A DNA stretch of 64,000 nucleotides, taken from positions 25,447-89,446 of the forward strand of contig CAZQLN010000003.1 in the NCBI GenBank assembly GCA_964594215.1. The letters run 5' to 3'. Of this stretch, positions 1-64,000 are shown in pieces. The DNA is from an uncultured Bdellovibrionales bacterium (lineage in GTDB: Bacteria > Patescibacteriota > Minisyncoccia > Moranbacterales > UBA1568). Each line of letters begins with the position of its first letter. Within the stretch, counting starts at the first letter, position 1. The position numbers and the translations under genes were made by a program. The notes under the pieces were generated by a model. It saw only the letters and a program-made list of their open reading frames with translations, did not search any database and was not told the DNA's origin.

Positions 1-812
1 CAGCTAAGCGACCAAATGGCTACACTTTGTATCGTGGTGATATCCGTGACGCCAAACTTCTTGATAAAATTTTCAAGAAAGAAAAGATTGATAAAGTAGT
101 GCATCTGGCTGCTATGGCAGGAGTACGTTATTCTCTGACCAACCCAAGCCTTTATGTTGATGTCAATATAGTAGCCACTACTAAACTTCTTGACCGGGCT
201 GTCGCCTATAAAATCAAGAACTTTGTCTATGCCTCATCTTCTTCAGTGTATGGCAACAACACCAAGGTACCCTTTTCTGAAACTGATCCAGTCGACACAC
301 CTATCTCACCGTATGCAGCGACTAAGAAGGCGGATGAACTTATCGCTCATGTGTATAGTCATATCTATAAGCTTCCGACTACGGGTCTGCGCTTCTTTAC
401 TGTCTATGGACCATGGGGCAGACCGGATATGGGAGTTTTCAAATTTATCGAGAATATAATCCGTGGGAAAACTATTGAAGTCTACAACCATGGCAACATG
501 CGTCGTAACTTCACATACATTGATGATATCGTAGCTGGTGTTTTGACTACACTAGATGCTGACCTATCTTACGCCATAATGAATATCGGAGGAGATAGAG
601 ATGAAGCTCTCCTCGACTACATTGCTCTTGTAGAGAAACACACTGGCAAAAAATCCAAACAAAAACTAATGCCGATGCAGCCAGGTGATGTACCGAGTAC
701 AGTAGCTGATATCCGCCAATTACGTAAGTTGGGATGGAAACCTACTACGCGGATAGAAAAGGGTATTAAAAATTTTGTTGATTGGTACAAAGAATATTTC
801 AAGGTGCAATAA
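1..812 (+). CDS. NAD-dependent epimerase/dehydratase (nucleotide-sugar 4-epimerase-like), 5'-truncated at window edge
   Basis: Reading frame is open from the window start (…NGYTLYRGDIRD…). Extended-SDR motifs are present: YASSSSVYG and the catalytic YAATK (YxxxK). Confidence 0.8.
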   Translation, partial: AKRPNGYTLYRGDIRDAKLLDKIFKKEKIDKVVHLAAMAGVRYSLTNPSLYVDVNIVATTKLLDRAVAYKIKNFVYASSSSVYGNNTKVPFSETDPVDTPISPYAATKKADELIAHVYSHIYKLPTTGLRFFTVYGPWGRPDMGVFKFIENIIRGKTIEVYNHGNMRRNFTYIDDIVAGVLTTLDADLSYAIMNIGGDRDEALLDYIALVEKHTGKKSKQKLMPMQPGDVPSTVADIRQLRKLGWKPTTRIEKGIKNFVDWYKEYFKVQ

Positions 813-813
813 T

Positions 814-1536
814 ATGGATCTACTCACACTTAATAATTTAACCAAAACCTACGAAAATGAAGGTGTAGAAACCCGAGCTCTGGTAGGGGCTACGTTTCGT
901 GTGAAGCAGGGAGAATTCGTTGCTATTATGGGCCCATCGGGATCGGGTAAATCTACCTTGATGCAGATCTTGGGTCTTCTTGATCGTTCAACGGGGGGTA
1001 CCTATGAACTTTCTGGTATCAATGTGGAGAAACTTCCTGATGACGAGCTTGCTATCCTTCGTAACGAAAGAATCGGATTTGTTTTCCAGGCCTTTAATCT
1101 TCTGCCACGGACGACAGTAGCTGAAAACGTTGAGTTGCCACTCCTATATAGTAATAAGTCCACAGGGAACGATAAGGAAAAAGTAGACAGAGCGCTTCTT
1201 TCGGTAAGTATGGAGCATCGTCGAGATTACCTTTCAAACCAGCTTTCCGGTGGGGAGAAACAGCGTGTAGCGATTGCAAGAGCCTTAGTTAATGATCCAG
1301 ACATTATTTTTGCTGATGAACCAACTGGAAATTTAGATTCCAAAGCCGGTCTTCAGGTGATGCGCATACTCCAGATGGCACATCTGGAGGGTAAAACTAT
1401 CATTCTTGTCACACATGAGACTGCTACGGCTGAACATGCCGAACGTATTTTGCGTATGCATGATGGAGAAATAGTGGCTGACGAACAGGTATTGCAAAGA
1501 CGCAATGCTCTCGATGCTACTGACCTCATCAAATAA
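814..1536 (+). CDS. ABC transporter ATP-binding protein (MacB/LolD/FtsE-like)
   Basis: Walker [10 protein letters not shown], signature [15 protein letters not shown], Walker [16 protein letters not shown] at 814 directly follows the stop of the upstream gene; the track ORF at 775 is an in-frame upstream extension. Confidence 0.9.
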
Positions 1537-1537
1537 T

Positions 1538-2779
1538 ATGAAAATCACTGGTCCGCTTCGCATAGCCTATAATTCACTTCTCTCAGCTAAGCTGCGTTTT
1601 TTCTTGACAGTTCTCGGGATCATTATTGGGGTGGCAGCAGTGATCATGGTGATGGGTATTGGAGCGAGTGCTCAAGAGTTAGTTTTATCCCAAGTCAAAA
1701 AAGTGGGTTCTGATCTTATCGGCATCCTTCCGGGAGCTTCCGAGGAAGATGGTCCACCAGCCTCGGCTTTTGGTGTTGTCACCACCACTTTTGTAAACAG
1801 TGATCTTGAAAAAATACGTGAACGATCTAATGCCCCTCATCTCGTAGCGGTATCAGGGTATGTTTCAGGGAGTGCTACTCTTGAGACTAAACGAGATAAT
1901 CGAGAGGTGAGTTATCAAGGAGTCTCTCCAGATATGATAGCGGTAGAGAGCATTGATGTGCAGGCGGGAAGATTTTTCTTAGATGATGAAGAGAAAGATC
2001 TTTCTCGAGTCATTGTGTTGGGTGCCAATCGAGCCAAAGAATTTTTCCCCAATGGAGATGCCGTAGGACAAACAGTGAAACTCAAAGACACTCCTTTTCA
2101 GGTGATTGGAGTGCTTGAAGAGCGTGGCTCGACCGCTTTTTCAAGTCCAGATGATTATGTCTATGTACCTCTGGTGACGGCTCAGAAGCTACTCTTAGGC
2201 ATTAATTATCTTAACTTCGCTCGGGCTAAGGTGGATGATGTGGCTAATATAGAACGTAGCCGGGCAGATGTGACAGCTCTCCTTCGTCGAGAGCATGATC
2301 TTGATGATGACGAAGAGTCTGACTTTTCAGTCAGGAGTACAGCCGCTGCTCTTGGAGCACTTACGTCTATTACAGATATCTTGAAGTATTTCCTGATTGC
2401 TATCGCTTCGCTATCTCTATTGGTCGGTGGTATAGGGATTATGAACTCAATGCTTATCTCAGTATCGCAGCGTGTTCGAGAAATCGGTCTTCGCAAAGCG
2501 GTAGGGGCTAGACCCAAACACATTATCGCCCAGTTTCTTATCGAATCTATTTTTATCACCCTGTGTGGTGGAATCATCGGCATTATTTTTGGAGTGGGGC
2601 TGACTTTTGTGGCAAGTCTCATTATCATTCGACTTGGTTATGAATGGCAGTTTTTCGTACCAGTAATCTCACTTGTTCTTGGTTTCGGGGTATCACTGTG
2701 TATTGGTCTCATCTTTGGTATCTATCCAGCGCTCAAAGCATCTAAGGTGAGTGCTATGGAAGCTCTTCGTTATGAGTAA
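1538..2779 (+). CDS. ABC transporter permease, FtsX/MacB family (N-terminal TM, large extracytoplasmic domain, C-terminal 3-TM FtsX domain)
   Basis: Topology and the conserved C-terminal FtsX-type segment (…MNSMLISVSQRVREIGLRKAVGA…). ATG at 1538 follows the ATPase stop. Confidence 0.85.
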   Translation: MKITGPLRIAYNSLLSAKLRFFLTVLGIIIGVAAVIMVMGIGASAQELVLSQVKKVGSDLIGILPGASEEDGPPASAFGVVTTTFVNSDLEKIRERSNAPHLVAVSGYVSGSATLETKRDNREVSYQGVSPDMIAVESIDVQAGRFFLDDEEKDLSRVIVLGANRAKEFFPNGDAVGQTVKLKDTPFQVIGVLEERGSTAFSSPDDYVYVPLVTAQKLLLGINYLNFARAKVDDVANIERSRADVTALLRREHDLDDDEESDFSVRSTAAALGALTSITDILKYFLIAIASLSLLVGGIGIMNSMLISVSQRVREIGLRKAVGARPKHIIAQFLIESIFITLCGGIIGIIFGVGLTFVASLIIIRLGYEWQFFVPVISLVLGFGVSLCIGLIFGIYPALKASKVSAMEALRYE

Positions 2780-2782
2780 TTT

Positions 2783-4036
2783 ATGAAAAAAACTTTGCAA
2801 TCATTGCGTTTCGCCTTCCGTACAGTAGGCTCACACAAGCCTCGTACAGCCCTTGCCCTTCTCGGAGTGATGATCGGCGTGTTTTCGGTAGTGGTAGTAA
2901 TGGCTCTGGGGAACGGTGTCAAAAATTTTGTTCTAGGCCAAGTAGAAAGTTTTGGAACAGACTTGATTCAAGTAGAAGTTAAGGTACCGAATACAGGCAC
3001 TTTCTCTAATGATAATGCTTCATCAAGGACCCAAGGTACCCAGATAACTACACTCCTTCTTGATGACAAAGATGAGATTAAGAAATTACCGAATATTCTT
3101 GCGGCTTATGGAGGAACCATTGGTCAGGAACGAGCCACGAGTGGTTCTATTGGCAAACGTATCTTATTGTTTGGAGCGAGTAGTGAGGTGGCTTTAGTAG
3201 ATCAAAAAGCAACCTTAGCTGAAGGAAGATTTTATACTGAGGAAGAAGATGCAAGTCAGGCTCGAGTGGTAGTTTTGGGTCACAGTGTTAAAGAAACATT
3301 TTTTGGAGCAGGGAGCGCTATTGGTGAGAGTATTACCATGAAAGGTGAGAAGTACCGAGTAGTAGGGGTACTTGAGAGTCGTGGGTCGGCTGGCTTTTTC
3401 GATCTTGATAGTTTAGCCTATGTGCCGGCCGAAACTCTCCAGAAGAAAATTTTGGGTGTGGATTATGTGCAGATGATTTCGGTACGAATGAAGGATGCTT
3501 CCAAAGAAGAGGAAGCAGTAGCTGATATAGTAGCTTTGCTTCGTAAACGACATGATATTACTCATCCAGACAAAGATGATTTTTCAGTCACCTCTACCAA
3601 ACAAGCTCAGGAAACCCTCGGAGATGTATTGGGCTCACTGACTATTCTGTTACTGGCATTGACCTCTATCGCATTGGTAGTGGGGGGCGTGGGTATCATG
3701 AATGTCATGTATGTTTCAGTTGCTGAGAGAACCAGTGAAATTGGTCTCCGGAAGGCTTTGGGAGCTACCTCACAAGATATTCTGACTCAATTTCTTTTTG
3801 AAGCTCTTATTATTACTTTACTTGGAGGTGTTATTGGTATCATTCTCGGAATAGGGGCCTCTCTAGGTTTGTCAGCTATTTTTCAGGCTCTTGGTTTTGC
3901 TTTTAAGCTTCAATTCACTTGGACCGCCCTCTTCCTTGGTGCCCTTTTTTCACTTATTGTGGGTGTTATTTTTGGTTTAGCTCCGGCCTATCGTGCGGCT
4001 AAACTTTCACCTATGGAGGCTTTACGGAAGGATTAA
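2783..4036 (+). CDS. ABC transporter permease, FtsX/MacB family (second paralog)
   Basis: Same architecture as the previous gene; …MNVMYVSVAERTSEIGLRKALGA… FtsX motif; 3-nt intergenic gap. Confidence 0.85.
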   Translation: MKKTLQSLRFAFRTVGSHKPRTALALLGVMIGVFSVVVVMALGNGVKNFVLGQVESFGTDLIQVEVKVPNTGTFSNDNASSRTQGTQITTLLLDDKDEIKKLPNILAAYGGTIGQERATSGSIGKRILLFGASSEVALVDQKATLAEGRFYTEEEDASQARVVVLGHSVKETFFGAGSAIGESITMKGEKYRVVGVLESRGSAGFFDLDSLAYVPAETLQKKILGVDYVQMISVRMKDASKEEEAVADIVALLRKRHDITHPDKDDFSVTSTKQAQETLGDVLGSLTILLLALTSIALVVGGVGIMNVMYVSVAERTSEIGLRKALGATSQDILTQFLFEALIITLLGGVIGIILGIGASLGLSAIFQALGFAFKLQFTWTALFLGALFSLIVGVIFGLAPAYRAAKLSPMEALRKD

Positions 4037-4086
4037 GATGTGGTACGGTAGCCTCTGGTAATCTTCACAATATAGAGTAGAGAGGC

Positions 4087-4392
4087 ATGAACATGCAACT
4101 ATCAGTTCAAGGAAATCCTCTCATAGAGGAACTTGATTTGCCGATGGGAATCGAATGGCGCTTGCAAGCTGAGTACGGTATAACCCATGTGCGACAATTA
4201 CGGGCTTTTCCAAGGCTACGCCTTAGCCATCACGGCTTTCAGATATCTGAAATTGCTATTTTGGAAGATATGCTCCACAAGAAGGGTCTATATATGATCA
4301 ATCTGACTGGCGCAGAAAAAGTGGCTCTGGCAAGATACACTCAAGAAAGAAAGGGGAACGATGTCACAATTTTCCACACTACGGAAACCTGA
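4087..4392 (+). CDS. small protein with RNA polymerase alpha-subunit C-terminal-domain-like (helix-hairpin-helix) fold, copy 1
   Basis: Segment …LDLPMGIEWRLQAEYGITHVRQLRAFPRLRLSHHGFQISEIAILEDMLHKKGL… follows the alpha-CTD pattern (L.L…N.L…GI.t…L…l…G…ei…L…G). Confidence 0.5.
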   Translation: MNMQLSVQGNPLIEELDLPMGIEWRLQAEYGITHVRQLRAFPRLRLSHHGFQISEIAILEDMLHKKGLYMINLTGAEKVALARYTQERKGNDVTIFHTTET

Positions 4393-4594
4393 CCGGCTTC
4401 AGCCTGGCGAGGAAAATATTGGCCTCATTCAAGGTTTTCCATCAGGAGATGTCTTGAAATTGAAAAAAGCTGGTGTATTCACGATAAACCAGTTGAAGAC
4501 CAAAACAGGGAAGGAAATCAAAAGCATTGGACTAGAAGTCAGAAAACTCGAAGTTTTTCTGGCTCGTAGAGGCTATAATATTACTTTCGCGTGA
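4361..4594 (+). CDS. small alpha-CTD-like HhH protein, copy 2 (start uncertain; overlaps copy 1 by 32 nt in another frame)
   Basis: …GDVLKLKKAGVFTINQLKTKTGKEIKSIGLEVRKLEVFLARRGYNI… is the closest match of the three to the RpoA CTD consensus. Confidence 0.5.
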   Translation: MSQFSTLRKPDRLQPGEENIGLIQGFPSGDVLKLKKAGVFTINQLKTKTGKEIKSIGLEVRKLEVFLARRGYNITFA

Positions 4595-4613
4595 AACTGT
4601 AGGAGAAAAATAG

Positions 4614-4838
4614 ATGTCACAAAACGATGAGCGGCAACTTACGAGTCGGGATGCTATCTATAAGCTGGGGCAGTTGCCTCAGGAGGAATGTAATACGCTG
4701 AGGAATCTCGGCCTGTCGCATATTGCAGATCTAGACCATATCAGTGTCGAGGATTTGGAAGGAGCGGGTGTGAGTCCGATAATCATCGGGATGCTCAATG
4801 AGCGTCTTGAGCATCACGGTTTCAATCCAGTTTTGTAA
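4614..4838 (+). CDS. small alpha-CTD-like HhH protein, copy 3
   Basis: …CNTLRNLGLSHIADLDHISVEDLEGAGVSPIIIGMLNERLEHHGF… shares the HHGF tail motif with copy 1. Confidence 0.5.
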   Translation: MSQNDERQLTSRDAIYKLGQLPQEECNTLRNLGLSHIADLDHISVEDLEGAGVSPIIIGMLNERLEHHGFNPVL

Positions 4839-4851
4839 GAGGGAATAGGGT

Positions 4852-4890
4852 CTCGGTGTGCAGCGCACGCCGGGAGCCTTTTTTTATACA
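4852..4890 (+). terminator. putative intrinsic terminator after the alpha-CTD-like gene triplet
   Basis: Imperfect GC-rich hairpin cggtgtgc-agc-gcacgccg followed by a T7 run. Confidence 0.45.
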
Positions 4891-4916
4891 CGAGAGAATG
4901 CTATCCTAACAGAGTT

Positions 4917-5432
4917 ATGAAGTTGCCTGTTTGGAAACCCCTCTATATTTTTTTGAAGATTCTTGGCCTACCAGTAGAATGGGAGGTTTCTGTTGGGAGT
5001 GCGATTTTCCGTGAGACGACCAAGGGTCGCTTATATCTTTTGCTTCAGTATCCGAGCGGCCACTATGATTTTGCCAAGGGGCATGTAGAAGAGGGGGAAA
5101 CCGAAGAAGAAACCTTGCGTCGTGAGACCGAAGAAGAAACCGGCATTAATGATCTTAGAGTCTTCCCCAAACGAGTTAGTATTCGCTATTACTATGTAGC
5201 CAAGGGTAATGAACGCATTCGTAGAATAGAGGAGGGTCGTGGCATTTCTATTTTTAAACAAGTCCATTTTTACCCAGCGGAGACTAAAATCAGCCAAGTT
5301 AAGCTCTCGCATGAGCATATTGGCTATCTTTGGCTTCCTTATGAAGAGGCAGTAGAGCGAGTGACCTTCGAAAACGCCCGCAGAGTCATTCGTATGACTG
5401 AGGAGGAGTTTTCATCTATCAAGAAGGCTTGA
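4917..5432 (+). CDS. NUDIX hydrolase
   Basis: Nudix box GHVEEGETEEETLRRETEEETGI (G-x5-E-x7-REuxEExGu). Confidence 0.8.
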   Translation: MKLPVWKPLYIFLKILGLPVEWEVSVGSAIFRETTKGRLYLLLQYPSGHYDFAKGHVEEGETEEETLRRETEEETGINDLRVFPKRVSIRYYYVAKGNERIRRIEEGRGISIFKQVHFYPAETKISQVKLSHEHIGYLWLPYEEAVERVTFENARRVIRMTEEEFSSIKKA

Positions 5433-5486
5433 TCTTTTTCTTTTTCTCTGGCATACTAGTATTTCAATTTTACAGAGCCAGAATCG

Positions 5487-7139
5487 ATGCTTACCATCAA
5501 AAATATTCAAAAAAATGTCGGCGGGCAGAGGGTCTTAAATAAGGCCTCTTTTTCATTGGGTGAGGGTCAGCGAGCTGCTCTGATTGGCCTTAATGGCGTA
5601 GGTAAATCGACCTTACTGAAAATTATTGCTGGTATTGAAGAGCCGAATATTGGCAAAGTGATGAAGCCAAACCGAGTGCTTATGGGGTACCTTCCACAGG
5701 AGGCAGTCGCTGATAAGGATATGACATTAGCACTGTATCTACGAGAAATGGCTGGTCTTGGAGCTATTGAGACTGAACTCAAAACCCTTGAAGTTAAACT
5801 TGCGCTACCAGAAGTTCAGGAAAAGTATGATACTCTCATGGCCGAGTTTGAACGTCTTGGCGGTTATGAATTTGATCGACGGATTCAGAAAGTAGTGACA
5901 GGTCTCCGTATCAAGCACCTGGCTCCCGATCGCTCAATTCTGACTCTTTCTGGTGGAGAGCGTCGTAAGATTGCTCTAGCTGGAGTGTTGCTTCGAGGAG
6001 TAGACCTTCTTCTTCTTGATGAACCGACAAATAACCTCGACCTACCAGCTCTTACTTTCTTAGAGAATTGGTTGAAGAATAGCAAAACCACTTGTCTTAT
6101 TGCCTCTCATGATCGCCGTTTCCTTGATAGTGTTGTTACCAAAGTCATTGAGATTGATTGGTATCGTCGTGATACAGAAATCTTTGCGGGTAATTGGAGT
6201 CAGTTTATGGAAACCAAAGAACATGCCAGACGTCGTCTCAAAGAGCAGTACCGTCTTCAAGAAGAAGAACGAGCACGACTTACTTCATCGAAAGATGAAA
6301 AGATTGATTGGGTCACTCGAGTATGGGATAAGAAGAAGCGAGATAATGATAAGCAAGCCGATCATTTCAAAAAAGAACGAGCTGCCAAAAAATTCTCAGC
6401 CTCAGCCAGAGCTCTCGAAGGTCGTGAAAAGCGTTTGAATAAACTTGATAAACCAGTAGAAAAAGAGCCGCTGGAACTTGAGTTTGTAGAACCTCAAGAA
6501 ATCGAAGGTTCATACGATATTGTTTTCAGTTCCTTGGTTGCCGGTTATGGCACTGACTTTTCTGTTGGACCTATTGATTGGGAAATAACTTACGGCCAAA
6601 AAGTAGCCTTGCTTGGTGACAATGGTGTTGGCAAAACAACTCTTCTTAAAACTTTGGCTTCCGAATTGAAACCTTTATCTGGACAACTTATAGTTGGCGC
6701 AGAAGTACGTATGGGTTATCTTATTCAAGAACATGACCTCTTGCTTCAGAATGAGAATATGACTCTCGATGCTTACCTCAAGAAACGTCTATCATTTGAG
6801 CTTCATGAGAGCATCGGTACTCTGGTAGGTATTTATCAGCTTTCCCCGTTGTTCCTTGGTCATAAAATGAAGCATCTTTCACCAGGTGAACGTGTCCGCG
6901 TCCTTCTGTTGATCCTTGTGGAACAAAAAGCGAACTGTTTAATTCTCGATGAACCGACAAACCATCTGGATCTGGAATCTATCGAGGCTTTCGAGGAAGC
7001 GCTTAATGCTTTTCCGGGTACAGTTATTCTTGTTACTCATGATCGGATGTTTCTTGAGAGGATTCATTTAGATCAAAAAATGAAACTAGAGAATGGCCAG
7101 CTAGTCCCAGTTCTCGATACAGCTTTACCCAAAGAATAG
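5487..7139 (+). CDS. ABC-F family ATPase (two tandem ABC domains, no TM domain; EttA/Uup-like translation factor)
   Basis: Two Walker A (GLNGVGKST, GDNGVGKTT), two signatures (LSGGERRKIALAGVL, LSPGERVRVLLLIL) and two Walker B (LLLLDEPTNNLD, CLILDEPTNHLD). A charged linker lies between the domains. Confidence 0.85.
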   Translation: MLTIKNIQKNVGGQRVLNKASFSLGEGQRAALIGLNGVGKSTLLKIIAGIEEPNIGKVMKPNRVLMGYLPQEAVADKDMTLALYLREMAGLGAIETELKTLEVKLALPEVQEKYDTLMAEFERLGGYEFDRRIQKVVTGLRIKHLAPDRSILTLSGGERRKIALAGVLLRGVDLLLLDEPTNNLDLPALTFLENWLKNSKTTCLIASHDRRFLDSVVTKVIEIDWYRRDTEIFAGNWSQFMETKEHARRRLKEQYRLQEEERARLTSSKDEKIDWVTRVWDKKKRDNDKQADHFKKERAAKKFSASARALEGREKRLNKLDKPVEKEPLELEFVEPQEIEGSYDIVFSSLVAGYGTDFSVGPIDWEITYGQKVALLGDNGVGKTTLLKTLASELKPLSGQLIVGAEVRMGYLIQEHDLLLQNENMTLDAYLKKRLSFELHESIGTLVGIYQLSPLFLGHKMKHLSPGERVRVLLLILVEQKANCLILDEPTNHLDLESIEAFEEALNAFPGTVILVTHDRMFLERIHLDQKMKLENGQLVPVLDTALPKE

Positions 7140-7140
7140 T

Positions 7141-7848
7141 ATGTTTGTAAAAGGGATCCTTATTGTATCAATTGCTCTTCTCATGGCTTTTTTGTATTCC
7201 CTTTATTCACTGCAGAGAAAAATAGCTTTTTCGCAGAAGTTAGCTGCCACTACCACAGCCTACGAGAATCAGAGCGGCGATCTGACGACTTCAGTTCTGG
7301 TTCTTGGTGATAGTACAGCGGTAGGGGTGGGAGCTAGTAATAAAGAAACATCAATACCAGGACTCTTTGCCAAGGAAGTAAGAGCTACTTATTTGGAAAA
7401 TCGGGGAGTCTCGGGTGCGAAGGTAGCCGATTTGGCAGGACAACTTGATGGTAAAAATCTTCCAGAGTATGACTATATTCTGATTCAAATCGGTGGTAAT
7501 GATGTAGTGGCCAGACATGACCCACAAAGAGTGGCCCAAGAACTTCTTAGTGTCCTTCAAAAATTACCACCTCATCAAAAACTGATTGTCCAGATGTGTG
7601 GTAATGTTGGTAGGGCGCCATTGTTGCCTTGGTATGTGCATTTCTACTATACGCAAAAAAGCCTTGCTTTTCATAAGGCTTTTGAGAGCACTGTGACCAA
7701 CTTCGGTGGATTATACGTCAATCTCTATGTTCCTAAAACAGAAGATCCTTTTGTAGCACAACCAGAAATCTACTTCAGTGCTGATGGTTTTCATCCATCG
7801 AGCGCTGGCTATGCGTCATGGTTTGAAATACTGAAAAAGAGCCTCTAG
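7141..7848 (+). CDS. SGNH/GDSL-family hydrolase with N-terminal membrane anchor
   Basis: Block I VLVLGDSTAVG, block III IQIGGNDV, block V DGFHPS; N-terminal TM helix. Confidence 0.7.
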   Translation: MFVKGILIVSIALLMAFLYSLYSLQRKIAFSQKLAATTTAYENQSGDLTTSVLVLGDSTAVGVGASNKETSIPGLFAKEVRATYLENRGVSGAKVADLAGQLDGKNLPEYDYILIQIGGNDVVARHDPQRVAQELLSVLQKLPPHQKLIVQMCGNVGRAPLLPWYVHFYYTQKSLAFHKAFESTVTNFGGLYVNLYVPKTEDPFVAQPEIYFSADGFHPSSAGYASWFEILKKSL

Positions 7849-7891
7849 CCTTCAAATAGTCTCAATATGCGTGGGGTAGTATACTAAATAT

Positions 7892-10800
7892 ATGAAATAT
7901 ACCCTCAATTTTAAAGAACTTGGGAAGAATGATGCTCTGGTAGCGGGAGGTAAGGGAGCATCTCTTGGAGAGATGATTCGGGCTGGTATTCCTGTGCCAG
8001 ATGGGTTTGTGATTTTAGCTGATACATTTGATCTCTTTCTCAAGGAGACGGACTTGTTACAGGAAATTGAGGCTATCTTAGACGGTGTTAATCATGAAGC
8101 TATTCATACAGTAGAAGCTGCCTCTGAGAGTATTCAAGGGCTGATACTTTCACGGCCCATACCAGAAGTGATACAGAAAGAGATTCAAGAAAAATTTGCG
8201 GATCTTGGAAGTCAATATGTTGCGGTTCGTAGTAGCGCTACAGCAGAAGATGGTATCGAGCACGCCTGGGCTGGCCAACTGGATAGTTATCTTAATACCA
8301 CAGAAAGAGACTTAATAGAAAAGGTACGTAAGTGTTGGGCTTCGCTTTTTACGCCGCGAGCTATATTTTACCGTTTTGAAAAAGGGCTTCATAGTACCAA
8401 AATCTCTGTGGCCGTAGTAGTGCAGAGTATGGTCAATAGCGAAAAGTCAGGCATTGCTTTTTCAGTTCATCCAGTCACAGAGGATTATAATCAACTGATT
8501 ATTGAAGCTGGTTTTGGTTTGGGTGAGGCGATTGTATCTGGCGCAGTGACACCCGATAGTTATGTGGTAGAAAAATCACCATGGAAGATTCTTGATATAA
8601 ATATCAGTCATCAAGGAAGGGCTCTTTATCGTATTGATGGTGGCGGGAATGAGTGGCGAGACTTGGGAGAATCCTTTGGGAGTAATAAAGTATTAAATGA
8701 GGCACAAATCCAAGAGCTTTCAGATATTATTGTGCAGATTGAAAAACACTACGGTTTTCCATGTGATATTGAATGGGCTTTTGAAGACGGAAAATTCTTT
8801 ATAGTACAAAGCCGTCCAATTACTACTCTTAGTACAAAAGGAAACATAAACTTACAGAAGATAGAAAAAATCTTTTCTCGTGATTTTACGATGATCGCTC
8901 TAGAAATGGACTATCGTATGGAATACCAACGGGCTCGTCCTTGGGCTAAAGGAGAGAATCCGTATTCTCCGTACTTAGTTTTCTGGCGGAATGATGGGAC
9001 AAATAAAATTTACTTCAATTCAAAGGGAGTGGAGTGGATTCAGAGGGAGTTAGAGAAAAGAGTTCGAGAGAATAAGGATTTCCTGAAACTGGTAGAAGAA
9101 AATGTCAGGAAGGGAATTTCCTATATTAGGCCTGTTTATGAGGCGGAGAAAGCTATTGATCGAGAAAGCTTGATTCGATTTGTGGAGGAATTTATGGCGG
9201 CTTACTTCTGGATAGAGGCAATGTGGTGGATTAAGGGGATGGCTGACGAAAATCTTAAGGATATTGATTGTGCAAATATCGTGAGACTTCGAGAAGAAAC
9301 AGAGACACTTTCCGCCGCTACCGATAGAGTTATCCGTAAATCATTAGAAAAACTTTATCCGAAACTTGGTTTACTTTCAGCCATGATTTCTTTTGATGAG
9401 CTTAAAGGCGGAAATATTCCATCTGAAGAAGTACTAAGAACCAGAGATCAAGGCTTTGTTCTTATCAACAACGAAATTATCATTGATAAAAACTTTGATG
9501 ATGTTCTTAAAGAAAATGGATTGGAGTTAGTCGAGGAATCATTTCAGATGTTAGGTGAAGAATTAGAAGGACAGTCAGCTAGTAAGGGAAGGTACACTGG
9601 AAGAGTAGTGAGAGTAATGGGACATAACGACTTTGAAAAAGTTCAGGAAGGAGATGTATTAGTTTCACCAATGACTATGGTGGACTTTCTTCCTGTTATG
9701 AAAATAGCAGGAGCTTTTGTGACTGATGAAGGCGGAGCCCTCTGTCACGCTGCTATTGTGGCGCGTGAACTTGATAAGCCTTGTATTATAGGTACCAAGG
9801 TAGCTACGCAAGTATTTAAAGATGGAGACCTTATAGAGGTGGATGCTGATAATGGTGTGGTGAGGATTTTGGAAAAAGCGGAGGAATTAGAGATAGGTAA
9901 CTATCAAAAACTTTTCCAGTGGCCAGGAGAGTTTTCACATTTTCTCTCGTCTTACTTTATGGCCATATACAACAAGCACAAGGCCATCTCTTTGCATGAT
10001 GGAAACATGTGGCAGAGTTTCTTGCCGTATACATCAAAGGAAAAAACGCTTAAGTTAGGATTAGCACTGTATTCTTCTAAACAAGAGTATGAGGAATTGA
10101 GAAAAGGTCTGACAGAAGGCTTTGTAGAGCTTACTGCCCACTTCAATCAGGTACTGAAAAAAGATACCCTTACAAAAGAAGAAGTGGGGGCCTTCTTTGA
10201 TCAGGCATTAGAACACTACAACTATTACTCTCAAACAGAATTTTTCTTTACCGATCTTGCGTACTCTGAAATGAATAACGTTTCACAAATTCAAAAGAAC
10301 TTTGAAACTTTTGATGAATTGAAATTACAGGGCAGAGAATACTTGAATAAAATTGCATTAGCTCCAGGTTGTTACCTTGATAGGCTCATTGAGAAAATTG
10401 CACAGCAACTGAGTTATGACATTAGTGCCCTTAAGTGTCACTCTATTAATGAGATTCTGGAGTTGTTTGATGGAAAGAGTGTGAAGTCGGACGAACTGGT
10501 AAACAGAAATCAATACTTCATGCATGGGAGAGGATCTCATGCGGAGGTGCTTACCGGGGATACAGCCTTGAGAAAAATCCGTGACTTTTTTGCAGAAGTG
10601 GCTAAAACAAATGAAGTGAAGGGGCAAATTGCTAACAAAGGCTACTATCAGGGGCGTGCAAGGGTTTTTCGATTTTCTCTTTCAGAAATTAATTTGATGG
10701 ATGAAGAGATTGAGAAAATGGAGAAAGGGGAAATACTCATAGCGGATACTACAGCACCAGAAATTATTCTTGCTTGCAAGAAGGCTGGCGCGATTGTCAC

Positions 10801-10951
10801 CAATCAAGGAGGGATGATGTCTCACGCGGCTATTGTCGCCCGTGAACTAGGTATTCCCTGTATAGTAGGGACAGGGCATATAACAGAAATAGTGAAGACG
10901 GGAGATTTGTTAGAAGTAGATGCTGATAATGGGGTAGTAAGAATTTTATAA
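7892..10951 (+). CDS. PEP-utilizing-enzyme family protein, rifampin-phosphotransferase/PEP-synthase-like: N-terminal PPDK_N ATP-grasp domain plus two tandem (helical domain + phosphohistidine swivel domain) modules; no PEP-utilizers_C TIM barrel
   Basis: PPDK_N-like N-terminus (…VAVRSSATAEDG…, …CDIEWAFEDGKFFIVQSRPIT…). Two swivel motifs GGALCHAAIVARELDKPCIIGT and GGMMSHAAIVARELGIPCIVGT, each preceded by roughly 270 aa of helical region. Confidence 0.75.
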   Translation: MKYTLNFKELGKNDALVAGGKGASLGEMIRAGIPVPDGFVILADTFDLFLKETDLLQEIEAILDGVNHEAIHTVEAASESIQGLILSRPIPEVIQKEIQEKFADLGSQYVAVRSSATAEDGIEHAWAGQLDSYLNTTERDLIEKVRKCWASLFTPRAIFYRFEKGLHSTKISVAVVVQSMVNSEKSGIAFSVHPVTEDYNQLIIEAGFGLGEAIVSGAVTPDSYVVEKSPWKILDINISHQGRALYRIDGGGNEWRDLGESFGSNKVLNEAQIQELSDIIVQIEKHYGFPCDIEWAFEDGKFFIVQSRPITTLSTKGNINLQKIEKIFSRDFTMIALEMDYRMEYQRARPWAKGENPYSPYLVFWRNDGTNKIYFNSKGVEWIQRELEKRVRENKDFLKLVEENVRKGISYIRPVYEAEKAIDRESLIRFVEEFMAAYFWIEAMWWIKGMADENLKDIDCANIVRLREETETLSAATDRVIRKSLEKLYPKLGLLSAMISFDELKGGNIPSEEVLRTRDQGFVLINNEIIIDKNFDDVLKENGLELVEESFQMLGEELEGQSASKGRYTGRVVRVMGHNDFEKVQEGDVLVSPMTMVDFLPVMKIAGAFVTDEGGALCHAAIVARELDKPCIIGTKVATQVFKDGDLIEVDADNGVVRILEKAEELEIGNYQKLFQWPGEFSHFLSSYFMAIYNKHKAISLHDGNMWQSFLPYTSKEKTLKLGLALYSSKQEYEELRKGLTEGFVELTAHFNQVLKKDTLTKEEVGAFFDQALEHYNYYSQTEFFFTDLAYSEMNNVSQIQKNFETFDELKLQGREYLNKIALAPGCYLDRLIEKIAQQLSYDISALKCHSINEILELFDGKSVKSDELVNRNQYFMHGRGSHAEVLTGDTALRKIRDFFAEVAKTNEVKGQIANKGYYQGRARVFRFSLSEINLMDEEIEKMEKGEILIADTTAPEIILACKKAGAIVTNQGGMMSHAAIVARELGIPCIVGTGHITEIVKTGDLLEVDADNGVVRIL

Positions 10952-10957
10952 AATACT

Positions 10958-12058
10958 ATGAGTAAGCGACCAGAAGATTACAAAAAGTTTTTTACAGCAG
11001 AATGTGAGATTACTTGTTTGCATTGTGATTTTCTCATGCGTCAGAGCCCACTCGCTGCTGCAGACTTGCTGGCTTTCAATAAGGGCTTAGAGTTTCATGT
11101 TTTCTTGCGCAAGGATAAAGAATACCGTTGTGCTGAAGAAGGGATCGAGCTTTTCTTTGATCAAGAACGGTATGAGATTTTTCTGAGAGATTTCCAGGCC
11201 TATGCAGATGAGGCTCTGAGTGTTTTTGTACCAAAGTGGAGCAAAATTCCGACAACTCTTTCCAAAGAAGAATTTATTGAAGCAGCAAATTTTCTCGGCA
11301 AATTGTGGTATTTCTATGGTTTTACAGAGTTTCCTTTTATTGATAAAGCCTATGAAAAAGCCAAAGCAGAGAGTAATGCAGAAGTCCAGAAACGACTAGA
11401 AGATTTTGGGCAGTTTAAATTCACAGGCCGTGAAGTATTGAATGCTTTTTGGTTTGAGGGTGGTCCGATACCGAACATCCTCCTCGGTGTTTCCCAGATG
11501 TTTCTTAAAGATGATGATGCCAAGTTTCTCTTTCTTGCTGAGCTTACAGCGTTGTTTGATGGATGGCGCCCAACTGAGGAATTAGTGAAAGAGCGGAGAG
11601 AATACTATGGTATGAATGTCACGGACGGCGTAGCGGAAGTATTGGGCTTTACACAAGCCAAAGAACTATACGTACAATTTACCCGAGTACCAGATGATTT
11701 GGTAATAAAAGGCGTGACTGCCAATAAAGGAAAGGTCACCGGAAGGGTAATTATCGCCCCTATGCTCAATGACCATGGAGCCATTGCTCTGCTTGATGCT
11801 AAAATGAAGCAAGGAGATATCTTGGTAGCAGAAAGTACAAGTCCAGATTTGATGTCCTTGTGTCGTAAGGCATCGGCCATAGTAGCTGATCAAGGGGGAC
11901 TGCTCTCTCATGCTGCAATTGTGTCTCGGGAACTTGGTGTACCTTGTGTGATCCAGGCGGAGGTTGCTACTCGGAGATTGAAAGAAGGGGACCTGGTAGA
12001 GGTGGATGCGGATAAAGGTTTCGTTACTATTTTAGAAAGGATAGAAGAAGGCATATAA
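10958..12058 (+). CDS. standalone (helical domain + PEP-utilizing-enzyme swivel phosphohistidine domain) protein; third module paralogous to those in the upstream gene
   Basis: C-terminal GGLLSHAAIVSRELGVPCVIQ. N-terminal region shares blocks with the upstream modules (WYFYGFTEFPFIDKAY vs YNYYSQTEFFFTDLAY; FKFTGREVLNAF vs LKLQGREYLNKI). Confidence 0.7.
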   Translation: MSKRPEDYKKFFTAECEITCLHCDFLMRQSPLAAADLLAFNKGLEFHVFLRKDKEYRCAEEGIELFFDQERYEIFLRDFQAYADEALSVFVPKWSKIPTTLSKEEFIEAANFLGKLWYFYGFTEFPFIDKAYEKAKAESNAEVQKRLEDFGQFKFTGREVLNAFWFEGGPIPNILLGVSQMFLKDDDAKFLFLAELTALFDGWRPTEELVKERREYYGMNVTDGVAEVLGFTQAKELYVQFTRVPDDLVIKGVTANKGKVTGRVIIAPMLNDHGAIALLDAKMKQGDILVAESTSPDLMSLCRKASAIVADQGGLLSHAAIVSRELGVPCVIQAEVATRRLKEGDLVEVDADKGFVTILERIEEGI

Positions 12059-12077
12059 AAATGGTATAAAAAAGTTT

Positions 12078-12109
12078 AGCCCGGGACACATGGTTGTGAG
12101 TCCCGGGCT
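12078..12109. terminator. perfect 10-bp GC-rich hairpin between convergent genes (candidate bidirectional terminator)
   Basis: agcccgggac-(12 nt)-gtcccgggct; preceded by an A-rich stretch but no strong T run, so function is unproven. Confidence 0.4.
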
Positions 12110-12146
12110 TGAGGTTGACGCGAATGGATCTAGAAAGAGAGGTGTA

Positions 12147-12590
12147 TTACTTCCTCCACTTATCCAGTATTTCGATGATACTCGACAGTGACTGCTCGAT
12201 GTGGTTGGCGCAGTCATGGTAGGCTTGTTCGCCTTGCTGCCAGGGATTGGGCACGCCACCACCGAGAATGATGATGGGCGTGTGACCCTCTCGCATTGCA
12301 GTGAGAGCGTTCGCTTCTTCTTCGCCGACCGTTAGGATGAGTTGGTACTCACTGAGATCAAGTGTCCCGACGAAACGGGACACGTGGCCGTCGGCATTAA
12401 TGCCACGATCACGAAGCTCCTTTTGGGAAAATTCTGCCATGGGCTGTCCTGCAGCAGATTCTCTGAGGCCAGCGCTTTCCACCGTGACATTGGCAAAGCC
12501 GATTATTTCTCCCAGCTCATGACGAAGCATACGCTCCATCATCGGTGATCGACAGGTGTTGCCGAGACAAACGCAAAGAACTTTGTGCAC
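12147..12590 (-). CDS. low-molecular-weight protein-tyrosine phosphatase / arsenate-reductase family
   Basis: N-terminal P-loop VLCVCLGNTCRSPMME (C-x5-R); size 147 aa. Confidence 0.8.
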   Translation of the reverse strand: MHKVLCVCLGNTCRSPMMERMLRHELGEIIGFANVTVESAGLRESAAGQPMAEFSQKELRDRGINADGHVSRFVGTLDLSEYQLILTVGEEEANALTAMREGHTPIIILGGGVPNPWQQGEQAYHDCANHIEQSLSSIIEILDKWRK

Positions 12591-12703
12591 TTATTCCTCC
12601 TCTTGTGATAAGAAAAAATTGTTAGAAATCTGATCATAAACCATAATCCCAACCTGAGATTATACACCTAAACCAGATAAAAGTCAATAATAGAGCCATT
12701 TAT

Positions 12704-12732
12704 TTGCTCTAAATAGGGATATTCTGTATACT
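12704..12732 (+). promoter_or_regulatory. putative sigma70-type promoter for secD (TTGCTC-N17-TATACT)
   Basis: -10 ends 9 nt before the ATG at 12742 and no SD is visible, suggesting a leaderless or near-leaderless mRNA. Confidence 0.3.
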
Positions 12733-12741
12733 TTTGTCTAT

Positions 12742-14418
12742 ATGAGACGTGAACACAAAATCCGCTGGCAATTCGCGGCCGTGCTCCTTTTGGGGCTCGT
12801 GTCCGGGCTTATTGCATATCCAAAAGCCATTTCTTTTTTCCCAGCTGGCTACAATTGGCTCAATCAATTACAAGTAAACCGGGGACTTGATCTTGAGGGA
12901 GGTATTCACTTGGAATATGCTGCTGATACTTCGAATATAGCTAAGGATAAAGAAAAAGATGCTCTTCAAGCAGCTGAGGCAGTCATCGAGCGACGCGTCA
13001 ATGCTTTTGGTGTGGGTGAACCATTGGTTCAGCTCTCGAAAGCAGGGAGTGAAAATCGTATCATTGTAGAGCTGCCTGGTATTAAAAATATTGAAGAAGC
13101 CAAGGCGCTGATCAAAGAAACCCCATTTCTTGAATTTCGTGAGCCAGCGAGTGATGAGTTCAAGGCGCAGTTAGCCCAAGATAATGAAAAAGCTCGTGCT
13201 CAAGCGGAAACTATTTTGAATCGTGCTAAGAGCGGTGAAGATTTTTCGAAATTGGCTACCGAGTTCAGTCAGGATCCTGGTTCCAAAAATCAGGGCGGAG
13301 AATTGGATTTCGTGAAAAAAGGTGCTTTTGTTCCAGAATTTGATGAAACCATTTTCCGGGCAGATTTTCCAAAGGGTAAGATCAATGACTCTCTTATCGA
13401 AACTGACTATGGTTACCATATTATCAAGAAACTAGATGAACGAGGTGAGGGAGATGATCGAGAGGTCAAGGCGGCCCACATTCTTTTTCTCAAGAAATCT
13501 ATTGAAACCGACCCACTCTTAGCGTATCAACCAACCGGACTTTCTGGTAAAAACCTCAAAGACGCTTCGGTAACCTATCAGTCGCAAGGATTGGGGTCGC
13601 CACAGATTCAGTTACAGTTTGACGATGAAGGAACAAAATTGTTTGCAGATATTACGAAGCGTAATGTAGGTAAGCCGGTTGCTATTTTTCTTGATAATGA
13701 ACTCCTTCAGGCACCGGTTATTCAAGTAGAAATTCCAAATGGTCAGGCAGTGATCACGGGAGATTACACTATCACTGAAGCCAATGCTCAGGTAAAACGC
13801 CTCAACGAAGGAGCGTTGCCTGTACCGATCAATTTGGTTGGTCAGCAAAGTGTCGATGCCTCTTTGGGTGAAGTCGCATTGAGTCAGAGTCTTAAAGCTG
13901 GCTTTATCGGTCTGGTGGCGGTTGCTCTTTTCATGTTGCTCTTCTATCGTTTCCTCGGTCTTATTGCTGTTTTGGCACTTATCCTCTACACAGCGATGCT
14001 TTTCTCACTTTTCAAACTTTCTGTGCTCACACCATTTCCGATCACGGTGACTCTCTCTGGTATCGCTGGGTTTATTCTCTCAATTGGTATTGCGGTGGAT
14101 GCTAATGTGCTTATTTTCGAACGTACTCGCGAAGAACTCTCATACGGTAAGGGGGCTATCAAATCGATTAAGGAGGGTTTCCGTCGAGCCTGGCCAAGTA
14201 TTCGTGATGGTCATGTCTCGACTCTTCTCACCACCTTTATTCTCGTAGGTTTGGGAACGGGCTTCGTCAAAGGTTTCGCAATTATTCTCGCCTTAGGTGT
14301 GTTGCTCTCTCTCTTTACAGCGGTAGTTTTGGTGCGTACGACTACCACTTTCTTCATTGGAGAGTGGATGGAAAAACATCCATGGCTACTTGTTACTCCT
14401 AAGAAACCTATCGAATAG
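12742..14418 (+). CDS. secD: protein translocase subunit SecD carrying an inserted parvulin-like PPIase segment
   Basis: SecD hallmarks (LDLEGG, IIVELPGIKNIEEAKALIKETPFLEFRE, P1-head, six C-terminal TMs with DANVLIFER). Insert at about aa 135-250: GEDFSKLATEFSQDPGSKNQGGELDFVKKGAFVPEFDETIF…DYGYHIIKK…AAHILF. Confidence 0.85.
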   Translation: MRREHKIRWQFAAVLLLGLVSGLIAYPKAISFFPAGYNWLNQLQVNRGLDLEGGIHLEYAADTSNIAKDKEKDALQAAEAVIERRVNAFGVGEPLVQLSKAGSENRIIVELPGIKNIEEAKALIKETPFLEFREPASDEFKAQLAQDNEKARAQAETILNRAKSGEDFSKLATEFSQDPGSKNQGGELDFVKKGAFVPEFDETIFRADFPKGKINDSLIETDYGYHIIKKLDERGEGDDREVKAAHILFLKKSIETDPLLAYQPTGLSGKNLKDASVTYQSQGLGSPQIQLQFDDEGTKLFADITKRNVGKPVAIFLDNELLQAPVIQVEIPNGQAVITGDYTITEANAQVKRLNEGALPVPINLVGQQSVDASLGEVALSQSLKAGFIGLVAVALFMLLFYRFLGLIAVLALILYTAMLFSLFKLSVLTPFPITVTLSGIAGFILSIGIAVDANVLIFERTREELSYGKGAIKSIKEGFRRAWPSIRDGHVSTLLTTFILVGLGTGFVKGFAIILALGVLLSLFTAVVLVRTTTTFFIGEWMEKHPWLLVTPKKPIE

Positions 14419-14419
14419 T

Positions 14420-15325
14420 ATGGTCAAAATTATCCAGCAAAGAAAATATGCCTACGCTTTCTCGATCATCACCACGGTGTTGAGTATTGTGTTTATCATG
14501 ATATGGGGGCTTAATCTCGGTATTGATTTCAAGGGAGGAACCCTTATGGAGGTACGCTTCACTACAGAACAGGTGCCCGAAGCCACCGCCGTCCAAGAAA
14601 CACTGACACCACTCGAGCTTAAGAGCCTGACAGTCCAGCCTACCGAGAACAAGGGTATGATTCTTCGTTACCTTGCTTCAGATGATGCTGCTAATAGCAA
14701 GGTGCTGACGGCACTGCAAACTTTTGATCCAAGTGTCACTCAAGTGCGTACAGACTTTGTGGGAGGATCAGTATCCAGCCAGATCACCAAAAATGCACTG
14801 ACTGGTACGGTCATGTCTATTATCGCCATTGCCCTCTTTATTGCCTACGCTTTCCGTGGGGTCAGTGGTAAGGTGAAGTCATTTGAATATGGTATTGGGG
14901 CGGTCATTGCCTTAGCTCACGACATCATCATCACGATTGGAGTTTTTGCTTTCCTAGGTCATTTCTATGATGTCGAGGTTGGCGTGCCGTTTATCGCTGC
15001 TCTTCTCACCATCTTGGGTTACTCGGTCAACGACACTATTGTGGTCTATGATCGTGTCCGCGAAAACCTCACCCGTTCCTCACTCAAAGAAGATTTTGAA
15101 ACTATTGTCAATCGTTCGCTCAATGAAACCCTAGGTCGTTCGATCAATACTTCGCTTACAGTCATCATTACTCTTATAGCCATTGTCTTATTTGGTGGTG
15201 ACAGCATCCGCTACTTTGGTGTCGCTCTCCTTACGGGTGTTGCTTTCGGTACATACTCATCTATCTATGTATCTTCGGCTTTGCTCGTAACGCGCTATAA
15301 TATGAAGAAGAAGTTTCAGAATTAG
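14420..15325 (+). CDS. secF: protein translocase subunit SecF
   Basis: Follows secD with a 1-nt gap (ATG at 14420; the track ORF at 14357 is an upstream extension overlapping secD). Six TMs; DTIVVYDRVREN motif. Confidence 0.85.
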   Translation: MVKIIQQRKYAYAFSIITTVLSIVFIMIWGLNLGIDFKGGTLMEVRFTTEQVPEATAVQETLTPLELKSLTVQPTENKGMILRYLASDDAANSKVLTALQTFDPSVTQVRTDFVGGSVSSQITKNALTGTVMSIIAIALFIAYAFRGVSGKVKSFEYGIGAVIALAHDIIITIGVFAFLGHFYDVEVGVPFIAALLTILGYSVNDTIVVYDRVRENLTRSSLKEDFETIVNRSLNETLGRSINTSLTVIITLIAIVLFGGDSIRYFGVALLTGVAFGTYSSIYVSSALLVTRYNMKKKFQN

Positions 15326-15337
15326 ATATACAGATGT

Positions 15338-15628
15338 ATGTGGAATCCTTTTGGTAAAAATGAAGAAGATGACGCAGAGCTTGCTAAGATGGCGGAGCTT
15401 GCCGGTGGTAAGGATATTAAGGATATGGGCATGATGCAGAAGTTTGCTCTCAAGCGTCTTGCTAAGATGAGTCCAGCTGAGCGCGAGAAAATGGTGAAGA
15501 AGGCGATGACTCCAAAGAATATCGAGAAACACAAAGGAGAGATTCTTCAGTCACTGGAAGCTATGCGTAAGGCGAAGCAGATATCAGATGACCAATACAG
15601 ACTCGCTAAGAAGCGTTTTGGTTTATAA
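15338..15628 (+). CDS. hypothetical small Lys-rich protein
   Basis: 96-aa ORF tightly packed between secF and tyrS; no recognisable motif. Confidence 0.4.
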   Translation: MWNPFGKNEEDDAELAKMAELAGGKDIKDMGMMQKFALKRLAKMSPAEREKMVKKAMTPKNIEKHKGEILQSLEAMRKAKQISDDQYRLAKKRFGL

Positions 15629-15632
15629 AAAT

Positions 15633-16829
15633 ATGATAAACACGGATCCGCAAAAAATAGACGAACTTCTCACTCGTGGTGTAGCTGAGGTGATTGATCA
15701 TGAACACCTGCGAGAGCGCCTGCTTTCTGGTGACAAACTGCGTATCAAGCTAGGGATTGATCCAACGAGTCCAGATCTGCATATTGGTCGCGCGGTACTT
15801 CTCTTGAAACTTCGTGATTTTCAGGAATTAGGACATCAAATAGTCCTTATTCTAGGGACTTTTACAGGAATTATCGGAGATACTTCTGATAAAGAGGCGG
15901 AGCGTCCGATGATTGATGAGGAAGTGCTCAAAGCCAATATGAAAACCTACGCTAAGCAGGCCGGTCTGATTCTCGATATGGATAAGGTAGAACTCCGAGA
16001 AAATGGTGATTGGCTTTCCAAGTTAGGCTATGCAGAAATTGGCCGTCAGGCAGATGTCTTTTCATTGGCTCAAACTATGGCACGAGAAAATATTGCCAAA
16101 CGTCATGATGCTGGTAAGAGAATTTCTCTTCGTGAGTTGCTCTATCCACTCATGCAGGGCTATGACAGCGTCGCTATAGAAGCGGACGTAGAGCTGGGTG
16201 GAACAGACCAACGCTTCAACCTGCTGGCAGGACGTCATATTCAACCTTTGTATAATCAGGAGCCGCAAGACATTCTGATGGCTAATCTGATTCTTGGCAC
16301 AGATGGTCGTAAGATGAGTTCTAGTTGGGGGAATACCATCAATCTTACTGATTCTCCAAATGATATGTTTGGTAAAGTGATGAGCGTGCCAGATGAATTG
16401 ATTGTGGAATACCTCATTCACTGTACTCGTGTGCCTCTGGAGCAGGTGAGGGCTTGGGAAGAGAAGCTTTCTTCCGGAGAGAATCCTCGTGATGCTAAGG
16501 TGTTTTTAGCACAGTCTCTTGTGGCTCTGTATCACGGAGAAGACGAGGCTAAGAAATCAGTAGAATATTTTGTGAATACTTTCTCTAAAGGTCTAATACC
16601 AGAGGAGGTTCGTGAAGTAGCCATGAATGTCCCGGAATCCCTCTCGTTTCTTATTGCAAGAATCTCTTTAGTACCAATGAGTCATTCAGAGGCTAAGCGT
16701 CTTATTGAACAAGGTGGAATCAGCATTGATGGTGAGAAACTTCTGGATCCTTCATTAAATGTTGACCAACAGTTTGATGGTAAGATTTTTAAGATTGGTA
16801 AGAAAGACTTTGCAAAAATAGTTTTTTAA
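15633..16829 (+). CDS. tyrS: tyrosine--tRNA ligase
   Basis: HIGH motif (DLHIGR), KMSKS-like KMSSSWG, C-terminal S4-like domain. ATG at 15633 follows the upstream stop. Confidence 0.9.
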   Translation: MINTDPQKIDELLTRGVAEVIDHEHLRERLLSGDKLRIKLGIDPTSPDLHIGRAVLLLKLRDFQELGHQIVLILGTFTGIIGDTSDKEAERPMIDEEVLKANMKTYAKQAGLILDMDKVELRENGDWLSKLGYAEIGRQADVFSLAQTMARENIAKRHDAGKRISLRELLYPLMQGYDSVAIEADVELGGTDQRFNLLAGRHIQPLYNQEPQDILMANLILGTDGRKMSSSWGNTINLTDSPNDMFGKVMSVPDELIVEYLIHCTRVPLEQVRAWEEKLSSGENPRDAKVFLAQSLVALYHGEDEAKKSVEYFVNTFSKGLIPEEVREVAMNVPESLSFLIARISLVPMSHSEAKRLIEQGGISIDGEKLLDPSLNVDQQFDGKIFKIGKKDFAKIVF

Positions 16830-16857
16830 TCTGAGTGATTTCAAGTAGAATAGATAT

Positions 16858-17922
16858 ATGAATGTATCGCTCATCGCGACAATAGAAAAGAACGCTTTGG
16901 AGGCCATTGGTCTCACTAAGGATCTAGAGACCCTTGCTCGTTTCGAGACTCAGTTTCTAGGACGTAAAAGTGAGCTTTCTAGTCTTCTCAAAGAACTCAA
17001 AAACCTCTCGCCTGAGGAAAAAAGAACCATCGGACCGAAGCTCCAAGCCCTGCGTGAGAAACTCCAAACTCTTCATAGTGAAAAGCAAGCAGAAATTGAA
17101 AATAATACTCGTGACTGGGAGGCGGAGCGTTTGGATGTGACTGCGCCAGGCATACCTCATCGTATCGGGCATCTTCATCCTATTACTACTCTTGAGCACG
17201 AGGTACTGGGTATTTTCGAACACCTTGGTTTTACCGTGGCCGAAGGACCAGAAGCGGAAACAGAATGGTACAACTTCGATGCTCTCAACTTTCCTAAAGA
17301 TCATCCAGCACGTGATATGCAGGATACGTTTTGGATTGTCGGAGGTGGCACCAAGATCAAAAAGGGGAAAGTGCTCGAGAGAGAGCGTCTACTCATGCGT
17401 ACACATACTTCACCGAACCAAGTGCGTTTTATGGAAAAAAATAAACCACCATTTCGAGTGATTGTCCCGGGGCGTGTTTTTAGAAACGAAGCTACTGACG
17501 CTTCTCATGAGCATACTTTCCATCAGTTCGAGTGTCTTATGCTCGATGAGACTGGCAAGGTGAGTGTAGCTACTTTCAAACACGTTGCAGAGACTTTCTT
17601 CGAGAACTTTTTTGGTAAAAAAGTGACCGTACGACTCCGCCCAAGTTATTTTCCATTTACGGAACCTTCATTTGAATTTGATATCAGCTGCGTTCTCTGT
17701 GATAGTGCTGGTTGTTCTACTTGTAAACAAACAGGCTGGTTGGAGATTGGAGGAGCGGGGATGGTCCATCAGAATGTCCTTACTGCCGCAGGCTATCCGA
17801 AGGGAAAGTATCAGGGATTTGCCTGGGGATTTGGATTAACCAGACTCGCCATGATGAAATACAAAATCACGGATATCCGACAATTCATGGGAGGGGACCT
17901 TCGTTTTATTCGACAGTTTTAG
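16858..17922 (+). CDS. pheS: phenylalanine--tRNA ligase alpha subunit
   Basis: Class II motifs (…FRVIVPGRVFRNE…, …GFAWGFGLTRLAM…); gene order pheS-pheT. Confidence 0.9.
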   Translation: MNVSLIATIEKNALEAIGLTKDLETLARFETQFLGRKSELSSLLKELKNLSPEEKRTIGPKLQALREKLQTLHSEKQAEIENNTRDWEAERLDVTAPGIPHRIGHLHPITTLEHEVLGIFEHLGFTVAEGPEAETEWYNFDALNFPKDHPARDMQDTFWIVGGGTKIKKGKVLERERLLMRTHTSPNQVRFMEKNKPPFRVIVPGRVFRNEATDASHEHTFHQFECLMLDETGKVSVATFKHVAETFFENFFGKKVTVRLRPSYFPFTEPSFEFDISCVLCDSAGCSTCKQTGWLEIGGAGMVHQNVLTAAGYPKGKYQGFAWGFGLTRLAMMKYKITDIRQFMGGDLRFIRQF

Positions 17923-17931
17923 ACAAGCGAC

Positions 17932-20307
17932 ATGAAATATTCATATAACTGGCTCAAAGAACTTTCCGGTACACGCAAATCACCAGAACAACTGGCGAAA
18001 CTTTTGATGATGCGAGCCTTTGAAGTCGAAGAGGTGGTTAAGTACCCCCATGGTCTTGATGGTGTAGTTATCGGTAAGGTAGAAACTCTCAAAAAGCATC
18101 CAAACGCTGATAGATTGAGAGTAGCTAAAGTGCGCGTAGCTAAAGAACAAATCCAGCAAATTGTCTGTGGAGCACGAAATATAGAGGTTGGCCAAATGGT
18201 AGCGGTCATATTGCCAGGGAGTACTCTTCCTGATGGCACCTTGATTCAAGCAACTAAACTGCGTGATGTGATGTCACGAGGCATGATCTGTTCACCAAAA
18301 GAACTCGGTCTAGGAGAAAGTCACGAGGGGATTTTGGTGTTACCTGACAATGCCCCACTCGGCGCTTATTTTGCCAAACATTATGGGCTTGATGACAGCA
18401 TTCTTGATATTAAGATTTTGCCAGATCGTGGCGGAGACGCTCTTTCCCATGAGGGTATGGCTCGAGAAATCGCCGCTCTTGATGGTTATGCGCCACGCTT
18501 TACCGAAAAGGAACGAAAGAAACTTAAAATTCCAGCCTATAACCGTGCACCCAAAGTAATTATCCAAGACAAAAAAGCAAGTGGTCGTTATAGCGGGCTA
18601 CTTATCAAAGGGGTTGCTACGAGTGAATCACCATTGTGGCTTCAGACAAAACTGATTGTTCTTGGTATGAAACCCAAGAATGTCGTTGTCGATATCACTA
18701 ACTATTTGATGCTTCTTTCGGGTCAACCAGTTCACGCTTTTGATGCTGATAAAATCGAAGGTGGTATTGTAGTGCGTCGGGCTAAGAAAAATGAAAAACT
18801 GAAAATTCTTACCGGAGAGACTATTAAACTCCAGGCGACCGATATTGTTATTGCCGATAGTAAAAAAGTTCTAGCACTCGCTGGGGTAATGGGAGGAATG
18901 AATTCAGCGGTGACCGAGAAGACAACGAATATTTTTGTTGAAGTAGCGGTATTTGAAAGTACCAGTATCAGAAAAACCAAACAGCTTCATAACCTACCGA
19001 CAGATGCCAGTTATCGTTTCGAACGAGGCGTTTCCCTGGAGCTTGCGAGCGAGGTATTGCCACTTGGAGCAGCTCTTTATACAGATCTTGCAGGGGGTAA
19101 GTTGTTTGGTATGCGAGATGTGCGTTTACTCGAGCATAAGACTCACAAGATACTTCTCTCTGAACAATTAGTGCATGATGTGTTGGGTGTGCGGGTGCCC
19201 CTATTTGAAATTGTGAGGCTCTTAGCCTTACTCGGACTCAAGGTCAAAAAGAAGGCTGACAAGGCAGTCCTTGAGGTAGCTATTCCAGAAAGACGACCCG
19301 ACCTGCATGATGCTTGGAATTTGATCGAGGAAATAGGTCGTATGCGAGGTTATGACAAGATTCAAGCGGAAGCACCGCTCTTACCGCTCACTTTTCGTCA
19401 GACAGAAAATAGTCGAGCACGTGAGTATGTAGCTAAGCGTCACGCGACACTCCTTGGTTTTGATGAGGTGATGACTTATTCCTTTTATAGTGAAAAAGAT
19501 ATTCAGACCAGTAAATTCGATAAGAACACCCATGCCTATCTTGAAAGCCCACTCTCACCAGAATATACCTATCTTCGTCAGTCGCTTTTACCACTTCTTC
19601 TTCGTAAAGCCAAAGAGAATCTTCGTCATTTTGATCACTTCGCCTTGTTTGAAATAGGAAACATTTTCCTCCTCCCTCCCAAAAAAACCTTGATCGAGTG
19701 GTCAGAAATTGCTTTTGTCGAAGTGGTTAAGCCTAAAGCTGTTGAGCCAGCCCTGTTTACTCTAAAAGAGAAAGTAGTGAGTTTCCTCGCATCGCTTGAT
19801 ATTGGTGATATAGAGGTAGTGCCAATAGATGAGGATGAGGATATCAATTTTCTCCATCCTACCAGAAGAGCTGACATCACGCTTTCGGGCGTGGTAGTAG
19901 GAACGCTTGGTGAAATTCATCCAGCAATCGCCAAGAATTTTTCTCTCCCAGAGGGGAGGGTAGCGGTAGCAAGTTTACGTTTCGATGAATTGGAGCACGC
20001 TAGACGTAAAGCCACGACTTTTGAGCCATTGCAGAAATTTCCCTTTGCTACTCGTGATATTACCTTGTGGTTTCCATCCAAAGTAACTGCACTTGAGGCT
20101 CGCGAAGTGATCAAAGAAGGTGGAGGAGAGCTGCTTCGCGAGAGTGAACTTTTCGCTATTTATGAAAAAGAAGGGGAGAAGAGTTATTCCTTCCATCTGG
20201 CTTTTGGAGCGAGTGATCGTACCCTCACCGCCCTAGAGATGGACGTTTCTTTTGATACCATCGTGACTCTAGCCAAAGAACGCTATGAAGGCTATATCCG
20301 TTACTAA
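17932..20307 (+). CDS. pheT: phenylalanine--tRNA ligase beta subunit
   Basis: N-terminal tRNA-binding OB domain (…VGKVETLKKHPNADRLRVAKV…), B3/B4 and B5 regions, 791 aa; immediately downstream of pheS. Confidence 0.9.
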   Translation: MKYSYNWLKELSGTRKSPEQLAKLLMMRAFEVEEVVKYPHGLDGVVIGKVETLKKHPNADRLRVAKVRVAKEQIQQIVCGARNIEVGQMVAVILPGSTLPDGTLIQATKLRDVMSRGMICSPKELGLGESHEGILVLPDNAPLGAYFAKHYGLDDSILDIKILPDRGGDALSHEGMAREIAALDGYAPRFTEKERKKLKIPAYNRAPKVIIQDKKASGRYSGLLIKGVATSESPLWLQTKLIVLGMKPKNVVVDITNYLMLLSGQPVHAFDADKIEGGIVVRRAKKNEKLKILTGETIKLQATDIVIADSKKVLALAGVMGGMNSAVTEKTTNIFVEVAVFESTSIRKTKQLHNLPTDASYRFERGVSLELASEVLPLGAALYTDLAGGKLFGMRDVRLLEHKTHKILLSEQLVHDVLGVRVPLFEIVRLLALLGLKVKKKADKAVLEVAIPERRPDLHDAWNLIEEIGRMRGYDKIQAEAPLLPLTFRQTENSRAREYVAKRHATLLGFDEVMTYSFYSEKDIQTSKFDKNTHAYLESPLSPEYTYLRQSLLPLLLRKAKENLRHFDHFALFEIGNIFLLPPKKTLIEWSEIAFVEVVKPKAVEPALFTLKEKVVSFLASLDIGDIEVVPIDEDEDINFLHPTRRADITLSGVVVGTLGEIHPAIAKNFSLPEGRVAVASLRFDELEHARRKATTFEPLQKFPFATRDITLWFPSKVTALEAREVIKEGGGELLRESELFAIYEKEGEKSYSFHLAFGASDRTLTALEMDVSFDTIVTLAKERYEGYIRY

Positions 20308-20315
20308 GTGTTTCC

Positions 20316-21422
20316 ATGAAGATAGCATTGGTGCATGACTATTTGGTGCAGTACGGGGGAGCAGAAAGAGTGTTGGAAGCCTTTCAGGAGCTCTATCCAT
20401 ATGCTCCTATCTATACCCTGATTCATGATCAGGATTCTATGCATGGTCACTTCGCCAAAAGCCGTATCCACACGTCTTTTCTCCAGCGCTTTCCTTTCTC
20501 CAAAAAACGCCACCGTTTGTTTCCGCCACTGATGCCTCTAGCTATCGAGGGTTTTGATTTGTCAGCCTATGATGTAGTACTCTCAGATTCATCGAGTTTT
20601 GCTAAGGGTGTAATCACTGGTCCAGAGACACTGCATGTCTGTTATATGCACACCCCGATGCGTTATGCGTGGGATGATTGCCAGAAGTACACAGAGGATT
20701 TTGGTCTACCTGGTTTAATCAAAAAGCTCGTGCCGTTGTTCATGAGTCCGATTCGCCTGTGGGACCGAGCCAGCGCTGAACGAGTAGATCATATTATTTC
20801 TAACTCACGCTTCGTAGCTAATCGTATTCGTAAGTATTATCGTAAAGATTCCACAGTCATTCATCCGCCAGTCAATGTCTCACAATTCTATCTCTCTCAA
20901 GAGCCCTCCAAAGACTATTTCTTGATGGTTGGCCGCCTCATTGCCTACAAGCGTCATGACATTGCTATCGAAGCTTTCAATGAACTCAAACTGCCACTCA
21001 AAATCATTGGTCGAGGACCAGAACTTGACCGCCTCAAGAAACTGGCTGGACCGACAATTGAGTTTTTGGGTCGCGTACCCGAAGAAGAACTCCCTCGTTA
21101 CTATGCTGAATGTCGAGGTTTTGTTTTCCCACAAGAAGAAGATTTCGGTATTGTAGCCATTGAGGCTATGGCTTCGGGTAAACCCCTGATCGCCTATCGA
21201 GGTGGTGATATTGTAGAACATATGGAGGAGGGAAAGATGGGTGAATATTTTGATGAACAGACCAAAGAATCCCTTATTGGAGCTCTAAAACGCTTCAAGG
21301 AAAGCGAATATGACCCAAACTACATCCGTGATAAAGCCTTTCCTTTTGACAAAGAGCGATTCAAGGCTACAATAAAGGACTACCTCGAGAAAGTGGTGAC
21401 CGAACATCAAATGAAAAGCTAA
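20316..21422 (+). CDS. glycosyltransferase family 4
   Basis: GT4 N-terminal domain (KIALVHDYLVQYGGAERV) and C-terminal E-x7-E region (EDFGIVAIEAMASGKPLIA). Confidence 0.8.
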   Translation: MKIALVHDYLVQYGGAERVLEAFQELYPYAPIYTLIHDQDSMHGHFAKSRIHTSFLQRFPFSKKRHRLFPPLMPLAIEGFDLSAYDVVLSDSSSFAKGVITGPETLHVCYMHTPMRYAWDDCQKYTEDFGLPGLIKKLVPLFMSPIRLWDRASAERVDHIISNSRFVANRIRKYYRKDSTVIHPPVNVSQFYLSQEPSKDYFLMVGRLIAYKRHDIAIEAFNELKLPLKIIGRGPELDRLKKLAGPTIEFLGRVPEEELPRYYAECRGFVFPQEEDFGIVAIEAMASGKPLIAYRGGDIVEHMEEGKMGEYFDEQTKESLIGALKRFKESEYDPNYIRDKAFPFDKERFKATIKDYLEKVVTEHQMKS

Positions 21423-21426
21423 CTTT

Positions 21427-22047
21427 ATGGAACTCCGAGACATACTCAAACTCTTCTATCAACAGCGTAACCTCTATCTAGCGGTTATTGGTTTTTGTCT
21501 CTTGCTGGGTTTTTTGTTTACCCTTTATGAACCAGAACGCTATCAGGCAAATCTTTTGATTACTATTGGACGGACTGAGAGTGCCCCAACCGTAGAGTAC
21601 AGTTACGATAGTTTCTATCGTCTTCAGGCGGATGAGCGTTTTGCTGATACTTTGGTACGACTTTTGAGCACACCACGGGTCACTGAAGATATTTTTGCAG
21701 ACGCTCAAATAGCACCAAGTCCTGAGGCTGGTTATTTTACGGCGAGACGCTTATCATCGCAGGTAGTAGAGGTGACTTTTGAGAGTAAAGATCCCAAGAC
21801 TCTACCGATAATTGGAGCGAGTCTGGACAAGGTGCTTACTGCCTATACTGACAACCTCAACACTCAAGAGGTCAAAAAAGAAAACTGGTTCCGTGTTATC
21901 ACTGCTGATCCAGTAATTAGTGATGCTCGAGCAGGGAAGACGCTGGTATTTGTACTCGCACTCTTCGCTGGCCTTTTCTTGGGTTTCTGGTTGGTTTTAA
22001 TACGTCATTACTTATACGGATCACAACTACATGCGCATCGGGATTGA
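21427..22047 (+). CDS. short Wzz/polysaccharide co-polymerase-like membrane protein (N- and C-terminal TM, no long coiled coil)
   Basis: Architecture and the post-TM1 block LYEPERYQANLLITIGRTES resemble Wzz N-terminal domains. Paralog of 53090..53725. Confidence 0.5.
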   Translation: MELRDILKLFYQQRNLYLAVIGFCLLLGFLFTLYEPERYQANLLITIGRTESAPTVEYSYDSFYRLQADERFADTLVRLLSTPRVTEDIFADAQIAPSPEAGYFTARRLSSQVVEVTFESKDPKTLPIIGASLDKVLTAYTDNLNTQEVKKENWFRVITADPVISDARAGKTLVFVLALFAGLFLGFWLVLIRHYLYGSQLHAHRD

Positions 22048-23179
22048 TATTCGGTGTCTGGCGGAGGGACGGCGCACAGGAGTAGAAGAATATACATTAG
22101 GATTACTGAAAGAGCTCCTGCATACTGGTGGAGATCATCAGTATGTTTTGTTTTTTAATTCGTGGAAGCCAGCCCCACGTTTTCTTCAAGCACTGGCTCA
22201 TCACGGGAATGTGACCCTCAAGGCCTATCGTTTTCCCAATAAACTACTCAATTTTTGTCTGTGGTACCTCCGTTTCCCCACTCTAGATTGGCTGATGGGC
22301 GGAGTGGATGTAGTCTTTCTTCCTAACCAAAATTTTGTAGGGGTGAGTCGACAAGTGCCTCTGGTGGTCACCGCACATGATCTCTCTTTTGAGCTATTTG
22401 CGGAGACGTTTTCGTGGAAGCAGCGATTTTGGCACTATTTTGTGAATTTCCGAGGCCTCACTAGACGCGCCACTAAGGTGCTCGCGGTTTCTCATTCTAC
22501 CAAGAGAGATATCGTGGATACTTATGGCACTGGGGAACATAAGATTAAGGTGATTCCAAGCGGGTATGATACTCGCTGTCAGGTGATTGATCGTAATAAC
22601 GAAAGCCTCATTGCAGTGCAGAAACGTTACCAGTTACCTTTCAAATACATTCTTTCTTTCGCTACCTTTGAACCGCGTAAGAATCTCATTTCAGTTATCG
22701 AAGCCTACGAAGAGTTTATCAAACAGAACCCTACCTCTCCCTACCATCTGGTATTAGCTGGGAGTCCTGGTTGGGAGAAGAGAGCTCTTTATCAGCGTAT
22801 CCGTAACTCAGCGGTGGGGGAGAAGATCCATCTTATTGGTTTTGTGAGTGAGGAAGATAAACCTGGCGTCTATAACTTAGCAAGTGTTTTCGTTTATCCT
22901 TCAGTCTACGAAGGTTTTGGCTTCCCACCTCTTGAAGCTATGGCTTGTGGTGTGCCCGTGATTGTCTCACACAGTTCATCCTTACCAGAACTCGTAGCTG
23001 ACGCTGGTATCCTGATTGATCCGTACCGACCGCAGGAAATTTTCGATGCTTTTGAGGCTTTGCTCAAAGATACGGAGCTTGCTTCGCTACTACGGGCTCG
23101 AGGCCTAGAGAGAGCAACTCAGTTTTCTTGGGCGCGTACAGCCAGAGAAACTCTCGAACTATTTGAGAGCTTAGTTTAA
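22031..23179 (+). CDS. glycosyltransferase family 4
   Basis: EGFGFPPLEAMACGVPVIVS and GT4 fold; 17-nt overlap with the upstream gene. Confidence 0.8.
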   Translation: MRIGIDIRCLAEGRRTGVEEYTLGLLKELLHTGGDHQYVLFFNSWKPAPRFLQALAHHGNVTLKAYRFPNKLLNFCLWYLRFPTLDWLMGGVDVVFLPNQNFVGVSRQVPLVVTAHDLSFELFAETFSWKQRFWHYFVNFRGLTRRATKVLAVSHSTKRDIVDTYGTGEHKIKVIPSGYDTRCQVIDRNNESLIAVQKRYQLPFKYILSFATFEPRKNLISVIEAYEEFIKQNPTSPYHLVLAGSPGWEKRALYQRIRNSAVGEKIHLIGFVSEEDKPGVYNLASVFVYPSVYEGFGFPPLEAMACGVPVIVSHSSSLPELVADAGILIDPYRPQEIFDAFEALLKDTELASLLRARGLERATQFSWARTARETLELFESLV

Positions 23180-23259
23180 GCTTTTGTGGATAACTCATCT
23201 ACAGAAAGGCTAAAAAGGAGTATAATGAAAGGGCGTAATAATTGTTTAAATAAAGCAAT

Positions 23260-24624
23260 ATGCCAAATACAAAAAGTAAGTCAGTTAATTTTTTTACCGC
23301 TCTATTGATAACCCTTTTCTCATTTTCTGGGTTCGCTTTTGCCTATACGGTAAGTACAGGTACCCCTTTTATGGCCATGATCTCACAGGCTCATAATGGT
23401 GAAGATGACAATGAAGATAGTAATGATAGTGGGGACGACAACGAGGATGATAACGAAGACGATAATGAGGATGAGAATGATGATCAGGATAAGGTAGAAA
23501 AAGAAGCTGAAAAGAAAGCTAAAGAAGAAGCTAAGCACAAGGCTGAGTTCCAGCGTGAGCAACTCAAGAAAAAGTCAGAATGGTTACGCAAACAGGTAGA
23601 GAGTCGTCGTGAAGCTGAAAACAAAATCGATGATGACGAAGATGAGAATGAAAATGAGGACGAGCAAGAACATGAGCAAGATGACAAAAAAGCAGATCTC
23701 CTCAAAGATATCAACGAAGACATTATTGATGCCGAAGAACGCATAGCGCGAGCTCAGGCTGAAGGTATTGATGTAACCAAGGCGATGGCTACTTTAGCTG
23801 TTGCCAAGGAGAAGGCTAGTGCCGCTGAGCAAGCTCTTGCTGACACTTCGTATGAGGCATTGCGGAGTATCGCCCGTGAAGTCAAAAAACTAGCTCATTT
23901 CGCTAGTCACAAGGATGTCAAAAGCTCCCGCGATATGGAGAAGGATGTGAGTAAGATAGCCAAACGTATTGCTCAAACCAAAGGCAAGATCAGTCTGTAT
24001 GAGAGTCTGGGAGGCGATGCTGGAGCACTGAGTGCCTCATTGGCTACATTGGAGTCAGAATTCAATGCTCTCAAAGAAAATCTAGCCAAGGGTGGTCAAG
24101 ACCAGATTAATGCCCTTGGAGCTCTCGATCCTCTCGAGCGCAAGGTTAAGCGTCTTAAGAGTAGTGTCGAGGCAGCTATTTATGCCCTCGGTGGCACTGA
24201 TGAGCGCTATGATGATGATTATGAAAATGAAGTAGAAGATATCTACGAAGGACTCAATGATGTTGCGGAAATTGAAGGGGATGACTTAGGTGAACAGATT
24301 CGCTCTATTGCTACTGCTCAGAAGAGCTCGGTAGATAAGGTTAGTGGTCCAGTAGAGGCTATCGATAAGCGTAGTCAGGTACTGCAGTTCCTCCTTGGTA
24401 CGAAGAAGAGTGAAATTGAGAAATTGGAAACGGAAATTACTGCTAACAAGGCTCGTATCGAAGTTTTGACTCAGGCAGCTGATAAAATAGATGATCCAGA
24501 AGTCCGTGCTATTCTCTTGGCTCAGGTGACTGATCTAGAGATGGAGACAACTAAGCTCGAGACCTTTGTCTCTGGCCAAAAAGACCGTCTCAGCGCCTTT
24601 GGCTGGTTCTTCAACCTTTTCTAG
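23260..24624 (+). CDS. signal-anchored, highly acidic D/E/N-repeat coiled-coil protein (hypothetical)
   Basis: N-terminal hydrophobic segment, then DDNEDDNEDDNEDENDDQD-type repeats and long heptad-like charged helices. Confidence 0.55.
   Translation: MPNTKSKSVNFFTALLITLFSFSGFAFAYTVSTGTPFMAMISQAHNGEDDNEDSNDSGDDNEDDNEDDNEDENDDQDKVEKEAEKKAKEEAKHKAEFQREQLKKKSEWLRKQVESRREAENKIDDDEDENENEDEQEHEQDDKKADLLKDINEDIIDAEERIARAQAEGIDVTKAMATLAVAKEKASAAEQALADTSYEALRSIAREVKKLAHFASHKDVKSSRDMEKDVSKIAKRIAQTKGKISLYESLGGDAGALSASLATLESEFNALKENLAKGGQDQINALGALDPLERKVKRLKSSVEAAIYALGGTDERYDDDYENEVEDIYEGLNDVAEIEGDDLGEQIRSIATAQKSSVDKVSGPVEAIDKRSQVLQFLLGTKKSEIEKLETEITANKARIEVLTQAADKIDDPEVRAILLAQVTDLEMETTKLETFVSGQKDRLSAFGWFFNLF
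23400..23480 (+). repeat. low-complexity GAT/GAA/AAT codon repeats encoding the poly-D/E/N tract
   Basis: Direct reading of gatgacaatgaagat…gataatgaggatgagaatgatgat. Confidence 0.6.
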
Positions 24625-24783
24625 GAGAGAAAGAGGCTAAATTAGTTTACCTCTCCTCGTTCGGAAACAAAAAATAATTTTTGTTTCGCTCACTTCAGAC
24701 GGTAATAAGACCAAAAAAAGGGCTCCTAGAGAGCTCTTTTTGGGTATATGGTATAGTTTCATAATAAGAGATATCCAAAAGGC

Positions 24784-25359
24784 ATGGAAATAGAATACGA
24801 AGCTACTTTTCCTAATGTTGATAAAGACGTTGTCCGCAAGAAGCTCCAAGAAGTTGGAGCGAGTCTTTTGCGTCCTGAATATACTCAGCGACGAAGGGTC
24901 TACCACTTACCAGTAGGTCATGAAATTAACGGTGGTTGGATGAGAGTGAGAGATGAGGGAGATAAGATCATGATTACCCTCAAGATTGTTGATGGTGAGA
25001 AAATAGAAAATCAAAAAGAGATCAATCTGGGAGTTAATGACTTTGAGACAGCTTGCGAGTTGGTAAAAAATCTAGGTTGTCGAGAAAAAGCCTACCAGGT
25101 AACGAAACGTGAACTTTGGCAGCTCAATGGTGTAGAAGTAACCATTGATGAGTGGCCGTTTCTTGAACCGTTTGTTGAAGTTGAGGGCAAATCAGAAGCT
25201 GACGTAAAAGCTGTTGCGGAGAAATTGGGATTTAACTATTCGGAAGCATTATTTTGTGCTGTAGGCACACTATATGCCAAGAAATATAGTGTTAGCGAAG
25301 ATGTCATAAATAACGAAACTCCCGTTCTTGATTTTGAGGGTGAAAATCCATTTCTGTAA
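24784..25359 (+). CDS. CYTH-domain protein (class IV adenylyl cyclase / triphosphate-tunnel metalloenzyme family)
   Basis: N-terminal EIEYE (ExExK-like) motif and about 190 aa, typical of CYTH. Confidence 0.6.
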   Translation: MEIEYEATFPNVDKDVVRKKLQEVGASLLRPEYTQRRRVYHLPVGHEINGGWMRVRDEGDKIMITLKIVDGEKIENQKEINLGVNDFETACELVKNLGCREKAYQVTKRELWQLNGVEVTIDEWPFLEPFVEVEGKSEADVKAVAEKLGFNYSEALFCAVGTLYAKKYSVSEDVINNETPVLDFEGENPFL

Positions 25360-25365
25360 GAGTTT

Positions 25366-26250
25366 ATGAATATTGCTGGTAAAGAGTATAAGCATGTTAA
25401 AGATCGTTCATATGGTCTCGGTTCTATCTATACTGATGGAGGGAGTTTTCTGCGTATTGGCGAGGAGAAATTGATCAAAGAAGAGCTAGCTTTTCATAAG
25501 AAGATCCAAAGATATGGTTTTCCAGTTGCAGATATATTAGCAGAAGGGGAAAATCAGCCGGGTCAGTATTACTATATTGAGACATCATTTGGCGATCAGC
25601 TTCTCGCAGATGTTTTTGCTGAAGAATATAAAGAACAAGGGTATGTTTCTGAAGAAAATTTCAACAAAATGTTGGCTGTAGTGTCGGACTTTGCAAGGGC
25701 ACAATATCAAACAGCCAGTACCGAGAGCAGTTTTGATGAGTTTTACCGAGGCATTAAGTGTGGCGACTTGTTAAAAGAAAAACCAGAGTTAGCTGAAAAG
25801 GCGGATGAGGTTTTTGAAAAGATAGAAGAGCGACTCAGGGTTTTTCCGAGAGTCCTTACTCATGGTGACCTGAATCCACATAATGTGTTTCCAAAAGGGG
25901 TTATCGATTTCGCAAATTCATACGAAGCGCCTTTTGGCTTTGATATTGTGAGCAATCTTTTCACCACATATTTTTTTCCTGAATCACCAACCTTTGAGTT
26001 TCAGAGAAGGTCTCAGTTCTCAGAAGAACAAAGACAGAGATATATGAGTTATTTCGACAAACTTTTTAAAGAATGGAATCTTCCCAAGTTGAGTGAGTAT
26101 CTTTCCGAATTTATCATAGCTCGTGGCGTTTGGGCTTGTGTGTGGATGGCAGAGTGGCCAAAAATTCAGACTTGGCGATATGGTAAGATTGAGAAAATGA
26201 TGGATGCATATCTTCGTGATGAGGATGTGACAAAAATCTTAATAGAGTAA
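25366..26250 (+). CDS. phosphotransferase-family small-molecule kinase (APH/choline-kinase/ThiK-like)
   Basis: Catalytic loop VLTHGDLNPHNVF (HGDxxxxN) and downstream D…FD. Confidence 0.65.
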   Translation: MNIAGKEYKHVKDRSYGLGSIYTDGGSFLRIGEEKLIKEELAFHKKIQRYGFPVADILAEGENQPGQYYYIETSFGDQLLADVFAEEYKEQGYVSEENFNKMLAVVSDFARAQYQTASTESSFDEFYRGIKCGDLLKEKPELAEKADEVFEKIEERLRVFPRVLTHGDLNPHNVFPKGVIDFANSYEAPFGFDIVSNLFTTYFFPESPTFEFQRRSQFSEEQRQRYMSYFDKLFKEWNLPKLSEYLSEFIIARGVWACVWMAEWPKIQTWRYGKIEKMMDAYLRDEDVTKILIE

Positions 26251-26265
26251 AGGATATAGTTTTCT

Positions 26266-26796
26266 ATGGAAATCAAGAAATGGCCAGTAGTGAGTAGGGA
26301 ATCTATTTTCAAAAAATATGGGAGAGAAGTAGAACGAGTTGATTTTGAGTTACCCGATGGCAGTGTGGCTGATTTTTATCTTAAAAAAGAGGAAGATACC
26401 GTTTGCATACTGGCTCTTACTAAGAATAATGAGGTCATCCTGGCTAAACAGTTTCGTCCTGGGCCATACGAAGTACTCCTTGAGCTTCCTGGTGGGGGTA
26501 TCGAAGAGGGGGAATCGCCAGAAGTCGCGGGAGCAAGAGAGCTACTAGAAGAGACTGGTTACGCCGGCAAGGCAGAGTTTGTCGTCCAGGCCTTGGATTG
26601 TGGCTACTCTACCAGAAGGAGAAACTGCGTTGCGATTACTGATTGTGAGAAAGTAGCTGAGATTCAGAATACAGCCACAGAAAAGACAGAGGTAGTCCTT
26701 ATGTCACTGTCAGAGTTCCGTGAGCACCTTCGCTCTGGCCAGCTAACAGATATTGAGATAGGTTATCTGGGACTTGATTATCTCGGACTCTTGTAA
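26266..26796 (+). CDS. NUDIX hydrolase
   Basis: Nudix box GGGIEEGESPEVAGARELLEETGY. Confidence 0.8.
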   Translation: MEIKKWPVVSRESIFKKYGREVERVDFELPDGSVADFYLKKEEDTVCILALTKNNEVILAKQFRPGPYEVLLELPGGGIEEGESPEVAGARELLEETGYAGKAEFVVQALDCGYSTRRRNCVAITDCEKVAEIQNTATEKTEVVLMSLSEFREHLRSGQLTDIEIGYLGLDYLGLL

Positions 26797-26798
26797 GT

Positions 26799-27563
26799 AT
26801 GAACAAGTCTATTGAAGTAAAAGAGCTAGACAAGGAGCTTGTGGTGCGTTTTAGTGATAAGACGATAGTGCTACCCCAAGAAGTTCGGGAGAAGATTGAT
26901 GTCTATTGGCAGAGTCTCCTTGATAGTGGGAAGAACTACCGCAGGGGAGAGGTGTTTACCGTTACTAGGGTTACGGAAACGGATGCAACTATAGAAGTGT
27001 TGGTAGAGAAGAGCGACTACGCACACTACCTGTACTGCCAGAATGTCGATACGCTTGGTGAGTATGGCGTGAGAATTATCCACACAGCTTGCCTCGTCAT
27101 TACGAGCGATAATAAAACAGTATTGGGTGAAATGGGATCTCAGACAGCTCGTGCTGGTATGTACCAGCTTTGCGGTGGAGGTATTGAGCTTAGGTATCTA
27201 TATGGTGAGGTTTTTGATTTAGATAAGAATATTAAAGAAGAATTACAAGAAGAACTTGGTATTGATGTGCAGGATAGTACGCGAGTCAAATCTTTTACCG
27301 AAAAATATCTGAAGTCCGGTGGTCCAACAGGTAAAATGACAGTCATTTACGAGTTGTTACTCAATGAGTCTCTGGAAGAATTTTTAGAACACTATGCAGA
27401 TTTTGAGGAAAAGCTTATAGAGAAAGGAGAAAACCCTGAGTTTGGAAGACTTGTAACGTTGCCACTTGATAATAAGGAATTCATAAAGAAATTCTTTGAG
27501 CAAAATGAGAAAAAGTGTGACGAGTACTTGAAGCCTTTATTTGAAGCTCTAAATTTACTCTGA
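26799..27563 (+). CDS. hypothetical protein with degenerate Nudix-like box
   Basis: GGGIELRYLYGEVFDLDKNIKEELQEELGI resembles a degraded Nudix motif; 2-nt gap to the upstream gene. Confidence 0.45.
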   Translation: MNKSIEVKELDKELVVRFSDKTIVLPQEVREKIDVYWQSLLDSGKNYRRGEVFTVTRVTETDATIEVLVEKSDYAHYLYCQNVDTLGEYGVRIIHTACLVITSDNKTVLGEMGSQTARAGMYQLCGGGIELRYLYGEVFDLDKNIKEELQEELGIDVQDSTRVKSFTEKYLKSGGPTGKMTVIYELLLNESLEEFLEHYADFEEKLIEKGENPEFGRLVTLPLDNKEFIKKFFEQNEKKCDEYLKPLFEALNLL

Positions 27564-27623
27564 TTTATATTTAAGATGAGAATTAAAGTTAGCACTACAA
27601 ATTAGTGAGAGTATGAGGTAACT

Positions 27624-27652
27624 TTGACAGAGATTGAGATGTGTGTTATATA
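27624..27652 (+). promoter_or_regulatory. near-consensus sigma70 promoter TTGACA-N17-TATATA in a 338-nt ORF-track-free region
   Basis: Exact -35 hexamer and 17-nt spacer read directly; would drive the 46-codon ORF / putative sRNA. Confidence 0.45.
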
Positions 27653-27680
27653 TTAATAATCTAAATTTTGGTGTAAAGAT

Positions 27681-27821
27681 ATGAATTTACAGGTCCAGCA
27701 AATGAATACAATTAAGTCACCGATCACAAACAATGATCGTGGTTTTGCCTATCTTGAAGGCAAGGCAATTGTATTAAGCTGGAGTTATCAAAATATCTTA
27801 CCAAAAACCTCTTAAAGCGTA
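27681..27821 (+). CDS. possible 46-aa small protein (MNLQVQQMNTIKSPITNNDRGFAYLEGKAIVLSWSYQNILPKTS) or non-coding RNA body
   Basis: Only ORF between promoter and terminator; weak SD; below the ORF-track length cutoff. Confidence 0.25.
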
Positions 27822-27842
27822 GTAACTCTCTCCATTTAGATG

Positions 27843-27875
27843 GCCCCAGCTCAATATAAAAGCTGGGGCTTTTTT
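27843..27875 (+). terminator. intrinsic terminator
   Basis: Perfect 9-bp stem gccccagct/agctggggc, 9-nt loop, then TTTTTT. Confidence 0.7.
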
Positions 27876-27901
27876 GAGTAAAAGTTCGTTAACAATCAAA
27901 A

Positions 27902-29089
27902 ATGGAGATTGATATGGAAAAGCTTCAGTCAAATATCTGGAAGCTGTCGATGATTCGAGTTTTCAGGAGCTTCATGTTGATCATGTCAGTGATCACTCTC
28001 TTTTATCGAGAGAATGGTTTGACAGTACACGATATATTTTTGCTTCAAGCAATTTTTTCCCTCTTTGTTCTGTCGCTCGATATACCCACGGGGTATTTTG
28101 CTGACATATTTACTCGCAGAGCCTCCATTGTGATTGGAGGCATCATCTCAACTCTTGGTTGGGTGGTATACGCTCTGTCACTTGGTTTCTGGGGATTTCT
28201 CTTAGCTGAGATTATCTTGGGTATTGGCATGAGCTTCATATCAAGTGCTGATTCGGCGATGCTCCATGATACCCTCCAGGCCATGACTCGAGAAGAGGAG
28301 TACGGAAAGCAAGAGTCAAAAAATCAGGGACTAGGACTTTATTCTGAGGCAATTTCTTCTGTGATAGGGGGTTCACTGGCAGTAATTAGCTTGAGACTAC
28401 CGCTGATAGTTGATATTTTCACCACAGCTCTTATTATTCCACTCGCTCTTTCTTTGACTGAGCCAGTGAGGATAAGAATCTCTCAGCAGAAGTCACATCT
28501 CAAAGAGATGCTTGAGGTGGTACGCTATGCCCTTTTTGGACATAAAGAGGTCGGATTACTCATTTTATATTATGGATTAGTGAGTGCCTCTACCCTTACC
28601 ATGGTCTGGTTTAGTCAGCCGTACATGTTGGCTTCTGGTTTGCCTATTATGTATTTCGGAATTGTCTGGTCTGGACTTCTCCTCACAACAGGTTTTCTCA
28701 CGGGTAAAGCTGAACGTATTGAAAAGTTCTTCGGAAGAAAGAATGCACTGATTACTTTATGGCTGCTCCCTGTCTTAGGGTATACCTTAACTGGGATCTT
28801 TATGCCAGTTTGGAGCTTTAGCTTTCTACTCTGCTTCTATGTGACAAGGGGAGTGATTAATCCAGTACTTCTGGATTATACTAATAGACTGATAGCATCA
28901 GATATACGAGCCACAGTTCTTTCGGTGAAGAGTGTGCCAGGAAGATTGATCTTTATGATTCTTGGACCAGGTGTGAGTTATATCAGTGATAGTGTTTCAC
29001 TACAAGTGGCCCTTCTAGTCACTGGCGGAGTATTTTTTCTTGGTGGGGGGATAGTTATCCTTTTGATGTATCGAGCAAGAGTACTTTAA
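27902..29089 (+). CDS. MFS-type transporter (12 predicted TMs)
   Basis: Hydrophobicity pattern and MFS-like loop motifs; 395 aa. Confidence 0.65.
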   Translation: MEIDMEKLQSNIWKLSMIRVFRSFMLIMSVITLFYRENGLTVHDIFLLQAIFSLFVLSLDIPTGYFADIFTRRASIVIGGIISTLGWVVYALSLGFWGFLLAEIILGIGMSFISSADSAMLHDTLQAMTREEEYGKQESKNQGLGLYSEAISSVIGGSLAVISLRLPLIVDIFTTALIIPLALSLTEPVRIRISQQKSHLKEMLEVVRYALFGHKEVGLLILYYGLVSASTLTMVWFSQPYMLASGLPIMYFGIVWSGLLLTTGFLTGKAERIEKFFGRKNALITLWLLPVLGYTLTGIFMPVWSFSFLLCFYVTRGVINPVLLDYTNRLIASDIRATVLSVKSVPGRLIFMILGPGVSYISDSVSLQVALLVTGGVFFLGGGIVILLMYRARVL

Positions 29090-29091
29090 GT

Positions 29092-29137
29092 AAAGCGGTG
29101 GGTATTGTTAATACCTCACCGCTTTTTCTTTTTTTGG
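29092..29137 (+). terminator. intrinsic terminator
   Basis: aaagcggtgggtat…atacctcaccgcttt stem with one bulge, followed by tttttctttttttgg. Confidence 0.7.
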
Positions 29138-29248
29138 AGAATAAGCTCATAGCGGAACCCTTGACTTTTAGGAGTTTTGGGTGTATAATAGTACGTTGCA
29201 GTGGTAATTTTGCTTCTGCACAACAGTTCTTACACAAGGAGATAAACC

Positions 29249-29797
29249 GTGTTTCATTCGCTGCGTACATTCGCCGCGAAGATCGCGGCGAATATTATAT
29301 CTCATCGAGTACGGATAGGTACGATAGCTGTAGGTATTGCTACGAACAAGACCATTAATTGGACTTTCGAATTCGTACTCTATCCACTAGTTATTGCACG
29401 TCTTGGCCTGATAATAGGCGGCAGTGTGATGACAATTCTCTCTTTTGTACTATCATATCTTATGCTTTTGGGGTACACCTGGTCAAAGCGTGATTGGCTA
29501 GGGATTGAAACTCTAAAGAATTTAAGAGAGCATTCTGGTGCAAATCGGTGGCAAAAATATATGGCCCAGGTAATGCGAAGAGGAAATTGGCTAGCGTTCA
29601 TTTTTCTCTCAGTGTTTTCTGAACCTGTTGTTACAACGCTGTATATGCGTCGTGGCGCCCACGAGTACAATAAGTTAGATAGAAGTGACTGGCAGATTTT
29701 TGTTGCCTCAACTTTGATTAGCAACTTCTTTTGGACACTCGGAGTAGGCTTCTTGATATGGCTCTTTCGAATGTTTATTGGATCAACTGGCGCATGA
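29249..29797 (+). CDS. hypothetical integral membrane protein (GTG start)
   Basis: AAGGAG (29236-29241) 7 nt upstream of GTG 29249; about 4 TM segments. Confidence 0.5.
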   Translation: MFHSLRTFAAKIAANIISHRVRIGTIAVGIATNKTINWTFEFVLYPLVIARLGLIIGGSVMTILSFVLSYLMLLGYTWSKRDWLGIETLKNLREHSGANRWQKYMAQVMRRGNWLAFIFLSVFSEPVVTTLYMRRGAHEYNKLDRSDWQIFVASTLISNFFWTLGVGFLIWLFRMFIGSTGA

Positions 29798-29829
29798 TTT
29801 AACTAAGGGTTAATCATGCGTCTTTTTTC

Positions 29830-29858
29830 TTGCCCTTTTTGCTTAAATTCTATACAAT
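29830..29858 (+). promoter_or_regulatory. putative promoter TTGCCC-N17-TACAAT upstream of the Cys-rich/HK gene block
   Basis: Hexamers and spacing read directly; 24 nt upstream of the ATG at 29882. Confidence 0.35.
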
Positions 29859-29881
29859 TTAATTAAGAAACAAAAACTTCT

Positions 29882-30295
29882 ATGAGGAATGGACGAACTT
29901 GGGTGTATCTTTTGGGGTTTTTAATTTTGCTTTCCTCGGCAATCCTTTTCTATAGGATCTTTATCCTAAAGGACTATATCATTACTGCTCAGAGCCAGTG
30001 TAACCCTAACCTAGAAACCTGTTTTGTTATTGATTGTACTGAAGGTGATTTAGAGTGTGAAGGACCTACTTACTATAGGAATATTAAAGTGAGAGCAGTT
30101 GACACAACTTGTGGTTTAGAAGATCCGAGGTGTTTGTATGATTTTGCTTGTAGTGAAGAGTCAGGAAATTGCGAAATTGAGTACTGTGATGATTCGAATG
30201 TTCTTGAAGAAGAACGTTGTAGCGGTGAGGAGGATAAAGAAGTTCAGGAACTAGAAGACACCGGTGCTACAGAAGAGATTGAAACAGTATTATGA
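29882..30295 (+). CDS. membrane-anchored, Cys-rich (11 Cys) acidic extracytoplasmic protein, paralog A
   Basis: N-terminal TM; CNPNLETCFVIDCTEGDLECEGPTYY…CEIEYCDD; similar to 32766..33362. Confidence 0.6.
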   Translation: MRNGRTWVYLLGFLILLSSAILFYRIFILKDYIITAQSQCNPNLETCFVIDCTEGDLECEGPTYYRNIKVRAVDTTCGLEDPRCLYDFACSEESGNCEIEYCDDSNVLEEERCSGEEDKEVQELEDTGATEEIETVL

Positions 30296-31068
30296 ATGAA
30301 TTAGTAAATCACGATAAAAATGGCGTTTATAGCAAGTTTTTTGATGCTATAACAGAAGTAAAGGCTCGCTGGGAAAATGATGATTTAAGAAAGGCTGTCG
30401 AAGAAAGGTTGGGAGGTGATATACCAGAAGTTTTTCAACAAGGTCCAAAGGCAACTATTGTAAGGTATATTGCTAGTCCTAATGTAGAGTCCTATTACTT
30501 TCATGATTTAGCAGAGTTAAGTGGCTTGGATCCTTTATATCTTGAGTTTACACAAGATAAGTTTGTAGCTAAAAATCCCTCAAAGTATCATTTGTGTAAA
30601 CTATCCTCAGTAAGTGAGGAAAATAGTGGTGAAAAGTCCGTAAAGGTTGTAGATTTTAATAAGTATGAGGGTAAGCTCCTGAGTGAGATTGAGACATTGA
30701 ATGGAAAAAGGTTAGTTCAATTCCACCATGATCTTTTCACTAAATCTAGTGCCGGAATACAGAAGCCTTTTATATACGATTTCTCAGAATGGTTTCTAAA
30801 GCATAGGAATAAGAATGGTTTCTACTATTTCGACTATCTTGCACTTTTTGTTTGTCATGGCGTCCTTTTTGAAAATTTCTTAGGAGACAAAGAAGAGTCT
30901 AATTTCACAGATGAAATAGTTAAGCCTGCTTTTGAGGAAATAGAGAGAGTTTTCGGTGTTAAACCTCTTATTTTTCCTTTACAGCCTATCAAAGTTGAGG
31001 AACATAAAAATTGGTATGGGTATAAGGACGCTTTACTCGAAGAAATTAGAGAAGAAATAACAAAATAG
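30292..31068 (+). CDS. hypothetical cytoplasmic protein
   Basis: 258-aa ORF overlapping the upstream stop by 4 nt; no motif recognised. Confidence 0.5.
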   Translation: MNELVNHDKNGVYSKFFDAITEVKARWENDDLRKAVEERLGGDIPEVFQQGPKATIVRYIASPNVESYYFHDLAELSGLDPLYLEFTQDKFVAKNPSKYHLCKLSSVSEENSGEKSVKVVDFNKYEGKLLSEIETLNGKRLVQFHHDLFTKSSAGIQKPFIYDFSEWFLKHRNKNGFYYFDYLALFVCHGVLFENFLGDKEESNFTDEIVKPAFEEIERVFGVKPLIFPLQPIKVEEHKNWYGYKDALLEEIREEITK

Positions 31069-31070
31069 AT

Positions 31071-32762
31071 ATGGATAGTTTAATTGTAGGAAATTTAGAG
31101 TATTGCGGAGAGATTGTTCAAGATACTGTGGATTTGCTTTATTATTCACACTTTTCTACCATTATTCTCTCACTTTTTATTTCATCTTTTGTTTTTTTTA
31201 AAAATAGAAGTTCTGTTGCTGCTAAGCTTCTTTTTGTAATGTGTTTAACTTTTGCGTTGTGGACTTCTGTTGATCTTACGGTATGGCTCACGTATGATTT
31301 CTCGGCTCTTTCAGTTTTTTTATGGGCCTTTTTTGGAATTTTCTATCTTCTTATATTTGTTTTCGCATATATTTTTTTTGCTGTTTTTTCTCAAGAAAAG
31401 GACGACATTTCTCTCGGAGAAAAAACATTTCTTTCATTTTTAATTGCCCCCGTAATTCTCTTGATGCCATTTCAGTACAACGTGGTTGGATACGATGCCG
31501 TTGATTGCATTGTTACGGAGGGCACTTTCTATTCAAGTTACTACTATTTAGCAAGTCTCCTTATAATCTTTGCTGTCTTTTTAAAGGGCATACTTGTTTA
31601 TAAAAAAACTGAACAAAAGGAGAAAAAACAACAAATATTGTACTTATTAGCAGGCCTTATTCCTTTCCTTTCGTTATTCTTTTCTCTTGGATTTCTGGTC
31701 TCATATCTTGTGAATAACGGAGTAATTGGAGAATTTGGTTTTGAACAGTATGGACTTTTTGGAATGCCTATCTTTGTAGCTATTATTGGTTATATAGTTG
31801 TTCGTTTTAAAGCTTTTGATGTTAAGTTAATCGGAGCACAGGCGCTGATATTCATTCTGGTTGCTCTTATTGGGTCTCAGTTTTTTTATGCAAAATCTCA
31901 GACTGACTATACCTTAGATGCACTTACTTTGATTGCTGTACTTATTGTAGGATACTTTCTAATTCGTTCAGTCAAAAAAGAAATTGAAAGGAAAGAACAA
32001 TTAGAGAAGTTGTCATATAGCTTAGAAAAGGCTAATGATCGGCTCGAGGAGCTCGACAAGCAGAAGTCGGAGTTTATCTCGATTGCTTCACACCAGCTTC
32101 GTACACCGCTGACCGCTATTCGAGGGTATATCTCGCTGGCACTCGAGGGAGCTTATGGTAAGGTCAAGGGGACTCCGATAGAAGATATAATGAATAAGAT
32201 GTACACCATCGATCTGCGACTCTCACAGTTGGTGGAGGATCTGCTCAATGTTTCTAAGATCGAAGCTGGTAAAGTGCAATACAAATGGGAGAGTGTCACT
32301 CTCGATCCTATTGTGAGTGAACTCTATGATATGTTTGCTGTTTTGGCTGAGAAGAAAGGGCTCAAACTTCACATGATCAAACCAGAGACTCAGCTTCCAG
32401 TAATGAAGCTTGATATCAATAAAATCAAAGAGATTCTCTCTAACCTGATCGATAATGCTATCAAATACACAGAGAAGGGCAGCGTGACTATCCGAGTAGA
32501 GCAAGATGCTACAGTAGCTCGAGTAGTGATCGAGGACACTGGTATCGGTATTTCCAAAGAGGATGCTTTGCGTTTATTCGGGAAGTTTATCCGTACGGAG
32601 ACTACTCAGAAGATGGATGCTGGTGGTAGCGGGCTCGGCTTGTTTGTGGGCAAGACTTTTGTTGAGGGTCATGGCGGAAGAGTCTATGCTACGAGTGAGG
32701 GTGTAGGTAAGGGTTCGAGCTTCATCGTAGAGTTGCCTCTGATTAATCCAAATGCTTCTTAG
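31071..32762 (+). CDS. sensor histidine kinase with about 8-TM membrane-embedded sensor domain (HisKA + HATPase_c)
   Basis: H-box SHQLRTPLTAIRGY; N, G1 (DTGIGI), G2 (GGSGLGL) boxes; N-terminal 300 aa polytopic. Confidence 0.8.
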   Translation: MDSLIVGNLEYCGEIVQDTVDLLYYSHFSTIILSLFISSFVFFKNRSSVAAKLLFVMCLTFALWTSVDLTVWLTYDFSALSVFLWAFFGIFYLLIFVFAYIFFAVFSQEKDDISLGEKTFLSFLIAPVILLMPFQYNVVGYDAVDCIVTEGTFYSSYYYLASLLIIFAVFLKGILVYKKTEQKEKKQQILYLLAGLIPFLSLFFSLGFLVSYLVNNGVIGEFGFEQYGLFGMPIFVAIIGYIVVRFKAFDVKLIGAQALIFILVALIGSQFFYAKSQTDYTLDALTLIAVLIVGYFLIRSVKKEIERKEQLEKLSYSLEKANDRLEELDKQKSEFISIASHQLRTPLTAIRGYISLALEGAYGKVKGTPIEDIMNKMYTIDLRLSQLVEDLLNVSKIEAGKVQYKWESVTLDPIVSELYDMFAVLAEKKGLKLHMIKPETQLPVMKLDINKIKEILSNLIDNAIKYTEKGSVTIRVEQDATVARVVIEDTGIGISKEDALRLFGKFIRTETTQKMDAGGSGLGLFVGKTFVEGHGGRVYATSEGVGKGSSFIVELPLINPNAS

Positions 32763-32765
32763 CCT

Positions 32766-33362
32766 ATGAATGTCAAAGATACATTTCTGGTAGTTCTATG
32801 GATCATCATTTTTGGCGTTTCTACAGCTGTATCTTTCAAGGTGTATTTCTTAGACAAGGATTATGATTTTGTGACTCTAGTTCCTTGTGATCCTATGACA
32901 GAAGTGTGTTTTGTGGCAACGTGTGATCCAGAGAGTGACACATACTTAGAAGATATCTGTTTGACTGCAGAAGAAGGGCAGACAGAGAGGTATTTCAACT
33001 ATATTAGAAAGAAAATGAAGAATGTAGACCAGTGTGATTCTCGTGATGAAGAATGTGCGCCTCTTGTTTGTGAGGAAAATGAAGAGGGGTGCGAGATAAT
33101 TACCTGTAACGAAGAAACGTTAGCAGAGTATGCAGATGAGGGCACTGAGTGTAGTGAGATAATTATCCCAGAAGAAGAGACTGTAGAAGAAGAATCAACT
33201 GAAGCAGCCCCCGAAGAAGAGGTTCCTTCAGCTTCTCCAGAAACAGAAGTAGCTCCAGCGCCTGTGGTTGAAGAGACTATACCTCAGACAGCTCCAGAAC
33301 CAGCTCCGGCCCCTACGGAAGCTCCTCTAGATTCAGAGCCAACCCATAACCTGCCTATTTAA
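32766..33362 (+). CDS. membrane-anchored Cys-rich acidic extracytoplasmic protein, paralog B, with Pro/Glu-rich tail
   Basis: CDPMTEVCFVATCDPESDTYLEDIC…CEIITCNEE; tail PEEETVEEE…PAPAPTEAP. Confidence 0.6.
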   Translation: MNVKDTFLVVLWIIIFGVSTAVSFKVYFLDKDYDFVTLVPCDPMTEVCFVATCDPESDTYLEDICLTAEEGQTERYFNYIRKKMKNVDQCDSRDEECAPLVCEENEEGCEIITCNEETLAEYADEGTECSEIIIPEEETVEEESTEAAPEEEVPSASPETEVAPAPVVEETIPQTAPEPAPAPTEAPLDSEPTHNLPI

Positions 33363-33371
33363 AGTACGTCT

Positions 33372-35072
33372 ATGTTTAATCCACTTGCCTGTGAATGGGT
33401 ACCAACGACACTGATAGGGCTTTCTGCCAATGTATCGGACAATGTCATCTACTATTCTCACTATGGGCCGCTTCTTTTGGCCGTAGCTATGTTTTTGTTT
33501 ATCTTTTTTACTGACAGAGCTCTTTATCTTAACAAGGTATTGATGACCATGATTGGTTTTGTGTGTCTGTGGGTAATGACAGATATGTATCTCTGGGTAG
33601 CAGCCACTGGTCATGAAACAATGTTCTTCTGGGCAATTCTAGTTTTCTTTGAAACCTCAATCTATGTTTCAGCTCTGTATTTTACGTATGTTTTCATTCA
33701 GCAGAAAGCACCACACTTTTTCTTCAAACTGCTAGGAGTTTTATTTTATTTAGCACCAGCTATTCTTTTGCCAACTAAGTATACTCTTGATTTTTATGAC
33801 TTACGGAATTGTGATCGTGATGTCGTAGAGGGTCCAGTGATCTTTTATCTCTATATTCCATATGGAGCTATCATGGCCCTTATTGCTTGTATCGCACTCT
33901 ATGGTGCCTGGAAGCAACGTGAGCGAGCTCGAGAGATTCTCACGGTTAGTTTCGGAGCTCTGATGTTCCTCTCTACCTTCTTCTGGGGCTTGGTGGCTGG
34001 ATCTTTCACTGAGGATTGGCTTTTGAGTCAGGCAGGATTGTTCGGTCTGCCGGTGTTTATTGGTTTCTTAGCTTATGCCACTACTCGTTATGAGACCCTT
34101 AGAGTTAAGCTGGTTTCTGTGCAGTTCTTCGTGGCTTCAGTCATGCTCCTTATTGGAGCACAGTTGTTCTTCGTGGAGGAGACACTAGGTATCATCTTGA
34201 TCATTTGTACTCTTATTCTTACTACTTTGTTTAGTATGATCATGACAAGGGCTATCAAGACAGAGTTGAAACGTAAAGAAGATCTTCAAGAATTAACCGT
34301 ATCTCTCACCACTGCTAACAAGCAACTCAAAGAGCTCGATAATGCTAAGACGGAGTTCCTCTCGATTGCTTCTCACCAGCTCCGTACGCCGCTAACCGCT
34401 ATCAAGGGCTATATTTCATTGATTCTCGAAGGCTCCTATGGTGAGGTGAGTGCGAGTGTGCAAGATGTTTTGAATAAGCTCTATCTGGTGAATAGTCGCA
34501 TGGTTAATCTGGCAGAGGATCTCTTGAACGTGACCCGTATCGATGCTGGTCGAGTCCAGTACAATTATCACAAGGCTGTACTTGAAAAAGTGCTACAGGA
34601 AGCGGTAGAGGTATTTCGTCTCACCGCTCAAGAAAAGGGTCTGGTTTTGACCCTCGACCTACCAGAAACTCCGCTACCAGAAATGATGATTGATGCTCGT
34701 AAGATCCAGGAAGTATGTTCAAATTTGATTGATAACTCGATCAAATATACCAAACAGGGCAGCGTGGCGGTCAAGTTGGAAGCCTTACAAGATCGAGCGG
34801 TTATTAGTGTCAAGGATACGGGTATTGGTATTCTTCCGGAAAACAAAGATAAACTTTTCGCCAAATTCGTACGCAGTAAAGAGACAAATATTCTTGATGT
34901 TTCTGGTACGGGCCTGGGTCTGTATGTGGGCAAGAACTTCGTGGAGGCTCATGGAGGACGGATTTATGCTGAATCAGAGGGTAGGGATATGGGATCTAAG
35001 TTCATTATCGAACTTCCATATATCAATCCTATGCTCAATGCCATCTCTCCAAACTGGATGATCGAGAATTAG
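33372..35072 (+). CDS. sensor histidine kinase, paralog of 31071..32762 (multi-TM sensor + HisKA + HATPase_c)
   Basis: H-box SHQLRTPLTAIKGY, DTGIGI, GTGLGL; same N-terminal topology (YYSHY… region). Confidence 0.8.
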   Translation: MFNPLACEWVPTTLIGLSANVSDNVIYYSHYGPLLLAVAMFLFIFFTDRALYLNKVLMTMIGFVCLWVMTDMYLWVAATGHETMFFWAILVFFETSIYVSALYFTYVFIQQKAPHFFFKLLGVLFYLAPAILLPTKYTLDFYDLRNCDRDVVEGPVIFYLYIPYGAIMALIACIALYGAWKQRERAREILTVSFGALMFLSTFFWGLVAGSFTEDWLLSQAGLFGLPVFIGFLAYATTRYETLRVKLVSVQFFVASVMLLIGAQLFFVEETLGIILIICTLILTTLFSMIMTRAIKTELKRKEDLQELTVSLTTANKQLKELDNAKTEFLSIASHQLRTPLTAIKGYISLILEGSYGEVSASVQDVLNKLYLVNSRMVNLAEDLLNVTRIDAGRVQYNYHKAVLEKVLQEAVEVFRLTAQEKGLVLTLDLPETPLPEMMIDARKIQEVCSNLIDNSIKYTKQGSVAVKLEALQDRAVISVKDTGIGILPENKDKLFAKFVRSKETNILDVSGTGLGLYVGKNFVEAHGGRIYAESEGRDMGSKFIIELPYINPMLNAISPNWMIEN

Positions 35073-35080
35073 AGGGTAAT

Positions 35081-35109
35081 TTGTAAAAACCCTTCTATTG
35101 AGGTATATT
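35081..35109 (+). promoter_or_regulatory. putative promoter TTGTAA-N17-TATATT upstream of the response-regulator gene
   Basis: Direct reading; 22 nt before the ATG at 35132. Confidence 0.3.
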
Positions 35110-35131
35110 TAAGGTACTAATTTGATATTTT

Positions 35132-35971
35132 ATGGCTCGAGTCCTTCTTGTAGAAGATGATCCGTTCATCGGTGAAATCTATATCAAAAAATTTGAAGCA
35201 TCTGGTTTTGACGTGCTCAATGTGGTAACCGGTAAGGCTGTATTGAAGGCGGTAGCTGAAAACGGACCTTTTGATATCGTCCTCTTGGATTTAGTCATAC
35301 CTGAAATGAGTGGTATGGAGGTGCTCCAAGAGCTTCGTACCAAACCTGATTATCCGAAGGACCTTAAGATAGTGGTTTTCAGTAATCTATCCAGTCAGGA
35401 GGATAGAGATCAGTGTATAGCCCTTGGTGCCAACGGCTTCATCTCCAAGACAGAATTTTCACCTTCAGAGGTTATCGAAGAGGTGAATCGTTTTCTTCGT
35501 CAGTGGAGTGAGCAGGGAAAAAATGAGGTTCGTATGAATCCAGCCCCAGCTACTCCTACCACAGAAACTGCTGCGCCAGCTCCTGCTACTACCGCTAAGA
35601 AGATTCTTCTTATTGAAGATCAAGAAGATTTCGTAGAGATGTTTGGTAAGCGTCTTCAGGATGAAGGTTATGCAGTGACTATCGCTCGTGATGGCAAGGC
35701 TGGTCTAGATGAAGCAACTGCCAATGACTATGATATGATCATCTCAGATATCTTAATGCCGAGTATGAATGGTCATGAGATGGTAGTGAAGCTTCGTGAG
35801 ACTGAAGCTGGTAGAAATATTCCGATCTTTCTTTTTTCTGCTTCTGTGGAAGTCGAAAATCTTCATGAGTTGACTGAGGCAGGGATAGTCAATCGAGTCT
35901 TCGAGAAGACTCAACTGACCCCAAGTGAACTCGCTTACGCAGTCAATGATTTTTTTGCCGGCAAGAAGTAA
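35132..35971 (+). CDS. response regulator with two tandem receiver (REC) domains and no output domain
   Basis: REC1 VLLVEDDP…DIVLLDLVIPEMSG; Pro/Ala/Thr linker; REC2 ILLIEDQED…DMIISDILMPSMNG. Confidence 0.8.
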   Translation: MARVLLVEDDPFIGEIYIKKFEASGFDVLNVVTGKAVLKAVAENGPFDIVLLDLVIPEMSGMEVLQELRTKPDYPKDLKIVVFSNLSSQEDRDQCIALGANGFISKTEFSPSEVIEEVNRFLRQWSEQGKNEVRMNPAPATPTTETAAPAPATTAKKILLIEDQEDFVEMFGKRLQDEGYAVTIARDGKAGLDEATANDYDMIISDILMPSMNGHEMVVKLRETEAGRNIPIFLFSASVEVENLHELTEAGIVNRVFEKTQLTPSELAYAVNDFFAGKK

Positions 35972-35978
35972 TATTATT

Positions 35979-37298
35979 ATGGAACGAGTGTTGATACAAG
36001 ACGCTCCACAGCATGTTGGAGAAGTCGTGAAAATGAGCGGTTGGATAGATGTCAGAAGGGATCATGGAAAGATGATCTTTTTTGTCTTGCGTGATCGTAC
36101 AGGTCGTATCCAGAGTATCGTACTCCCTGATGCTCCAGAGGTAATAGAGGTGGCTTCTCATGTCAAAATCCAGTCTGCTGTTCAGGTAGAGGGGCTGGTC
36201 AAGGAGCGACCTAACAAAAAAGCCACTCCTGGTAGTTTAGATACTTATGAACTAGAACTAAAAAGTCTCACCGTGCTTGGTAGTCCAGTAGAAGATTTGC
36301 CAATTGATGTCTCCCAAGTGGAGATGGGGCTTCAACTAGATACTCTTTTGAATAATCGTACTATCGCTCTTCGTAATGATAAGATTCGAGGCATATTCAC
36401 TATGTACTCTGAGCTCCTTGCTTCTTACGAACAGGCTATGAGAGGGGCTGGCTTTACCGAAATTAAGACCCCGAAGATTCTTGAGGCAGCGACTGAGGGT
36501 GGAGCGAACTTTTTCAAGATTTCCTATTTTGATCGTGAAGCGTATCTCGCTCAGAGCCCGCAGTTCTACAAGCAAGCGGGTATGAGTGTTTTTGAGAGAG
36601 TCTTCGAAATCGGAACGGTGTTTCGGGCCGAACCTCATTTCACTACTCGCCATGTCAATGAGTACACCGGATTTGATGCCGAGATGGGTTTCATTGAAGG
36701 AGTGGAAGATGTCATGGATGCCCTTGAGGAAGCGATGTATGCCATGTTTGAACATATTGCTAAGCATTGTAGCGCAGAACTGGCTCTGCATGATGCCGAA
36801 GCGCCTGCCCGTGTCGCCGTGCCTCGGATACGTCTCACTGAAGCCCTCGAGATTCTCAAGAAAGAATTTGATAAAGAAGTAGAGGATCAAGATATTGATA
36901 GTGAAGGGGAGAGGATGATTTGTCAGTATGTGAAAGAAAAATACGGAAGTGATATGGTATTTCTCACTCATTATCCGACTCACCTCAGACCTTTTTATAG
37001 TATGCCGAGTACTGATGATCCAAAGTATACAGAAACTTTCGATCTTCTTTTTCGTGGAGTAGAAATTGCCTCAGGTGGTCAGCGTATTCATCTACCAGAA
37101 ATGCTCGAAGAAAGTATCAAAGCCAAAGGCCTAAACCCTGATGATTTCAAAGATTACGTCGATATTTTCCGTTTTGGTACCCCACCACACGGTGGTTGGG
37201 GACTTGGTTCAGAGCGCATCATTCAGAGACTTCTTAATCTTGGAAGTATCAAAGAGGCAGTACTCTATCCGCGTGATGTGAAAAGACTCGCCCCATAA
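35979..37298 (+). CDS. aspS: aspartate--tRNA ligase, short archaeal/eukaryal type (possibly non-discriminating)
   Basis: N-terminal OB fold (GWIDVRRDHGKMIFFVLRDRTG); class II motif 2 (FRAEPHFTTRHVNEYTGFDAE) and motif 3 (GGWGLGSERIIQ). ATG 35979 follows the upstream stop. Confidence 0.85.
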   Translation: MERVLIQDAPQHVGEVVKMSGWIDVRRDHGKMIFFVLRDRTGRIQSIVLPDAPEVIEVASHVKIQSAVQVEGLVKERPNKKATPGSLDTYELELKSLTVLGSPVEDLPIDVSQVEMGLQLDTLLNNRTIALRNDKIRGIFTMYSELLASYEQAMRGAGFTEIKTPKILEAATEGGANFFKISYFDREAYLAQSPQFYKQAGMSVFERVFEIGTVFRAEPHFTTRHVNEYTGFDAEMGFIEGVEDVMDALEEAMYAMFEHIAKHCSAELALHDAEAPARVAVPRIRLTEALEILKKEFDKEVEDQDIDSEGERMICQYVKEKYGSDMVFLTHYPTHLRPFYSMPSTDDPKYTETFDLLFRGVEIASGGQRIHLPEMLEESIKAKGLNPDDFKDYVDIFRFGTPPHGGWGLGSERIIQRLLNLGSIKEAVLYPRDVKRLAP

Positions 37299-37306
37299 GT
37301 GGTCAC

Positions 37307-37335
37307 TTGATAAAAGAAAGAAAAAATGGGATAAT
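37307..37335 (+). promoter_or_regulatory. putative promoter TTGATA-N17-GATAAT upstream of the ABC exporter
   Basis: Direct reading. Confidence 0.3.
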
Positions 37336-37357
37336 ATGATTTATCTCATTTATTTTT

Positions 37358-39187
37358 ATGGAAACAGAGAAAAAAGAAGAAAAAATTGGTTTTCGTGACG
37401 TCAAGAGGATTCTTGGCTGGTATTGGAAATTGACCAAGAAACACAGCAAGTGGTTCTGGCTTCTTTTGTTTTCCTATGGCACAGGCAGTTTGGTTGCTGA
37501 TGTTCTGTCAGTAGTGGTGTATAAGAAAATCATTGATGCTCTGACGGCTGGAAGTTTCGAGCAACCACTTCTCTGGCAGTACTTTTACTTATTGGTTTTA
37601 ATGAGTGTTTTTTATTTTACCCTTTTTCGTTTCGGTGAACTTTGTCTTCGTAAATACCACGTGGCCGCTTTGAAGGATTTGTCGAACTTCACATTTACTG
37701 AACTAGAAAAGCATTCGTATAATTTCTTCGCTAACCACTTTACAGGGTCTCTTACTTCTCAGTCGAGACGATTTGTAGATGGATTTGTGAATATTTCTGA
37801 AGGAATAGTTTTTGTCTATTGGATGAATCTTATTAGTGTCATAGGAATTCTTGTTGTTATAACGGTTTTTTCATGGCCTTTGGCTCTTTTTCTTTGCTTA
37901 TTTACACTCTTGATTGTTATTGCAGTCATACCGTTACTCAAAAAACGCATGAAGTATGATGCTGAAGAAGCAGAGGCTACTTCCAAGCTCACTGGGTATT
38001 TTTCTGATGTGATTACGAATGTTCTGAATGTTAAGATGTTTGCCTCGAGTACCTATGAGAAACGCAAGTTTCGTGAGATCACTGAGCTACAGGCCGAAGT
38101 AGAAGACAAGTCTTTCAAGGCCTGGAATCTGTTAGCTGCTATTCAGAATGGACTTATCGTATTGATGCGTATCATTCTCTTGGGAATAAGCCTTTATCTT
38201 TGGAGTCAGGGCAAGATAACTGCCGGTACGATTGTGCTGGCCTACTCTTACTCGCAGAGTATCTTCATGATCGCCTGGTCTTTTGTACGATCAACATCCG
38301 GTATGCTCAAGTCAGTAGCGAATGCTAAAGAGATGGTAGATATTTTTGAGCTTGAGACAGAAATTAAAGACCAAAAAAATCCTCAAGAATTGGTGGTTAC
38401 AGAAAGCAAAGTAACATTTATGAATGTAGAGTTTTCTTATCCCGAGGGAGAAAAAGTTTTTCAAGGGTTAAGTTTTACAGTTGCCCCAGGTGAACATGTA
38501 GGATTGGTTGGGCCGAGTGGTGGAGGTAAAAGTACCGTAACCAAACTCCTCTTACGTTTTGTTGAACCTACTTCCGGTACAATCAGTATCGATGGACAGG
38601 ATATTACCAAAGTACGTCAGGATGATCTTCGTACAGCGATTGCATACGTGCCTCAGGATCCAGCGCTTTTTCATCGATCTCTCCAAGAGAATATTTCTTA
38701 CGCTAAGCCAGAGGCAACTGACGCAGAAATTATCGAGGCAGCCAAAAAATCGCATGCCCATGAGTTTATAGGCAAACTCAAAGAAGGATACGATACACTA
38801 GTAGGTGAGCGTGGCGTCAAACTCTCAGGTGGCCAACGTCAGCGTATCGCTATTACACGAGCTATTCTCAAAAACGCTCCAATACTTGTCATGGATGAAG
38901 CTACGAGTGCGCTCGATACCATTAGCGAAGTAGCTATCCGAGAAGCCATCTCTGAACTTATCGAAAACAAAACAGCGATCATCATTGCTCATCGATTGAG
39001 TACGGTAGAAAAGATGGATCGGATTATTGTCCTTGGCAAAGACGGTACTATCCAAGAAGAGGGGAGTCATAGCGACCTTATCAATCGAGGAGGATTGTAT
39101 AGTACACTCTGGAATCATCAGACAGGCGGTTTTTTGCCTGAGGATGAGGATATTGAAGAAGAAACAGAGGAAAGTATCGGAGCCTAG
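37358..39187 (+). CDS. ABC transporter, fused permease/ATPase (type I exporter, MsbA-like)
   Basis: 6-TM N-terminal half; Walker A GPSGGGKST, signature LSGGQRQRIAITRAI, Walker B ILVMDEATSALD. Confidence 0.85.
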   Translation: METEKKEEKIGFRDVKRILGWYWKLTKKHSKWFWLLLFSYGTGSLVADVLSVVVYKKIIDALTAGSFEQPLLWQYFYLLVLMSVFYFTLFRFGELCLRKYHVAALKDLSNFTFTELEKHSYNFFANHFTGSLTSQSRRFVDGFVNISEGIVFVYWMNLISVIGILVVITVFSWPLALFLCLFTLLIVIAVIPLLKKRMKYDAEEAEATSKLTGYFSDVITNVLNVKMFASSTYEKRKFREITELQAEVEDKSFKAWNLLAAIQNGLIVLMRIILLGISLYLWSQGKITAGTIVLAYSYSQSIFMIAWSFVRSTSGMLKSVANAKEMVDIFELETEIKDQKNPQELVVTESKVTFMNVEFSYPEGEKVFQGLSFTVAPGEHVGLVGPSGGGKSTVTKLLLRFVEPTSGTISIDGQDITKVRQDDLRTAIAYVPQDPALFHRSLQENISYAKPEATDAEIIEAAKKSHAHEFIGKLKEGYDTLVGERGVKLSGGQRQRIAITRAILKNAPILVMDEATSALDTISEVAIREAISELIENKTAIIIAHRLSTVEKMDRIIVLGKDGTIQEEGSHSDLINRGGLYSTLWNHQTGGFLPEDEDIEEETEESIGA

Positions 39188-39247
39188 ATAAAATGTCCAA
39201 AATACGCTACAATGGGGTATCTTAGCGAGATATCCTTTTTATTTACT

Positions 39248-40345
39248 ATGTCATCTATTGAACGAGCCATCCATTTTTTTCAAAAAAGCTTAATAGAGCG
39301 ATTTTTCAGCAATCTTTCGCAGGATATTGGTATTGATCTAGGAACAGCTAATACCTTGGTATATGTCAAAGGTAAGGGTATTGTCATCAATGAACCATCG
39401 GTAGTAGCCGTCAATCAGCGAACCGGACAAATCCTAGCTATCGGTAAGGAGGCTAAAAAAATGGTTGGTAAAACTCCGAGCCATATCGTCGCTACGAGAC
39501 CTCTTGTAGATGGAGTTATCAGTGACTTTGAGATTACTCAGCAGATGCTCCGGTATTTTATTAACAAGGTGCAGCAAGAAAGCTTATCTTTTATTCGTCG
39601 ACCACGAGTACTCATCGGTATTCCTTCGGGTGTGACAGAGGTGGAAAAACGCGCTGTGATCGAAGCGGCTTTGGCCGCTGGCGCTCGCCAAGCCTTTCTT
39701 ATCGATGAACCAATGGCTGCAGCTATCGGTGCCCGTCTTCCAGTTATTGATGCCACCGGGAATATGGTGGTCGATATCGGAGGGGGTACGACTGAGATTG
39801 CTGTCATTTCTCTTGGAGGAGTAGTTCTCTCGAGGAGTCTCCGTATTGCGGGTGATGAAATGAATGAAGACATCGTACGCTACTGTCGTGATGAGTTTAA
39901 TATTCTTATCGGTGAACGCACAGCCGAAGAGATCAAGATTGCCATAGGTAGTGCCTATCCACAGAAAGAAAAACTGACGTACGCTATTCGTGGACGTGAC
40001 TTGGTCTCAGGTCTTCCGAAGGAAATTGTAGCGACTGATGAGCATGTGCGAGAAGGACTTTCTCGTTCCATTCGTATCATCGTCAATAGTATCAAGACTA
40101 TCATCGAAGAAACTCCACCAGAATTAATTTCAGATATTATGCATCGAGGTATTATTCTTGCAGGTGGAGGAAGTCTCATTCGAGGACTAGACCGTTTGAT
40201 CGCTAACCAAACCGGTATTCCAGTGCGACTCATGGAAGATCCACTGACAGCGGTAGTGCGGGGTACGGGTATCGTACTTGATGATATGGAGCACCTCAAA
40301 GAAGTTCTTATCGAAGAAGAGGCTGGCCGACCACTTGGGTCTTAA
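39248..40345 (+). CDS. mreB: rod-shape-determining protein MreB (start ambiguous: ATG 39248, or track start 39212)
   Basis: DIGIDLGTANTLVYVKGKGIVINEPSVVA…, GGGTTEIAVISLGG, actin-like ATPase motifs. Confidence 0.9.
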   Translation: MSSIERAIHFFQKSLIERFFSNLSQDIGIDLGTANTLVYVKGKGIVINEPSVVAVNQRTGQILAIGKEAKKMVGKTPSHIVATRPLVDGVISDFEITQQMLRYFINKVQQESLSFIRRPRVLIGIPSGVTEVEKRAVIEAALAAGARQAFLIDEPMAAAIGARLPVIDATGNMVVDIGGGTTEIAVISLGGVVLSRSLRIAGDEMNEDIVRYCRDEFNILIGERTAEEIKIAIGSAYPQKEKLTYAIRGRDLVSGLPKEIVATDEHVREGLSRSIRIIVNSIKTIIEETPPELISDIMHRGIILAGGGSLIRGLDRLIANQTGIPVRLMEDPLTAVVRGTGIVLDDMEHLKEVLIEEEAGRPLGS

Positions 40346-40356
40346 ATACTATCCTT

Positions 40357-41175
40357 ATGGGAGAGCGAAGAAATTTTCTCCAATCAAAATTTTTCTGGGC
40401 ATTGTTTGTTAGTGCTTGTCTAGGAGTGACTATTTGGTGGCAACCATTTTTCATTACACGTCCAATCAAAATTATAGGTACCAGTGTGCTTTGGCCAGTA
40501 CAGAGCTTTTTTGCGCCGGTGGCTTTTGAGCTTCAGGATATGAAAGTGTTTTTCCAAAGTATTGGTGAATACAAACGCGCTAACGAAAACCTTCAAAAAG
40601 AGAAGCTGGTTTTGGAAACCGAAAACGCTCGCTTGCGTGACATGGCCGCAGAGAACAAGGACCTACGGAAACAACTCGAACTCCTCCCGCGAGGAACGTA
40701 TGATCTCAAGAGCGCTACGGTCATTGGGAGAGATGTTTCCGGTCTTGGTAATTGGATTCATATTAATCAGGGGAGTGACTCGGGTATCAAACCGGGGATG
40801 GCGGTTATTGTCGAGGCAGGGGTTTTGGTAGGACGAGTCGATGAAGTATTTCCTCTTACTTCTCGAGTAGAACTTCTCTCTAGGGCGGAGAGTATCGTCA
40901 ATGCTGTCACCCTTGATACCAACGCTGAGGGGGTAGTCAAGGGAGAGCATGGGCTTGGTATAGTCTATGATATGGTGCTTCAATCTGATCAGCTCAAAAA
41001 CGGAGACACGGTAGTCACTTCTGGTTTGGGTCAGGTTATCCCGAAAGGACTACTCATAGGAACCCTCCAAGACGTACGCCTGACCGATGATAAGTTATTC
41101 CAACGAGCTACCATCCAATCGCCAGTACGTTTTGATCGTCTTCGTAATGTATTTGTCATTAGAGGAGAAAAATAA
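40357..41175 (+). CDS. mreC: rod-shape-determining protein MreC
   Basis: N-terminal TM, coiled coil (ENARLRDMAAENKDLRKQLELL), C-terminal beta domain; follows mreB. Confidence 0.8.
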   Translation: MGERRNFLQSKFFWALFVSACLGVTIWWQPFFITRPIKIIGTSVLWPVQSFFAPVAFELQDMKVFFQSIGEYKRANENLQKEKLVLETENARLRDMAAENKDLRKQLELLPRGTYDLKSATVIGRDVSGLGNWIHINQGSDSGIKPGMAVIVEAGVLVGRVDEVFPLTSRVELLSRAESIVNAVTLDTNAEGVVKGEHGLGIVYDMVLQSDQLKNGDTVVTSGLGQVIPKGLLIGTLQDVRLTDDKLFQRATIQSPVRFDRLRNVFVIRGEK

Positions 41176-41690
41176 TGAAAGTAGCACTCTATCATAGTCT
41201 GTTATTCATTTTCCTACTTGCCGTGCAAATTTCTTTTTTGGATGTGTTGTTTCCTGATTTCCTAGTTCCTCTGATCATTCTCTCAGCGGTAGTTGTCTGG
41301 ACAGTGGGTCTCGGTTTTCGACAGGCTCTTTGGTATCTATTACCACTGCTTATCCTGTATGAAGTACTGGTAGTTGGAGGAATCCACTTGCTCAGTATTT
41401 ATGGAGTACTCTTGGCCTATGGGACGAGCTTTCTTTCTCGCCGAATGCTTATCGAAAACAGTATCCTCGCTTCTCTTTTTTATGCTCTCGGCATTATCAG
41501 TTCAGCTTGTTTGTATCAATGGATAACTCAGGAAGGCTTTCATAAGGCGTGGTCACTACCTTCTTTTACAAGTATTCTTTTTCAAATCTTGGTTGCCATT
41601 CCAGTGTTTCTTTTGACCAGGAAAATCCTTTTTGCCTTTCAGGCTCGTATGGATACACTGCGTTCTGATAGAGCTTTGATGATTCGTTAG
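41175..41690 (+). CDS. mreD: rod-shape-determining protein MreD (polytopic membrane protein)
   Basis: 171-aa, 5-TM protein in the conserved mreBCD position; start overlaps the mreC stop. Confidence 0.6.
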   Translation: MKVALYHSLLFIFLLAVQISFLDVLFPDFLVPLIILSAVVVWTVGLGFRQALWYLLPLLILYEVLVVGGIHLLSIYGVLLAYGTSFLSRRMLIENSILASLFYALGIISSACLYQWITQEGFHKAWSLPSFTSILFQILVAIPVFLLTRKILFAFQARMDTLRSDRALMIR

Positions 41691-41694
41691 TCTT

Positions 41695-43590
41695 ATGAAA
41701 CTATTTCGTCAAAAATATAGAGTAGGAAGAGATACGGAACATGAAATAGATGATGCCGTATTGACTGTGACTCAGCCAGATACTGCCAAACTTGAACAAC
41801 CTCTTGAGCGTGCCTCACTCTCATTTTTTTGGATTGTCGCTTGCTTAGCTCTCGTTCTTCTCGTATCCAAAGTCTTTGCTCTGACTGTGGTAGAGGGCGA
41901 GAAGTATCAACTTGCTTCCACTCAGAATAGTTTGCGAGCCCTCGTTATCCCAGCTCCAAGAGGTACCATTTTCGATCGTTTTGGGAAACCTCTTGTCTAC
42001 AATGTGCCAAGTATTGATCTGGTAGCGGTAGCGGCTGATCTACCAACAGAAGAAAACGAGCGAACCGCTCTCAAAGAACGCCTACAGAAAGAGTTTGGTA
42101 TTGAACGATCATTTCTCGACCAAACCTTTGATTTACTACCACCTCAATCCAACCAAGGAGCTCCAATCAAAGAACAGCTCACCCAAGAGGAAACCCTTCG
42201 CTTTTTAGGTAAACGTGATCAATATGCTGGTATCAGTTTGTATAAAACGACGCATCGCGACTATGTCGATAGCGCTATCTTTGCTCACCTGATGGGCTAT
42301 GAAGGTAAAATCAAGCCCGAGGAATTGGAAGAACATCCAGATTATCTTCTCACAGATTCCATCGGTAAGCAGGGGATCGAGAAAAGTTACGAAGCAGTAC
42401 TTCGTGGTAAGCATGGTTATCAGCAAGCAGAAGTAGATGCTCTCGGTCATGTGAAGCGAGAACTGGGTGTCATTAACCCAATAGCTGGAAATGACTTAGT
42501 ACTTAATATTGATGCGGATCTTCAGAAAAAAATTTATGACAGTCTTGAAGCAACACTTGTCAAAGCAGGCGCCAACAAGGCAGCAGCTATCGCTATCGAT
42601 CCACGTAATGGCGCTGTGCGAGCAGTAGTTAGTCTACCAAGTTTTGACAATAATCTTTTTGCTACCGGTATTGGTCAGGAGGATTATCAGAAACTCTCAA
42701 ACGATGAATCAAAACCATTATTCAATCGAGCTCTGAGTGGCGAGTATCCACCAGGTTCGACTATCAAACCAGTTCTAGCGTCTGCCGCTTTGAGTGAAGG
42801 CGTTGTTACTCCTGAGCAAGAAATAGAGAGTCGAGGTGGTATCCAGGTGGGAAATTTTTTCTTTGGTGACTGGAAAGCTCATGGTTTCACGGATATCAGA
42901 CGCGCCATCGCAGTTTCTAGCGATGTGTATTTCTATACGGTTGGCGGAGGCTATGGCGGTGTCGGCGGACTCGGTATTGAACGGATGAAAAAATATGAGA
43001 ATCTTTTTGGGTATGGAGAAATTACTGGTATCGATTTTCCGAGCGAGGGCAATGGTTTTATTCCGAGTCCTGAATGGAAGAAAAACAAGATAGGGGAGCG
43101 CTGGTATATCGGAGATGATTATAACTCTTCTATTGGTCAGGGTTATATCACCGCTACGCCACTACAAATCCTCAATTCGATTGCTACCATTGCTAATGGA
43201 GGGACGCTCTATGCGCCTCGTATTGGAAGTTCGATCAAGTCAGCTGATGATAAGATTACTTCAATTGAGAGTCAGATTATTCGCAAGGATTTTATTCGTC
43301 CCGATATCTTACAAATAGTGCGTGAAGGTATGCGAGAAACCGTGACTGAGGGCACTGCTCAGAGCCTCAAAGATTTGCCGGTAGAAGTGGCTGGTAAGAC
43401 GGGTACTGCCCAGTTTGGAGCGGATCACAAGACCCACGGCTGGTTTGTCTCATTTGCACCGTATAATAACCCCGAATTGGCCCTTATAGTCCTCGTAGAG
43501 GGCCAAGGAACCGAGGAGACCTATAATGCTGTTCCTGTGACCAAAGAGGTCTATCAGTGGTATTTTGAGCGTGATAAAGAGAATAGGTAA
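41695..43590 (+). CDS. mrdA: penicillin-binding protein 2 (class B transpeptidase)
   Basis: N-terminal TM and dimerisation domain; SxxK (STIKP), SxN-like (SSD), KTG (KTGTA) motifs. Confidence 0.85.
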   Translation: MKLFRQKYRVGRDTEHEIDDAVLTVTQPDTAKLEQPLERASLSFFWIVACLALVLLVSKVFALTVVEGEKYQLASTQNSLRALVIPAPRGTIFDRFGKPLVYNVPSIDLVAVAADLPTEENERTALKERLQKEFGIERSFLDQTFDLLPPQSNQGAPIKEQLTQEETLRFLGKRDQYAGISLYKTTHRDYVDSAIFAHLMGYEGKIKPEELEEHPDYLLTDSIGKQGIEKSYEAVLRGKHGYQQAEVDALGHVKRELGVINPIAGNDLVLNIDADLQKKIYDSLEATLVKAGANKAAAIAIDPRNGAVRAVVSLPSFDNNLFATGIGQEDYQKLSNDESKPLFNRALSGEYPPGSTIKPVLASAALSEGVVTPEQEIESRGGIQVGNFFFGDWKAHGFTDIRRAIAVSSDVYFYTVGGGYGGVGGLGIERMKKYENLFGYGEITGIDFPSEGNGFIPSPEWKKNKIGERWYIGDDYNSSIGQGYITATPLQILNSIATIANGGTLYAPRIGSSIKSADDKITSIESQIIRKDFIRPDILQIVREGMRETVTEGTAQSLKDLPVEVAGKTGTAQFGADHKTHGWFVSFAPYNNPELALIVLVEGQGTEETYNAVPVTKEVYQWYFERDKENR

Positions 43591-43735
43591 GGGAGGCTTC
43601 AAGCCTTAAAATAGAGACTTTAGAGCCTCTTGACAGAGTGAGTCCAAAAGTATACTATTCAGTACAAACTTGAGACATCTTCACTCTTTTTAGAGCGGAG
43701 TTTTCTTTTTTAGTCTAATTGCCAAGTATAAAAAA

Positions 43736-44191
43736 ATGAGCAAGATATTTACTGCCGAAGGTTTGAAAAAACTTCAAGAAGAACTGGAGGATCGTAAGGT
43801 GCGTATGCGCCAAGAAATAGCACAGTCTATCAAGGAAGCCAAGGAACAGGGCGATCTTTCTGAAAATGCTGAATACACTGAGGCAAAGCGTAGTCAAAAT
43901 GAAAATGAAAGCCGTATCGCAGAGATTGAGGCATTGCTGAAAGATTCTGTAGTGGCCGCTAAACACCGCAAGAGTAGTCATGTCGAGATCGGCTCTACTG
44001 TGGTTGTGAAGTTTCATGGTAAAGAAATGACCTTTGAAATCGTTGGTTCGAATGAAGTAGACCCAAGCAAGGGTCGTATATCTCACGAATCACCACTTGG
44101 TGGAGAGTTCATGGGCAAACAGAAGGGTGATAAGGTAGAGATCCAAGCCCCAGCAGGCAAGGTCAAATACGAAATTGTTTCTGTAGCGTAA
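43736..44191 (+). CDS. greA: transcription elongation factor GreA
   Basis: N-terminal coiled coil with acidic tip (…EAKEQGDLSENAEYTEAK…), C-terminal FKBP-like domain; 151 aa. Confidence 0.85.
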   Translation: MSKIFTAEGLKKLQEELEDRKVRMRQEIAQSIKEAKEQGDLSENAEYTEAKRSQNENESRIAEIEALLKDSVVAAKHRKSSHVEIGSTVVVKFHGKEMTFEIVGSNEVDPSKGRISHESPLGGEFMGKQKGDKVEIQAPAGKVKYEIVSVA

Positions 44192-44212
44192 GCCCTCTAC
44201 ATTCTAGGAAAA

Positions 44213-44247
44213 AGACCGGACTCACTCAGGAGCCGGTCTTTGCTTTT
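44213..44247 (+). terminator. intrinsic terminator after greA
   Basis: gaccgg(a)ctc-actcag-gagccggtc hairpin followed by a U-rich tract (tttgcttttctc). Confidence 0.5.
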
Positions 44248-44267
44248 CTCTTGAAAATGCCTATAAT
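44240..44267 (+). promoter_or_regulatory. putative promoter TTGCTT-N16-TATAAT for lysS (short or leaderless 5' UTR)
   Basis: -10 TATAAT at 44262-44267; ATG at 44281. Confidence 0.3.
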
Positions 44268-44280
44268 AAGCATATTGCTT

Positions 44281-45747
44281 ATGGCTGAAGATTTACGAGA
44301 AGATATTATTGCGACCAAAAACCAGAAATTAGAAACCCTTTCTAAGGCTTTTTCGGTTGTTTATCCTGAGAAAAATCATCGCACCCATACCAACCAGCAA
44401 GCCCTTGATGGTTTCGATGAATTTACGAAGAATGGGGAAGTACTTATCTTAGTTGGACGCGTGCGCTCATTGCGTATTATCGGCAAGATCGGCTTTGCCC
44501 ATATTGAAGATGGAGATGCTAAGATTCAAGTTTTTCTTAATTTACAGGTTTTGGGTGATGAAAAGTTCAAACTTTTTGTTGATACTATTGAAACAGGGGA
44601 TTTTATAGAAGTAACAGGGAAGCTCTTTCTGACTAAAAAAGAAGAAAAAACTCTCGAAGTAGCCGATTGGACTATTCTGGGTAAGTCTATGCGGCCTATC
44701 CCGACGGAATTCTACGGATTGAAAGATGAAGAAGAGTTATTGCGTCGCCGCTATCTTGATTTGTTGGCTAACCCAGAAACACGAGAACTGTTTCGTAAGA
44801 AAAATATTTTTTGGCAAACAGTACGGAATACACTGGTAGATGAGGGTTTCTTAGAGGTACAGACGCCTGTTCTTGAGCATGTGCCCGGTGGCGCTGATGC
44901 TGAGCCTTTTATTACTCATCACAATGCTTTGGATCAAGATTTTTACTTACGTATTTCTCTTGAACTTCATCTAAAAAGATTGTTAGTCGGTGGGTATGAA
45001 AAGGTATTCGAGATCGGACGTCTGTTTCGTAATGAAGGTATCGACAGAGAGCATCTCCAAGAATACGATGATGTTGAATTTTATTGGGCTTATGGAGATC
45101 TAGATAAAGGAATAGCGCTCACCGAAAAGATGATTAAGGCCATCGTATTCAACGTGACTGGTGGTTATGAAACTATTTTTGAGGGTGAAACTATTGATTG
45201 GGGTCAAGATTATCCTCGGATAGACTATTTTGTGGAATTTGAAAAAGAAACTGGTATTAATCTTTCAGATGAGGTTTCTGTCAAAGACTTGAAAGCAAAA
45301 GCTGATGAGCTTGGTATTAAGTACGAAGATTCTTATGGCAAGGGAAGGATGATTGACACTATTTACAAGAGGACTGTCCGTCAACGATTGATCCAGCCTT
45401 GTATCCTTGTAGGACACCCTATTGAAGTATCGCCACTCTCCAAGACGGATCCAGCAAATCCGAAAAAGGTTTTGCGAGCACAGTTAGTGGCCGTCAAAAG
45501 TGAATTGACGAATTCTTTCGCAGAGCTCAATGATCCAATGGAACAACGGCGTCGTTTTGAGGAGCAGATGAAGCTACGAGAAGATGGTGATAATGAAGCT
45601 CAAATGATTGATGAGGATTTCTTACAAGCACTCGAGTACGGTATGCCACCAGCCTTTGGTTTTGGTATGAGCGAAAGACTTTTCGCCATTCTGATGGATC
45701 GCTCTATTCGAGAAACGGTTATTTTCCCACCGATGAAGAGTAGATAA
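44281..45747 (+). CDS. lysS: lysine--tRNA ligase (class II)
   Basis: OB anticodon-binding domain, class II motifs (…FRNEGIDREHLQEYDDVEFYWAY…, …GFGMSERLFAILMD…). ATG 44281 preferred over the track start 44251 (TTG). Confidence 0.85.
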   Translation: MAEDLREDIIATKNQKLETLSKAFSVVYPEKNHRTHTNQQALDGFDEFTKNGEVLILVGRVRSLRIIGKIGFAHIEDGDAKIQVFLNLQVLGDEKFKLFVDTIETGDFIEVTGKLFLTKKEEKTLEVADWTILGKSMRPIPTEFYGLKDEEELLRRRYLDLLANPETRELFRKKNIFWQTVRNTLVDEGFLEVQTPVLEHVPGGADAEPFITHHNALDQDFYLRISLELHLKRLLVGGYEKVFEIGRLFRNEGIDREHLQEYDDVEFYWAYGDLDKGIALTEKMIKAIVFNVTGGYETIFEGETIDWGQDYPRIDYFVEFEKETGINLSDEVSVKDLKAKADELGIKYEDSYGKGRMIDTIYKRTVRQRLIQPCILVGHPIEVSPLSKTDPANPKKVLRAQLVAVKSELTNSFAELNDPMEQRRRFEEQMKLREDGDNEAQMIDEDFLQALEYGMPPAFGFGMSERLFAILMDRSIRETVIFPPMKSR

Positions 45748-45771
45748 GATAATTTTGTAAACCACAAACTT

Positions 45772-46293
45772 ATGACTCAAAAAGAATACCAGATGGAGGA
45801 GCAAATCAAGCGATGGAATATCGTAGCCATTGGGATTTTTGTCATTCTTACGCTGCTAGCAATACGTTGTCTTGATGTTCGTGATATACAATTGCAATAC
45901 CTTTCACTAGGTGACTTCATGATACTCGCCCTGGCTATCATGCGGGTTATTCGTCTCATAGCTTATGATAATATCACCCTTTTTCTTCGCGAAGCCTTTC
46001 TTGATGTCAAAACGGTTCGTTATGCAGAAGAAGGGGAAGAATTTATCGAGCGAGTCCCTTCTGAAAATTCTCTCAAGCGTACCATATCAAAACTACTCAA
46101 CTGTCCATGGTGTCTAGGCGTCTGGGTGGCCTTGTTTGTTCTTTATTTTGCCCTTGTGTACCCAAGTCTTTGGATTATCTTTGTCTTACTCGCTCTCTCA
46201 GGAGTGGCAAGTCTGATCCAGATAGCAGCCAATCTTATGGGCTGGAATGCGGAGTACCGTAAGATAGCGACTGAAAAAACCATTAGTATGTAG
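45772..46293 (+). CDS. hypothetical membrane protein with CPWCxGxW motif (DUF1360-like, low confidence)
   Basis: NCPWCLGVWVALFVLYF… within TM helices. Confidence 0.5.
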   Translation: MTQKEYQMEEQIKRWNIVAIGIFVILTLLAIRCLDVRDIQLQYLSLGDFMILALAIMRVIRLIAYDNITLFLREAFLDVKTVRYAEEGEEFIERVPSENSLKRTISKLLNCPWCLGVWVALFVLYFALVYPSLWIIFVLLALSGVASLIQIAANLMGWNAEYRKIATEKTISM

Positions 46294-46299
46294 TAAGAT

Positions 46300-47466
46300 A
46301 TGCCAAGTTTTGAACGACCAAGGCTGACTGAAGTCATACCTATAAATGAAGAGGGTATCAGTAAATTAAGAGATACCTTTGAAAACTATTTTTCTCAAAT
46401 AAACAGTGAGACCGGAGTAAGCGTATTTTTGGAGGCTGTAAAAGAAGTTAACTCAATTGAGATAAGTGCTAAGAATCAAGAGTACGTTAAAGGATGGCTT
46501 GCTCAAATCCTTGAGAAGTCTTACTATTTAGCATTTATAGCTGGTATATCTACAGAAGTCTTTTCTAAGGAACTTCAAACAGGTTTAACTTTAGTGCCAA
46601 TAATTCCTGACTATCTGAATGAAAGTCACGAAAGAGAGCTCAAAAGAGAGCCTGCTTTTATGGAGAGTATAGAGGGCACCCTAGAAAGATTTTCATATAT
46701 TGAAAAGTTGCCACAGATATTTAGAAAAAAAGTGCAAGCTATAATAATAGGAGGATCAATGAGTTACGGACCATTTTTTAATATTCGAAAGAATTTAGAC
46801 AAAACAGGAAGTTCAGATATTGATGCTATCTTTGTGATGAAAGAAGATTTTTTGGATGACGATAACTGGGAATTATTTAACACTTCTTCTCAATTCTTTG
46901 AAGAAGATAAAATCGAATTTCAAAAAAGAAAAAAAGATTTTAAAACACTCTACGTGCAAAATCAGGCAGATGTATTTAGTCAACGCTTCAATGTTCCGGG
47001 ACGTGATTTTAATATGAGCGTACATTTCTTTACTCTTGAGAATCTTGAGAAGATGTGCAATTCTGAACTCAAGGATGATTTAAAGTTGAATCTTGATAGG
47101 GTTAAAATTTTAAGAGATTTTAAGGCTAGAAAATTTGAACACAAAGATTGCAATCAGTTAAACTTTTTTGGAGAAATATTTTCATACCCCATTCCAGAAC
47201 AGAAGCCAGTTGATGGTGGGTACATTGCAAATTTACCCAGTTACATGATTAGGGGAGGTCATCTGTATCCAGGAATCTATCAGAATATAATATCACCAGA
47301 ATTTTCAGTCTTTTGTGATAATGGAGGAGAGGTGGGAGATTTGGTAAAGGTCTTTCAACAAAATATTCAAAATAGACTTGATGATGAAAATAATGTAAAA
47401 GAGGGAGCTGGTTCTATAAAGGAATCTCACTTCAGAAACCATTTTTTTGCTTTAGGAAGATACTAA
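46300..47466 (+). CDS. pol-beta-superfamily nucleotidyltransferase-fold protein of unknown specificity
   Basis: IIGGSMSYGPFFNIRKNLDKTGSSDIDAIFV matches hG[GS]-x(n)-DhDh; third acidic cluster FLDDDNWE; about 140-aa N-terminal extension. Confidence 0.5.
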   Translation: MPSFERPRLTEVIPINEEGISKLRDTFENYFSQINSETGVSVFLEAVKEVNSIEISAKNQEYVKGWLAQILEKSYYLAFIAGISTEVFSKELQTGLTLVPIIPDYLNESHERELKREPAFMESIEGTLERFSYIEKLPQIFRKKVQAIIIGGSMSYGPFFNIRKNLDKTGSSDIDAIFVMKEDFLDDDNWELFNTSSQFFEEDKIEFQKRKKDFKTLYVQNQADVFSQRFNVPGRDFNMSVHFFTLENLEKMCNSELKDDLKLNLDRVKILRDFKARKFEHKDCNQLNFFGEIFSYPIPEQKPVDGGYIANLPSYMIRGGHLYPGIYQNIISPEFSVFCDNGGEVGDLVKVFQQNIQNRLDDENNVKEGAGSIKESHFRNHFFALGRY

Positions 47467-47469
47467 AAA

Positions 47470-48027
47470 TTACATCTTTTCAAATACATGGACTGCTTGA
47501 GCCATGCTGCGGACATCGTGGAGAGCGTTGTGTACGTGTCCGTACATCTCTAGTCCAGCTGCCTGATAGAGTGTTCCGCTAGAGTAGGCATCAGCATCAA
47601 TTTTCCATCCAGAAAGTAGGGGCTTGACTTTAATAAAGGGTAAATCTTCAAAAGGATAGGCGATCCCAAAGTAAGAACAGTTCTGTTGTAATACTCCCCA
47701 ATCAGCATTGAATGTCCAGATGGGATAGTTTTTGACAAAGTCTACAAGACTTTTTAGCGCTGTTGGAAAATCAATCGCATTAGTAGTTAGTTGAGAATCA
47801 GTAATATTTGTAAGTTCAACGAAAAAAGGTGGAAGTTTTTTTTCAAAAGCTGGCCATGTCAACACGTCAAAACTAGTCACTTCTTTTCCAGTATGATTAT
47901 CGAACAAAATAGCAGAAATTTGGACTATTTGACGCTTTTCATTTTCATCGGGACGACCCTTTTCGGGAGTCATTTCGGGATAGCAGTATTCTAGGTCTAA
48001 GTACACTCGATAGTCATTTTCTTTCAT
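47470..48027 (-). CDS. DEDDh-family 3'-5' exonuclease (DnaQ/oligoribonuclease/KapD-like)
   Basis: Exo I VYLDLEY (DxE), Exo II FNADWG, Exo III HNALHDVRSMA (H-x4-D); 185 aa. Confidence 0.65.
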   Translation of the reverse strand: MKENDYRVYLDLEYCYPEMTPEKGRPDENEKRQIVQISAILFDNHTGKEVTSFDVLTWPAFEKKLPPFFVELTNITDSQLTTNAIDFPTALKSLVDFVKNYPIWTFNADWGVLQQNCSYFGIAYPFEDLPFIKVKPLLSGWKIDADAYSSGTLYQAAGLEMYGHVHNALHDVRSMAQAVHVFEKM

Positions 48028-48096
48028 AGAATGAGTTTATTGTTTTTATAGAGCCTTTTTGCTATTATTAAACAGCAATTCTATTCTATCAAATCC

Positions 48097-49413
48097 ATGC
48101 TCGATATTCAATTCATCCGCGATAATCAGGAATTCTTAAGAGAGGTCGCGCTCGCTAAAGGTCTTAGTTTGGATATGGATAAGCTGCTCGCTCTTGATGA
48201 GGAGCGTCGTACTTTGCAACAGGAAGTCGAAGAACTACAGTCACTTAAGAATGATATCAATACCCTCATCAAGGAAGCTAAGACTGATGGTGAGCGCACA
48301 GAAATCATTGCCAAGGGCAAAGAAATTAAAGAAAAGCTTGATGCCCGTGAACCGCTTTACCTAGCTTGTAAGAGTCAGTTTGATTCGTTGATGGTCACTG
48401 TACCAAACATCGTCTCGCCAGATACTCCAGTTGGAAAAAGTGACGAAGAGAATGTGGAGATTATGAACAGTGGTTCAGTGCCAGAGTTCACCTTTGCCCC
48501 ACGTAATCACATAGAGCTTGGAGAGCTGTTGGATATTCTCGATCTTGAGCAGGGAGCCAAAGTATCTGGTTACCGGGGCTATTATCTCAAAAACGAGGGT
48601 GTTCTCTTAGCTATGGGGATAGTTTCTTATGCTTTGGCCAAACTGATTCAAAATGGCTATACCCCGATGTTGCCACCAACCCTCGTGAAGGGTCGAGCCT
48701 TGTTTGGGACTGGTTACTTCAAAGGAGCGGAATACGATCCAAGTGTAGATGAAATCTATCAAGTGGCTACTGATGATGGCGAAGAGGCAACTACTAAAGA
48801 GCCGAAGTTTTTGGTTGGTACAGCTGAACCCTCACTTCTTGCCTATTATGCAGATAAGACCTTAGCGGAAGAAGAACTACCGATTCGAGTAGCTGGAATG
48901 AGTCAGTGCTACAGGAGTGAAATTGGTTCATATGGCAAAGATACCAAGGGTCTTTATCGGGTGCACGAGTTTCAAAAGGTAGAGCAAGTTGTTATCACAC
49001 GGGCCAATCTGGAAGAGGCTAATGCTCTTCAGGATGAGATGATCCGTCTCTCAGAGGAGATGCATGCGGAACTTGGCTTACCGTACCGTAAACTTCAGAT
49101 CTGCACCGGAGATATGAGTGCTGGTAAGTACAGAGCATTTGACCTAGAGGCGTGGATGCCGGGCTTAGCGCGTTATGGAGAAACTGGATCAGCGAGTAAC
49201 TTTCTTGATTGGCAGTCCCGTAGACTCCATGTGAAATACAGAGAGACCGCCACTGGTGAGCGCAAGCATGTCTATATGCTCAATAACACTGCTTTACCGG
49301 TACCGCGTATCTTGATCGCCATTCTTGAGAACTATCAACAAGAAGACGGTAGCGTGGTGATACCTGAGATTTTGCGTCCATATATAGGAAAAGACGTGAT
49401 AGCAGTCAAGTAA
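48097..49413 (+). CDS. serS: serine--tRNA ligase
   Basis: N-terminal long coiled-coil arm, class II core (…GYRGYYLKNEG…, …RVHEFQKVEQV…, …GETGSASNF…). Confidence 0.9.
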   Translation: MLDIQFIRDNQEFLREVALAKGLSLDMDKLLALDEERRTLQQEVEELQSLKNDINTLIKEAKTDGERTEIIAKGKEIKEKLDAREPLYLACKSQFDSLMVTVPNIVSPDTPVGKSDEENVEIMNSGSVPEFTFAPRNHIELGELLDILDLEQGAKVSGYRGYYLKNEGVLLAMGIVSYALAKLIQNGYTPMLPPTLVKGRALFGTGYFKGAEYDPSVDEIYQVATDDGEEATTKEPKFLVGTAEPSLLAYYADKTLAEEELPIRVAGMSQCYRSEIGSYGKDTKGLYRVHEFQKVEQVVITRANLEEANALQDEMIRLSEEMHAELGLPYRKLQICTGDMSAGKYRAFDLEAWMPGLARYGETGSASNFLDWQSRRLHVKYRETATGERKHVYMLNNTALPVPRILIAILENYQQEDGSVVIPEILRPYIGKDVIAVK

Positions 49414-49419
49414 ATATGG

Positions 49420-49448
49420 TTGACTAGTAGAGGGATATTGCGTACAAT
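49420..49448 (+). promoter_or_regulatory. sigma70-type promoter TTGACT-N17-TACAAT for tRNA-Lys
   Basis: -10 ends 21 nt before the tRNA 5' end. Confidence 0.5.
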
Positions 49449-49469
49449 ATCTTCTGTTACCTTCATTTT

Positions 49470-49542
49470 GGGTGTGTAGCTCAGTTGGTAGAGCAGTGGC
49501 CTTTTAAGCCAACGGTCGCAGGTTCGAGCCCTGCCACACCCA
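49470..49542 (+). tRNA. tRNA-Lys (anticodon UUU); 3' CCA not encoded
   Basis: Manual fold: perfect 7-bp acceptor GGGTGTG/CACACCC, D-arm GCTC-AGTTGGTA-GAGC, anticodon loop CTTTTAA, 5-nt variable loop, T-arm GCAGG-TTCGAGC-CCTGC, discriminator A. Confidence 0.85.
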
Positions 49543-49571
49543 CAAATTAATTCAATTACATATTTTTTATT

Positions 49572-50021
49572 ATGTATATTTGGAGAATAGAAGACTTGAA
49601 AAGGGATCTTAAACAAGGGTCTCTCTCAGAGAAAGAATCTTTGAAATATCTACTGATTTTTCTCTTTTTTACTTCCCTAGAAGCTATTCCTATGGAGGGG
49701 AGTAATAAGTGGGACTTATACAGCGCGATTGCTTTTGGAGTCATCACTATTTTAGGAACTTGGTATTTATATATTTGTAATGGAGGAGAACAAGGAAAGG
49801 ATTTTGTGCAACGCTATCTGTCTCTCGGGTTGGTTGTAGCCATTCGTTGGACAGGGTTTGTGTTCCTACCCCTTTTTATTATTTATTTGGTAGTTTTTGG
49901 AGGTGTAGAGATGCGGTCGGGTGAAACAACCTTTCCTTATATGTTATTTGGGACATTTGCTGTACTGACATATTATGTATTACTTGCAAAGCATTTCAAG
50001 GATGTTGGAAAAAGAGACTAA
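49572..50021 (+). CDS. hypothetical small membrane protein (3-4 TM)
   Basis: Hydrophobic segments; 149 aa. Confidence 0.45.
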   Translation: MYIWRIEDLKRDLKQGSLSEKESLKYLLIFLFFTSLEAIPMEGSNKWDLYSAIAFGVITILGTWYLYICNGGEQGKDFVQRYLSLGLVVAIRWTGFVFLPLFIIYLVVFGGVEMRSGETTFPYMLFGTFAVLTYYVLLAKHFKDVGKRD

Positions 50022-50047
50022 ACATTTTTTCCCCCATCATCATTAAA

Positions 50048-50071
50048 AGCTCTCTCGCGGGAGCTTTTTTT
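50048..50071 (+). terminator. putative intrinsic terminator
   Basis: Short stem agctc/gagct with 8-nt loop followed by T7. Confidence 0.45.
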
Positions 50072-50105
50072 ATTCTCCACAAAAGGGTATAATAAGGGAA
50101 AAGTT

Positions 50106-51179
50106 ATGATACAAAGATCACTTCTCTTTTTTGGGATTCTTTTTCTCCTTACAGGCTGTAGCATCAGTTTACCAGTAGGTAACTCTAGTAGTGCAGCTAC
50201 TGGGAGTGTTTACAAATCTACCAATGGTGGAGAAACTTTTGAGCCCAAGATCAAAATCGACGACAAAACATCTATTTCTTCGGCGGATGTTCTTTCGGTA
50301 GCTATCCATCCAACGAATAGTCAAATTGTCTATCTTGGCACCGAGAGTACCGGTCTTTTCCGTACAACCAATGGAGGTGATAGTTGGGAAAAAATTGTCT
50401 TTCCGCCTACCAAGATCTACGGCCTTTCTGTTGATAATACCAATGGAGATCGTATTTTCGCGACGGGTATCTATGAGAAGACGGGTAAAATCTATCGTTC
50501 TTTTGATGCTGGAGCTAATTGGAAAGAGATTTACACTGAACCCGGGTCAAATACGGTTATTACCTCGCTTACACTTGATACCACTAATCCAAATATTGTT
50601 TATGCGGGTACGAGTGCCGGAGTAGTTATCCGAAGTACTGATGGTGGAGAAACTTGGAAAAACGTCGTAGTTGCCAAGGGGCCAGTAACAGAGATGGCTG
50701 TAACGGATAGAACCATTCTTCTAACTATTTTTGCTTTGGGCACGGAGGTCTCTTTTGATCAGGGAGCTACATTTGAGGATAATACCAAATCAGGTATCAC
50801 AACCCGGGTTGCTAACACGACTGACCAAACAAACCTAGTCTTACCAGAGAGTCTCTATACGGTTGCTAAAGATCCTAGGCAGCCTGGCGTGTTCATTGCT
50901 GGTGCTGCAAATGGCCTTTTCCGCACAGCTGACTATGGGAAGAATTGGACAGAACTAGATATTATCGAGAGCTCCAAGAAATTCCCTATTCGAGCAGTGG
51001 CTATTAATCCCGCTAATTCTAATGAGGTAGTGTATGCTTCTGGCGGGGTTCTTTATAAGTCTATTGATGGAGGAGTGAAGTGGTCAACAGCCGAACTCAA
51101 GATCGGTCGAGGTGTCAGCCATCTCTTTTACGACCCGGTTACACCGAGTACCCTTTTCTTCACGCTCCGTAAGTTTTAG
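50106..51179 (+). CDS. lipoprotein with BNR/Asp-box repeats (beta-propeller, Ycf48/sialidase-like fold)
   Basis: Lipobox LLTGC; at least 7 repeats of S/T-x-D/N-G-G-x-T/S-W (STNGGETF, TTNGGDSW, SFDAGANW, STDGGETW, SIDGGVKW…). Confidence 0.7.
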   Translation: MIQRSLLFFGILFLLTGCSISLPVGNSSSAATGSVYKSTNGGETFEPKIKIDDKTSISSADVLSVAIHPTNSQIVYLGTESTGLFRTTNGGDSWEKIVFPPTKIYGLSVDNTNGDRIFATGIYEKTGKIYRSFDAGANWKEIYTEPGSNTVITSLTLDTTNPNIVYAGTSAGVVIRSTDGGETWKNVVVAKGPVTEMAVTDRTILLTIFALGTEVSFDQGATFEDNTKSGITTRVANTTDQTNLVLPESLYTVAKDPRQPGVFIAGAANGLFRTADYGKNWTELDIIESSKKFPIRAVAINPANSNEVVYASGGVLYKSIDGGVKWSTAELKIGRGVSHLFYDPVTPSTLFFTLRKF

Positions 51180-51219
51180 CGTATACTAAGGGTATTATCA
51201 GTATTTATCAGCCGTTGCT

Positions 51220-51777
51220 ATGATCAAAGAATTGTTAGAAAGCCACGACCAAGCCTGGAATAGCGCATTGGATCATTTTAGTCTGGAAGCCTCAAAAATC
51301 CGTACTGGAAGAGCGAATCCAAGTCTCGTAGAGAATATTAGCGTGGATTATTATGGTACTCGTACACCACTGAGTCAGGTGGCTAGTATTAGTGTGCCAG
51401 AAGCTCGTCAGTTGTTGATTCAGCCTTGGGATAAGGGGACACTTCCTCTTATTGAGGCTGCTATTCGTGAATCAGATCTGGGTCTCAATCCAGGTAATGA
51501 TGGGACTGGTATCCGCATTATCCTTCCAGCGTTGACTGAAGATCGTCGCAAGGAATTAGTCAAAGTTCTTAATGCCAAAGCTGAAGATGCTCGTATCGCT
51601 ATTCGGGCTACTCGTGAAGATATCTGGAAAGCGATTCAAGATGGTGAAAAGCGTGGAGAAATTACCGAAGATGATAAGTTTAGCGCCAAAGATGAACTCC
51701 AAAAAGTGGTTGATGATTATAATCAGAAACTTGAGGTACTCCGTAAAAAGAAAGAAGAGGAGATTTTGACAGTCTAA
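51220..51777 (+). CDS. frr: ribosome recycling factor
   Basis: 185 aa; …SLVENISVDYYGTRTPLSQVASISV…, …IRIILPALTEDRRKELVK…. Confidence 0.9.
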   Translation: MIKELLESHDQAWNSALDHFSLEASKIRTGRANPSLVENISVDYYGTRTPLSQVASISVPEARQLLIQPWDKGTLPLIEAAIRESDLGLNPGNDGTGIRIILPALTEDRRKELVKVLNAKAEDARIAIRATREDIWKAIQDGEKRGEITEDDKFSAKDELQKVVDDYNQKLEVLRKKKEEEILTV

Positions 51778-51798
51778 TCTGTAGCGATAGCTAGACCT

Positions 51799-52953
51799 AT
51801 GTTGAGTATTTTGATTTTTATTGCCGTTCTTGGCCTTTTGGTGTTCATCCATGAATTGGGCCATTTTTTGACGGCTAAATTCTATGGTATCCACTCTGAA
51901 GAATTTGGGTTTGGTTTTCCACCACGCTTGGCAGGGGTATACAAAGATGAGACTACTGGCAAATACCGTCTGGTGTGGGGAAACAAGGAAGTGCCAACCA
52001 AGAACACCGTCTATTCGCTCAACTGGATTCCCCTTGGAGGTTTTGTCAAAATTAAAGGTGAGGATGGTATTACTGTTACTGAGGAAAAAGATAGCTTTGC
52101 TGAGAAAAGTGCTTGGATCAGAATTCAGGTGACCGTAGCGGGGGTAGTCATGAACCTGATTTTGGCTTGGGTCCTTATCTCGATTGTCTTCATGATGGGT
52201 CTACCACAACCTATTGAAGAAAGTGAACGCGCTCAATACCCAGACGCTCGGATCCAGATTCTCTCTGTGGCTCCCAATAGTCCAGCTGCGAGTATCGGTC
52301 TTCAACCGGGAGATATCATCAACTCCTTAGATGGACAGAGAGTGACTACTCTTGAGGAAGTGGGTACGCATATTCGGGCACAAAAAGGTAAAGATGTAGC
52401 GATAGAGATTAATCGTTTTGGTAAAGAAATGACTGTCCATGGTACGCCTCGTGTTGAGACGGTAGCTAATGAGGGGGCACTCGGTATTTCATATTCTTTC
52501 ACTGCTACTGTAACCTATTCATTTTTCTCAGCTATCGGTCATGCCTTTGTTACTACCTATACTGTGACAGCCGCTATTTTTGAAGCCTTTGGAAAAATGA
52601 TTAGCGGACTTCTTGGGGGACATGGTGCTGCTGGTGCTGACATTACTGGACCAGTGGGTATAGTATATCTGACTAAGCAGATGAGTGATCTTGGCTTAGC
52701 CTATCTCTTGCAGTTTGCGGCCCTTCTTTCTATCAATCTTGCTATTATCAATATTCTTCCAATTCCAGCTCTTGATGGAGGGAGAATTCTTTTTATCTTG
52801 ATTGAAAAGATGAAGGGGCGACCACTCAATCAGCGTATGGAGGGGATTATCCATCAGACAGGCTTTATGCTACTCCTTCTCCTCATGCTTTTTGTCACTA
52901 TCAAAGATTTCATCACTTTTGATATCTTTGGCAAATTCTTTGGTTTATTCTAG
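51799..52953 (+). CDS. rseP: RseP-type site-2 protease (M50 zinc metalloprotease with PDZ domain)
   Basis: HELGHFLTAKFYG (HExxH), central PDZ (…LQPGDIINSLDGQRV…), C-terminal …LNQRMEGI… region. Confidence 0.85.
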   Translation: MLSILIFIAVLGLLVFIHELGHFLTAKFYGIHSEEFGFGFPPRLAGVYKDETTGKYRLVWGNKEVPTKNTVYSLNWIPLGGFVKIKGEDGITVTEEKDSFAEKSAWIRIQVTVAGVVMNLILAWVLISIVFMMGLPQPIEESERAQYPDARIQILSVAPNSPAASIGLQPGDIINSLDGQRVTTLEEVGTHIRAQKGKDVAIEINRFGKEMTVHGTPRVETVANEGALGISYSFTATVTYSFFSAIGHAFVTTYTVTAAIFEAFGKMISGLLGGHGAAGADITGPVGIVYLTKQMSDLGLAYLLQFAALLSINLAIINILPIPALDGGRILFILIEKMKGRPLNQRMEGIIHQTGFMLLLLLMLFVTIKDFITFDIFGKFFGLF

Positions 52954-52982
52954 AAGAGTGTAACCCCTAAAAGCTTTAAAAA

Positions 52983-53003
52983 CCCCTTTAAAGAGGGGTT
53001 TTT
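52983..53003 (+). terminator. putative intrinsic terminator after rseP
   Basis: cccctt-taaa-gagggg hairpin followed by TTTTT. Confidence 0.5.
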
Positions 53004-53022
53004 GTATACTCAGCACGGACTA

Positions 53023-53051
53023 TTGACATTTTGGCTAAAATTTGTTATTAT
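53023..53051 (+). promoter_or_regulatory. sigma70-type promoter TTGACA-N17-TATTAT
   Basis: Exact -35; AGGAGG at 53078-53083 precedes ATG 53090. Confidence 0.5.
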
Positions 53052-53089
53052 CTACTGTTATATTTGTAATTTGTATAAGGAGGAAACTT

Positions 53090-53725
53090 ATGAATTATTT
53101 TGATCTGAAGCGTTTATTCAAGGCAAAGTTTTGGACCATGTTCCTGTTTGGACTCTTGGTCGGCACGATAGCTTTTTTTGTGACCATTCTGACGTTGCCG
53201 TATTATCGAGCATCATCTGATTTTTTGGTAGTCCAGACAAGTCAAAACAATCAGGACTTCTATACTCAATTCAAATCTTCTGAGTATCTCGGAAAAGTTT
53301 TGGGCGAAGCTGTCTATTCCGAAAGTTTTATCAACGCGGTCATTGGTACCGGTAAGATCAGTGGTGAAAGTTTACCATTCGATAAGAAGACTCGTTTGGA
53401 TAAATGGAAAGACATGGTGGTGGTCAAGAAGAATCTTGAACTTGGAGTGATCCAAATTTCCGTCGCTGGTAATGATCAGCGCGAAGTAGGGAAAATCATG
53501 GAAGGTATCTCGGATGTTTTGATCAACCAGAATACCCTTTTCCGTGGCGGTAACCCAGATAGTGTTCAGATTCGAGTTCTCTCAGGACCCATTCTTGAGA
53601 AAACTCCTACGATGCTAACTCTTATCAAGATTTTAGGCACAAGCTTTGTAGTTGGTTTCCTCCTCTCACTCCTTTATTTTTTCGGAAAGTCAGAAAAGAG
53701 TACCATGAGACTTTTCGAAGATTAA
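53090..53725 (+). CDS. short Wzz/polysaccharide co-polymerase-like membrane protein (paralog of 21427..22047)
   Basis: N- and C-terminal TMs; post-TM1 block LPYYRASSDFLVVQTSQNN. Start reassigned from track 53042 to the RBS-supported ATG 53090. Confidence 0.55.
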   Translation: MNYFDLKRLFKAKFWTMFLFGLLVGTIAFFVTILTLPYYRASSDFLVVQTSQNNQDFYTQFKSSEYLGKVLGEAVYSESFINAVIGTGKISGESLPFDKKTRLDKWKDMVVVKKNLELGVIQISVAGNDQREVGKIMEGISDVLINQNTLFRGGNPDSVQIRVLSGPILEKTPTMLTLIKILGTSFVVGFLLSLLYFFGKSEKSTMRLFED

Positions 53726-53858
53726 GTTCTACTTTCTTGTCTTCCTCCTGAATATTTCTGGGGGAAGCAAGAGGGCTGGAATCCAGTTCTCGTAAGGAAA
53801 TGTACCTATCCAACTGAATATATCAACAATCAAACTTTAGTCTAAAGGAGACTGAATC

Positions 53859-54725
53859 ATGAAGTATACCTTCTCAACCGCTCTTGTGGCGGTGTCGCTC
53901 GCTTTTGCTTCCCAGGCCTCGGCCAAGGAAGTGAAGCCGGCAGAGATGGAGGTTCGCGGCCTTCACGCCGTCGAAGCTCCCTGGCAACCAGAGAGTCTGT
54001 CGCTTGACACGCGTCAAGTGCAGGCACTCCAGGTAATTACTATCCCACTTTCGGAGGCAACAAAGAAAGAATGGGCAAAAGTTAACCGTGATAAACGTGG
54101 TATTCGAATGATCGTCGATGGAGAAGATGGCAAGCCTCGGCTTGTTGGACGACCCGTCATCAAGGCGACGTTTCGCGTATTGCTTATGAAGGATGGTGAC
54201 ATTCTTCCTATGAGCGAAGCCGAAATGATTACCACTGGCGGTGAGGCCATCAATATCCTCTTGCCGCCTGACGTTGATTTCCGTGGAACGACAGCCTTTG
54301 TGTTGGCGGATCGCGGACGTCATGCACTTACTCTTGCGGGTGAGATTATCGATCTCGACAAGGGAAAGAAACGACTTATTACGTCCAAGTTGCCCGATCA
54401 AGTTGCCACTTCGGTGGTGGAAGACACGGCTTTGAGTGTACGGGGTGAGCCTTCTGGGTTGTACCTCGATATGCTGGAAGCCACATTTAGCGAACACGCT
54501 GTTCTCAACAACAGTCTTCGCTATTCCGGTCTTCCCGGCACTTTTCTTTCCAAGGATATGACCCGTTACCCTTCGGTGGCGGCTCTCTATACGAGGGAAG
54601 ACACAGTCGGCGATCGCTTGATTACCTGCGGCAATGGAACACTGGATCCGTCCATGTTCACTGGTATTGGAGCCCTTGTTAAAGTGGGCTCCAACCTCAT
54701 CGTCGCACTCAAGAAACGTTGCTAG
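53859..54725 (+). CDS. secreted hypothetical protein, GC-rich (about 52-55%)
   Basis: Signal peptide MKYTFSTALVAVSLAFASQASA; GGAG 8 nt upstream; composition unlike its flanks. Confidence 0.6.
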   Translation: MKYTFSTALVAVSLAFASQASAKEVKPAEMEVRGLHAVEAPWQPESLSLDTRQVQALQVITIPLSEATKKEWAKVNRDKRGIRMIVDGEDGKPRLVGRPVIKATFRVLLMKDGDILPMSEAEMITTGGEAINILLPPDVDFRGTTAFVLADRGRHALTLAGEIIDLDKGKKRLITSKLPDQVATSVVEDTALSVRGEPSGLYLDMLEATFSEHAVLNNSLRYSGLPGTFLSKDMTRYPSVAALYTREDTVGDRLITCGNGTLDPSMFTGIGALVKVGSNLIVALKKRC

Positions 54726-54828
54726 GAGAAATTCGATGACCTGGCAGCACGGCAACCCTATCGATCAATTCTGGTCGAGACGGTTGCTCTGTGCGCCGTC
54801 TCGACTTCCATCAAGGAGTGTAAGTATC

Positions 54829-56187
54829 ATGAAACGTTTTCTCCTGACCCTTGGGGTCGCCCTCTCGGTGTCGATGACTGGATTCATTTCCAGTTCGGCA
54901 TCGGCGGCGACCACTCGAAATGCCGAAGGGTATGTCGAGTGGAGCCGGGTGGGCGCCGCTACCATGAACTTGTTTCAGGGTGGTGGTCCACGCCTTGATC
55001 TGGCACGCGTTTATGCGATGCGCCAGATGGGTGTGAGCGAACCTGAAATTGCTCAAGTCCTCCTGGACTTTCATGCAAAAAACTTCGAGGAAGGCGTTAT
55101 CCGCAAGGGTGACAAGTTCAAGACGATGTCTTTTGCTAACAAGAAAGAGGTCAAGGTGATGCATAACGTCATCTTGACTGCAGACGGCGAATACAGGGTT
55201 TGGCGGATGCGCACCAAAAGCGGACTGACTATCACGTTCGTTGAGAAGTGTGCCAATGTCGGCATCGAGGAAACTCCGCCGGCACCGCCTGCCAAAGAAA
55301 ACCCTCCGCCGGTAGAGGAAACTCCGCCGGCACCTCCGCCTCCCTTTGTTCCGCCGACGACGGTCGAAGAAGGCCAGCGTCTCTGCAATAAGCTTCGGGT
55401 CAACGGTGTTCTCGGTTTCGAATGGGAACCGCTCATCCATGGCTCGGACTCGCGTAGCTTGTATGCTGCTGCGGGTATCTATTGCATGCGTCTGACCAAG
55501 TACGGTCAAATCGGTTTCGGTCTCGGTGGCCAAGCTGCCTTCTACGGTGGCAAGGTCAAACATGTTGGTCGTTTCCAGGGCCATCTCTATGGCGCAGGAC
55601 CGGCAGTCATGATCGTGAACGACAAAGGTCTCGACTACGAAGGCAAGTTGATGATCATGGACTACACATCAAGCTACCGCCAAGGTGGCTACCGTTCCCA
55701 TGAGCATCGCACGGTGATTGGGATGAGCCTGGCTCATAACGACTACCGTGGCCGGATTGACGGCACTGGCAAGCCAGAAACGCAGTACTTCGCCTTGTGC
55801 GGAGTGCCGATTGGTGGTCATACCACGGAAACGTGGAATGGTCAGAAAATCGGCAACGGCTCGAAGCTCGGGCTTGTCTGCAACGCTGGCCTTCGGAAGT
55901 ATCTGACGGAGGGCAAGAAGTGGAATCCGTATATTCAAGGCGGACTCCTGGGTGAAGCTCGCAAGGGTGGAGCCGACTTCTTGTCTGGCAGTCTGCGTCT
56001 TGGTGCTTCGAATAAGCATCGGACGATCGGTTGTGGAGCGGGTATCGACGTGAACCTGCTTAAGGGCGGTATCCATCCTGGCCTCGGCTGTTGGGTGGAT
56101 GTTGCTGGCATGGTACGCCACAAGCGTACGGCCTCACGGGCGGCAGCTATTGCAGCTGACCAGCTTCCGGCAACCAAGAACGAATAA
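54829..56187 (+). CDS. secreted hypothetical protein with proline-rich linker (EETPPAPPAKENPPPVEETPPAPPPPFVPP), GC-rich
   Basis: AAGGAG then ATG 54829; signal peptide MKRFLLTLGVALSVSMTGFISSSASA. The track ORF from 54634 is an upstream extension. Confidence 0.6.
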   Translation: MKRFLLTLGVALSVSMTGFISSSASAATTRNAEGYVEWSRVGAATMNLFQGGGPRLDLARVYAMRQMGVSEPEIAQVLLDFHAKNFEEGVIRKGDKFKTMSFANKKEVKVMHNVILTADGEYRVWRMRTKSGLTITFVEKCANVGIEETPPAPPAKENPPPVEETPPAPPPPFVPPTTVEEGQRLCNKLRVNGVLGFEWEPLIHGSDSRSLYAAAGIYCMRLTKYGQIGFGLGGQAAFYGGKVKHVGRFQGHLYGAGPAVMIVNDKGLDYEGKLMIMDYTSSYRQGGYRSHEHRTVIGMSLAHNDYRGRIDGTGKPETQYFALCGVPIGGHTTETWNGQKIGNGSKLGLVCNAGLRKYLTEGKKWNPYIQGGLLGEARKGGADFLSGSLRLGASNKHRTIGCGAGIDVNLLKGGIHPGLGCWVDVAGMVRHKRTASRAAAIAADQLPATKNE

Positions 56188-56416
56188 CCGGGACTAACGT
56201 CCCAAAGTGATGAACCTCACACTGTTGGCAAATAGCTCCGCAAGGACTATAACGAAAAACGGTTAGCATAGGGACAAGACCCTATGTCAAGGTATAGCGG
56301 ACGCTATACTGGAGCAGACTTTCAGGCAACTGAGAGCGAAGCGACCCGGCCACGAGGTAAAAGGATTGTTGGTGTGTACAGCCAATGAAACTTCATTGCG
56401 ATAAACATTTTCCTCA

Positions 56417-56449
56417 AGGTCAGCCTCTGCTCACGCATGCTGACCTTTT
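56417..56449 (+). terminator. putative intrinsic terminator
   Basis: 8-bp stem aggtcagc/gctgacct (14-nt loop) then TTTT. Confidence 0.45.
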
Positions 56450-56452
56450 CAT

Positions 56453-56481
56453 TTGACTTTTTATCATTTTAGGTGTATAAT
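56453..56481 (+). promoter_or_regulatory. sigma70-type promoter TTGACT-N17-TATAAT
   Basis: Direct reading; 33 nt before ATG 56515. Confidence 0.5.
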
Positions 56482-56514
56482 ATATTTTAGTTTAAAATGA
56501 TTTTTTAGGATTCT

Positions 56515-57267
56515 ATGCCACAAATAAAGCGGATAATATACTTCACAGCCATTTTGGTCTTGGCTGTGGTCGCTTATACTAAGACTTTTGGTGACCTTAT
56601 AGCAAAACCTTTTGAACAGGAGGTTTGTTGGCAGTTACCAGTTTTTGGAGAACAAGGAGTACCTCATGGTGCTCTTTGGAAACAGGAAACCGTGAGAGAA
56701 GAACATGCACCCGAGGGATATCATGCAGCTGTAGCTTGGATGAATGTGGTAACTACGTGGCCATGTACAGAGGTCTCTGGACCAGCATTAGCAGAAGTAC
56801 GGGCAATACGAATTATAGAAAAAAAAGCTGATGAAGAAAGAGTGGTTTTAAATCAGGTTTTTGATACAGAGAAACGGACTGGTTTTAGTGGGGCTCTTTT
56901 TCAGCGACAACCTTTTTGGTTTGGTCCAGGTGAGGGAAAACTCAGTGGCGGGGTAGCTAGTTTCACTAAGAATGGTCTCGTTATTAATGCGCGGCAAATT
57001 CCTCACAATATCTACCATGGTTGGTCTGATCCACGTATTCATATTGATAATGATGCGCAGTACATTGTAGAGGCGGAAGTTCGGGTAACAGGCACGGCAC
57101 GTTTACAATTAGGCATGGACTATTGGCGGGATCTTGAGAGTGATTACAGTGGCTATGACCCTAATTGTCAGACAAGTAATAACTGCGAAGCCTGGATAGG
57201 GGATTGGCAAGGTGATACAAATGGTCAATTTATCACTCTACGTTCACCGAAGCAATTTCTTCAGTAA
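56515..57267 (+). CDS. membrane-anchored hypothetical extracytoplasmic protein (low-GC)
   Basis: N-terminal TM IIYFTAILVLAVVAY; 250 aa; no motif recognised. Confidence 0.55.
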   Translation: MPQIKRIIYFTAILVLAVVAYTKTFGDLIAKPFEQEVCWQLPVFGEQGVPHGALWKQETVREEHAPEGYHAAVAWMNVVTTWPCTEVSGPALAEVRAIRIIEKKADEERVVLNQVFDTEKRTGFSGALFQRQPFWFGPGEGKLSGGVASFTKNGLVINARQIPHNIYHGWSDPRIHIDNDAQYIVEAEVRVTGTARLQLGMDYWRDLESDYSGYDPNCQTSNNCEAWIGDWQGDTNGQFITLRSPKQFLQ

Positions 57268-57274
57268 CTGATAA

Positions 57275-57300
57275 ATAGCCCGAAATAGGGCTATTTTTGT
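57275..57300 (+). terminator. intrinsic terminator
   Basis: 7-bp stem atagccc/gggctat, 6-nt loop, then TTTTTGTTTTTG. Confidence 0.7.
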
Positions 57301-57325
57301 TTTTGATAAAGGCATTATTGGACTA

Positions 57326-57354
57326 TTGACAAAAATGCCTTAGGGGTGTATAAT
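57326..57354 (+). promoter_or_regulatory. consensus sigma70 promoter TTGACA-N17-TATAAT
   Basis: Exact consensus in both hexamers; about 120-nt leader to ATG 57479. Confidence 0.55.
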
Positions 57355-57478
57355 GGCTCTTCAAGGTGCTATTCGAGTATCTTGGAGGGTTCCACCTGGG
57401 ACTCAGCAAACCTGGGTTTCCAGGAGTATGATAAGGTTGTTCGACACCTTTCTCCAAAGTCGAACATGGAGAAATACC

Positions 57479-57901
57479 ATGAAGAAGATGTACCTTTCAA
57501 TTGTTGCTATCGCGGCCTCGCTTGCCATAACGCCTGCATTCGCTGAACCGACGACGGTCAGCGTCGATTCACCTCTCGGTGTTTCGGCCGTTTCTGATGC
57601 ATCGGTCATCGCCATGCCGGCTATTCCCGGTGGCAATGTCGACTATGCCAGGAACCCTGATTTTTTCGCAAACGCCTCGCTGTGCGTTTCGAATCCTGAC
57701 GGTAACTGGGCGATTAGGCGCGATGGGACGCTCGACACCTTCAATCCTGAACGTCGGGCAGCGTGCGCACCGATCGTCAATGGTCAGGCTGCCGTATCTG
57801 GCAACTTCGTCCGTGGCGCCACGCCGTTCATTATGCGCGACGGCCGCATTCTGGCCTGGGCTGGTCGTGATCGGCTCAAGGGGTTGCCGCCTATCCGGTA
57901 A
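57479..57901 (+). CDS. small secreted hypothetical protein, GC-rich (about 58%)
   Basis: GGAG then ATG 57479; signal peptide MKKMYLSIVAIAASLAITPAFA. The track ORF from 57353 begins inside the -10 hexamer. Confidence 0.55.
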   Translation: MKKMYLSIVAIAASLAITPAFAEPTTVSVDSPLGVSAVSDASVIAMPAIPGGNVDYARNPDFFANASLCVSNPDGNWAIRRDGTLDTFNPERRAACAPIVNGQAAVSGNFVRGATPFIMRDGRILAWAGRDRLKGLPPIR

Positions 57902-57924
57902 ATCCGGACAATCGGCACACGAGT

Positions 57925-57980
57925 CTCGGGAGGAAATGTTTGTACTTGTACACGCATTTCCTCCTGGGCTTTTTCTTTTT
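57925..57980 (+). terminator. intrinsic terminator (9-bp stem ggaggaaat/atttcctcc, then tgggcTTTTTcTTTTT)
   Basis: Direct reading. A second weaker hairpin (agactctc…gagggtct + T6, 57981-58016) overlaps the stop of the convergent gene. Confidence 0.5.
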
Positions 57981-57997
57981 AGACTCTCTTTACTTAC

Positions 57998-59371
57998 TTA
58001 GAGGGTCTTTTTTGTGCCTTGTTTTTGGGTGAGCGCCAGAAGAGCTCCAAAGAGGACAAAGTAAATCCATTCCACAGGAGTGTTTTTGAAAATATTGTCT
58101 GTAAAACCGGCTATAAAAAGACAACCAGTGAAGAGAAGCATAATAAGGCTAAGATCCTGGATGAGTGGTTCAGAAGTGGTTTTTTTGATACGAAGAAGTA
58201 GATAGCTGAGCCAACCATAAAAGAACAGTAGCACGCCGAGACCGAGGATTCCGCCCTCAATAAAGAATTTAACGAAGTCATTGTGAGCGTCATTGGAGCC
58301 GGCAACGGAGTCTCTCACGGTGCTTGCGAAGAGAGGAAAAGTGTTAATACCAGAACCGAGGAGGACACGATCGTCTTGGAATGTTTTGGTAATAACATCA
58401 CTCCACAGTGTCTTGCGCCAGACAATGGAACTGTCAGGGTCAGGCGAGAAACTTTCGGCTACACGGTCTTGGAAAGCGGGTGATATGAAGAGGAGAAAAA
58501 GTGGAAGAATAATGAGAGGAATAAGGAGGACTCGGTATCTGAAGAAGGCTAGACCAAGAACAAAGAGAAAGGTGATGAGCCAGGCTACACGGGCAAAGGT
58601 GAGAAAGAGAAGGAGTAGAAGTAGGAAGAGTATCCCGTAGAGAGGAAGAGAGAATAAGCTTTTGTTTTTTGGTGCAACGCTTCTTTGGTAGATGAGCCAG
58701 ACAATAAGAAGGGCAAATAGATAGAGGGAAAGGGTATTCGGATGAGCAAAAGTACCAAAAATACGAGGGATAGAGACATCAGCGTCACTGAAACCAATAT
58801 GGTTGAAGTATTGGTAAAGGGCGACAAGGCCAGGGATGACAGCTGATAATAAAAGAGCAAGGAGAAGTTTTTTAAAATCTTTCGGGGTACGGACAAAGAG
58901 AAATCCCAAAAGCCCAATAACGTAGAGATCGAAGATGCGAATGATTTCTGTGAGACTGGTAGTCCAGGAAAGAGAATAAGCAAGAGTTACTGTACCCCAA
59001 AGAATAAGGAGAAGAAATGGACCAGTGAGAAGAAGGTGCTTCTGTCTTTCTCGGTAGAGGTAGATAAGGTAGAGACCGAGAAGCCCTATAGCTAAACCAA
59101 GAATCTGTGAGAGTGAGAGATTATAATCACGGACCGTGATAGTGACATACTGGGAGGAGTAGTCGAGTGACATACGGGCAATGATAAGAAGGCTGAGGAA
59201 AGTGAGGGGTCGCTCACGAAAAAGAATGAAAAAACCAATTCCACCAAAAATGACTATAGGGATAGCTAAATTGAAATCAAGGGCAATACCAAAAGTAAGC
59301 CCGATGAAAATAAGGAGAGTAATAATAATTGCGCTTCTGGGAATAGTGAAGGGTTCTTTTATTTGTGCCAT
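57998..59371 (-). CDS. O-antigen ligase/polymerase family (Wzy_C-like) polytopic membrane protein
   Basis: About 12 TMs with large loop; …FGTFAHPNTLSLYL… motif region; glycan-locus context. Confidence 0.65.
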   Translation of the reverse strand: MAQIKEPFTIPRSAIIITLLIFIGLTFGIALDFNLAIPIVIFGGIGFFILFRERPLTFLSLLIIARMSLDYSSQYVTITVRDYNLSLSQILGLAIGLLGLYLIYLYRERQKHLLLTGPFLLLILWGTVTLAYSLSWTTSLTEIIRIFDLYVIGLLGFLFVRTPKDFKKLLLALLLSAVIPGLVALYQYFNHIGFSDADVSIPRIFGTFAHPNTLSLYLFALLIVWLIYQRSVAPKNKSLFSLPLYGILFLLLLLLFLTFARVAWLITFLFVLGLAFFRYRVLLIPLIILPLFLLFISPAFQDRVAESFSPDPDSSIVWRKTLWSDVITKTFQDDRVLLGSGINTFPLFASTVRDSVAGSNDAHNDFVKFFIEGGILGLGVLLFFYGWLSYLLLRIKKTTSEPLIQDLSLIMLLFTGCLFIAGFTDNIFKNTPVEWIYFVLFGALLALTQKQGTKKTL

Positions 59372-59997
59372 GTCAGTGTGTAAGTCATAGTAAAACCACA
59401 GAAACGATGAGCGGTAAGAGTGGCATTAGGAAGTTTGGTGAGGTTAGCAAGAGAAAGAAGATCAGCCTTACTTAAAAGAGACATATAGCCATCAGCGGCC
59501 CAAGATTTACCAATCAGTTTCAAGAATTTATCAAAAAGAGATTGAGGGAGAATTAAGTGAAGGAAAGGGATACGAGTGTGGACTTCTATAGGAAAGTGAC
59601 GATTGGGGGTAGTGAGATAGCCGCGACGACTAACACGAGCCAATTCTCGAAGAAAAGCGAGCTGAGCGTCCCAATTACCCACATGTTCTATAACGGCGTT
59701 GCTGTAAGCGATATCAAACTGATTGTCCTCAAAAGGAAGGTTGGTGCCGTCAGCTTGTATACAAGTAATGGTTGGATAGAGGGTCTGAAGAGCGGCCGGG
59801 TCATCAAGACTGACGACAGTAATCTGTTTTGGATAGGGATAGTGTTTTTCGAGATAGTTATCGGTATCTGAATACTCTCGGGCATTAGCACCCACATCAA
59901 GAATCGTCTCAGTGGGCGTTGGTGAGAGTTGTGAAAGAAAAAAAGTATATTTCTTAGCACGACTTTTGGCTGAGATACGGTAGGCAAAACTTTTCAT
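59359..59997 (-). CDS. class I SAM-dependent methyltransferase
   Basis: Motif I ILDVGANAREY; motif post-I/II …IAYSNAVIEHV…. Confidence 0.7.
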   Translation of the reverse strand: MKSFAYRISAKSRAKKYTFFLSQLSPTPTETILDVGANAREYSDTDNYLEKHYPYPKQITVVSLDDPAALQTLYPTITCIQADGTNLPFEDNQFDIAYSNAVIEHVGNWDAQLAFLRELARVSRRGYLTTPNRHFPIEVHTRIPFLHLILPQSLFDKFLKLIGKSWAADGYMSLLSKADLLSLANLTKLPNATLTAHRFCGFTMTYTLTWHK

Positions 59998-60031
59998 GAC
60001 AAGAAGAAATTTACTCTCTTTATAATACCCT

Positions 60032-60047
60032 CTATACTAGAGTATAG
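60032..60047. promoter_or_regulatory. 16-bp perfect palindrome CTATACTAGAGTATAG in a divergent promoter region (candidate operator)
   Basis: Sits just downstream of a TATAAT hexamer (60021-60026); between the methyltransferase (-) and GT4 (+) genes. Confidence 0.3.
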
Positions 60048-60069
60048 CATCAAGTAAGAAGACTACTCA

Positions 60070-61278
60070 ATGAAAATTCTCCTCATCAACAAATACCACT
60101 TTCTTAGGGGTGGTGCGGAAAGAGCCTATCTAGATATGGGCGAGATTTTGACTCAGGCCGGACATGAAGTGGCATATTTTGCTATGCAGGATTCTCAGAA
60201 TCTTCCAACCCCCTGGTCACGTTTTTTTGTGACAGCTGTTGATTATCATCGAGAACAGAGTCTGTGGCAGAAACTCCGCGTCGCCCTACGAATTGTTTGG
60301 AACCATGAAGCTAACAAAAAACTAGATGCTTTGATCCAAGAATTTGAACCAGATGTAGTGCATCTTCATAATATCTACCATCAACTCTCGCCAAGTATCT
60401 TGCACGTGCTTAAGAGATACCGTATACCCACGGTGATGACCCTTCATGATTACAAGATTGTTTCTCCAAGCTACACGTTATTTGCTAATGATGCCATTTG
60501 GAAGCACACTTCGGGGTTTAGAGCTATTCGAGATAAGGTGGTAGATCACTCATTTTCGAAGAGCGCTGTTTGCGCTTTTGAGGGGTGGTTTCATAAGCTA
60601 CTAGGAAGTTATCGGGGCGTTGATCGCTTGATCTCGCCGAGTCATTTCCTGAAAAATCTTTGTCAGGAACTTGGTGTGAAGCAAGAGATCGCTGTCATTC
60701 CAAATCCACTTCTTCATATTCCTCAAAATCAGTTCTCTCAGGTACCGAATAGACTTCTTTATGTGGGGAGGCTTTCAGCAGAAAAAGGGGTGGCTTTTTT
60801 ATTACAAACCTTAGCAGAGTATGCCCCAAATAAATATCTTCGTATCATTGGGGCTGGGCCAGAAGTAAACTTCCTAAAGGAAAAGGTACAAGAACTTAAG
60901 CTTGGTGATCGAGTAGAGTTTTGTGGAGCGCTTCATGGAGAAGATCTTGATCGAGAAGTTTTGAGTGCTGAAGCTTTGATAGTACCCTCTCTCTGGTACG
61001 AAAATTTGCCATACGTCGTAACTGAAAATCAGGCTCGCGGAGTGGTAGTCATAGCGAGCGCAAGTGGTGGCGTCACTGAGCGTATCCATCATGGAGTCAA
61101 TGGTTATCTTTTCCCTATAGGGGATAAGAAGGCTCTCGGGAAAATACTCGAGCAACTTAATCCTCAGGATTCAGAATCTATCCGTATGCAGGCTAAGCTT
61201 GATACGAGAGACCTTTCTCCGGAGCTGTTTCTTGAACGGATAGAGGCTCTCTATAAAGAACTTCTTAAAGAAGACTAA
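60070..61278 (+). CDS. glycosyltransferase family 4
   Basis: KILLINKYHFLRGGAERAY N-terminus; C-terminal …ENLPYVVTENQARGVVVIAS… E-x7-E-like region. Confidence 0.8.
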   Translation: MKILLINKYHFLRGGAERAYLDMGEILTQAGHEVAYFAMQDSQNLPTPWSRFFVTAVDYHREQSLWQKLRVALRIVWNHEANKKLDALIQEFEPDVVHLHNIYHQLSPSILHVLKRYRIPTVMTLHDYKIVSPSYTLFANDAIWKHTSGFRAIRDKVVDHSFSKSAVCAFEGWFHKLLGSYRGVDRLISPSHFLKNLCQELGVKQEIAVIPNPLLHIPQNQFSQVPNRLLYVGRLSAEKGVAFLLQTLAEYAPNKYLRIIGAGPEVNFLKEKVQELKLGDRVEFCGALHGEDLDREVLSAEALIVPSLWYENLPYVVTENQARGVVVIASASGGVTERIHHGVNGYLFPIGDKKALGKILEQLNPQDSESIRMQAKLDTRDLSPELFLERIEALYKELLKED

Positions 61279-63349
61279 TGCGAGCATCAAGAGCGAGCGC
61301 CTTTTTACCCTTAGGAAAGACCAGAAAAGGATTAACATCAAGTGATTCTATCTCAGGATGATTGATGGCTAGATTGCTTAAATTGAGGATAGCTTCGTAG
61401 ATTGGCTCGAGGTCGATTGGAAGCTCACCACGAGTACCCTCAAGGAGAGCCTTACTTTTGAGCTCTCCAAGCATTTCGGTTACATCATTTCGTGTCAGTG
61501 GTGCGAAGCGTAAACTGGCATCTTGGAAGACCTCGACATAGATACCCCCTAAACCTACAACAACTACCTTGCCGAGACCTGGTTCGGTTTTGATGCCAAG
61601 GATGAGTTCTTTACCATGGGTACTGTCGATTTGTTCATTGATGGAAACCCCTTTAATTTCAGCATGAGGTACATTTTTGGTAATGGTTTCAATCAGGGTG
61701 TCGTAAGCGCTACCGATATTTTCTGGAGGGATATTCAAGAGCACGCCACCAGCATCTGATTTATGAATAATTTCTGGTGAAATAATTTTAAGAACTACTG
61801 GAGTACTAAAGAGACGGGCGTTTTCTTCGGCGTCAGCTCGTGAGGTAACCGTGACGGCTCGGGGAAAAGTAAAGCCGTAATTCATCAACACTGATTCAAC
61901 TTCGATAGCGAGGAGTTGAGTCTTTTTTTCTTTGACAGCCTTCTCGATAATCTGAGCTACGGTGGCGTTACTCTGATTAGGAAGAGTTATTTCTTCGGGA
62001 GTGTTTTTAGCCCAAACAGAAAGCGTATGAAGAGCACCTAAGGCATTTGCTCCGGCTTCGGCCATTTGATAGGTGGCAATAACGGGGTCAAGTAAGGCGC
62101 GAGCTTCTTTGAAGGAATCTTTACCAGCAAACACAGCCGCAAGAGGAAGGGTGGATTTTTCGCGGAAACGGACCAAAGCTTCAGCTGTAGTAGTAGCTTC
62201 GGTCATAGACTGTGGAGTAACAATAACGAGAATCATCTCGACGCCCTGGTCTGCTCCAATAAGTGCCAACGCTTCTTCATAGCGTTTTGTCGGAGCATCA
62301 CCAAGGACATCAACTGGATTGTGACTACTTGCGGCTGGTGGGAGTAGCTCTTGGAGTGCTTTGGTTGTTTCTGGACTGAGTTCTGCAAGCTTAAGACCCT
62401 TTTTGCTCACTGCATCACTTGCGAGAACCCCAAGACCGCCAGCATTGGTGAGGATAGCTACATGAGGGCCAGCTGGAAAAGAATTTTTGGAAGTAATAAG
62501 AAGATTATCAAGAAACTCTTGAAAGGTTTCCGCACGGAGGATATGAGCCTGTTTAAAAAGAGCAGAATAAGCCATATCACTTCCAGCGAGCGAACCTGTA
62601 TGAGAACTGGAAGCCTTACTTCCAGCCTCAGTAGCGCCACTCTTAAGAACAACGGCGGGTTTAGTGAGAGAACGACCAGCCTCTATGAAACTACGAGCAT
62701 CAGTAACATCCTCACTGTAAAAACCAATCACATGAGTGTTAGTTTCTGTATTGAAATAGGTAAGAAAATCTTTTTCTTGAAGAGCGGTTTTGTTACCAAT
62801 ACTTAGAAACTGTGAAAAAGAGAGGCTTTCATGAGTCATGTCGAGAAGTGCTGTTGAGAGTGCGCCGCTCTGTGAGAAAAAGCCAATGCTACCAGAATTG
62901 GGCATTTGCTTAGCAAAGGAGGCATTGAGTTTAATATGCGGATTGATATAGCCGAGACAGTTCGGCCCGAGGAGGGTGAGATCGTACTTCTTAACGAGGT
63001 CAAGAAGAGCTGTTTCGCGAGCCTTACCCTCTTCACCAGTCTCTTTGAAACCAGCGGAAATAATAACAATATTTTTGACACCCTTTTCACCACATTCCTC
63101 AACTATGGGGATAACTATGGCGGCAGGAACTACTACGATAGCAAGATCAACCACTTCGGGTACTTCTTTGATTGAAGCGAAGCAGGGCAGATCATAAAGA
63201 AGCGTGGCCTTAGGATTTACAGGATAGGCTCGGCCTTCATACCCGTAGGTGACAATATTTTTGACAACATCATTACCAACGGAGCCAACATTCGTAGAGG
63301 CACCAATAATGGCTATAGAGGCGGGTTGTAGAAGGTTTTGGAGAGGCAT
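61265..63349 (-). CDS. acetyl-CoA synthetase (ADP-forming), fused alpha/beta (NDP-forming acyl-CoA synthetase family)
   Basis: N-terminal CoA-binding IAIIGASTNVGSVGN…, succinyl-CoA-synthetase-like flavodoxin domain, C-terminal ATP-grasp; 694 aa. Confidence 0.8.
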   Translation of the reverse strand: MPLQNLLQPASIAIIGASTNVGSVGNDVVKNIVTYGYEGRAYPVNPKATLLYDLPCFASIKEVPEVVDLAIVVVPAAIVIPIVEECGEKGVKNIVIISAGFKETGEEGKARETALLDLVKKYDLTLLGPNCLGYINPHIKLNASFAKQMPNSGSIGFFSQSGALSTALLDMTHESLSFSQFLSIGNKTALQEKDFLTYFNTETNTHVIGFYSEDVTDARSFIEAGRSLTKPAVVLKSGATEAGSKASSSHTGSLAGSDMAYSALFKQAHILRAETFQEFLDNLLITSKNSFPAGPHVAILTNAGGLGVLASDAVSKKGLKLAELSPETTKALQELLPPAASSHNPVDVLGDAPTKRYEEALALIGADQGVEMILVIVTPQSMTEATTTAEALVRFREKSTLPLAAVFAGKDSFKEARALLDPVIATYQMAEAGANALGALHTLSVWAKNTPEEITLPNQSNATVAQIIEKAVKEKKTQLLAIEVESVLMNYGFTFPRAVTVTSRADAEENARLFSTPVVLKIISPEIIHKSDAGGVLLNIPPENIGSAYDTLIETITKNVPHAEIKGVSINEQIDSTHGKELILGIKTEPGLGKVVVVGLGGIYVEVFQDASLRFAPLTRNDVTEMLGELKSKALLEGTRGELPIDLEPIYEAILNLSNLAINHPEIESLDVNPFLVFPKGKKALALDARISLL

Positions 63350-63416
63350 AATGTATATTGGTTTTTAGCTATTTTTAGGGCTCTTTTATGACTTATTATA
63401 GCGGAAAAGAGCAGTA

Positions 63417-63445
63417 TTGACAAAATATCAGAAATTTGCTATGAT
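63417..63445 (+). promoter_or_regulatory. sigma70-type promoter TTGACA-N17-TATGAT
   Basis: Direct reading; upstream of ATG 63476. Confidence 0.45.
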
Positions 63446-63475
63446 GACAGGTCTAATAAGTTTTAAGACCAACCT

Positions 63476-64000
63476 ATGTCAAAGAGTAAATTTTGGCTTT
63501 CAAAAGAGGTTTTGATGGGTTTTGCCCTTATCATTTTGGTAGTGGCACCTATCTTCGCTTTTGGTAAGTCTGGCGTTGTTTACGTCAATGAAGATGCAAA
63601 GGGTAAAGAGGATGGTACCGCAGCTAACCCGTATAAAACCATTTCCAAGGCTTTGAAAAAAGCTAAGAAAGGTGATGAGGTGCGTGTACGTAATGGTACC
63701 TACACTGAAAATATCACTATCCCAAGTGGGGTAGAGGTAGTGAGTGTTAGTGGTAATCGCGAAAAAGTTATCATCAAAGCAGATAAGGATGATCAACCAG
63801 CCGTTACCATGAAAGATGGTACTCGTTTGACTCGGGTCACCGTCAAGGGTGGACGTCATGGTGTTCGTGTAGAAAGTGATGCTAAGGCAACTATCTACAA
63901 TGTAATCATCAAGGACAGTAAGCGAGATGGTATTCATGCTGATAAGGCTCGACTTGAAAAGAGTAAGCAGCTAGTCATCGACAAAGTACAAATCCATGAC
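63476..64000 (+). CDS. secreted right-handed parallel beta-helix-like protein, 3'-truncated at window edge
   Basis: Signal-anchor FALIILVVAPIFAF; beta-helix-like repeats (NGTYTENITIPSGVEVVSVSG, VTVKGGRHGVRVESDAKATIYNVIIKDSKRDGIHAD). Open to the window end, so absent from the ORF track. Confidence 0.55.
   Translation, partial: MSKSKFWLSKEVLMGFALIILVVAPIFAFGKSGVVYVNEDAKGKEDGTAANPYKTISKALKKAKKGDEVRVRNGTYTENITIPSGVEVVSVSGNREKVIIKADKDDQPAVTMKDGTRLTRVTVKGGRHGVRVESDAKATIYNVIIKDSKRDGIHADKARLEKSKQLVIDKVQIHD

Follow-up and report, generated by a model that had tools for sequence, protein, structure and literature searches.

Closest described systems

Rifampin phosphotransferase (RPH; e.g., RPH-Lm, PDB 5fbs/5fbt/5fbu/5hv1) has one acceptor domain and one swivel domain per ATP-grasp domain, and the phosphotransfer step in its acceptor domain needs Arg666-Glu667 (PMC4844700). 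HpeHI, PpsAB and CreHI are two-subunit systems in which the acceptor-plus-swivel subunit is charged in trans by a distinct ATP-grasp subunit (PMC12167813); each pairs one ATP-grasp with one acceptor subunit of ~600 aa and is encoded in an aromatic catabolism operon. The prodiginine ligases PigC, HapC and RedH, the flavonoid phosphate synthetase YvkC, and PspR likewise share the RPH-like three-domain build but differ in acceptor or role, which shows that retargeting of the helical domain is possible (PMC13534948, PMC13099321, PMC10948481); each has a single module in about 830-890 aa, and repeated swivel modules are not known in any of them. PEP synthase (PpsA) and pyruvate phosphate dikinase share a homologous ATP-grasp (PPDK_N) and swivel, and the same dikinase logic via His~P. 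No published description of an architecture with a single ATP-grasp and multiple modules was found in the literature.

The locus studied here lies in a window of 64,000 nucleotides from an uncultured, tiny-genome bacterium of the Patescibacteriota (contig CAZQLN010000003.1) and holds three acceptor-plus-swivel modules for one ATP-grasp, one of them on a separate gene. Compared with RPH, its helical domains are short (about 240 versus about 440 aa), a phosphatase partner is present, and the distribution is in CPR and DPANN genomes. Its second protein, P2, resembles HpeH/PpsA of the two-subunit systems, and stand-alone ATP-grasps in related loci (e.g., L088) resemble HpeI/PpsB; however, three modules occur per ATP-grasp here and no catabolic genes lie nearby. 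Unlike PEP synthase and pyruvate phosphate dikinase, the locus has multiple swivels, no PEP/pyruvate TIM barrel and no regulatory Thr, and a helical acceptor domain precedes each swivel.

Organization of the locus and catalytic residues

The two genes, P1 (7892-10951, 1019 aa) and P2 (10958-12058, 366 aa), were both on the forward strand and separated by a 6-nt gap. Pfam searches resolved P1 into a PPDK_N ATP-grasp followed by two repeats of a helical domain and a PEP-utilizers swivel (two PF00391 stretches), and P2 into a third helical-plus-swivel module, M3 (one PF00391 stretch). The ATP-grasp, the nucleotide-binding domain and the sole copy in the locus, spanned 7892-8854 (P1 aa 1-321; PPDK_N at aa 18-321, E = 9e-95). 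It was followed by the putative acceptor-binding helical domain of M1, the most divergent copy (8855-9550, aa 322-553), swivel phosphohistidine domain 1 (9551-9895, aa 554-668, PF00391; catalytic H619 at nt 9746-9748), the M2 helical domain (9896-10603, aa 669-904) and swivel domain 2 (10604-10951, aa 905-1019 plus stop, PF00391 at aa 944-1014; catalytic H978 at nt 10823-10825). P2 comprised the M3 helical domain (10958-11692, aa 1-245) and swivel domain 3 (11693-12058, aa 246-366 plus stop, PF00391 at aa 284-354, E = 9e-25; catalytic H318 at nt 11909-11911). The PEP-utilizers_C barrel was absent from both proteins in the Pfam scan. The ORF positions and domain matches bear out the layout given in a preliminary description of this DNA, namely two ORFs with one ATP-grasp, three swivels and no PEP-utilizers_C.

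All three catalytic motifs were intact: CHAAIVARE in swivel 1 (H619; swivel 1 motif, GGALCHAAIVARE), SHAAIVARE in swivel 2 (H978) and SHAAIVSRE in swivel 3 (P2 H318). Each His was invariant in homologue alignments, in line with the preliminary claim that no swivel had lost it. In the same kind of alignment, R467 and R518 were nearly invariant in the M1 helical domain, and R815 and R872 were invariant in M2. The invariant Arg sat in G-R-E (P2 R158, P1 R815) or L-R-E (P1 R467). P2 R158 was located 19 residues upstream of the alignable block, versus 25 in RPH, and its equivalence to Arg666 is positional only. The second conserved Arg (P2 R213, P1 R518, P1 R872) aligned to the ARKRDF block of RPH and was kept in 82/84 short and 107/119 long modules among those that could be aligned.

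This conservation bears on a regulatory role. PspR of Haloferax mediterranei, an RPH-like protein composed of an ATP, a ligand and a His domain, was reported as a repressor without rifampin phosphorylation (PMC10948481) and is a precedent for a DNA-binding regulator derived from such an enzyme. However, the catalytic residues were strictly conserved in the ATP-grasp and the three swivels, a Pfam scan of P1 and P2 revealed no DNA-binding domain, HTH or otherwise, and tandem arrays of up to 13 modules with phosphatase partners point to phosphotransfer, so a regulator is very improbable here.

Relation to solved structures and family models

The nearest solved structures were rifampin phosphotransferase and HpeI. 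The ATP-grasp fold was near-identical to the ATP-grasps of both, and the match of the P2 module to RPH extended beyond the swivel. The helical middle regions are related to the rifampin-binding domain of RPH, in a cut-down form of about 235-250 aa where RPH has about 440 aa, with superposition limited to the C-terminal part. At about half the size, the helical domain is a putative substrate-binding site. The AlphaFold2 model of P1 had a pTM of 0.49 and its inter-domain geometry is unreliable.

Public annotations place such proteins in central metabolism as PEP synthase (pyruvate, water dikinase). The best-scoring NCBIfam matches were indeed PEP synthase models (523 and 497 bits), and the ATP-grasp and swivel had their highest sequence similarity to the archaeal PEP synthase 8a8e. 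However, both scores were under the cut-offs (598 and 740 bits) and arose from the ATP-grasp and swivels alone. The PEP-utilizers_C TIM barrel is missing, the domain order is RPH-like with the acceptor domain before the swivel, and the residues preceding the catalytic His (ALCH, MMSH and LLSH) lack the regulatory Thr two positions upstream. We regard this assignment as scarcely credible. The NCBIfam PigC and RedH models also matched P1 and P2 below cut-off.

A strict RPH function, that of an enzyme inactivating rifamycins or other antibiotics made by hosts or neighbours and giving an episymbiont broad detoxification, appears rather unlikely. In its favour, no solved structure is closer than RPH to either the ATP-grasp or the module, rph-like matches were found in a CPR resistome survey (PMC8651080), and many diverged modules would suit many drugs. 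The characterized acceptors of the superfamily, which include rifampin, phenols, flavonoids and prodiginine precursors (PMC4844700, PMC12167813, PMC13099321, PMC13534948), are all hydrophobic or phenolic hydroxyl compounds. By contrast, the NCBIfam RPH equivalog models reached only 370 and 256 bits where their cut-offs are 999 and 1700, and the helical domain is short and superposes in its C-terminal part only. Further, the module types are old and common to distant lineages, not lineage-specific expansions, and a dedicated phosphatase next door would reverse detoxification. The antibiotic or rifamycin kinase proposed at first found no positive support.

Origin of the three modules

In BLASTP, M2 and M3 matched end to end (33% identity over 328 aa, E = 4e-44), whereas only the swivel of M1 was detected by the other modules. 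When the helical parts alone were compared with hhalign, all pairs were recovered, with probabilities of 99.7% for M1-M2 (E = 5e-26), 99.2% for M1-M3 (E = 1e-19) and 100% for M2-M3 (E = 1.6e-48). The alignments paired exactly the helical blocks that had been quoted when an internal triplication was first suggested, and the order of secondary-structure elements in the AlphaFold2 models was identical across M1, M2 and M3, so that suggestion holds and the middle regions are related to each other. On this sequence evidence, the three helical domains are homologous, old and strongly diverged paralogues.

The 153-nt swivel cores (starting at 9723, 10800 and 11886) were only 66-72% identical in DNA, indicating an old triplication and not an assembly artefact. 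Both genes also recurred in independent assemblies (loci L001-L003), and a 1032-aa P1 homologue (77% identical) was followed by a P2 homologue (83% identical). Duplication during assembly, raised earlier for the second swivel, was ruled out by these observations.

Distribution of single ATP-grasps and module arrays

The search for related loci used P2-type patterns and gene calling was heuristic, so the counts are approximate. The 81 loci surveyed held 261 swivel modules and 37 ATP-grasp genes, with more than one ATP-grasp in one locus only; this ratio supports the earlier view of a single ATP-grasp serving several acceptor modules. Related modules were about 350-520 aa, some fused into polypeptides with 2-5 swivels, and reached at least 13 per locus. 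Proteins with two or three swivels and long arrays of stand-alone modules were common in CPR and DPANN genomes; the three-module arrangement is thus not the departure peculiar to this locus that it had seemed. Among array modules, 94% had a closer relative in another genome than within their own array, indicating that the module types are old and have distinct specificities. Mean identity was highest in the ATP-grasp (67%) and lowest in the helical domains (19-37%), those of the M2 and M3 types being better conserved than M1.

Module order and the fused or split state varied freely among homologues. In other genomes, the ATP-grasp and M1 formed a complete solitary protein of 660-669 aa (64-70% identity). 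In L088, a stand-alone ATP-grasp 69% identical to the P1 domain shared an operon with a P2-type module (36% identity), M1 was absent, and an LMWPc gene was convergent with the operon. An orthologous stand-alone ATP-grasp of this kind would have to load modules directly in trans.

These arrangements also weigh on the idea that the ATP-grasp and M1 are the sole real enzyme, with M2 and P2 as regulatory or buffering phospho-acceptors or as steps in a serial His-to-His relay, the latter proposed in the preliminary description. The solitary ATP-grasp-M1 proteins and the distance in sequence of the distal swivels from the ATP-grasp are consistent with it. However, the catalytic His and the invariant Arg residues are kept in M2 and M3, whose helical domains are well conserved; in L088, the P2-type module is paired with an ATP-grasp that lacks M1; and the shuffled module order would not fit a fixed relay. 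An internal phosphorelay is disfavoured by the acceptor domain with conserved Arg in each module, the shuffling and the stand-alone ATP-grasps elsewhere, and we consider a single enzyme with accessory acceptors quite improbable.

A phosphatase-family partner

A gene for a 147-aa LMWPc-family phosphatase-fold protein was convergent with P2 (12147-12590, reverse strand; Pfam LMWPc, E = 7e-21); the preliminary description had not mentioned this conserved partner. A promoter-like site upstream of it (12659-12687, reverse strand; TTGACT-17-TATAAT, 11/12 matches) is a consensus match only, and the total of such sites across the region was no higher than in shuffled sequence. The P-loop was C8-L-G-N-T-C-R14-S, and the general-acid Asp was replaced by Asn115 (VPNPW aligned to IPDPY of 7dhd); CxGNTCRS and NP[WYF] were shared by 32/33 LMWPc homologues.

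Across the loci, phosphatase-family genes (LMWPc, HAD or His_Phos) made up 37/390 genes within three genes of the system versus 2/571 farther away (p = 3e-13), and 34/39 were directly adjacent to it. The phosphatase family tracked module type. An LMWPc-family gene directly adjoined 9/26 P2-type modules versus 13/229 other modules (p = 6e-5), and a search in the opposite direction, starting from a 40%-identical LMWPc, led back to an ATP-grasp and P2-type module converging on it. The LMWPc protein is a probable partner of the P2-type module.

LMWPc, HAD and His_Phos families all act via covalent phospho-enzyme intermediates, and the EIIB of some PTS families has an LMW-PTP-like fold with a phospho-Cys. 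In classical LMW-PTPs, loss of the general-acid Asp cripples hydrolysis and could stabilise Cys~P. A phosphorelay directed at proteins could be drawn from this, in which the swivel His~P passes to Cys8 of LMWPc here and to Asp or His of HAD or His_Phos partners elsewhere, as from PTS EI/HPr to EIIB or in mutase priming. The shared intermediates, the Asn in 32/33 members of the LMWPc subfamily, the tracking of module type and the fold that the swivel shares with the EI His domain are in its favour. However, 53/81 loci had no phosphatase-family gene within three genes, every module keeps a conserved Arg site as in RPH, a small-molecule enzyme, and P2 and LMWPc are convergent and not co-transcribed in CPR genomes, making such a relay unlikely. 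One phosphoryl source feeding many substrate-specific branches also recalls the PTS; however, energy comes from an ATP-grasp here and from the PEP-binding EI C-domain in the PTS. In P1 and P2, neither HPr nor EII domains were detected, and the likeness to the PTS lies in its logic and does not extend to family membership.

Proposed mechanism and significance

The locus is probably a modular multi-acceptor dikinase of the RPH/HpeHI type, organized as a hub and spokes. The bare ATP-grasp beside a P2-type module in L088 and the excess of swivels over ATP-grasp genes support this model, which is favoured over a rifamycin-specific role, a PEP synthase or a serial relay. ATP would be bound by the single ATP-grasp of P1, on which the swivels would dock in turn, H619 and H978 in cis and P2 H318 in trans. 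The docked swivel would be pyrophosphorylated at the beta-phosphate and the gamma-phosphate would leave as Pi, giving His~P and AMP. Each charged swivel would then swing back to its own helical domain, where the conserved Arg-containing site may pass the phosphate to a hydroxyl-type acceptor. The chemistry (AMP, Pi and phosphorylated acceptor), the trans loading and the independence of the modules are suggested by analogy with characterized relatives. Given the age and strong divergence of the helical paralogues, each of the three modules is expected to phosphorylate a different acceptor. The Asn-variant LMWPc, the probable partner of the P2-type module, would most simply dephosphorylate either the product or P2~P. 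If kinase and phosphatase both acted on one small molecule, the result would be a futile cycle, barring temporal or spatial separation.

This locus is a modest representative of a system spread more widely across CPR bacteria and DPANN archaea, a build that is apparently undescribed yet common in ultra-small bacteria and archaea.

Gene organization and catalytic motifs of the locus

Two forward-strand genes form the core of the locus: P1 (window 7892-10951, +; an ORF of 1019 aa) and P2 (10958-12058, +; an ORF of 366 aa), separated by a spacer of 6 bases, TAAaatactATG. The Pfam search placed an ATP-grasp domain (PPDK_N) at aa 18-321 of P1 (E 9e-95). PEP-utilizers swivel stretches were found twice in P1 and once in P2 (aa 284-354, E 9e-25), and neither protein matched PEP-utilizers_C (PF02896) at E <= 1. 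The missing TIM barrel excluded a PEP synthase (pyruvate, water dikinase). The ORF and its domains matched the preliminary description of one ATP-grasp domain and two helical-plus-swivel units (modules M1 and M2) in the 1019-aa protein. The third such module (M3), placed in the next gene with neither ATP-grasp nor barrel, was recovered in P2, which contained PF00391 only.

The N-terminal ATP-grasp of P1 keeps equivalents of the catalytic Lys22/Arg117/Thr136/Glu297 of rifampin phosphotransferase (RPH). The RPH-type swivel motif GGxx[SC]HAAI with its catalytic His occurs in three copies, as CHAAIVARE (H619), SHAAIVARE (H978) and SHAAIVSRE (P2 H318), and these His residues were invariant in alignments of 39 P1-like and 109 P2-like homologues. 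The residues preceding the catalytic His (GGALCH, GGMMSH and GGLLSH) lack the PEP-synthase regulatory Thr (GGxT[SC]H) in all three copies. The domains, their conserved residues and the linkage of the genes are direct observations. A DNA-binding role like that of PspR (PMC10948481) is unlikely for proteins with full catalytic conservation.

The genes around the locus encode a GDSL hydrolase, an ABC-F ATPase, a NUDIX protein, a phosphatase-fold protein (LMWPc), SecDF and TyrRS; aromatic-compound catabolic genes were absent among these neighbors. The upstream GDSL hydrolase gene (7141-7848) was rejected as a system member: locus L007, which is 83% related, lacks it and has its P1 homologue directly after the ABC-F gene. 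P1, P2, LMWPc and the GDSL protein had no PADLOC match to known anti-phage defence, and a promoter/terminator scan gave site numbers no higher than in shuffled sequence. Downstream, SecD (12742-14418, +) contains a PPIC-type parvulin peptidyl-prolyl isomerase inserted at aa 144-233 (Rotamase_3, E 2e-24), where it separates the first domain of SecD from the P1 head of the same protein; judging from this domain order, the protein is a predicted translocon-chaperone fusion.

Triplication of the modules

The swivel cores, each 153 nt long, share 66-72% DNA identity, with distances of 1077 and 1086 nt between successive starts. The same gene pair was found in three independent assemblies. A 77%-identical P1 homologue of 1032 aa is followed downstream by an 83%-identical P2 homologue. 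An assembly duplication artefact, which had been named as a possible refuter of the repeat structure, was therefore ruled out, since the copies are only 66-72% identical and independent assemblies agree.

BLASTP aligned M2 (P1 673-1019) and M3 along their full length as paralogues (33% identity across 328 aa, E 4e-44). Between M1 and the other modules, BLASTP detected the swivel only. Profile-profile comparison of the helical parts was decisive, giving a probability of 99.7% for M1 and M2 (E 5e-26), 99.2% for M1 and M3 (E 1e-19) and 100% for M2 and M3 (E 1.6e-48). The internal triplication proposed earlier from shared blocks is thus upheld, and those blocks were recovered in the alignment. Two Arg columns were superposed by the helical profile alignment, R467/R815/R158 and R518/R872/R213. 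AlphaFold2 models (P2, pLDDT 94.8 and pTM 0.88; P1, pLDDT 87.7 and pTM 0.49) predicted a secondary-structure order common to the three modules: strand, helix, hairpin, long-helix bundle, helix, hairpin, helix and swivel. The mutual arrangement of the P1 domains is unreliable because the pTM is low.

Relation to known dikinases

Curated NCBIfam models for PEP synthase, RPH, PigC and RedH scored far below their cut-offs and matched through the ATP-grasp and swivels only. The RPH models reached 370 bits against a cut-off of 999 (NF041857) and 256 against 1700 (NF000283); the PEP synthase models TIGR01418 and NF005057 reached 497 against 740 and 523 against 598. The locus is a member of the RPH/HpeHI superfamily and falls outside both RPH proper and PEP synthase. 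The public names "PEP synthase", "PEP-utilizing enzyme" and "rifampicin phosphotransferase" are misleading for metabolic reconstruction and resistome surveys.

Residues 169-360 of the P2-homologue profile align to RPH-Lm 683-866, indicating that the helical domain is a reduced relative of the RIF-binding domain that keeps the part cradling the swivel. The central RIF-binding domain of RPH spans ~440 aa (apex, arm 1 and arm 2), whereas the helical domains in the window span about 232-245 aa, and structural alignment between the two covered about 75-140 residues only. The second phosphotransfer of RPH depends on the essential Arg666-Glu667 (PMC4844700). An invariant Arg followed by Glu is present in all three window modules (R158-E159, R815-E816 and R467-E468), 19 residues upstream of the block resembling RPH 691-736; the RPH dyad lies 25 upstream, so that the position is similar, not provably identical. 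The helical-part profile alone aligned just to RPH 691-736, and weakly (E 0.14). The second Arg matches the "ARKRDF" block of RPH, and other genomes retain it in 82/84 short and 107/119 long modules.

P2 resembles the acceptor-plus-swivel subunit of the two-component dikinases HpeHI, PpsAB and CreHI in having PF00391 only, an RPH-like helical domain and no ATP-grasp. In those systems the ATP-grasp is a separate subunit that loads its partner in trans; in the window it is fused to M1-M2, and in the related locus L088 an orthologous stand-alone ATP-grasp adjoins a P2-type module. Those systems belong to an aromatic catabolic operon with a phenolic acceptor, and no catabolic genes lie beside the window locus. 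The likeness to PTS Enzyme I is confined to the swivel domain: the scores for Enzyme I models were 70-72 bits, where 342 and 824 are required, and neither its C-terminal PEP-binding domain nor HPr or EII domains were found in P1 or P2.

Distribution and module arrays in CPR and DPANN genomes

The P1 protein search returned thousands of matches, and the named ones among the best 120 were mostly CPR/Patescibacteria or DPANN. Among these 120, a list biased towards proteins resembling the two-module query, the ATP-grasp was accompanied by three swivels in 58, two in 56, one in 5 and four in 1. Stand-alone P2-like proteins of ~360 aa were numerous. A profile of the short helical domain matched 914 clusters (50% identity) among 1.84 billion representatives, as single modules or 2-4 repeats per protein. 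A scan of GTDB species genomes confirmed at least 521 relatives; the 79 loci kept from it carried labels that were almost all Patescibacteria lineages or Woese-, Nano-, Micr- and Iainarchaeota.

In 81 non-redundant loci, ascertained with P2-type patterns from query-biased match lists, with heuristic ORF calls of our own and taxon labels as deposited, 261 swivel domains were counted against 37 ATP-grasp genes. More than one ATP-grasp gene was present in one locus only. At least three swivels occurred in 39 of the 81 loci (maximum 13), and the system genes were co-directional in 79. Some polypeptides combined an ATP-grasp with four swivels (~2000 aa), and one had five. By length, the helical domains formed two classes, a short one of 240-320 aa and a long one of 360-440 aa, and 236/255 were linked in a single cluster at E 1e-5. 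Mean identity reached 67% in the ATP-grasp and 52-60% in the swivels and fell to 19-37% in the helical domains, the least conserved part.

The nearest relative of 94% of array modules was in another genome and not in their own array, which ruled out recent tandem duplication as the origin of the arrays. Nor are P1 and P2 a colinear split of the fused three-swivel proteins (n=58): the M1-like module stands at position 1, 2 or 3 in these, and M2 and M3 match the same module. The closer relatives abroad and the shuffled position of M1 show that the modules are old, distinct types behaving as cassettes.

Solitary proteins with the ATP-grasp and an M1 module, 64-70% identical to P1, were found at L085:5318-7327 (669 aa) and L087:7001-8983 (660 aa), one of the two contigs being CPR-like and the other seemingly archaeal; their identity to P1 aa 1-665 was 64-66%. 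Identity this high across domains of life suggests recent inter-domain transfer. In another locus, L088, a stand-alone ATP-grasp of 315 aa, 69% identical to the P1 domain without a gap, shares an operon with a P2-type module. The preliminary description had raised an internal phosphorelay. Both a serial His-to-His relay and a system in which M1 alone is catalytic are argued against by the shuffled module order and by L088, where a P2-type module is paired with a bare ATP-grasp.

Several individual loci were also noted. One of the L085 and L087 contigs looks archaeal, with a TFIIS-type Zn-ribbon gene upstream and an integrase just downstream; the other is CPR-like. L028 (Woesearchaeota) encodes a five-swivel protein, cut by the locus start, and 8 more module genes; in L039 (Taylorbacteria), two LMWPc genes accompany 11 module genes; and in L045, L057 and L064, 9-10 module genes follow one another, with no more than one stand-alone ATP-grasp. 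The label of L007 is "Bdellovibrionales"; its identity to P2 is 83%, and other close P2 relatives are labelled Paceibacterota/Patescibacteria. L007, L009, L010, L032, L045 and others carry bulk MAG labels such as "uncultured Bdellovibrionales", "Gammaproteobacteria" or "Methanosarcinales". With module genes that share 38-83% identity with Patescibacteria/DPANN ones, these labels look unreliable.

A phosphatase partner of the modules

A conserved phosphatase partner, absent from the preliminary description, was found beside the modules when genes lying up to three genes away from the system were clustered in search of recurrent families. Wide recurrence was confined to two LMWPc subgroups, a HAD_2 group and His_Phos_1-like groups, which represent three phosphatase superfamilies. 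HMMs of these clusters matched 37/390 near genes and 2/571 farther genes of the same loci (Fisher p 3e-13), a test that shows concentration and not unbiased discovery, since the clusters were discovered among near genes. Direct adjacency to a system gene was observed for 34/39 HMM matches. LMWPc-family genes stood directly beside 9/26 P2-type modules compared with 13/229 other modules (p 6e-5), and HAD genes adjoin long modules; the phosphatase family tracks the module type. In CPR genomes a 147-aa LMWPc gene lies downstream in convergent orientation, as at window 12147-12590 (-), and in DPANN genomes an LMWPc-like gene of 209-250 aa lies directly upstream on the same strand. Reverse look-up from a 40%-identical LMWPc homologue again led to a gene adjoining an ATP-grasp and a P2-type module, and several closer LMWPc homologues lie on contigs equal in length to contigs with P1 or P2 homologues; look-up from a second homologue (P0391, 38% identity) found no swivel neighbor on its 6.4-kb contig.

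The proposal that the locus is an antibiotic kinase gained no positive support. A role specific to rifamycin or another antibiotic fits poorly with module types that are old and widely shared, and with a phosphatase directly adjacent.

The window LMWPc (Pfam LMWPc, E 7e-21) keeps the P-loop C-X5-R-S (C8-LGNTC-R14-S15), and its Asn115 (VPNPW) aligns to the general-acid Asp of IPDPY (7dhd) and VQDPY (2cwd). CxGNTCRS together with NP[WYF] was kept in 32/33 LMWPc homologues, down to 34% identity, indicating a specialised subfamily rather than a decayed gene. The Thr in the P-loop is reminiscent of the arginine phosphatase YwlE, so that the substrate may contain a P-N bond (a phosphoramidate), for example phosphohistidine. 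The most interesting alternative to transfer onto a small acceptor is protein-directed transfer, with the nucleophile of the phosphatase-fold protein receiving the phosphate from His~P; such a route would be compatible with the fact that LMWPc partners have systematically lost the general acid.

Other features of the window

Window 53859-56187 has 54% G+C, compared with ~43% for the window, and long overlapping ORFs on both strands; it had no Pfam or Rfam match and may be foreign or non-coding. Low-G+C stretches occur at 30001-32000 (34%) and 46001-48000 (37%), the former preceding or overlapping a histidine kinase gene (31071-32762; HisKA + HATPase_c). A 258-aa ORF (30292-31068) and a 388-aa ORF (46300-47466) had no Pfam match. 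Nearly every ORF of 150 aa or longer is on the + strand, and the cumulative GC skew rises monotonically over the whole window. The Rfam scan of the 64 kb found a single tRNA (49470-49542) and no match bearing on the locus.

Proposed mechanism and significance

The proposed reaction is modelled on RPH (PMC4844700) and on HpeHI, PpsAB and CreHI (PMC12167813). ATP would be bound by the ATP-grasp; the swivel His would attack the beta-phosphate, the gamma-phosphate leaving as Pi; and the His~P domain would return to its own helical domain and phosphorylate the acceptor bound there. One ATP-grasp would serve H619 and H978 in cis and P2 H318 in trans, as a hub with spokes. Three different putative acceptors would be expected, each swivel being paired with its own diverged acceptor domain. 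LMWPc would most simply undo what the P2-type module does, with either the product or the carrier as its target. The chemistry, the loading in trans and the independence of the modules are predictions of this scheme, and its novelty is the stoichiometry, one ATP-grasp with several carriers.

To our knowledge, every characterised swivel dikinase (PEP synthase, PPDK, RPH, PigC, YvkC and HpeHI/PpsAB) combines a single ATP site with a single His carrier and a single acceptor site. In the present system several carrier and acceptor cassettes accompany each ATP site, and they are fused, split and reshuffled between genomes; such sharing would be a new way to build substrate breadth into a kinase. 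The module cassettes take up to about 20 kb of a locus in organisms with ~1 Mb genomes, and the arrays point to an important activity of CPR/DPANN symbionts, for example scavenging, detoxification or signalling. The conserved association with atypical phosphatases, among them an LMW-PTP subfamily lacking the general acid, offers a concrete experimental handle. No description of multi-swivel dikinases with a shared ATP-grasp, their CPR/DPANN arrays or the phosphatase pairing was found in the open-access full-text literature, which is not proof of absence, and a CPR resistome survey counted rph-like matches (PMC8651080).

A far-reaching reading, which we rate as improbable, is a hitherto unrecognised ATP-driven phosphoryl-distribution network in CPR/DPANN. 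A highly conserved ATP-grasp hub would load interchangeable His-carrier modules, of which each genome would have its own library (3 modules here, at least 13 elsewhere). Every module would have a cognate phosphatase-fold partner working through a covalent intermediate (LMWPc with Asn replacing Asp, HAD or His_Phos), and this partner would be the next phospho-acceptor or a reset switch. If true, this network would be an ATP-powered functional analogue of the PTS, with which ultra-small symbionts could trap or activate many scavenged host metabolites.

Follow-up and report, generated by a model that had tools for sequence, protein, structure and literature searches.

A SecD subunit with a parvulin domain, apparently circularly permuted, inserted between its P1 base and P1 head

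SecDF is reported (Tsukazaki 2011, Furukawa 2017) to draw on the proton-motive force for a swing of its P1 head that pulls substrates from SecYEG. The described systems closest to the locus analysed here are parvulins that assist exported proteins. PrsA of Bacillus subtilis and other Firmicutes is an extracytoplasmic, membrane-tethered PpiC-type parvulin, a separate dimerising lipoprotein whose canonical-order parvulin sits within an N/C chaperone domain and whose presumed job is to help secreted proteins fold on leaving SecYEG. PpiD-YfgM and SurA of E. coli and Vibrio are parvulin chaperones at the periplasmic face of Sec, where contact with SecDF is a shared theme. For PpiD, the contact is with the periplasmic domain of SecD (PMC9643414); SurA associates with the holo-translocon, and in AlphaFold predictions its parvulin domains bind to the P1 head (PMC9987972). 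In E. coli, the PpiD-SecD and SurA-SecDF link rests so far on cross-linking, low-resolution EM and AlphaFold models. Here, we characterize a secD gene whose product carries a parvulin within the same polypeptide.

The following features were assigned in the window (the whole stretch of 64,000 nucleotides that was analysed):

12742..14418, + strand: secD coding sequence, 558 aa, stop codon TAG at 14416-14418, taken from the open reading frame list
12766..12816, + strand: N-terminal transmembrane helix, aa ~9-25, hydrophobic FAAVLLLGLVSGLIAY; helix 3-25 in the AF2 model
12967..13146, + strand: P1 base, N-terminal segment (SecD_1st), aa 76-135, ending ...ETPFLEFRE; PF21760, E 1.6e-17
13147..13497, + strand: inserted parvulin (PpiC-type PPIase), apparently circularly permuted, aa 136-252, ~117 aa, with the order alpha1-alpha2-alpha3-beta2-alpha4-beta3-beta4-beta1'
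13153..13230, + strand: unusually long first helix of the insert, aa 138-163; AF2 helix 138-163, Pfam match from aa 144/145
13273..13275, + strand: Asp178 (SQD178PGS), invariant in 59/59 Moranbacteria-type sequences and present in 79/80 genomes
13402..13404, + strand: Thr221, Thr or Ser in homologues (T in 41/80 genomes, S in 39/80)
13411..13443, + strand: beta4 strand, aa 224-234, GYH226IIKKLDER, with the second catalytic histidine, His226; AF2 strand 224-234
13462..13491, + strand: beta1' strand, aa 241-250, EVKAAH246ILFL, with the first catalytic histidine, His246; AF2 strand 241-250
13507..13824, + strand: P1 head subdomain, aa 256-361; PF22599 (SecDF_P1_head), E 2.7e-27
13843..14376, + strand: C-terminal SecD/SecF membrane domain, aa ~368-545; PF02355, PF03176, the alignment to 3aqp and AF2 helices
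14420..15325, + strand: secF, with its ATG one base past the secD stop; matches to PF02355 (E 6e-53) and Sec_GG, with both terminal codons verified

By every sequence criterion applied, the product of 12742-14418 is a genuine SecD. It combines a Sec_GG region, P1 base and P1 head, and a membrane domain with the expected aspartate, and it is encoded next to secF. The TIGR01129 equivalog-domain profile matched aa 48-533 with 361.3 bits (cut-off 244.4), phmmer aligned the protein to Thermus thermophilus SecDF (3aqp) with an E-value of 2e-66, and a Foldseek search with the full-length AF2 model returned the SecDF structures 5xan, 5yhf and 3aqp at E-values of 1e-21 to 1e-24. SecDF proteins and RND pumps dominated the PDB matches of this model, which do not inform on the insert. 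D453 (GIAVD453ANVL), invariant in 59 sequences, aligns to the AVDGNVL motif of 3aqp; we take it to be the equivalent of the conserved membrane-embedded aspartate in the SecDF proton pathway, which lies in this TM4 motif in T. thermophilus. The gene neighbourhood is of a housekeeping kind, consisting of a PPDK_N/PEP-utiliser protein, a low-molecular-weight phosphatase on the minus strand, secD, secF, tyrS, pheS and pheT. Apart from the insert, the 64-kb window encodes no parvulin. Rfam found no rRNA operon in the GC-rich stretch at 54-56 kb, where one had been suspected. By analogy with solved SecDF structures, from which the topology is taken, the N-terminal transmembrane helix would put the P1 domain that follows it outside the cytoplasm. 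The first-pass annotation, made from the sequence alone, had called this domain periplasm-facing; this wording is better replaced by 'extracytoplasmic', since CPR bacteria (Patescibacteria) are generally considered to be without an outer membrane.

Between the P1 base and the P1 head, both parvulin profiles scored well above their Pfam gathering cut-offs. Rotamase_3 (PF13616) matched aa 145-233 with an E-value of 2.2e-24 (86.7 bits, cut-off 22.5) and Rotamase (PF00639) matched with 7e-20 (72.2 bits, cut-off 21.7); scored alone, the insert reached 91.2 and 75.9 bits, respectively. Its best sequence matches in the PDB were SurA parvulins. Alignment of the whole protein to 3aqp pairs aa 43-164 with residues 31-145 and aa 264-540 with residues 157-427, leaving a net insert of about 100 aa in the base-to-head connection, and the segment from LEFR to the head measures about 130 aa compared with about 40 in T. 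thermophilus SecDF. Among cluster representatives, the base-to-head gap has a median of 26 aa in SecD proteins without a parvulin and is 126-160 aa in the parvulin type. These results are in good agreement with the first-pass annotation, which had recognized a parvulin/PpiC signature at 13144-13491 (accurately, as aa 135-250) between P1 base and P1 head: HMMER bears out the signature, Pfam placement and the 3aqp alignment agree on the location, and the motifs quoted are all present (PFLEFRE at 128, GYHII at 224 and REVKAAHILF at 240). The insert does not correspond to ordinary P1 sequence either, given that a SecD without a parvulin has only some 26 aa at this place and no such strand motif. 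These matches are much too strong for the parvulin in SecD to be a chance finding, and homologues have it as well. At the same place, E. coli SecD has about 150 extra aa of its own, and aa 250 of the window protein aligns to residue 311 of 5mg3_D.

The order of the secondary structure elements differs from that of a usual parvulin, in which they run beta1-alpha1-alpha2-alpha3-beta2-alpha4-beta3-beta4 and beta1 bears the first catalytic histidine ('xxxHILv'). Of the 116 positions of the PF13616 profile, only 30-115 are matched and, as the match begins at position 30, the N-terminal beta1 is absent from its usual place. The HIL-type motif lies instead C-terminal to GYHII, as had been pointed out before, and a ten-residue Gly/Asp-rich turn separates beta4 (GYH226IIKK) from the EVKAAH246ILF strand. 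When this strand, beta1', was shifted to the N-terminus in silico, the PF13616 match extended to profile position 15 and gained 4-5 bits; in a doubled insert, one PF13616 match crossed the junction and ran from profile position 9 to 115. We also built a canonical-order HMM from 40 parvulin modules of related two-module SecD(F) proteins and scored 78 single-module inserts against it. Moving beta1' to the N-terminus raised scores by a mean of 7.0 bits (positive in 78/78, +9.8 for the window protein), a gain that mainly quantifies an already visible conserved motif and is partly circular, since beta1' was picked with a motif regex. The gains were +0.38 bits with beta1' at its natural position, +0.02 with a reversed beta1' and +0.14 with a shuffled one, the shuffled control excluding composition effects only.

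The AF2 models are consistent with a permuted fold. In the full-length model, helices at 138-163, 168-175 and 179-183, a strand at 187-192, a helix at 198-204 and strands at 224-234 and 241-250 correspond to alpha1-3, beta2, alpha4, (beta3) and beta4 with a hairpin into beta1', at pLDDT values of 80-90; the pTM of this model was 0.52 and the arrangement of its domains relative to each other is uncertain. Modelled alone, aa 130-264 reached a mean pLDDT of 93.7 and a pTM of 0.85. The beta1' block had a pLDDT of 89 in the full-length model and of 98 in the insert-only model, the top confidence in the domain. The predicted fold is the four-stranded antiparallel sheet packed by four helices that is typical of parvulins. 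DSSP calls a strand only for hydrogen-bonded residues, so beta1' is paired in the model at least with beta4, and it is expected to pair with beta2 as well. H226 and H246 lie symmetrically about the hairpin, which would fit cross-strand neighbours much like both histidines of canonical parvulins. The N-terminal half of the long first helix is probably a stalk leaving the P1 base and its C-terminal half parvulin alpha1.

An equivalent of beta1 that follows beta4 makes the insert a circular permutant of the parvulin family and not a canonical-order member. The first-pass annotation had left a choice between a circularly permuted and a partial rotamase domain. The former is supported at the level of both sequence and model by the beta1-homologous strand after beta4, the modelled hairpin and the conserved histidine, and the insert appears to be a complete, permuted parvulin; the latter can be dropped. 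A related reading sees a decaying partial rotamase that has lost beta1 and any function of its own, with VKAAHILF as an ordinary SecD hinge. This would account for profile positions 1-29 missing from the Pfam match, but we consider it extremely unlikely: the relocated C-terminal strand scores as beta1, is modelled with the highest confidence and has a near-invariant histidine, canonical SecD has only about 26 aa at the site and nothing resembling this strand motif, and loss of the central strand would presumably leave a parvulin unable to fold.

The insert carries the full parvulin tetrad of His, Asp (or Cys), His and Thr (or Ser). We take D178, H226, H246 and T221 to correspond to C113, H157, H59 and T152 of Pin1 and to D74, H123, H42 and T118 of Par14, respectively. 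All four residues are invariant in alignment A1. In the best 80 genomes (one per species), H226 and G224 were found in 80/80 and H246 in 79/80, and the complete tetrad was retained in 78/80 at 45-88% identity; the hydrophobic residues of the proline pocket, L188, F196 and F200, are conserved in the 80 genomes as well. Such strong purifying selection on the tetrad across Patescibacteria makes it most likely that the domain works as a PPIase/foldase or, failing that, binds substrates in its proline pocket. Activity does not seem to be universal among distant relatives, as indicated by the change from H to Q in beta1' of P0126 and P0138, which have lost this histidine alone. Two further distant cluster representatives (P0125 and P0164) have lost both histidines together.

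These losses also bear on whether the insert isomerises proline at all, or merely binds substrate or serves as a chaperone module in the manner of the PpiD parvulin or SurA P1. Intact-looking parvulin domains can be catalytically inactive, as is the case for E. coli PpiD and SurA P1, and inactive parvulins are generally common in translocon- and envelope-associated chaperones. One or both histidines are gone in some single-module relatives, and the first module of two-module relatives has been kept despite the loss of Asp and His. Nevertheless, full retention of the tetrad in 78 of 80 genomes at this level of divergence is hard to explain without a need for the active site, the proline pocket is conserved too and, where the PpiD parvulin is inactive, the insert keeps its tetrad. 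We therefore regard a non-catalytic module as unlikely and favour an active PPIase.

The surveyed distribution shows that the insert is not a peculiarity of one genome. All of the 120 closest database homologues (67-100% identity) share the SecD_1st-Rotamase-P1_head architecture, and those among them that are named come from Candidatus Moranbacteria/Moraniibacteriota or the 'Patescibacteria group'. In species-representative genomes (one genome per species), at least 574 matching loci were found, so that a survey of SecD homologues, as suggested in the first-pass annotation, did recover the same insert. The best 80 of these at least 574 loci cover the entire P1 region at 45-88% identity and stem from Moranbacteria, the Parcubacteria group, Falkow-, Kerfeld-, Buchanan-, Komeili- and Kuenenbacteria and Elulimicrobium, that is, from Moranbacteria together with other Parcubacteria and ABY1-type Patescibacteria. 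Titles of SPIRE/binchicken MAGs such as 'uncultured Bdellovibrionales', 'Gammaproteobacteria' and one 'Bathyarchaeia' were considered as a sign of occurrence outside CPR and rejected, the labels being unreliable and the entries standing amid Patescibacteria matches of equal identity. The same survey disposes of an assembly or gene-calling artefact in which a prsA-like gene had been joined chimerically into secD. Nothing but the unusual architecture speaks for it; secD is a single uninterrupted open reading frame, several sources have an identical protein (P0001) on independent contigs, and the artefact is refuted by the occurrence of the same architecture in hundreds of independent MAGs.

At this same SecD/SecDF site, cluster representatives carry one, two or apparently three parvulin modules, and in some single-module relatives the beta4-beta1' hairpin holds low-complexity loops of 40-60 aa. 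Two-module SecDF forms occur in Peregrinibacteria and Abawacabacteria, both CPR. In the two- and multi-module SecD/SecDF proteins of these and other Patescibacteria (e.g. P0137, P0145 and P0154), the modules occupy the site of the window protein's insert, from ...LEF(K/R)E to ...TGL(S/T)G, with alpha1 likewise following straight after the base and a beta strand preceding the head. Unlike the window protein, the two-module forms have a degenerate first module without Asp or His. Their second module is a full-length parvulin in canonical order (Pfam positions 1-97 of 97) with an ASHILI strand of its own, followed by a further strand before the head that is usually His-less.

The variety at this site also has to be weighed for a mainly mechanical or regulatory insert, which would tune the swing of the P1 head from F-form to I-form or dock a cell-wall, S-layer or host-attachment partner. 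The insert is located right at the first hinge between base and head, and the site tolerates diverse inserts, including the roughly 150 extra residues of E. coli SecD, the one- to three-module versions and the hairpin loops. Since this leaves the conservation of catalytic residues unexplained, we consider such a role, taken as the main one, highly improbable; it would be compatible with prolyl isomerase activity.

The relatives further suggest how the permuted order may have arisen. The sequence from beta4 through the linker to beta1' strikingly resembles the P1-to-P2 junction that joins the tandem parvulins of SurA (...EVHARHILL), and HMMER aligns the insert across that junction. This resemblance, together with the two-module relatives, suggests an origin from a tandem parvulin array. 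In the most plausible route, the frame from alpha1 to beta4 plus the beta1 of the next module would have been kept from such an array, yielding the permutant, and the two-module forms fit permutation by duplication and truncation. Alternatively, these forms may consist of a permuted parvulin with a canonical one nested in its beta4-beta1' hairpin.

Among described foldases, PrsA is one with which the insert shares the extracytoplasmic, membrane-tethered PpiC-type parvulin and the same catalytic residues, and the similarity between the two runs into the post-beta4 linker (YGYHIIKKTEERGKYDD vs YGYHIIKKLDERGEGDD). The differences lie in the anchor, which is SecD, in the permuted order and in the lack of an NC domain. 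The insert has neither an anchor of its own (lipobox or N-terminal transmembrane segment) nor a free periplasmic location, but is held through the transmembrane segments of SecD. Pfam found no SurA_N or PrsA-type chaperone domain in the window SecD. NCBIfam models for PrsA, SurA and PpiD match the parvulin part only, with 33-58 bits against cut-offs of 283-493, and the PrsA models scored 44-56 bits on the window SecD against cut-offs of 343-361. With the NC domain absent and the family models far below their cut-offs, the protein is not a member of the PrsA, SurA or PpiD families, though it may work alike. PpiD-YfgM and SurA act in trans and have large chaperone domains, whereas the insert would act in cis, and SurA serves the traffic of outer-membrane proteins, presumably absent from CPR bacteria. 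By analogy, the SecD-parvulin of CPR bacteria may be seen as a covalent, Rosetta-stone-type version of the pairing of PpiD or SurA with SecD.

Based on these comparisons, we infer that the insert is a translocon-tethered foldase, or a holdase/chaperone for emerging chains, that would play a PrsA-, PpiD- or SurA-like role in cis. The first-pass annotation had proposed a foldase in cis that couples export to prolyl isomerisation, and the conserved tetrad as well as the contacts of PpiD and SurA with SecD fit the foldase part of this proposal. SecD would hold the parvulin beside the SecYEG exit, where it could catch unfolded secretory proteins as they emerge, drawn from the translocon by the proton-driven P1 head. 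The permutation would place the entry and exit points of the domain side by side, as an insertion into a host protein demands, at the position of the canonical beta1-alpha1 loop, so that the insert could bud from the hinge without disturbing P1. Overall, a genuine SecD with a complete permuted parvulin in P1 that acts as an active PPIase/foldase near the SecYEG exit is what we hold to be the likely reading. The in vivo roles of PrsA and SurA do not strictly require PPIase activity. A more far-reaching version appears doubtful to us: an active permuted parvulin in the moving arm of SecDF would replace free extracytoplasmic foldases, the PMF-driven swing would couple translocation to folding catalysis, and the one-, two- and three-module variants would be steps of an undescribed natural pathway of permutation by duplication or nested insertion.

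Public pipelines label homologues of this protein 'protein translocase subunit SecD', although the rotamase domain already appears in their precomputed Pfam strings. In the full-text literature covered by our search, which leaves most subscription journals outside, neither a fusion of SecD with a parvulin nor a parvulin in circularly permuted form was found to have been described. Within this searchable literature, the protein thus appears to join known parts, SecD and parvulin, in an undescribed fusion with a new topology.

In conclusion, the fusion would be natural evidence of the Rosetta-stone type for cooperation between parvulin foldases and the SecD P1 domain. Going by the literature that could be searched, no circularly permuted parvulin would have been known before this insert; its relatives look like evolutionary intermediates, making it a useful case of how a domain is reshaped for insertion into a host protein. 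The fusion is apparently a lineage-wide trait of genome-reduced CPR bacteria and, as such, hints at economy in envelope proteostasis and may serve as a marker. As a compact system contained in one polypeptide, it would also allow one to ask whether prolyl isomerisation couples to the SecDF power stroke.

Five other features of the window, besides secD, were noted:
7892-12058, + strand, pair of PEP-utiliser genes upstream of secD, recognized by their Pfam domains
15338-15628, + strand, 96-residue Lys/Glu-rich ORF between secF and tyrS
30001-32000, first low-GC stretch, 34% G+C
46001-48000, second low-GC stretch, 37% G+C
53859-56187, + strand, GC-rich island, 53.8% G+C

Based on Pfam analysis, the 1019-residue protein encoded within 7892-12058 combines an ATP-grasp domain (PPDK_N) with a pair of "swivel" His domains of the PEP-utiliser type, while the 366-residue product of the gene directly following it has a third PEP-utiliser mobile domain as its sole Pfam domain. 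A PEP/pyruvate-binding TIM-barrel domain was not detected by Pfam in either protein of the pair. Such a multi-swivel architecture is unusual for an enzyme resembling a PEP synthase or phosphotransferase. Family assignment of the 96-residue ORF returned no significant match. Because the longest tyrS reading frame, which begins at 15588, shares about 40 nt with the 3' part of this ORF, the true tyrS start may lie downstream of that position.

In case of the low-GC stretches, ORFs 30292-31068 and 46300-47466 had no Pfam match, and ORF 31071-32762 encodes a histidine kinase. The GC-rich island, compared with about 43% G+C in the remaining window, encodes two proteins with signal-peptide-like N-termini, neither of which was matched in a Pfam search; the second contains a Pro-rich linker (PPAPPAKENPPPVEETPPAPPPPFVPP). 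An rRNA operon was rejected as the identity of the island, none being found by Rfam. The island may have been acquired horizontally.

Our scan of one genome per species recovered clearly Patescibacteria-type SecD, at most 88% identical to the window protein, from many MAGs whose public records bear the title "uncultured Bdellovibrionales", "uncultured Gammaproteobacteria" or "Candidatus Bathyarchaeia archaeon" (SecD loci L001, L004, L006 and others; L033, L039 and others). These titles are probably placeholders or incorrect taxonomic labels.

Further, two or three parvulin-like modules occupy the same P1 hinge site in SecD/SecDF relatives (representative proteins in the range P0129-P0255), none of which is encoded in the window. 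Their order runs from a degenerate first module through a canonical second one to a final His-less strand and the P1 head, with a topology that may be nested or serially permuted. In addition, P0214 and P0218 seem to contain hydrophobic, TM-like stretches within the P1 head region. Among single-module relatives, P0123, P0148 and P0157 carry acidic or low-complexity loops of 40-60 residues inside the hairpin formed by beta4 and the relocated beta1 strand, which shows that this hairpin is a permissive insertion point.

Follow-up and report, generated by a model that had tools for sequence, protein, structure and literature searches.

Do four closely spaced genes in a Patescibacteria genome, encoding a triphosphate-tunnel enzyme, a small-molecule kinase, and two proteins of the Nudix type, make up a dedicated pathway, and if so, what does it act on? 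The question stems from the original prediction for this locus, which described a tight operon within a 64,000-nucleotide stretch of DNA (here, the window) and proposed that it is a module for the metabolism of nucleotides or thiamine phosphates, or of a nucleotide second messenger.

Layout and boundaries of the locus

The locus consists of four consecutive ORFs on the + strand, separated by intergenic gaps of 6, 15, and 2 nt: gene 1 (24784–25359, 191 aa), coding for a CYTH protein, gene 2 (25366–26250, 294 aa), coding for an APH-fold kinase, gene 3 (26266–26796, 176 aa), coding for a Nudix hydrolase, and gene 4 (26799–27563, 254 aa), coding for a divergent Nudix protein. The 5′ boundary of the unit is a hairpin with a T-run (24710–24745, + strand; dG −16.7 kcal/mol, z −3.5 vs shuffled sequences) situated 3′ of an upstream gene for a 454-aa protein. 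On the 3′ side, an intrinsic terminator (27842–27875, + strand; dG −20.8 kcal/mol, z −3.7), composed of a 10-bp G+C-rich stem followed by T6, lies ~280 nt past the gene 4 stop and before an MFS transporter gene. The four genes probably form one co-transcribed unit, which adjoins a set of cell-envelope glycosyltransferase genes in the arrangement GT4-Wzz-GT4. Between gene 4 and the terminator, a 44-aa ORF of uncertain reality (27681–27815, + strand) appears among the called genes of the identical contig L001, and possibly gives rise to a separate small transcript; upstream of it, a TTGACA-like promoter element can be read in the sequence. The G+C content of the individual genes (0.39–0.46, vs 0.432 for the window) gives no clear sign of recent transfer, and a search with Rfam models at the gathering threshold found no structured RNAs near the locus, its sole hit in the window being one distant tRNA. 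Compact gene spacing is general across the window, and for this reason the tight spacing of the four genes is not decisive for or against a pathway.

The operon with its predicted spacing of 2–15 nt thus stands, and the predicted enzyme families were borne out by profile searches. Gene 1 matches the CYTH model PF01928 at E = 3.5e-13 (50.2 bits, cutoff 23.2), gene 2 the APH model PF01636 at E = 2e-10 (41.3 bits, cutoff 23.2), and gene 3 the NUDIX model PF00293 at E = 7.6e-14 (52.3 bits, cutoff 21.1). The kinase loop HGDLNPHN that had been reported is found at residues 166–173 of gene 2, and the canonical Nudix box of gene 3, GX5EX7REUXEEXGU, reads GGGIEEGESPEVAGARELLEETGY in the translation. 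Gene 4, described beforehand as carrying a degenerate box, scores only 14.3 bits against PF00293 (E = 0.041), under the 21.1 cutoff.

The two Nudix proteins

Gene 3 is most similar among solved structures to the Bacillus ADP-ribose pyrophosphatases (about 2e-13), T. thermophilus Ndx4, and human NUDT5. With the wider group of ADP-ribose/ADP-sugar pyrophosphatases, which includes the B. subtilis-type NudF and E. coli NudE, it shares the canonical box and an N-terminal extension, but it falls far under all NCBIfam equivalog cutoffs, the best score being 43 bits for NudE, for which 169 are required. In an alignment to the Bacillus enzyme, gene 3 has a Cys in place of the downstream Pro, an ADP-ribose pyrophosphatase signature. 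The clostridial Nudix partners were considered as gene 3 orthologs and set aside, their similarity being confined to the Nudix box.

Gene 4 represents a family of at least 159 homolog clusters for which there is no Pfam or NCBIfam model. An AF2 model of the protein (pLDDT 95.4), when searched with Foldseek, returned as top matches the structures of human NUDT22 (5lf9 and 5lor; E = 2.9e-11 to 5.6e-10, TMq 0.61–0.70 over 263–289 columns), whereas the next-best fold followed at E = 2.5e-6 and a TM of 0.35. The model thus predicts a NUDT22-type architecture over the full length of gene 4, with an N-terminal β-rich domain joined to a Nudix domain. NUDT22 converts UDP-glucose to UMP and glucose-1-phosphate, acts on UDP-galactose as well, and has no conventional Nudix box. 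The box of gene 4 is similarly unconventional yet keeps the catalytic glutamates: E148, E151, and E152 do not vary among 32 sequences; the Arg position does, and five residues are inserted between the Gly and the RE-equivalent. Identity to NUDT22 is 12–14%, gene 4 is ~40 residues shorter, and a search of PDB sequences with a profile of the gene 4 family missed NUDT22 at E ≤ 1; the link therefore lies in the fold alone, and gene 4 is best described as a predicted NUDT22-like enzyme. The literature searched contains no mention of a bacterial NUDT22 family. Indirect support for an NDP-sugar substrate comes from the genomic context of the homologs. In six Patescibacteria loci, the gene 4 homolog closes an NDP-sugar operon composed of genes for an NTP_transferase, a 4,6-dehydratase-like protein, an SDR, and an APH kinase, the last of which is not orthologous to gene 2 and overlaps the start of the gene 4 homolog. 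In Clostridia, the homologs are found in the order Ham1-NUDIX-gene 4. A rhizobial homolog gave only weak matches in a plasmid collection (25–29% identity, annotated as 'NUDIX domain-containing protein').

An orphan APH-fold kinase

Gene 2 displays the features of the APH superfamily of eukaryotic-like, small-molecule kinases, namely an HxDxxxxN loop (here HGDLNxxN), a downstream metal-binding Asp within the motif IDF, and a bilobal kinase fold; an Arg occupies the position at which a β3 Lys is usual. The original prediction had envisioned a thiamine kinase as one hypothesis, and this part of it failed. E. coli ThiK hits the NCBIfam thiamine-kinase models (NF007620/TIGR02721) with 554.5 bits and an E-value of 4.8e-167, whereas gene 2 matches no NCBIfam model at E ≤ 0.1, and an hhalign comparison of gene 2 with ThiK returned a probability of 0.4% over 32 catalytic-loop columns only. 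A word-index search yielded just 9 clusters of gene 2 homologs and understated the family, which in an exhaustive search comprises 403 clusters (about 400 at 50% identity); a scan of genome contigs with the gene 2 kinase alone gave no match. The kinase APH_c13, which is encoded beside gene 4 homologs in other Moranbacteria, was examined as a possible relative and discarded, as only the catalytic loop is held in common.

Among characterized proteins of solved structure, the best profile match to gene 2 is the 5-methylthioribose kinase MtnK (2olc, 2pyw), at 1.1e-3 with a profile of 9 sequences and 1.4e-4 with one of 114; the best match overall for the deeper profile is the uncharacterized entry 3CSV (3.3e-5), of which the literature searched makes no mention. 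All three share the HGDL...N loop followed by (V/I)ID(P/F)E..F..P.G(F/Y)D. The pathway logic of MtnK also resurfaces, insofar as one gene 2 family member (P0289) is fused to an MTAP-like phosphorylase. Another (L180) is fused to an AAA_33 P-loop kinase and has a Nudix gene directly before it, two more (L181 and L183) have NT5C downstream, and a fifth (L006) has Ham1, HIT, AAA_18, and HAD genes nearby. Each of the fusions is a single representative; together with the Nudix, NT5C, Ham1, and HIT neighbors, they point to a role of the gene 2 family in nucleoside or ribose metabolism.

A tunnel enzyme with a modified hallmark motif

The gene 1 clade is near-universal in Patescibacteria, where it forms more than 2260 homolog clusters and is 60–70% conserved. 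Residues E4, E6, R37, R54, K67, K78, E79, R109, E110, E132, and E134 are invariant in the family. At the N terminus, E-[YF]-E-A-T is found in 195 of 198 sequences, such that the clade carries ExExT in place of the ExExK hallmark: T8 of gene 1 aligns to the Lys of 'EIEVK' in 2dc4, and both glutamates are kept while the Lys is lost. The motif WxRxR (W52-x-R54-x-R56) is present in 190 of the 198 sequences, with W52 invariant and R56 conserved in at least 90%, and an ExE on β8 (E132-x-E134) in 186.

The closest structural counterparts are the archaeal CyaB-like tunnel enzymes, SaTTM (Saci_0718; 7ns8), 1yem, and 2dc4, which similarly adopt a single-domain CYTH fold of ~190 aa. The family profile matches this group at 1.5e-6 to 1.5e-4, with SaTTM in first place, and the shared features, i.e. 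acidic and basic tunnel residues, the β8 ExE, and the RxR pair, are phosphatase-type signatures. The Patescibacteria clade differs from the archaeal SaTTM in its low sequence identity, in the Thr of its modified hallmark, and in having W52 where SaTTM has A54. The A54 position corresponds to W53 of mouse ThTPase, which stacks on the thiazolium ring, and W/YxRxR is described as the motif that defines ThTPases (Vogt et al. 2021). The clade thus carries the ThTPase motif, its stacking position being occupied by an aromatic residue, and by the same criteria the mammalian 25-kDa THTPA shares with gene 1 the WxRxR and the β8 ExE (Vogt et al. 2021).

Conservation of gene order

The CYTH-kinase-Nudix-Nudix order occurs in five contigs, in all of which the kinase is 100% identical and which accordingly represent one species. 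None of the other contexts inspected (10 for the kinase, 83 for CYTH, and 80 for gene 4) shows this order; the CYTH and gene 4 sets (163 loci) contain no gene 2 homolog, and no CYTH gene in the 83 loci is linked to any kinase. Among near relatives, one (L093) has the upstream 454-aa gene followed by CYTH (86% identity), an ABC transporter, Nudix (90%), and an RmlD-like gene, a second (L013) has the same upstream gene followed by Nudix (69.5%), a methyltransferase, and gene 4 (72%), the kinase and CYTH genes being absent, and a third (L095) has it followed by PDDEXK, CYTH (72%), and a sulfotransferase. Since the nearest relatives hold other genes in its position, the kinase is a lineage-specific insertion in a variable slot. 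Gene-neighborhood conservation, named beforehand as a check on the prediction, therefore was not found: a module of CYTH, kinase, and two Nudix genes is not supported, as the order is limited to contigs with identical proteins.

The surroundings of the individual genes are similarly fluid. The commonest neighbor family reaches at most 9 of the 80 gene 4 loci and 7 of the 83 CYTH loci. NUDIX is the top Pfam family among immediate CYTH neighbors (9 of 125), where MazG-like and HIT families also appear, and other CYTH contexts include PPase-CYTH (L097) and HD-HisPhos-HAD-CYTH-YmdB (L036). In loci that are not phylogenetically independent, Nudix-box ORFs are enriched at adjacent over farther positions both for CYTH (7/125 vs 6/342, p about 0.05) and for gene 4 (8/138 vs 7/697, p about 0.001). 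What survives of the proposed nucleotide module is thus its theme, visible in the kinase fusions and neighbors and in the modest Nudix enrichment beside CYTH and gene 4, and not the module itself.

Competing explanations for the unit

As the arrangement is limited to one species, it is better seen as a loose grouping than as a dedicated pathway. With moderate confidence, we favor an ad hoc unit in a Moranbacteria-like (Patescibacteria/CPR) genome, whose products most likely work separately in the housecleaning and salvage of phosphoanhydride-containing metabolites, namely nucleotides and NDP-sugars. This proposal builds on the observed gene structure, the assigned domains and folds, the conserved motifs, and the lack of a conserved gene order. 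In this scheme, whose substrates and physiological role are all predicted, gene 1 would be an Mg-dependent tunnel triphosphatase that takes the terminal phosphate off a triphosphate, and its invariant gate Trp speaks for an organic triphosphate that contains an aromatic ring (an NTP or thiamine triphosphate) more than for bare PPPi. Gene 3 would cleave compounds of the ADP-ribose/ADP-sugar type to AMP and sugar phosphate, gene 4 would cleave UDP- or NDP-hexoses to NMP and hexose-1-phosphate, and gene 2 probably would act as an ATP-dependent kinase on a sugar derived from nucleosides, be it ribose, a 5-substituted ribose, or a ribose phosphate. Overall, the cell would regain NMPs and sugar phosphates and be rid of unwanted triphosphates. 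Against this proposal, the 2–15-nt spacing and single terminator imply joint expression, as a true pathway would show, the Nudix enrichment is modest and drawn from phylogenetically related loci, and the evidence for individual functions includes a fold-only link for gene 4, kinase fold neighbors that are spread evenly across many APH subfamilies, and single-representative fusions.

A credible though unlikely alternative is that the genes form a young functional operon for sequential salvage, in which the two Nudix enzymes split NDP-sugars or nucleosides, the kinase phosphorylates the freed sugar or sugar phosphate, and the CYTH enzyme either clears a by-product triphosphate or serves to regulate the pool. 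Such a pathway is consistent with the single transcription unit, the MTAP-kinase fusion, the adjoining GT4-Wzz-GT4 genes, the independent recurrence of kinase-Nudix adjacency in L180, and the non-orthologous APH kinase that overlaps gene 4 homologs in the six NDP-sugar operons. It is at odds with the relatives that hold an ABC transporter in the kinase slot, or that lack both kinase and CYTH yet have genes 3 and 4, with the lack of gene 2 homologs in the 163 loci, and with the finding that the Nudix partners of the kinase are not orthologous between loci; the L180 partner, considered as a gene 3 ortholog, was rejected for having Nudix-box similarity only.

The thiamine-phosphate module, in which thiamine kinase, triphosphatase, and pyrophosphatases would interconvert thiamine, ThMP, ThDP, and ThTP, carries a very low probability. 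In its favor are the WxRxR of the gene 1 clade, with W52 at the W53 position of the mouse enzyme, and the statement in reviews that no specific microbial ThTPase is known. However, the same W/Y motif also occurs in the pyrophosphate-preferring plant TTM1/2, and the clade departs from ThTPases in its ExExT and in profile similarity, since at E ≤ 10 the gene 1 profile matches only SaTTM, 1yem, 2dc4, and two AC-IV entries among PDB structures and not mouse ThTPase, although the structure of the latter is available (5A64). The Tyr39-Lys65 dyad of THTPA also is not obviously kept, the family having mostly Phe near the approximate aligned position of the Tyr. Furthermore, the kinase is not ThiK-like, CYTH is unlinked to kinases in the 83 loci, both Nudix genes are similar to those of ADP-sugar and UDP-sugar enzymes, and no linkage of gene 1 homologs to thiamine genes was seen in the loci examined. 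The thiamine role foreseen for the CYTH protein thus retains its gate motif but neither the hallmark nor a match to the ThTPases. Comparably improbable is the view that gene 2 is an antibiotic-resistance phosphotransferase of the aminoglycoside or macrolide type, carried as cargo between housekeeping genes; in favor of this view, its top Foldseek matches are APH(3′), APH(4), and APH(2″), and it sits in a variable slot occupied by an ABC transporter in one relative.

Highly improbable is a second-messenger module, with CYTH as a class IV adenylyl cyclase whose signal would be turned over by the Nudix enzymes or kinase. The TIGR00318 cyaB model scores gene 1 at 54.1 bits, near but under its 57.95 cutoff, and some sources label family members 'adenylate cyclase class 2'. 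True AC-IV enzymes, however, require HFxxxxExExK, with HF four residues before ExExK, and gene 1 begins M-E-I-E4 and has no room for this extension. AC-IV enzymes also have ExA on β8 and a small residue in place of the first Arg of xRxR, whereas the gene 1 family has ExE and an invariant R54. Bona fide AC-IV structures are matched at E of about 1 only, compared with 1.5e-6 for SaTTM, which itself is annotated as cyclase-like but hydrolyses PPPi and NTPs and forms no cyclic nucleotide. With no room for HF, ExE rather than ExA, and SaTTM as its closest match, gene 1 is, by its sequence signatures, a phosphatase-type tunnel enzyme and not a cyclase, and the absence of cyclase signatures makes second-messenger synthesis unlikely. 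Finally, an anti-phage defense or counter-defense cassette acting by nucleotide depletion or signal degradation is scarcely credible: some defense contexts do include Nudix and CYTH-like domains, and both Nudix proteins weakly match PADLOC PDC-S07, but these matches (32.8 and 17.1 bits) reflect generic Nudix similarity, PADLOC gives no match for either CYTH or the kinase, the CYTH clade is distributed and conserved as housekeeping genes are, and Pfam searches of the window ORFs found no effector, sensor, or mobile-element genes near the unit.

Implications for salvage-dependent bacteria

Read as an ad hoc unit of housecleaning and salvage enzymes, the operon does not in itself amount to a new system, and it serves as a caution that tight spacing in compact CPR genomes is poor evidence for a pathway. 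Its interest lies in three enzyme subfamilies without a curated model, in organisms dependent on nucleotide and cofactor salvage. The first is a near-universal Patescibacteria CYTH clade in which a ThTPase-type aromatic gate occurs alongside an altered hallmark motif, and the second a sharply bounded orphan kinase family that in one lineage is fused to a nucleoside phosphorylase. It is something of a long shot that the kinases form a new APH-fold class acting on salvage ribose, with a ribose-1-phosphate or 5-substituted ribose kinase following an MTAP-like phosphorylase as the candidate activity, and that in parallel the CYTH clade with its WxRxR gate is the first specific prokaryotic thiamine-triphosphatase-like enzyme. 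If true, the ribose kinase would supply the kinase step of a route from nucleosides to ribose-1,5-bisphosphate, for which the evidence from CPR genomes has been no more than weak. The third subfamily, a bacterial one with the 'unique' NUDT22 fold, would mean that UDP-sugar-based pyrimidine salvage also takes place in bacteria.

Genetic organization of the cluster

The four open reading frames (ORFs) lie, as read from the sequence, where the original prediction had placed them, all on the plus strand: a CYTH protein (gene 1, 24784-25359, 191 aa; Pfam CYTH, E=3.5e-13), an APH-fold kinase (gene 2, 25366-26250, 294 aa; Pfam APH, E=2e-10), a canonical NUDIX protein (gene 3, 26266-26796, 176 aa; Pfam NUDIX, E=7.6e-14) and a divergent NUDIX protein (gene 4, 26799-27563, 254 aa). 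The Pfam profile search thus bore out the three domain calls, the proposed tight spacing was confirmed by measured gaps of 6, 15 and 2 nt, and the degenerate Nudix box ascribed to gene 4 agrees with a sub-threshold NUDIX match of 14.3 bits, where the cutoff is 21.1. Upstream, a hairpin with a T-run (24710-24745; z -3.5) follows up454, a 454-aa gene of no Pfam family (23260-24624), and a strong terminator (27842-27875; z -3.7) lies about 280 nt past gene 4; both hairpins fold much better than shuffled controls. With these elements at the borders, genes 1-4 very probably constitute one transcription unit. By the names of its homologs (Moranbacteria, Parcubacteria, Patescibacteria), the window belongs to the Candidate Phyla Radiation (CPR). 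The spacer that separates gene 4 from the terminator (27564-27875) carries a TTGACA-type promoter-like element at about 27625, a 44-aa ORF (27681-27815) that is also a gene call in L001, a contig with the identical cluster, and two neighbouring hairpins at 27718-27766, and may act as a regulatory leader or give rise to a small transcript of its own.

The arrangement itself is not a conserved module. The original prediction had named conservation of the gene neighbourhood as a check; the CYTH-kinase-NUDIX-NUDIX order was found only in five further contigs, which we assign to the same species because their kinases are all 100% identical to that of the window. In the window, the cluster is preceded by PheT-GT4-Wzz-GT4-up454 and followed by MFS...histidine kinase. 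Three related loci, whose synteny with the window is fixed by the flanking genes, carry other combinations after up454: NUDIX (69.5% identical), a SAM methyltransferase and a gene 4 homolog (72%) in L013, where GT4 is 93% identical; CYTH (86%), an ABC transporter, NUDIX (90%) and an RmlD-like gene in L093; and PDDEXK, CYTH (72%), a sulfotransferase and further genes in L095. In close relatives, the kinase slot is filled by other genes. By tblastn, a gene 2 homolog was absent from 80 loci encoding gene 4 relatives and from 83 loci encoding CYTH relatives, no neighbour family was common to more than 9 of the former or 7 of the latter, and the neighbours differed among ten independent contexts of gene 2 family members.

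Looser associations were nonetheless detected. Of the 125 genes immediately flanking CYTH homologs, 9 encode NUDIX proteins, more than any other Pfam family; MazG-like and HIT proteins occur there too, and APH is not among the top 25 families listed. ORFs with a Nudix box were adjacent to CYTH in 7 of 125 cases compared with 6 of 342 at greater distance (p about 0.05), and to gene 4 homologs in 8 of 138 compared with 7 of 697 (p about 0.001), p-values that are optimistic because the loci are not phylogenetically independent. Such phosphohydrolases tend to cluster loosely, without a fixed partner.

Several further features of the region were observed. The up454 protein has a hydrophobic N-terminal segment followed by strongly acidic (D/E/N-rich) and coiled-coil-like sequence; its position after GT4-Wzz-GT4 is kept in three related genomes (47-82% identity), and the genes downstream are not. 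L013, L025 and L026, metagenome-assembled genome (MAG) records titled 'uncultured Bdellovibrionales', share synteny and genes 54-93% identical with the window, and these labels are probably wrong. Elsewhere in the window, 53859-57901 looks like a compositionally foreign island, with a GC content of about 0.54, falling to 0.48 in the next 2 kb, in a window averaging 0.43; it has ORFs with signal-peptide-like N-termini, a proline-rich 517-aa protein, and no rRNA according to Rfam.

The CYTH protein

Gene 1 belongs to a very large family of more than 2260 clusters in Patescibacteria, many of them sharing 60-70% identity with the window protein, a pattern suggestive of a housekeeping function. Against solved structures, the family profile best matched the archaeal triphosphatase SaTTM (1.5e-6), along with its relatives; true class IV cyclases appeared only at E of about 1, and thiamine triphosphatase (ThTPase) was not among the matches. 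Three diagnostic CYTH motifs have been described (Vogt et al. 2021, PMC8233210): HFxxxxExExK is required of cyclases, ExE on beta8 marks the phosphatase type and ExA the cyclases, and W/YxRxR defines thiamine triphosphatases, occurring elsewhere only in the pyrophosphate-preferring plant enzymes TTM1/2 (PMC8233210). The cyclase motif is impossible in gene 1, in which only three residues precede E4. Of 198 family sequences, 186 have ExE (E132-x-E134) and 190 have WxRxR, and in 195 Thr replaces the Lys of the ExExK hallmark. SaTTM removes the terminal phosphate of PPPi and NTPs by hydrolysis and does not produce cyclic nucleotides. Together, the motifs and the SaTTM match predict a phosphohydrolase rather than a cyclase. 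W52, which aligns with Ala54 of SaTTM at the position of mouse ThTPase Trp53, is an aromatic gate residue that hints at an organic triphosphate substrate. According to a review, microorganisms have no known specific ThTPase, so the gene 1 clade is a reasonable but unproven candidate for one.

Two other CYTH contexts were recorded. A Paenibacillaceae MAG (L036, 9536-12702, minus strand) encodes a run of phosphohydrolases (HD, histidine phosphatase, HAD, CYTH, YmdB-like) whose CYTH member shares 35% identity with gene 1; a gene 4 homolog lies 3.5 kb away on the opposite strand. In the Moranbacteria genome CP064989 (L097, 4598-5579) and in L098, CYTH has an inorganic pyrophosphatase gene 44 nt upstream of it, a pairing that would suit stepwise conversion of PPPi to PPi to Pi and was seen in one lineage only.

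The kinase

The gene 2 family is small and sharply bounded: of the 403 clusters (50% identity) that an exhaustive HMMER search returned at E<=1e-3, 192 reached E<=1e-30. D168, N173 and D181 do not vary in the family, and H166 is kept in at least 90% of members. Protein-kinase-like enzymes normally carry the ATP-binding Lys at the beta3 position; here, in a strand reading (F/Y)LRIG, it is Arg (R30) in at least 90% of 114 members. Among solved structures, the profile best matched the uncharacterised 3CSV (3.3e-5), and methylthioribose kinase scored 1.4e-4 (1.1e-3 with a small profile). Two members are fusions, P0289 joining an MTAP-like nucleoside phosphorylase domain (TIGR01694, E=1e-59, under the equivalog cutoff) to the kinase, and P0308 a P-loop AAA_33 kinase domain to the kinase; in L180, the AAA_33-kinase fusion gene begins within a preceding Nudix gene. 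An NT5C nucleotidase lies downstream of the kinase in L181 and L183, and Ham1, HIT, AAA_18 and HAD genes lie near it in L006. Taken together, these findings give a weak but consistent indication that the substrate is a nucleoside-derived sugar. P0289 (JGI 3300050046, 28-kb contig) has QGD in place of HGD in its catalytic loop; an M20 peptidase gene overlaps the end of its gene, and conjugation-type TrwB/TraG and relaxase genes lie upstream.

The NUDIX proteins

The closest solved relatives of gene 3 are ADP-ribose/ADP-sugar pyrophosphatases (about 2e-13), and it scores far under every NCBIfam equivalog cutoff. The gene 4 family (at least 159 clusters in Patescibacteria, Firmicutes and Rhizobiales) is covered by no Pfam model; its Nudix box retains three invariant glutamates, with a variable Arg position and an insertion. 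The AF2 model of gene 4 (pLDDT 95.4) aligns along its entire length with human NUDT22 (E=3e-11, TM 0.6-0.7); the next-best folds have E>=2.5e-6. NUDT22, a phylogenetic outlier among human Nudix proteins that lacks a conventional Nudix box, converts UDP-glucose to UMP and glucose-1-phosphate. As the gene 4 sequence profile did not recover NUDT22, the predicted link is one of fold only. A nucleotide-sugar substrate agrees with the context in six Patescibacteria loci, where a gene 4 homolog ends an operon of sugar-1-phosphate nucleotidylyltransferase, 4,6-dehydratase-like, SDR and APH kinase genes, the last distinct from gene 2 and with its stop overlapping the start of the gene 4 homolog. In the recurrent Moranbacteria form (L014, 2608-6765; also L015, L018 and L026), the dehydratase is FnlA/PseB-like, the kinase weakly HSK2/CotS-like and the overlap 4 nt; this looks like an uncharacterised NDP-sugar pathway with a NUDT22-like enzyme. 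Clostridia homologs occur as Ham1-NUDIX-G4 or QueA-G4-TGT (G4, gene 4 homolog).

Function of the cluster

On balance, and with modest confidence, we read the cluster as a co-transcribed, evolutionarily ad hoc set of independently acting enzymes, which would remove or recover nucleotides, NDP-sugars and other phosphoanhydrides. The organism belongs to a lineage, the CPR, known to depend on salvage. The main rival, a young but genuine sequential pathway, is possible at appreciably lower probability. A thiamine module, one of the roles first proposed, is unlikely. For gene 2, thiamine kinase is excluded: E. coli ThiK matched the NCBIfam thiamine-kinase models at 4.8e-167, gene 2 matched no NCBIfam model, and hhalign aligned it to ThiK over the catalytic loop only, at a probability of 0.4%, so that this part of the proposal fell. 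An antibiotic-resistance kinase is as unlikely as the thiamine module. Second-messenger signalling is very unlikely, and phage defence the least likely of all. The value of the ad hoc set that we favour lies not in the operon but in its three uncharacterised subfamilies.
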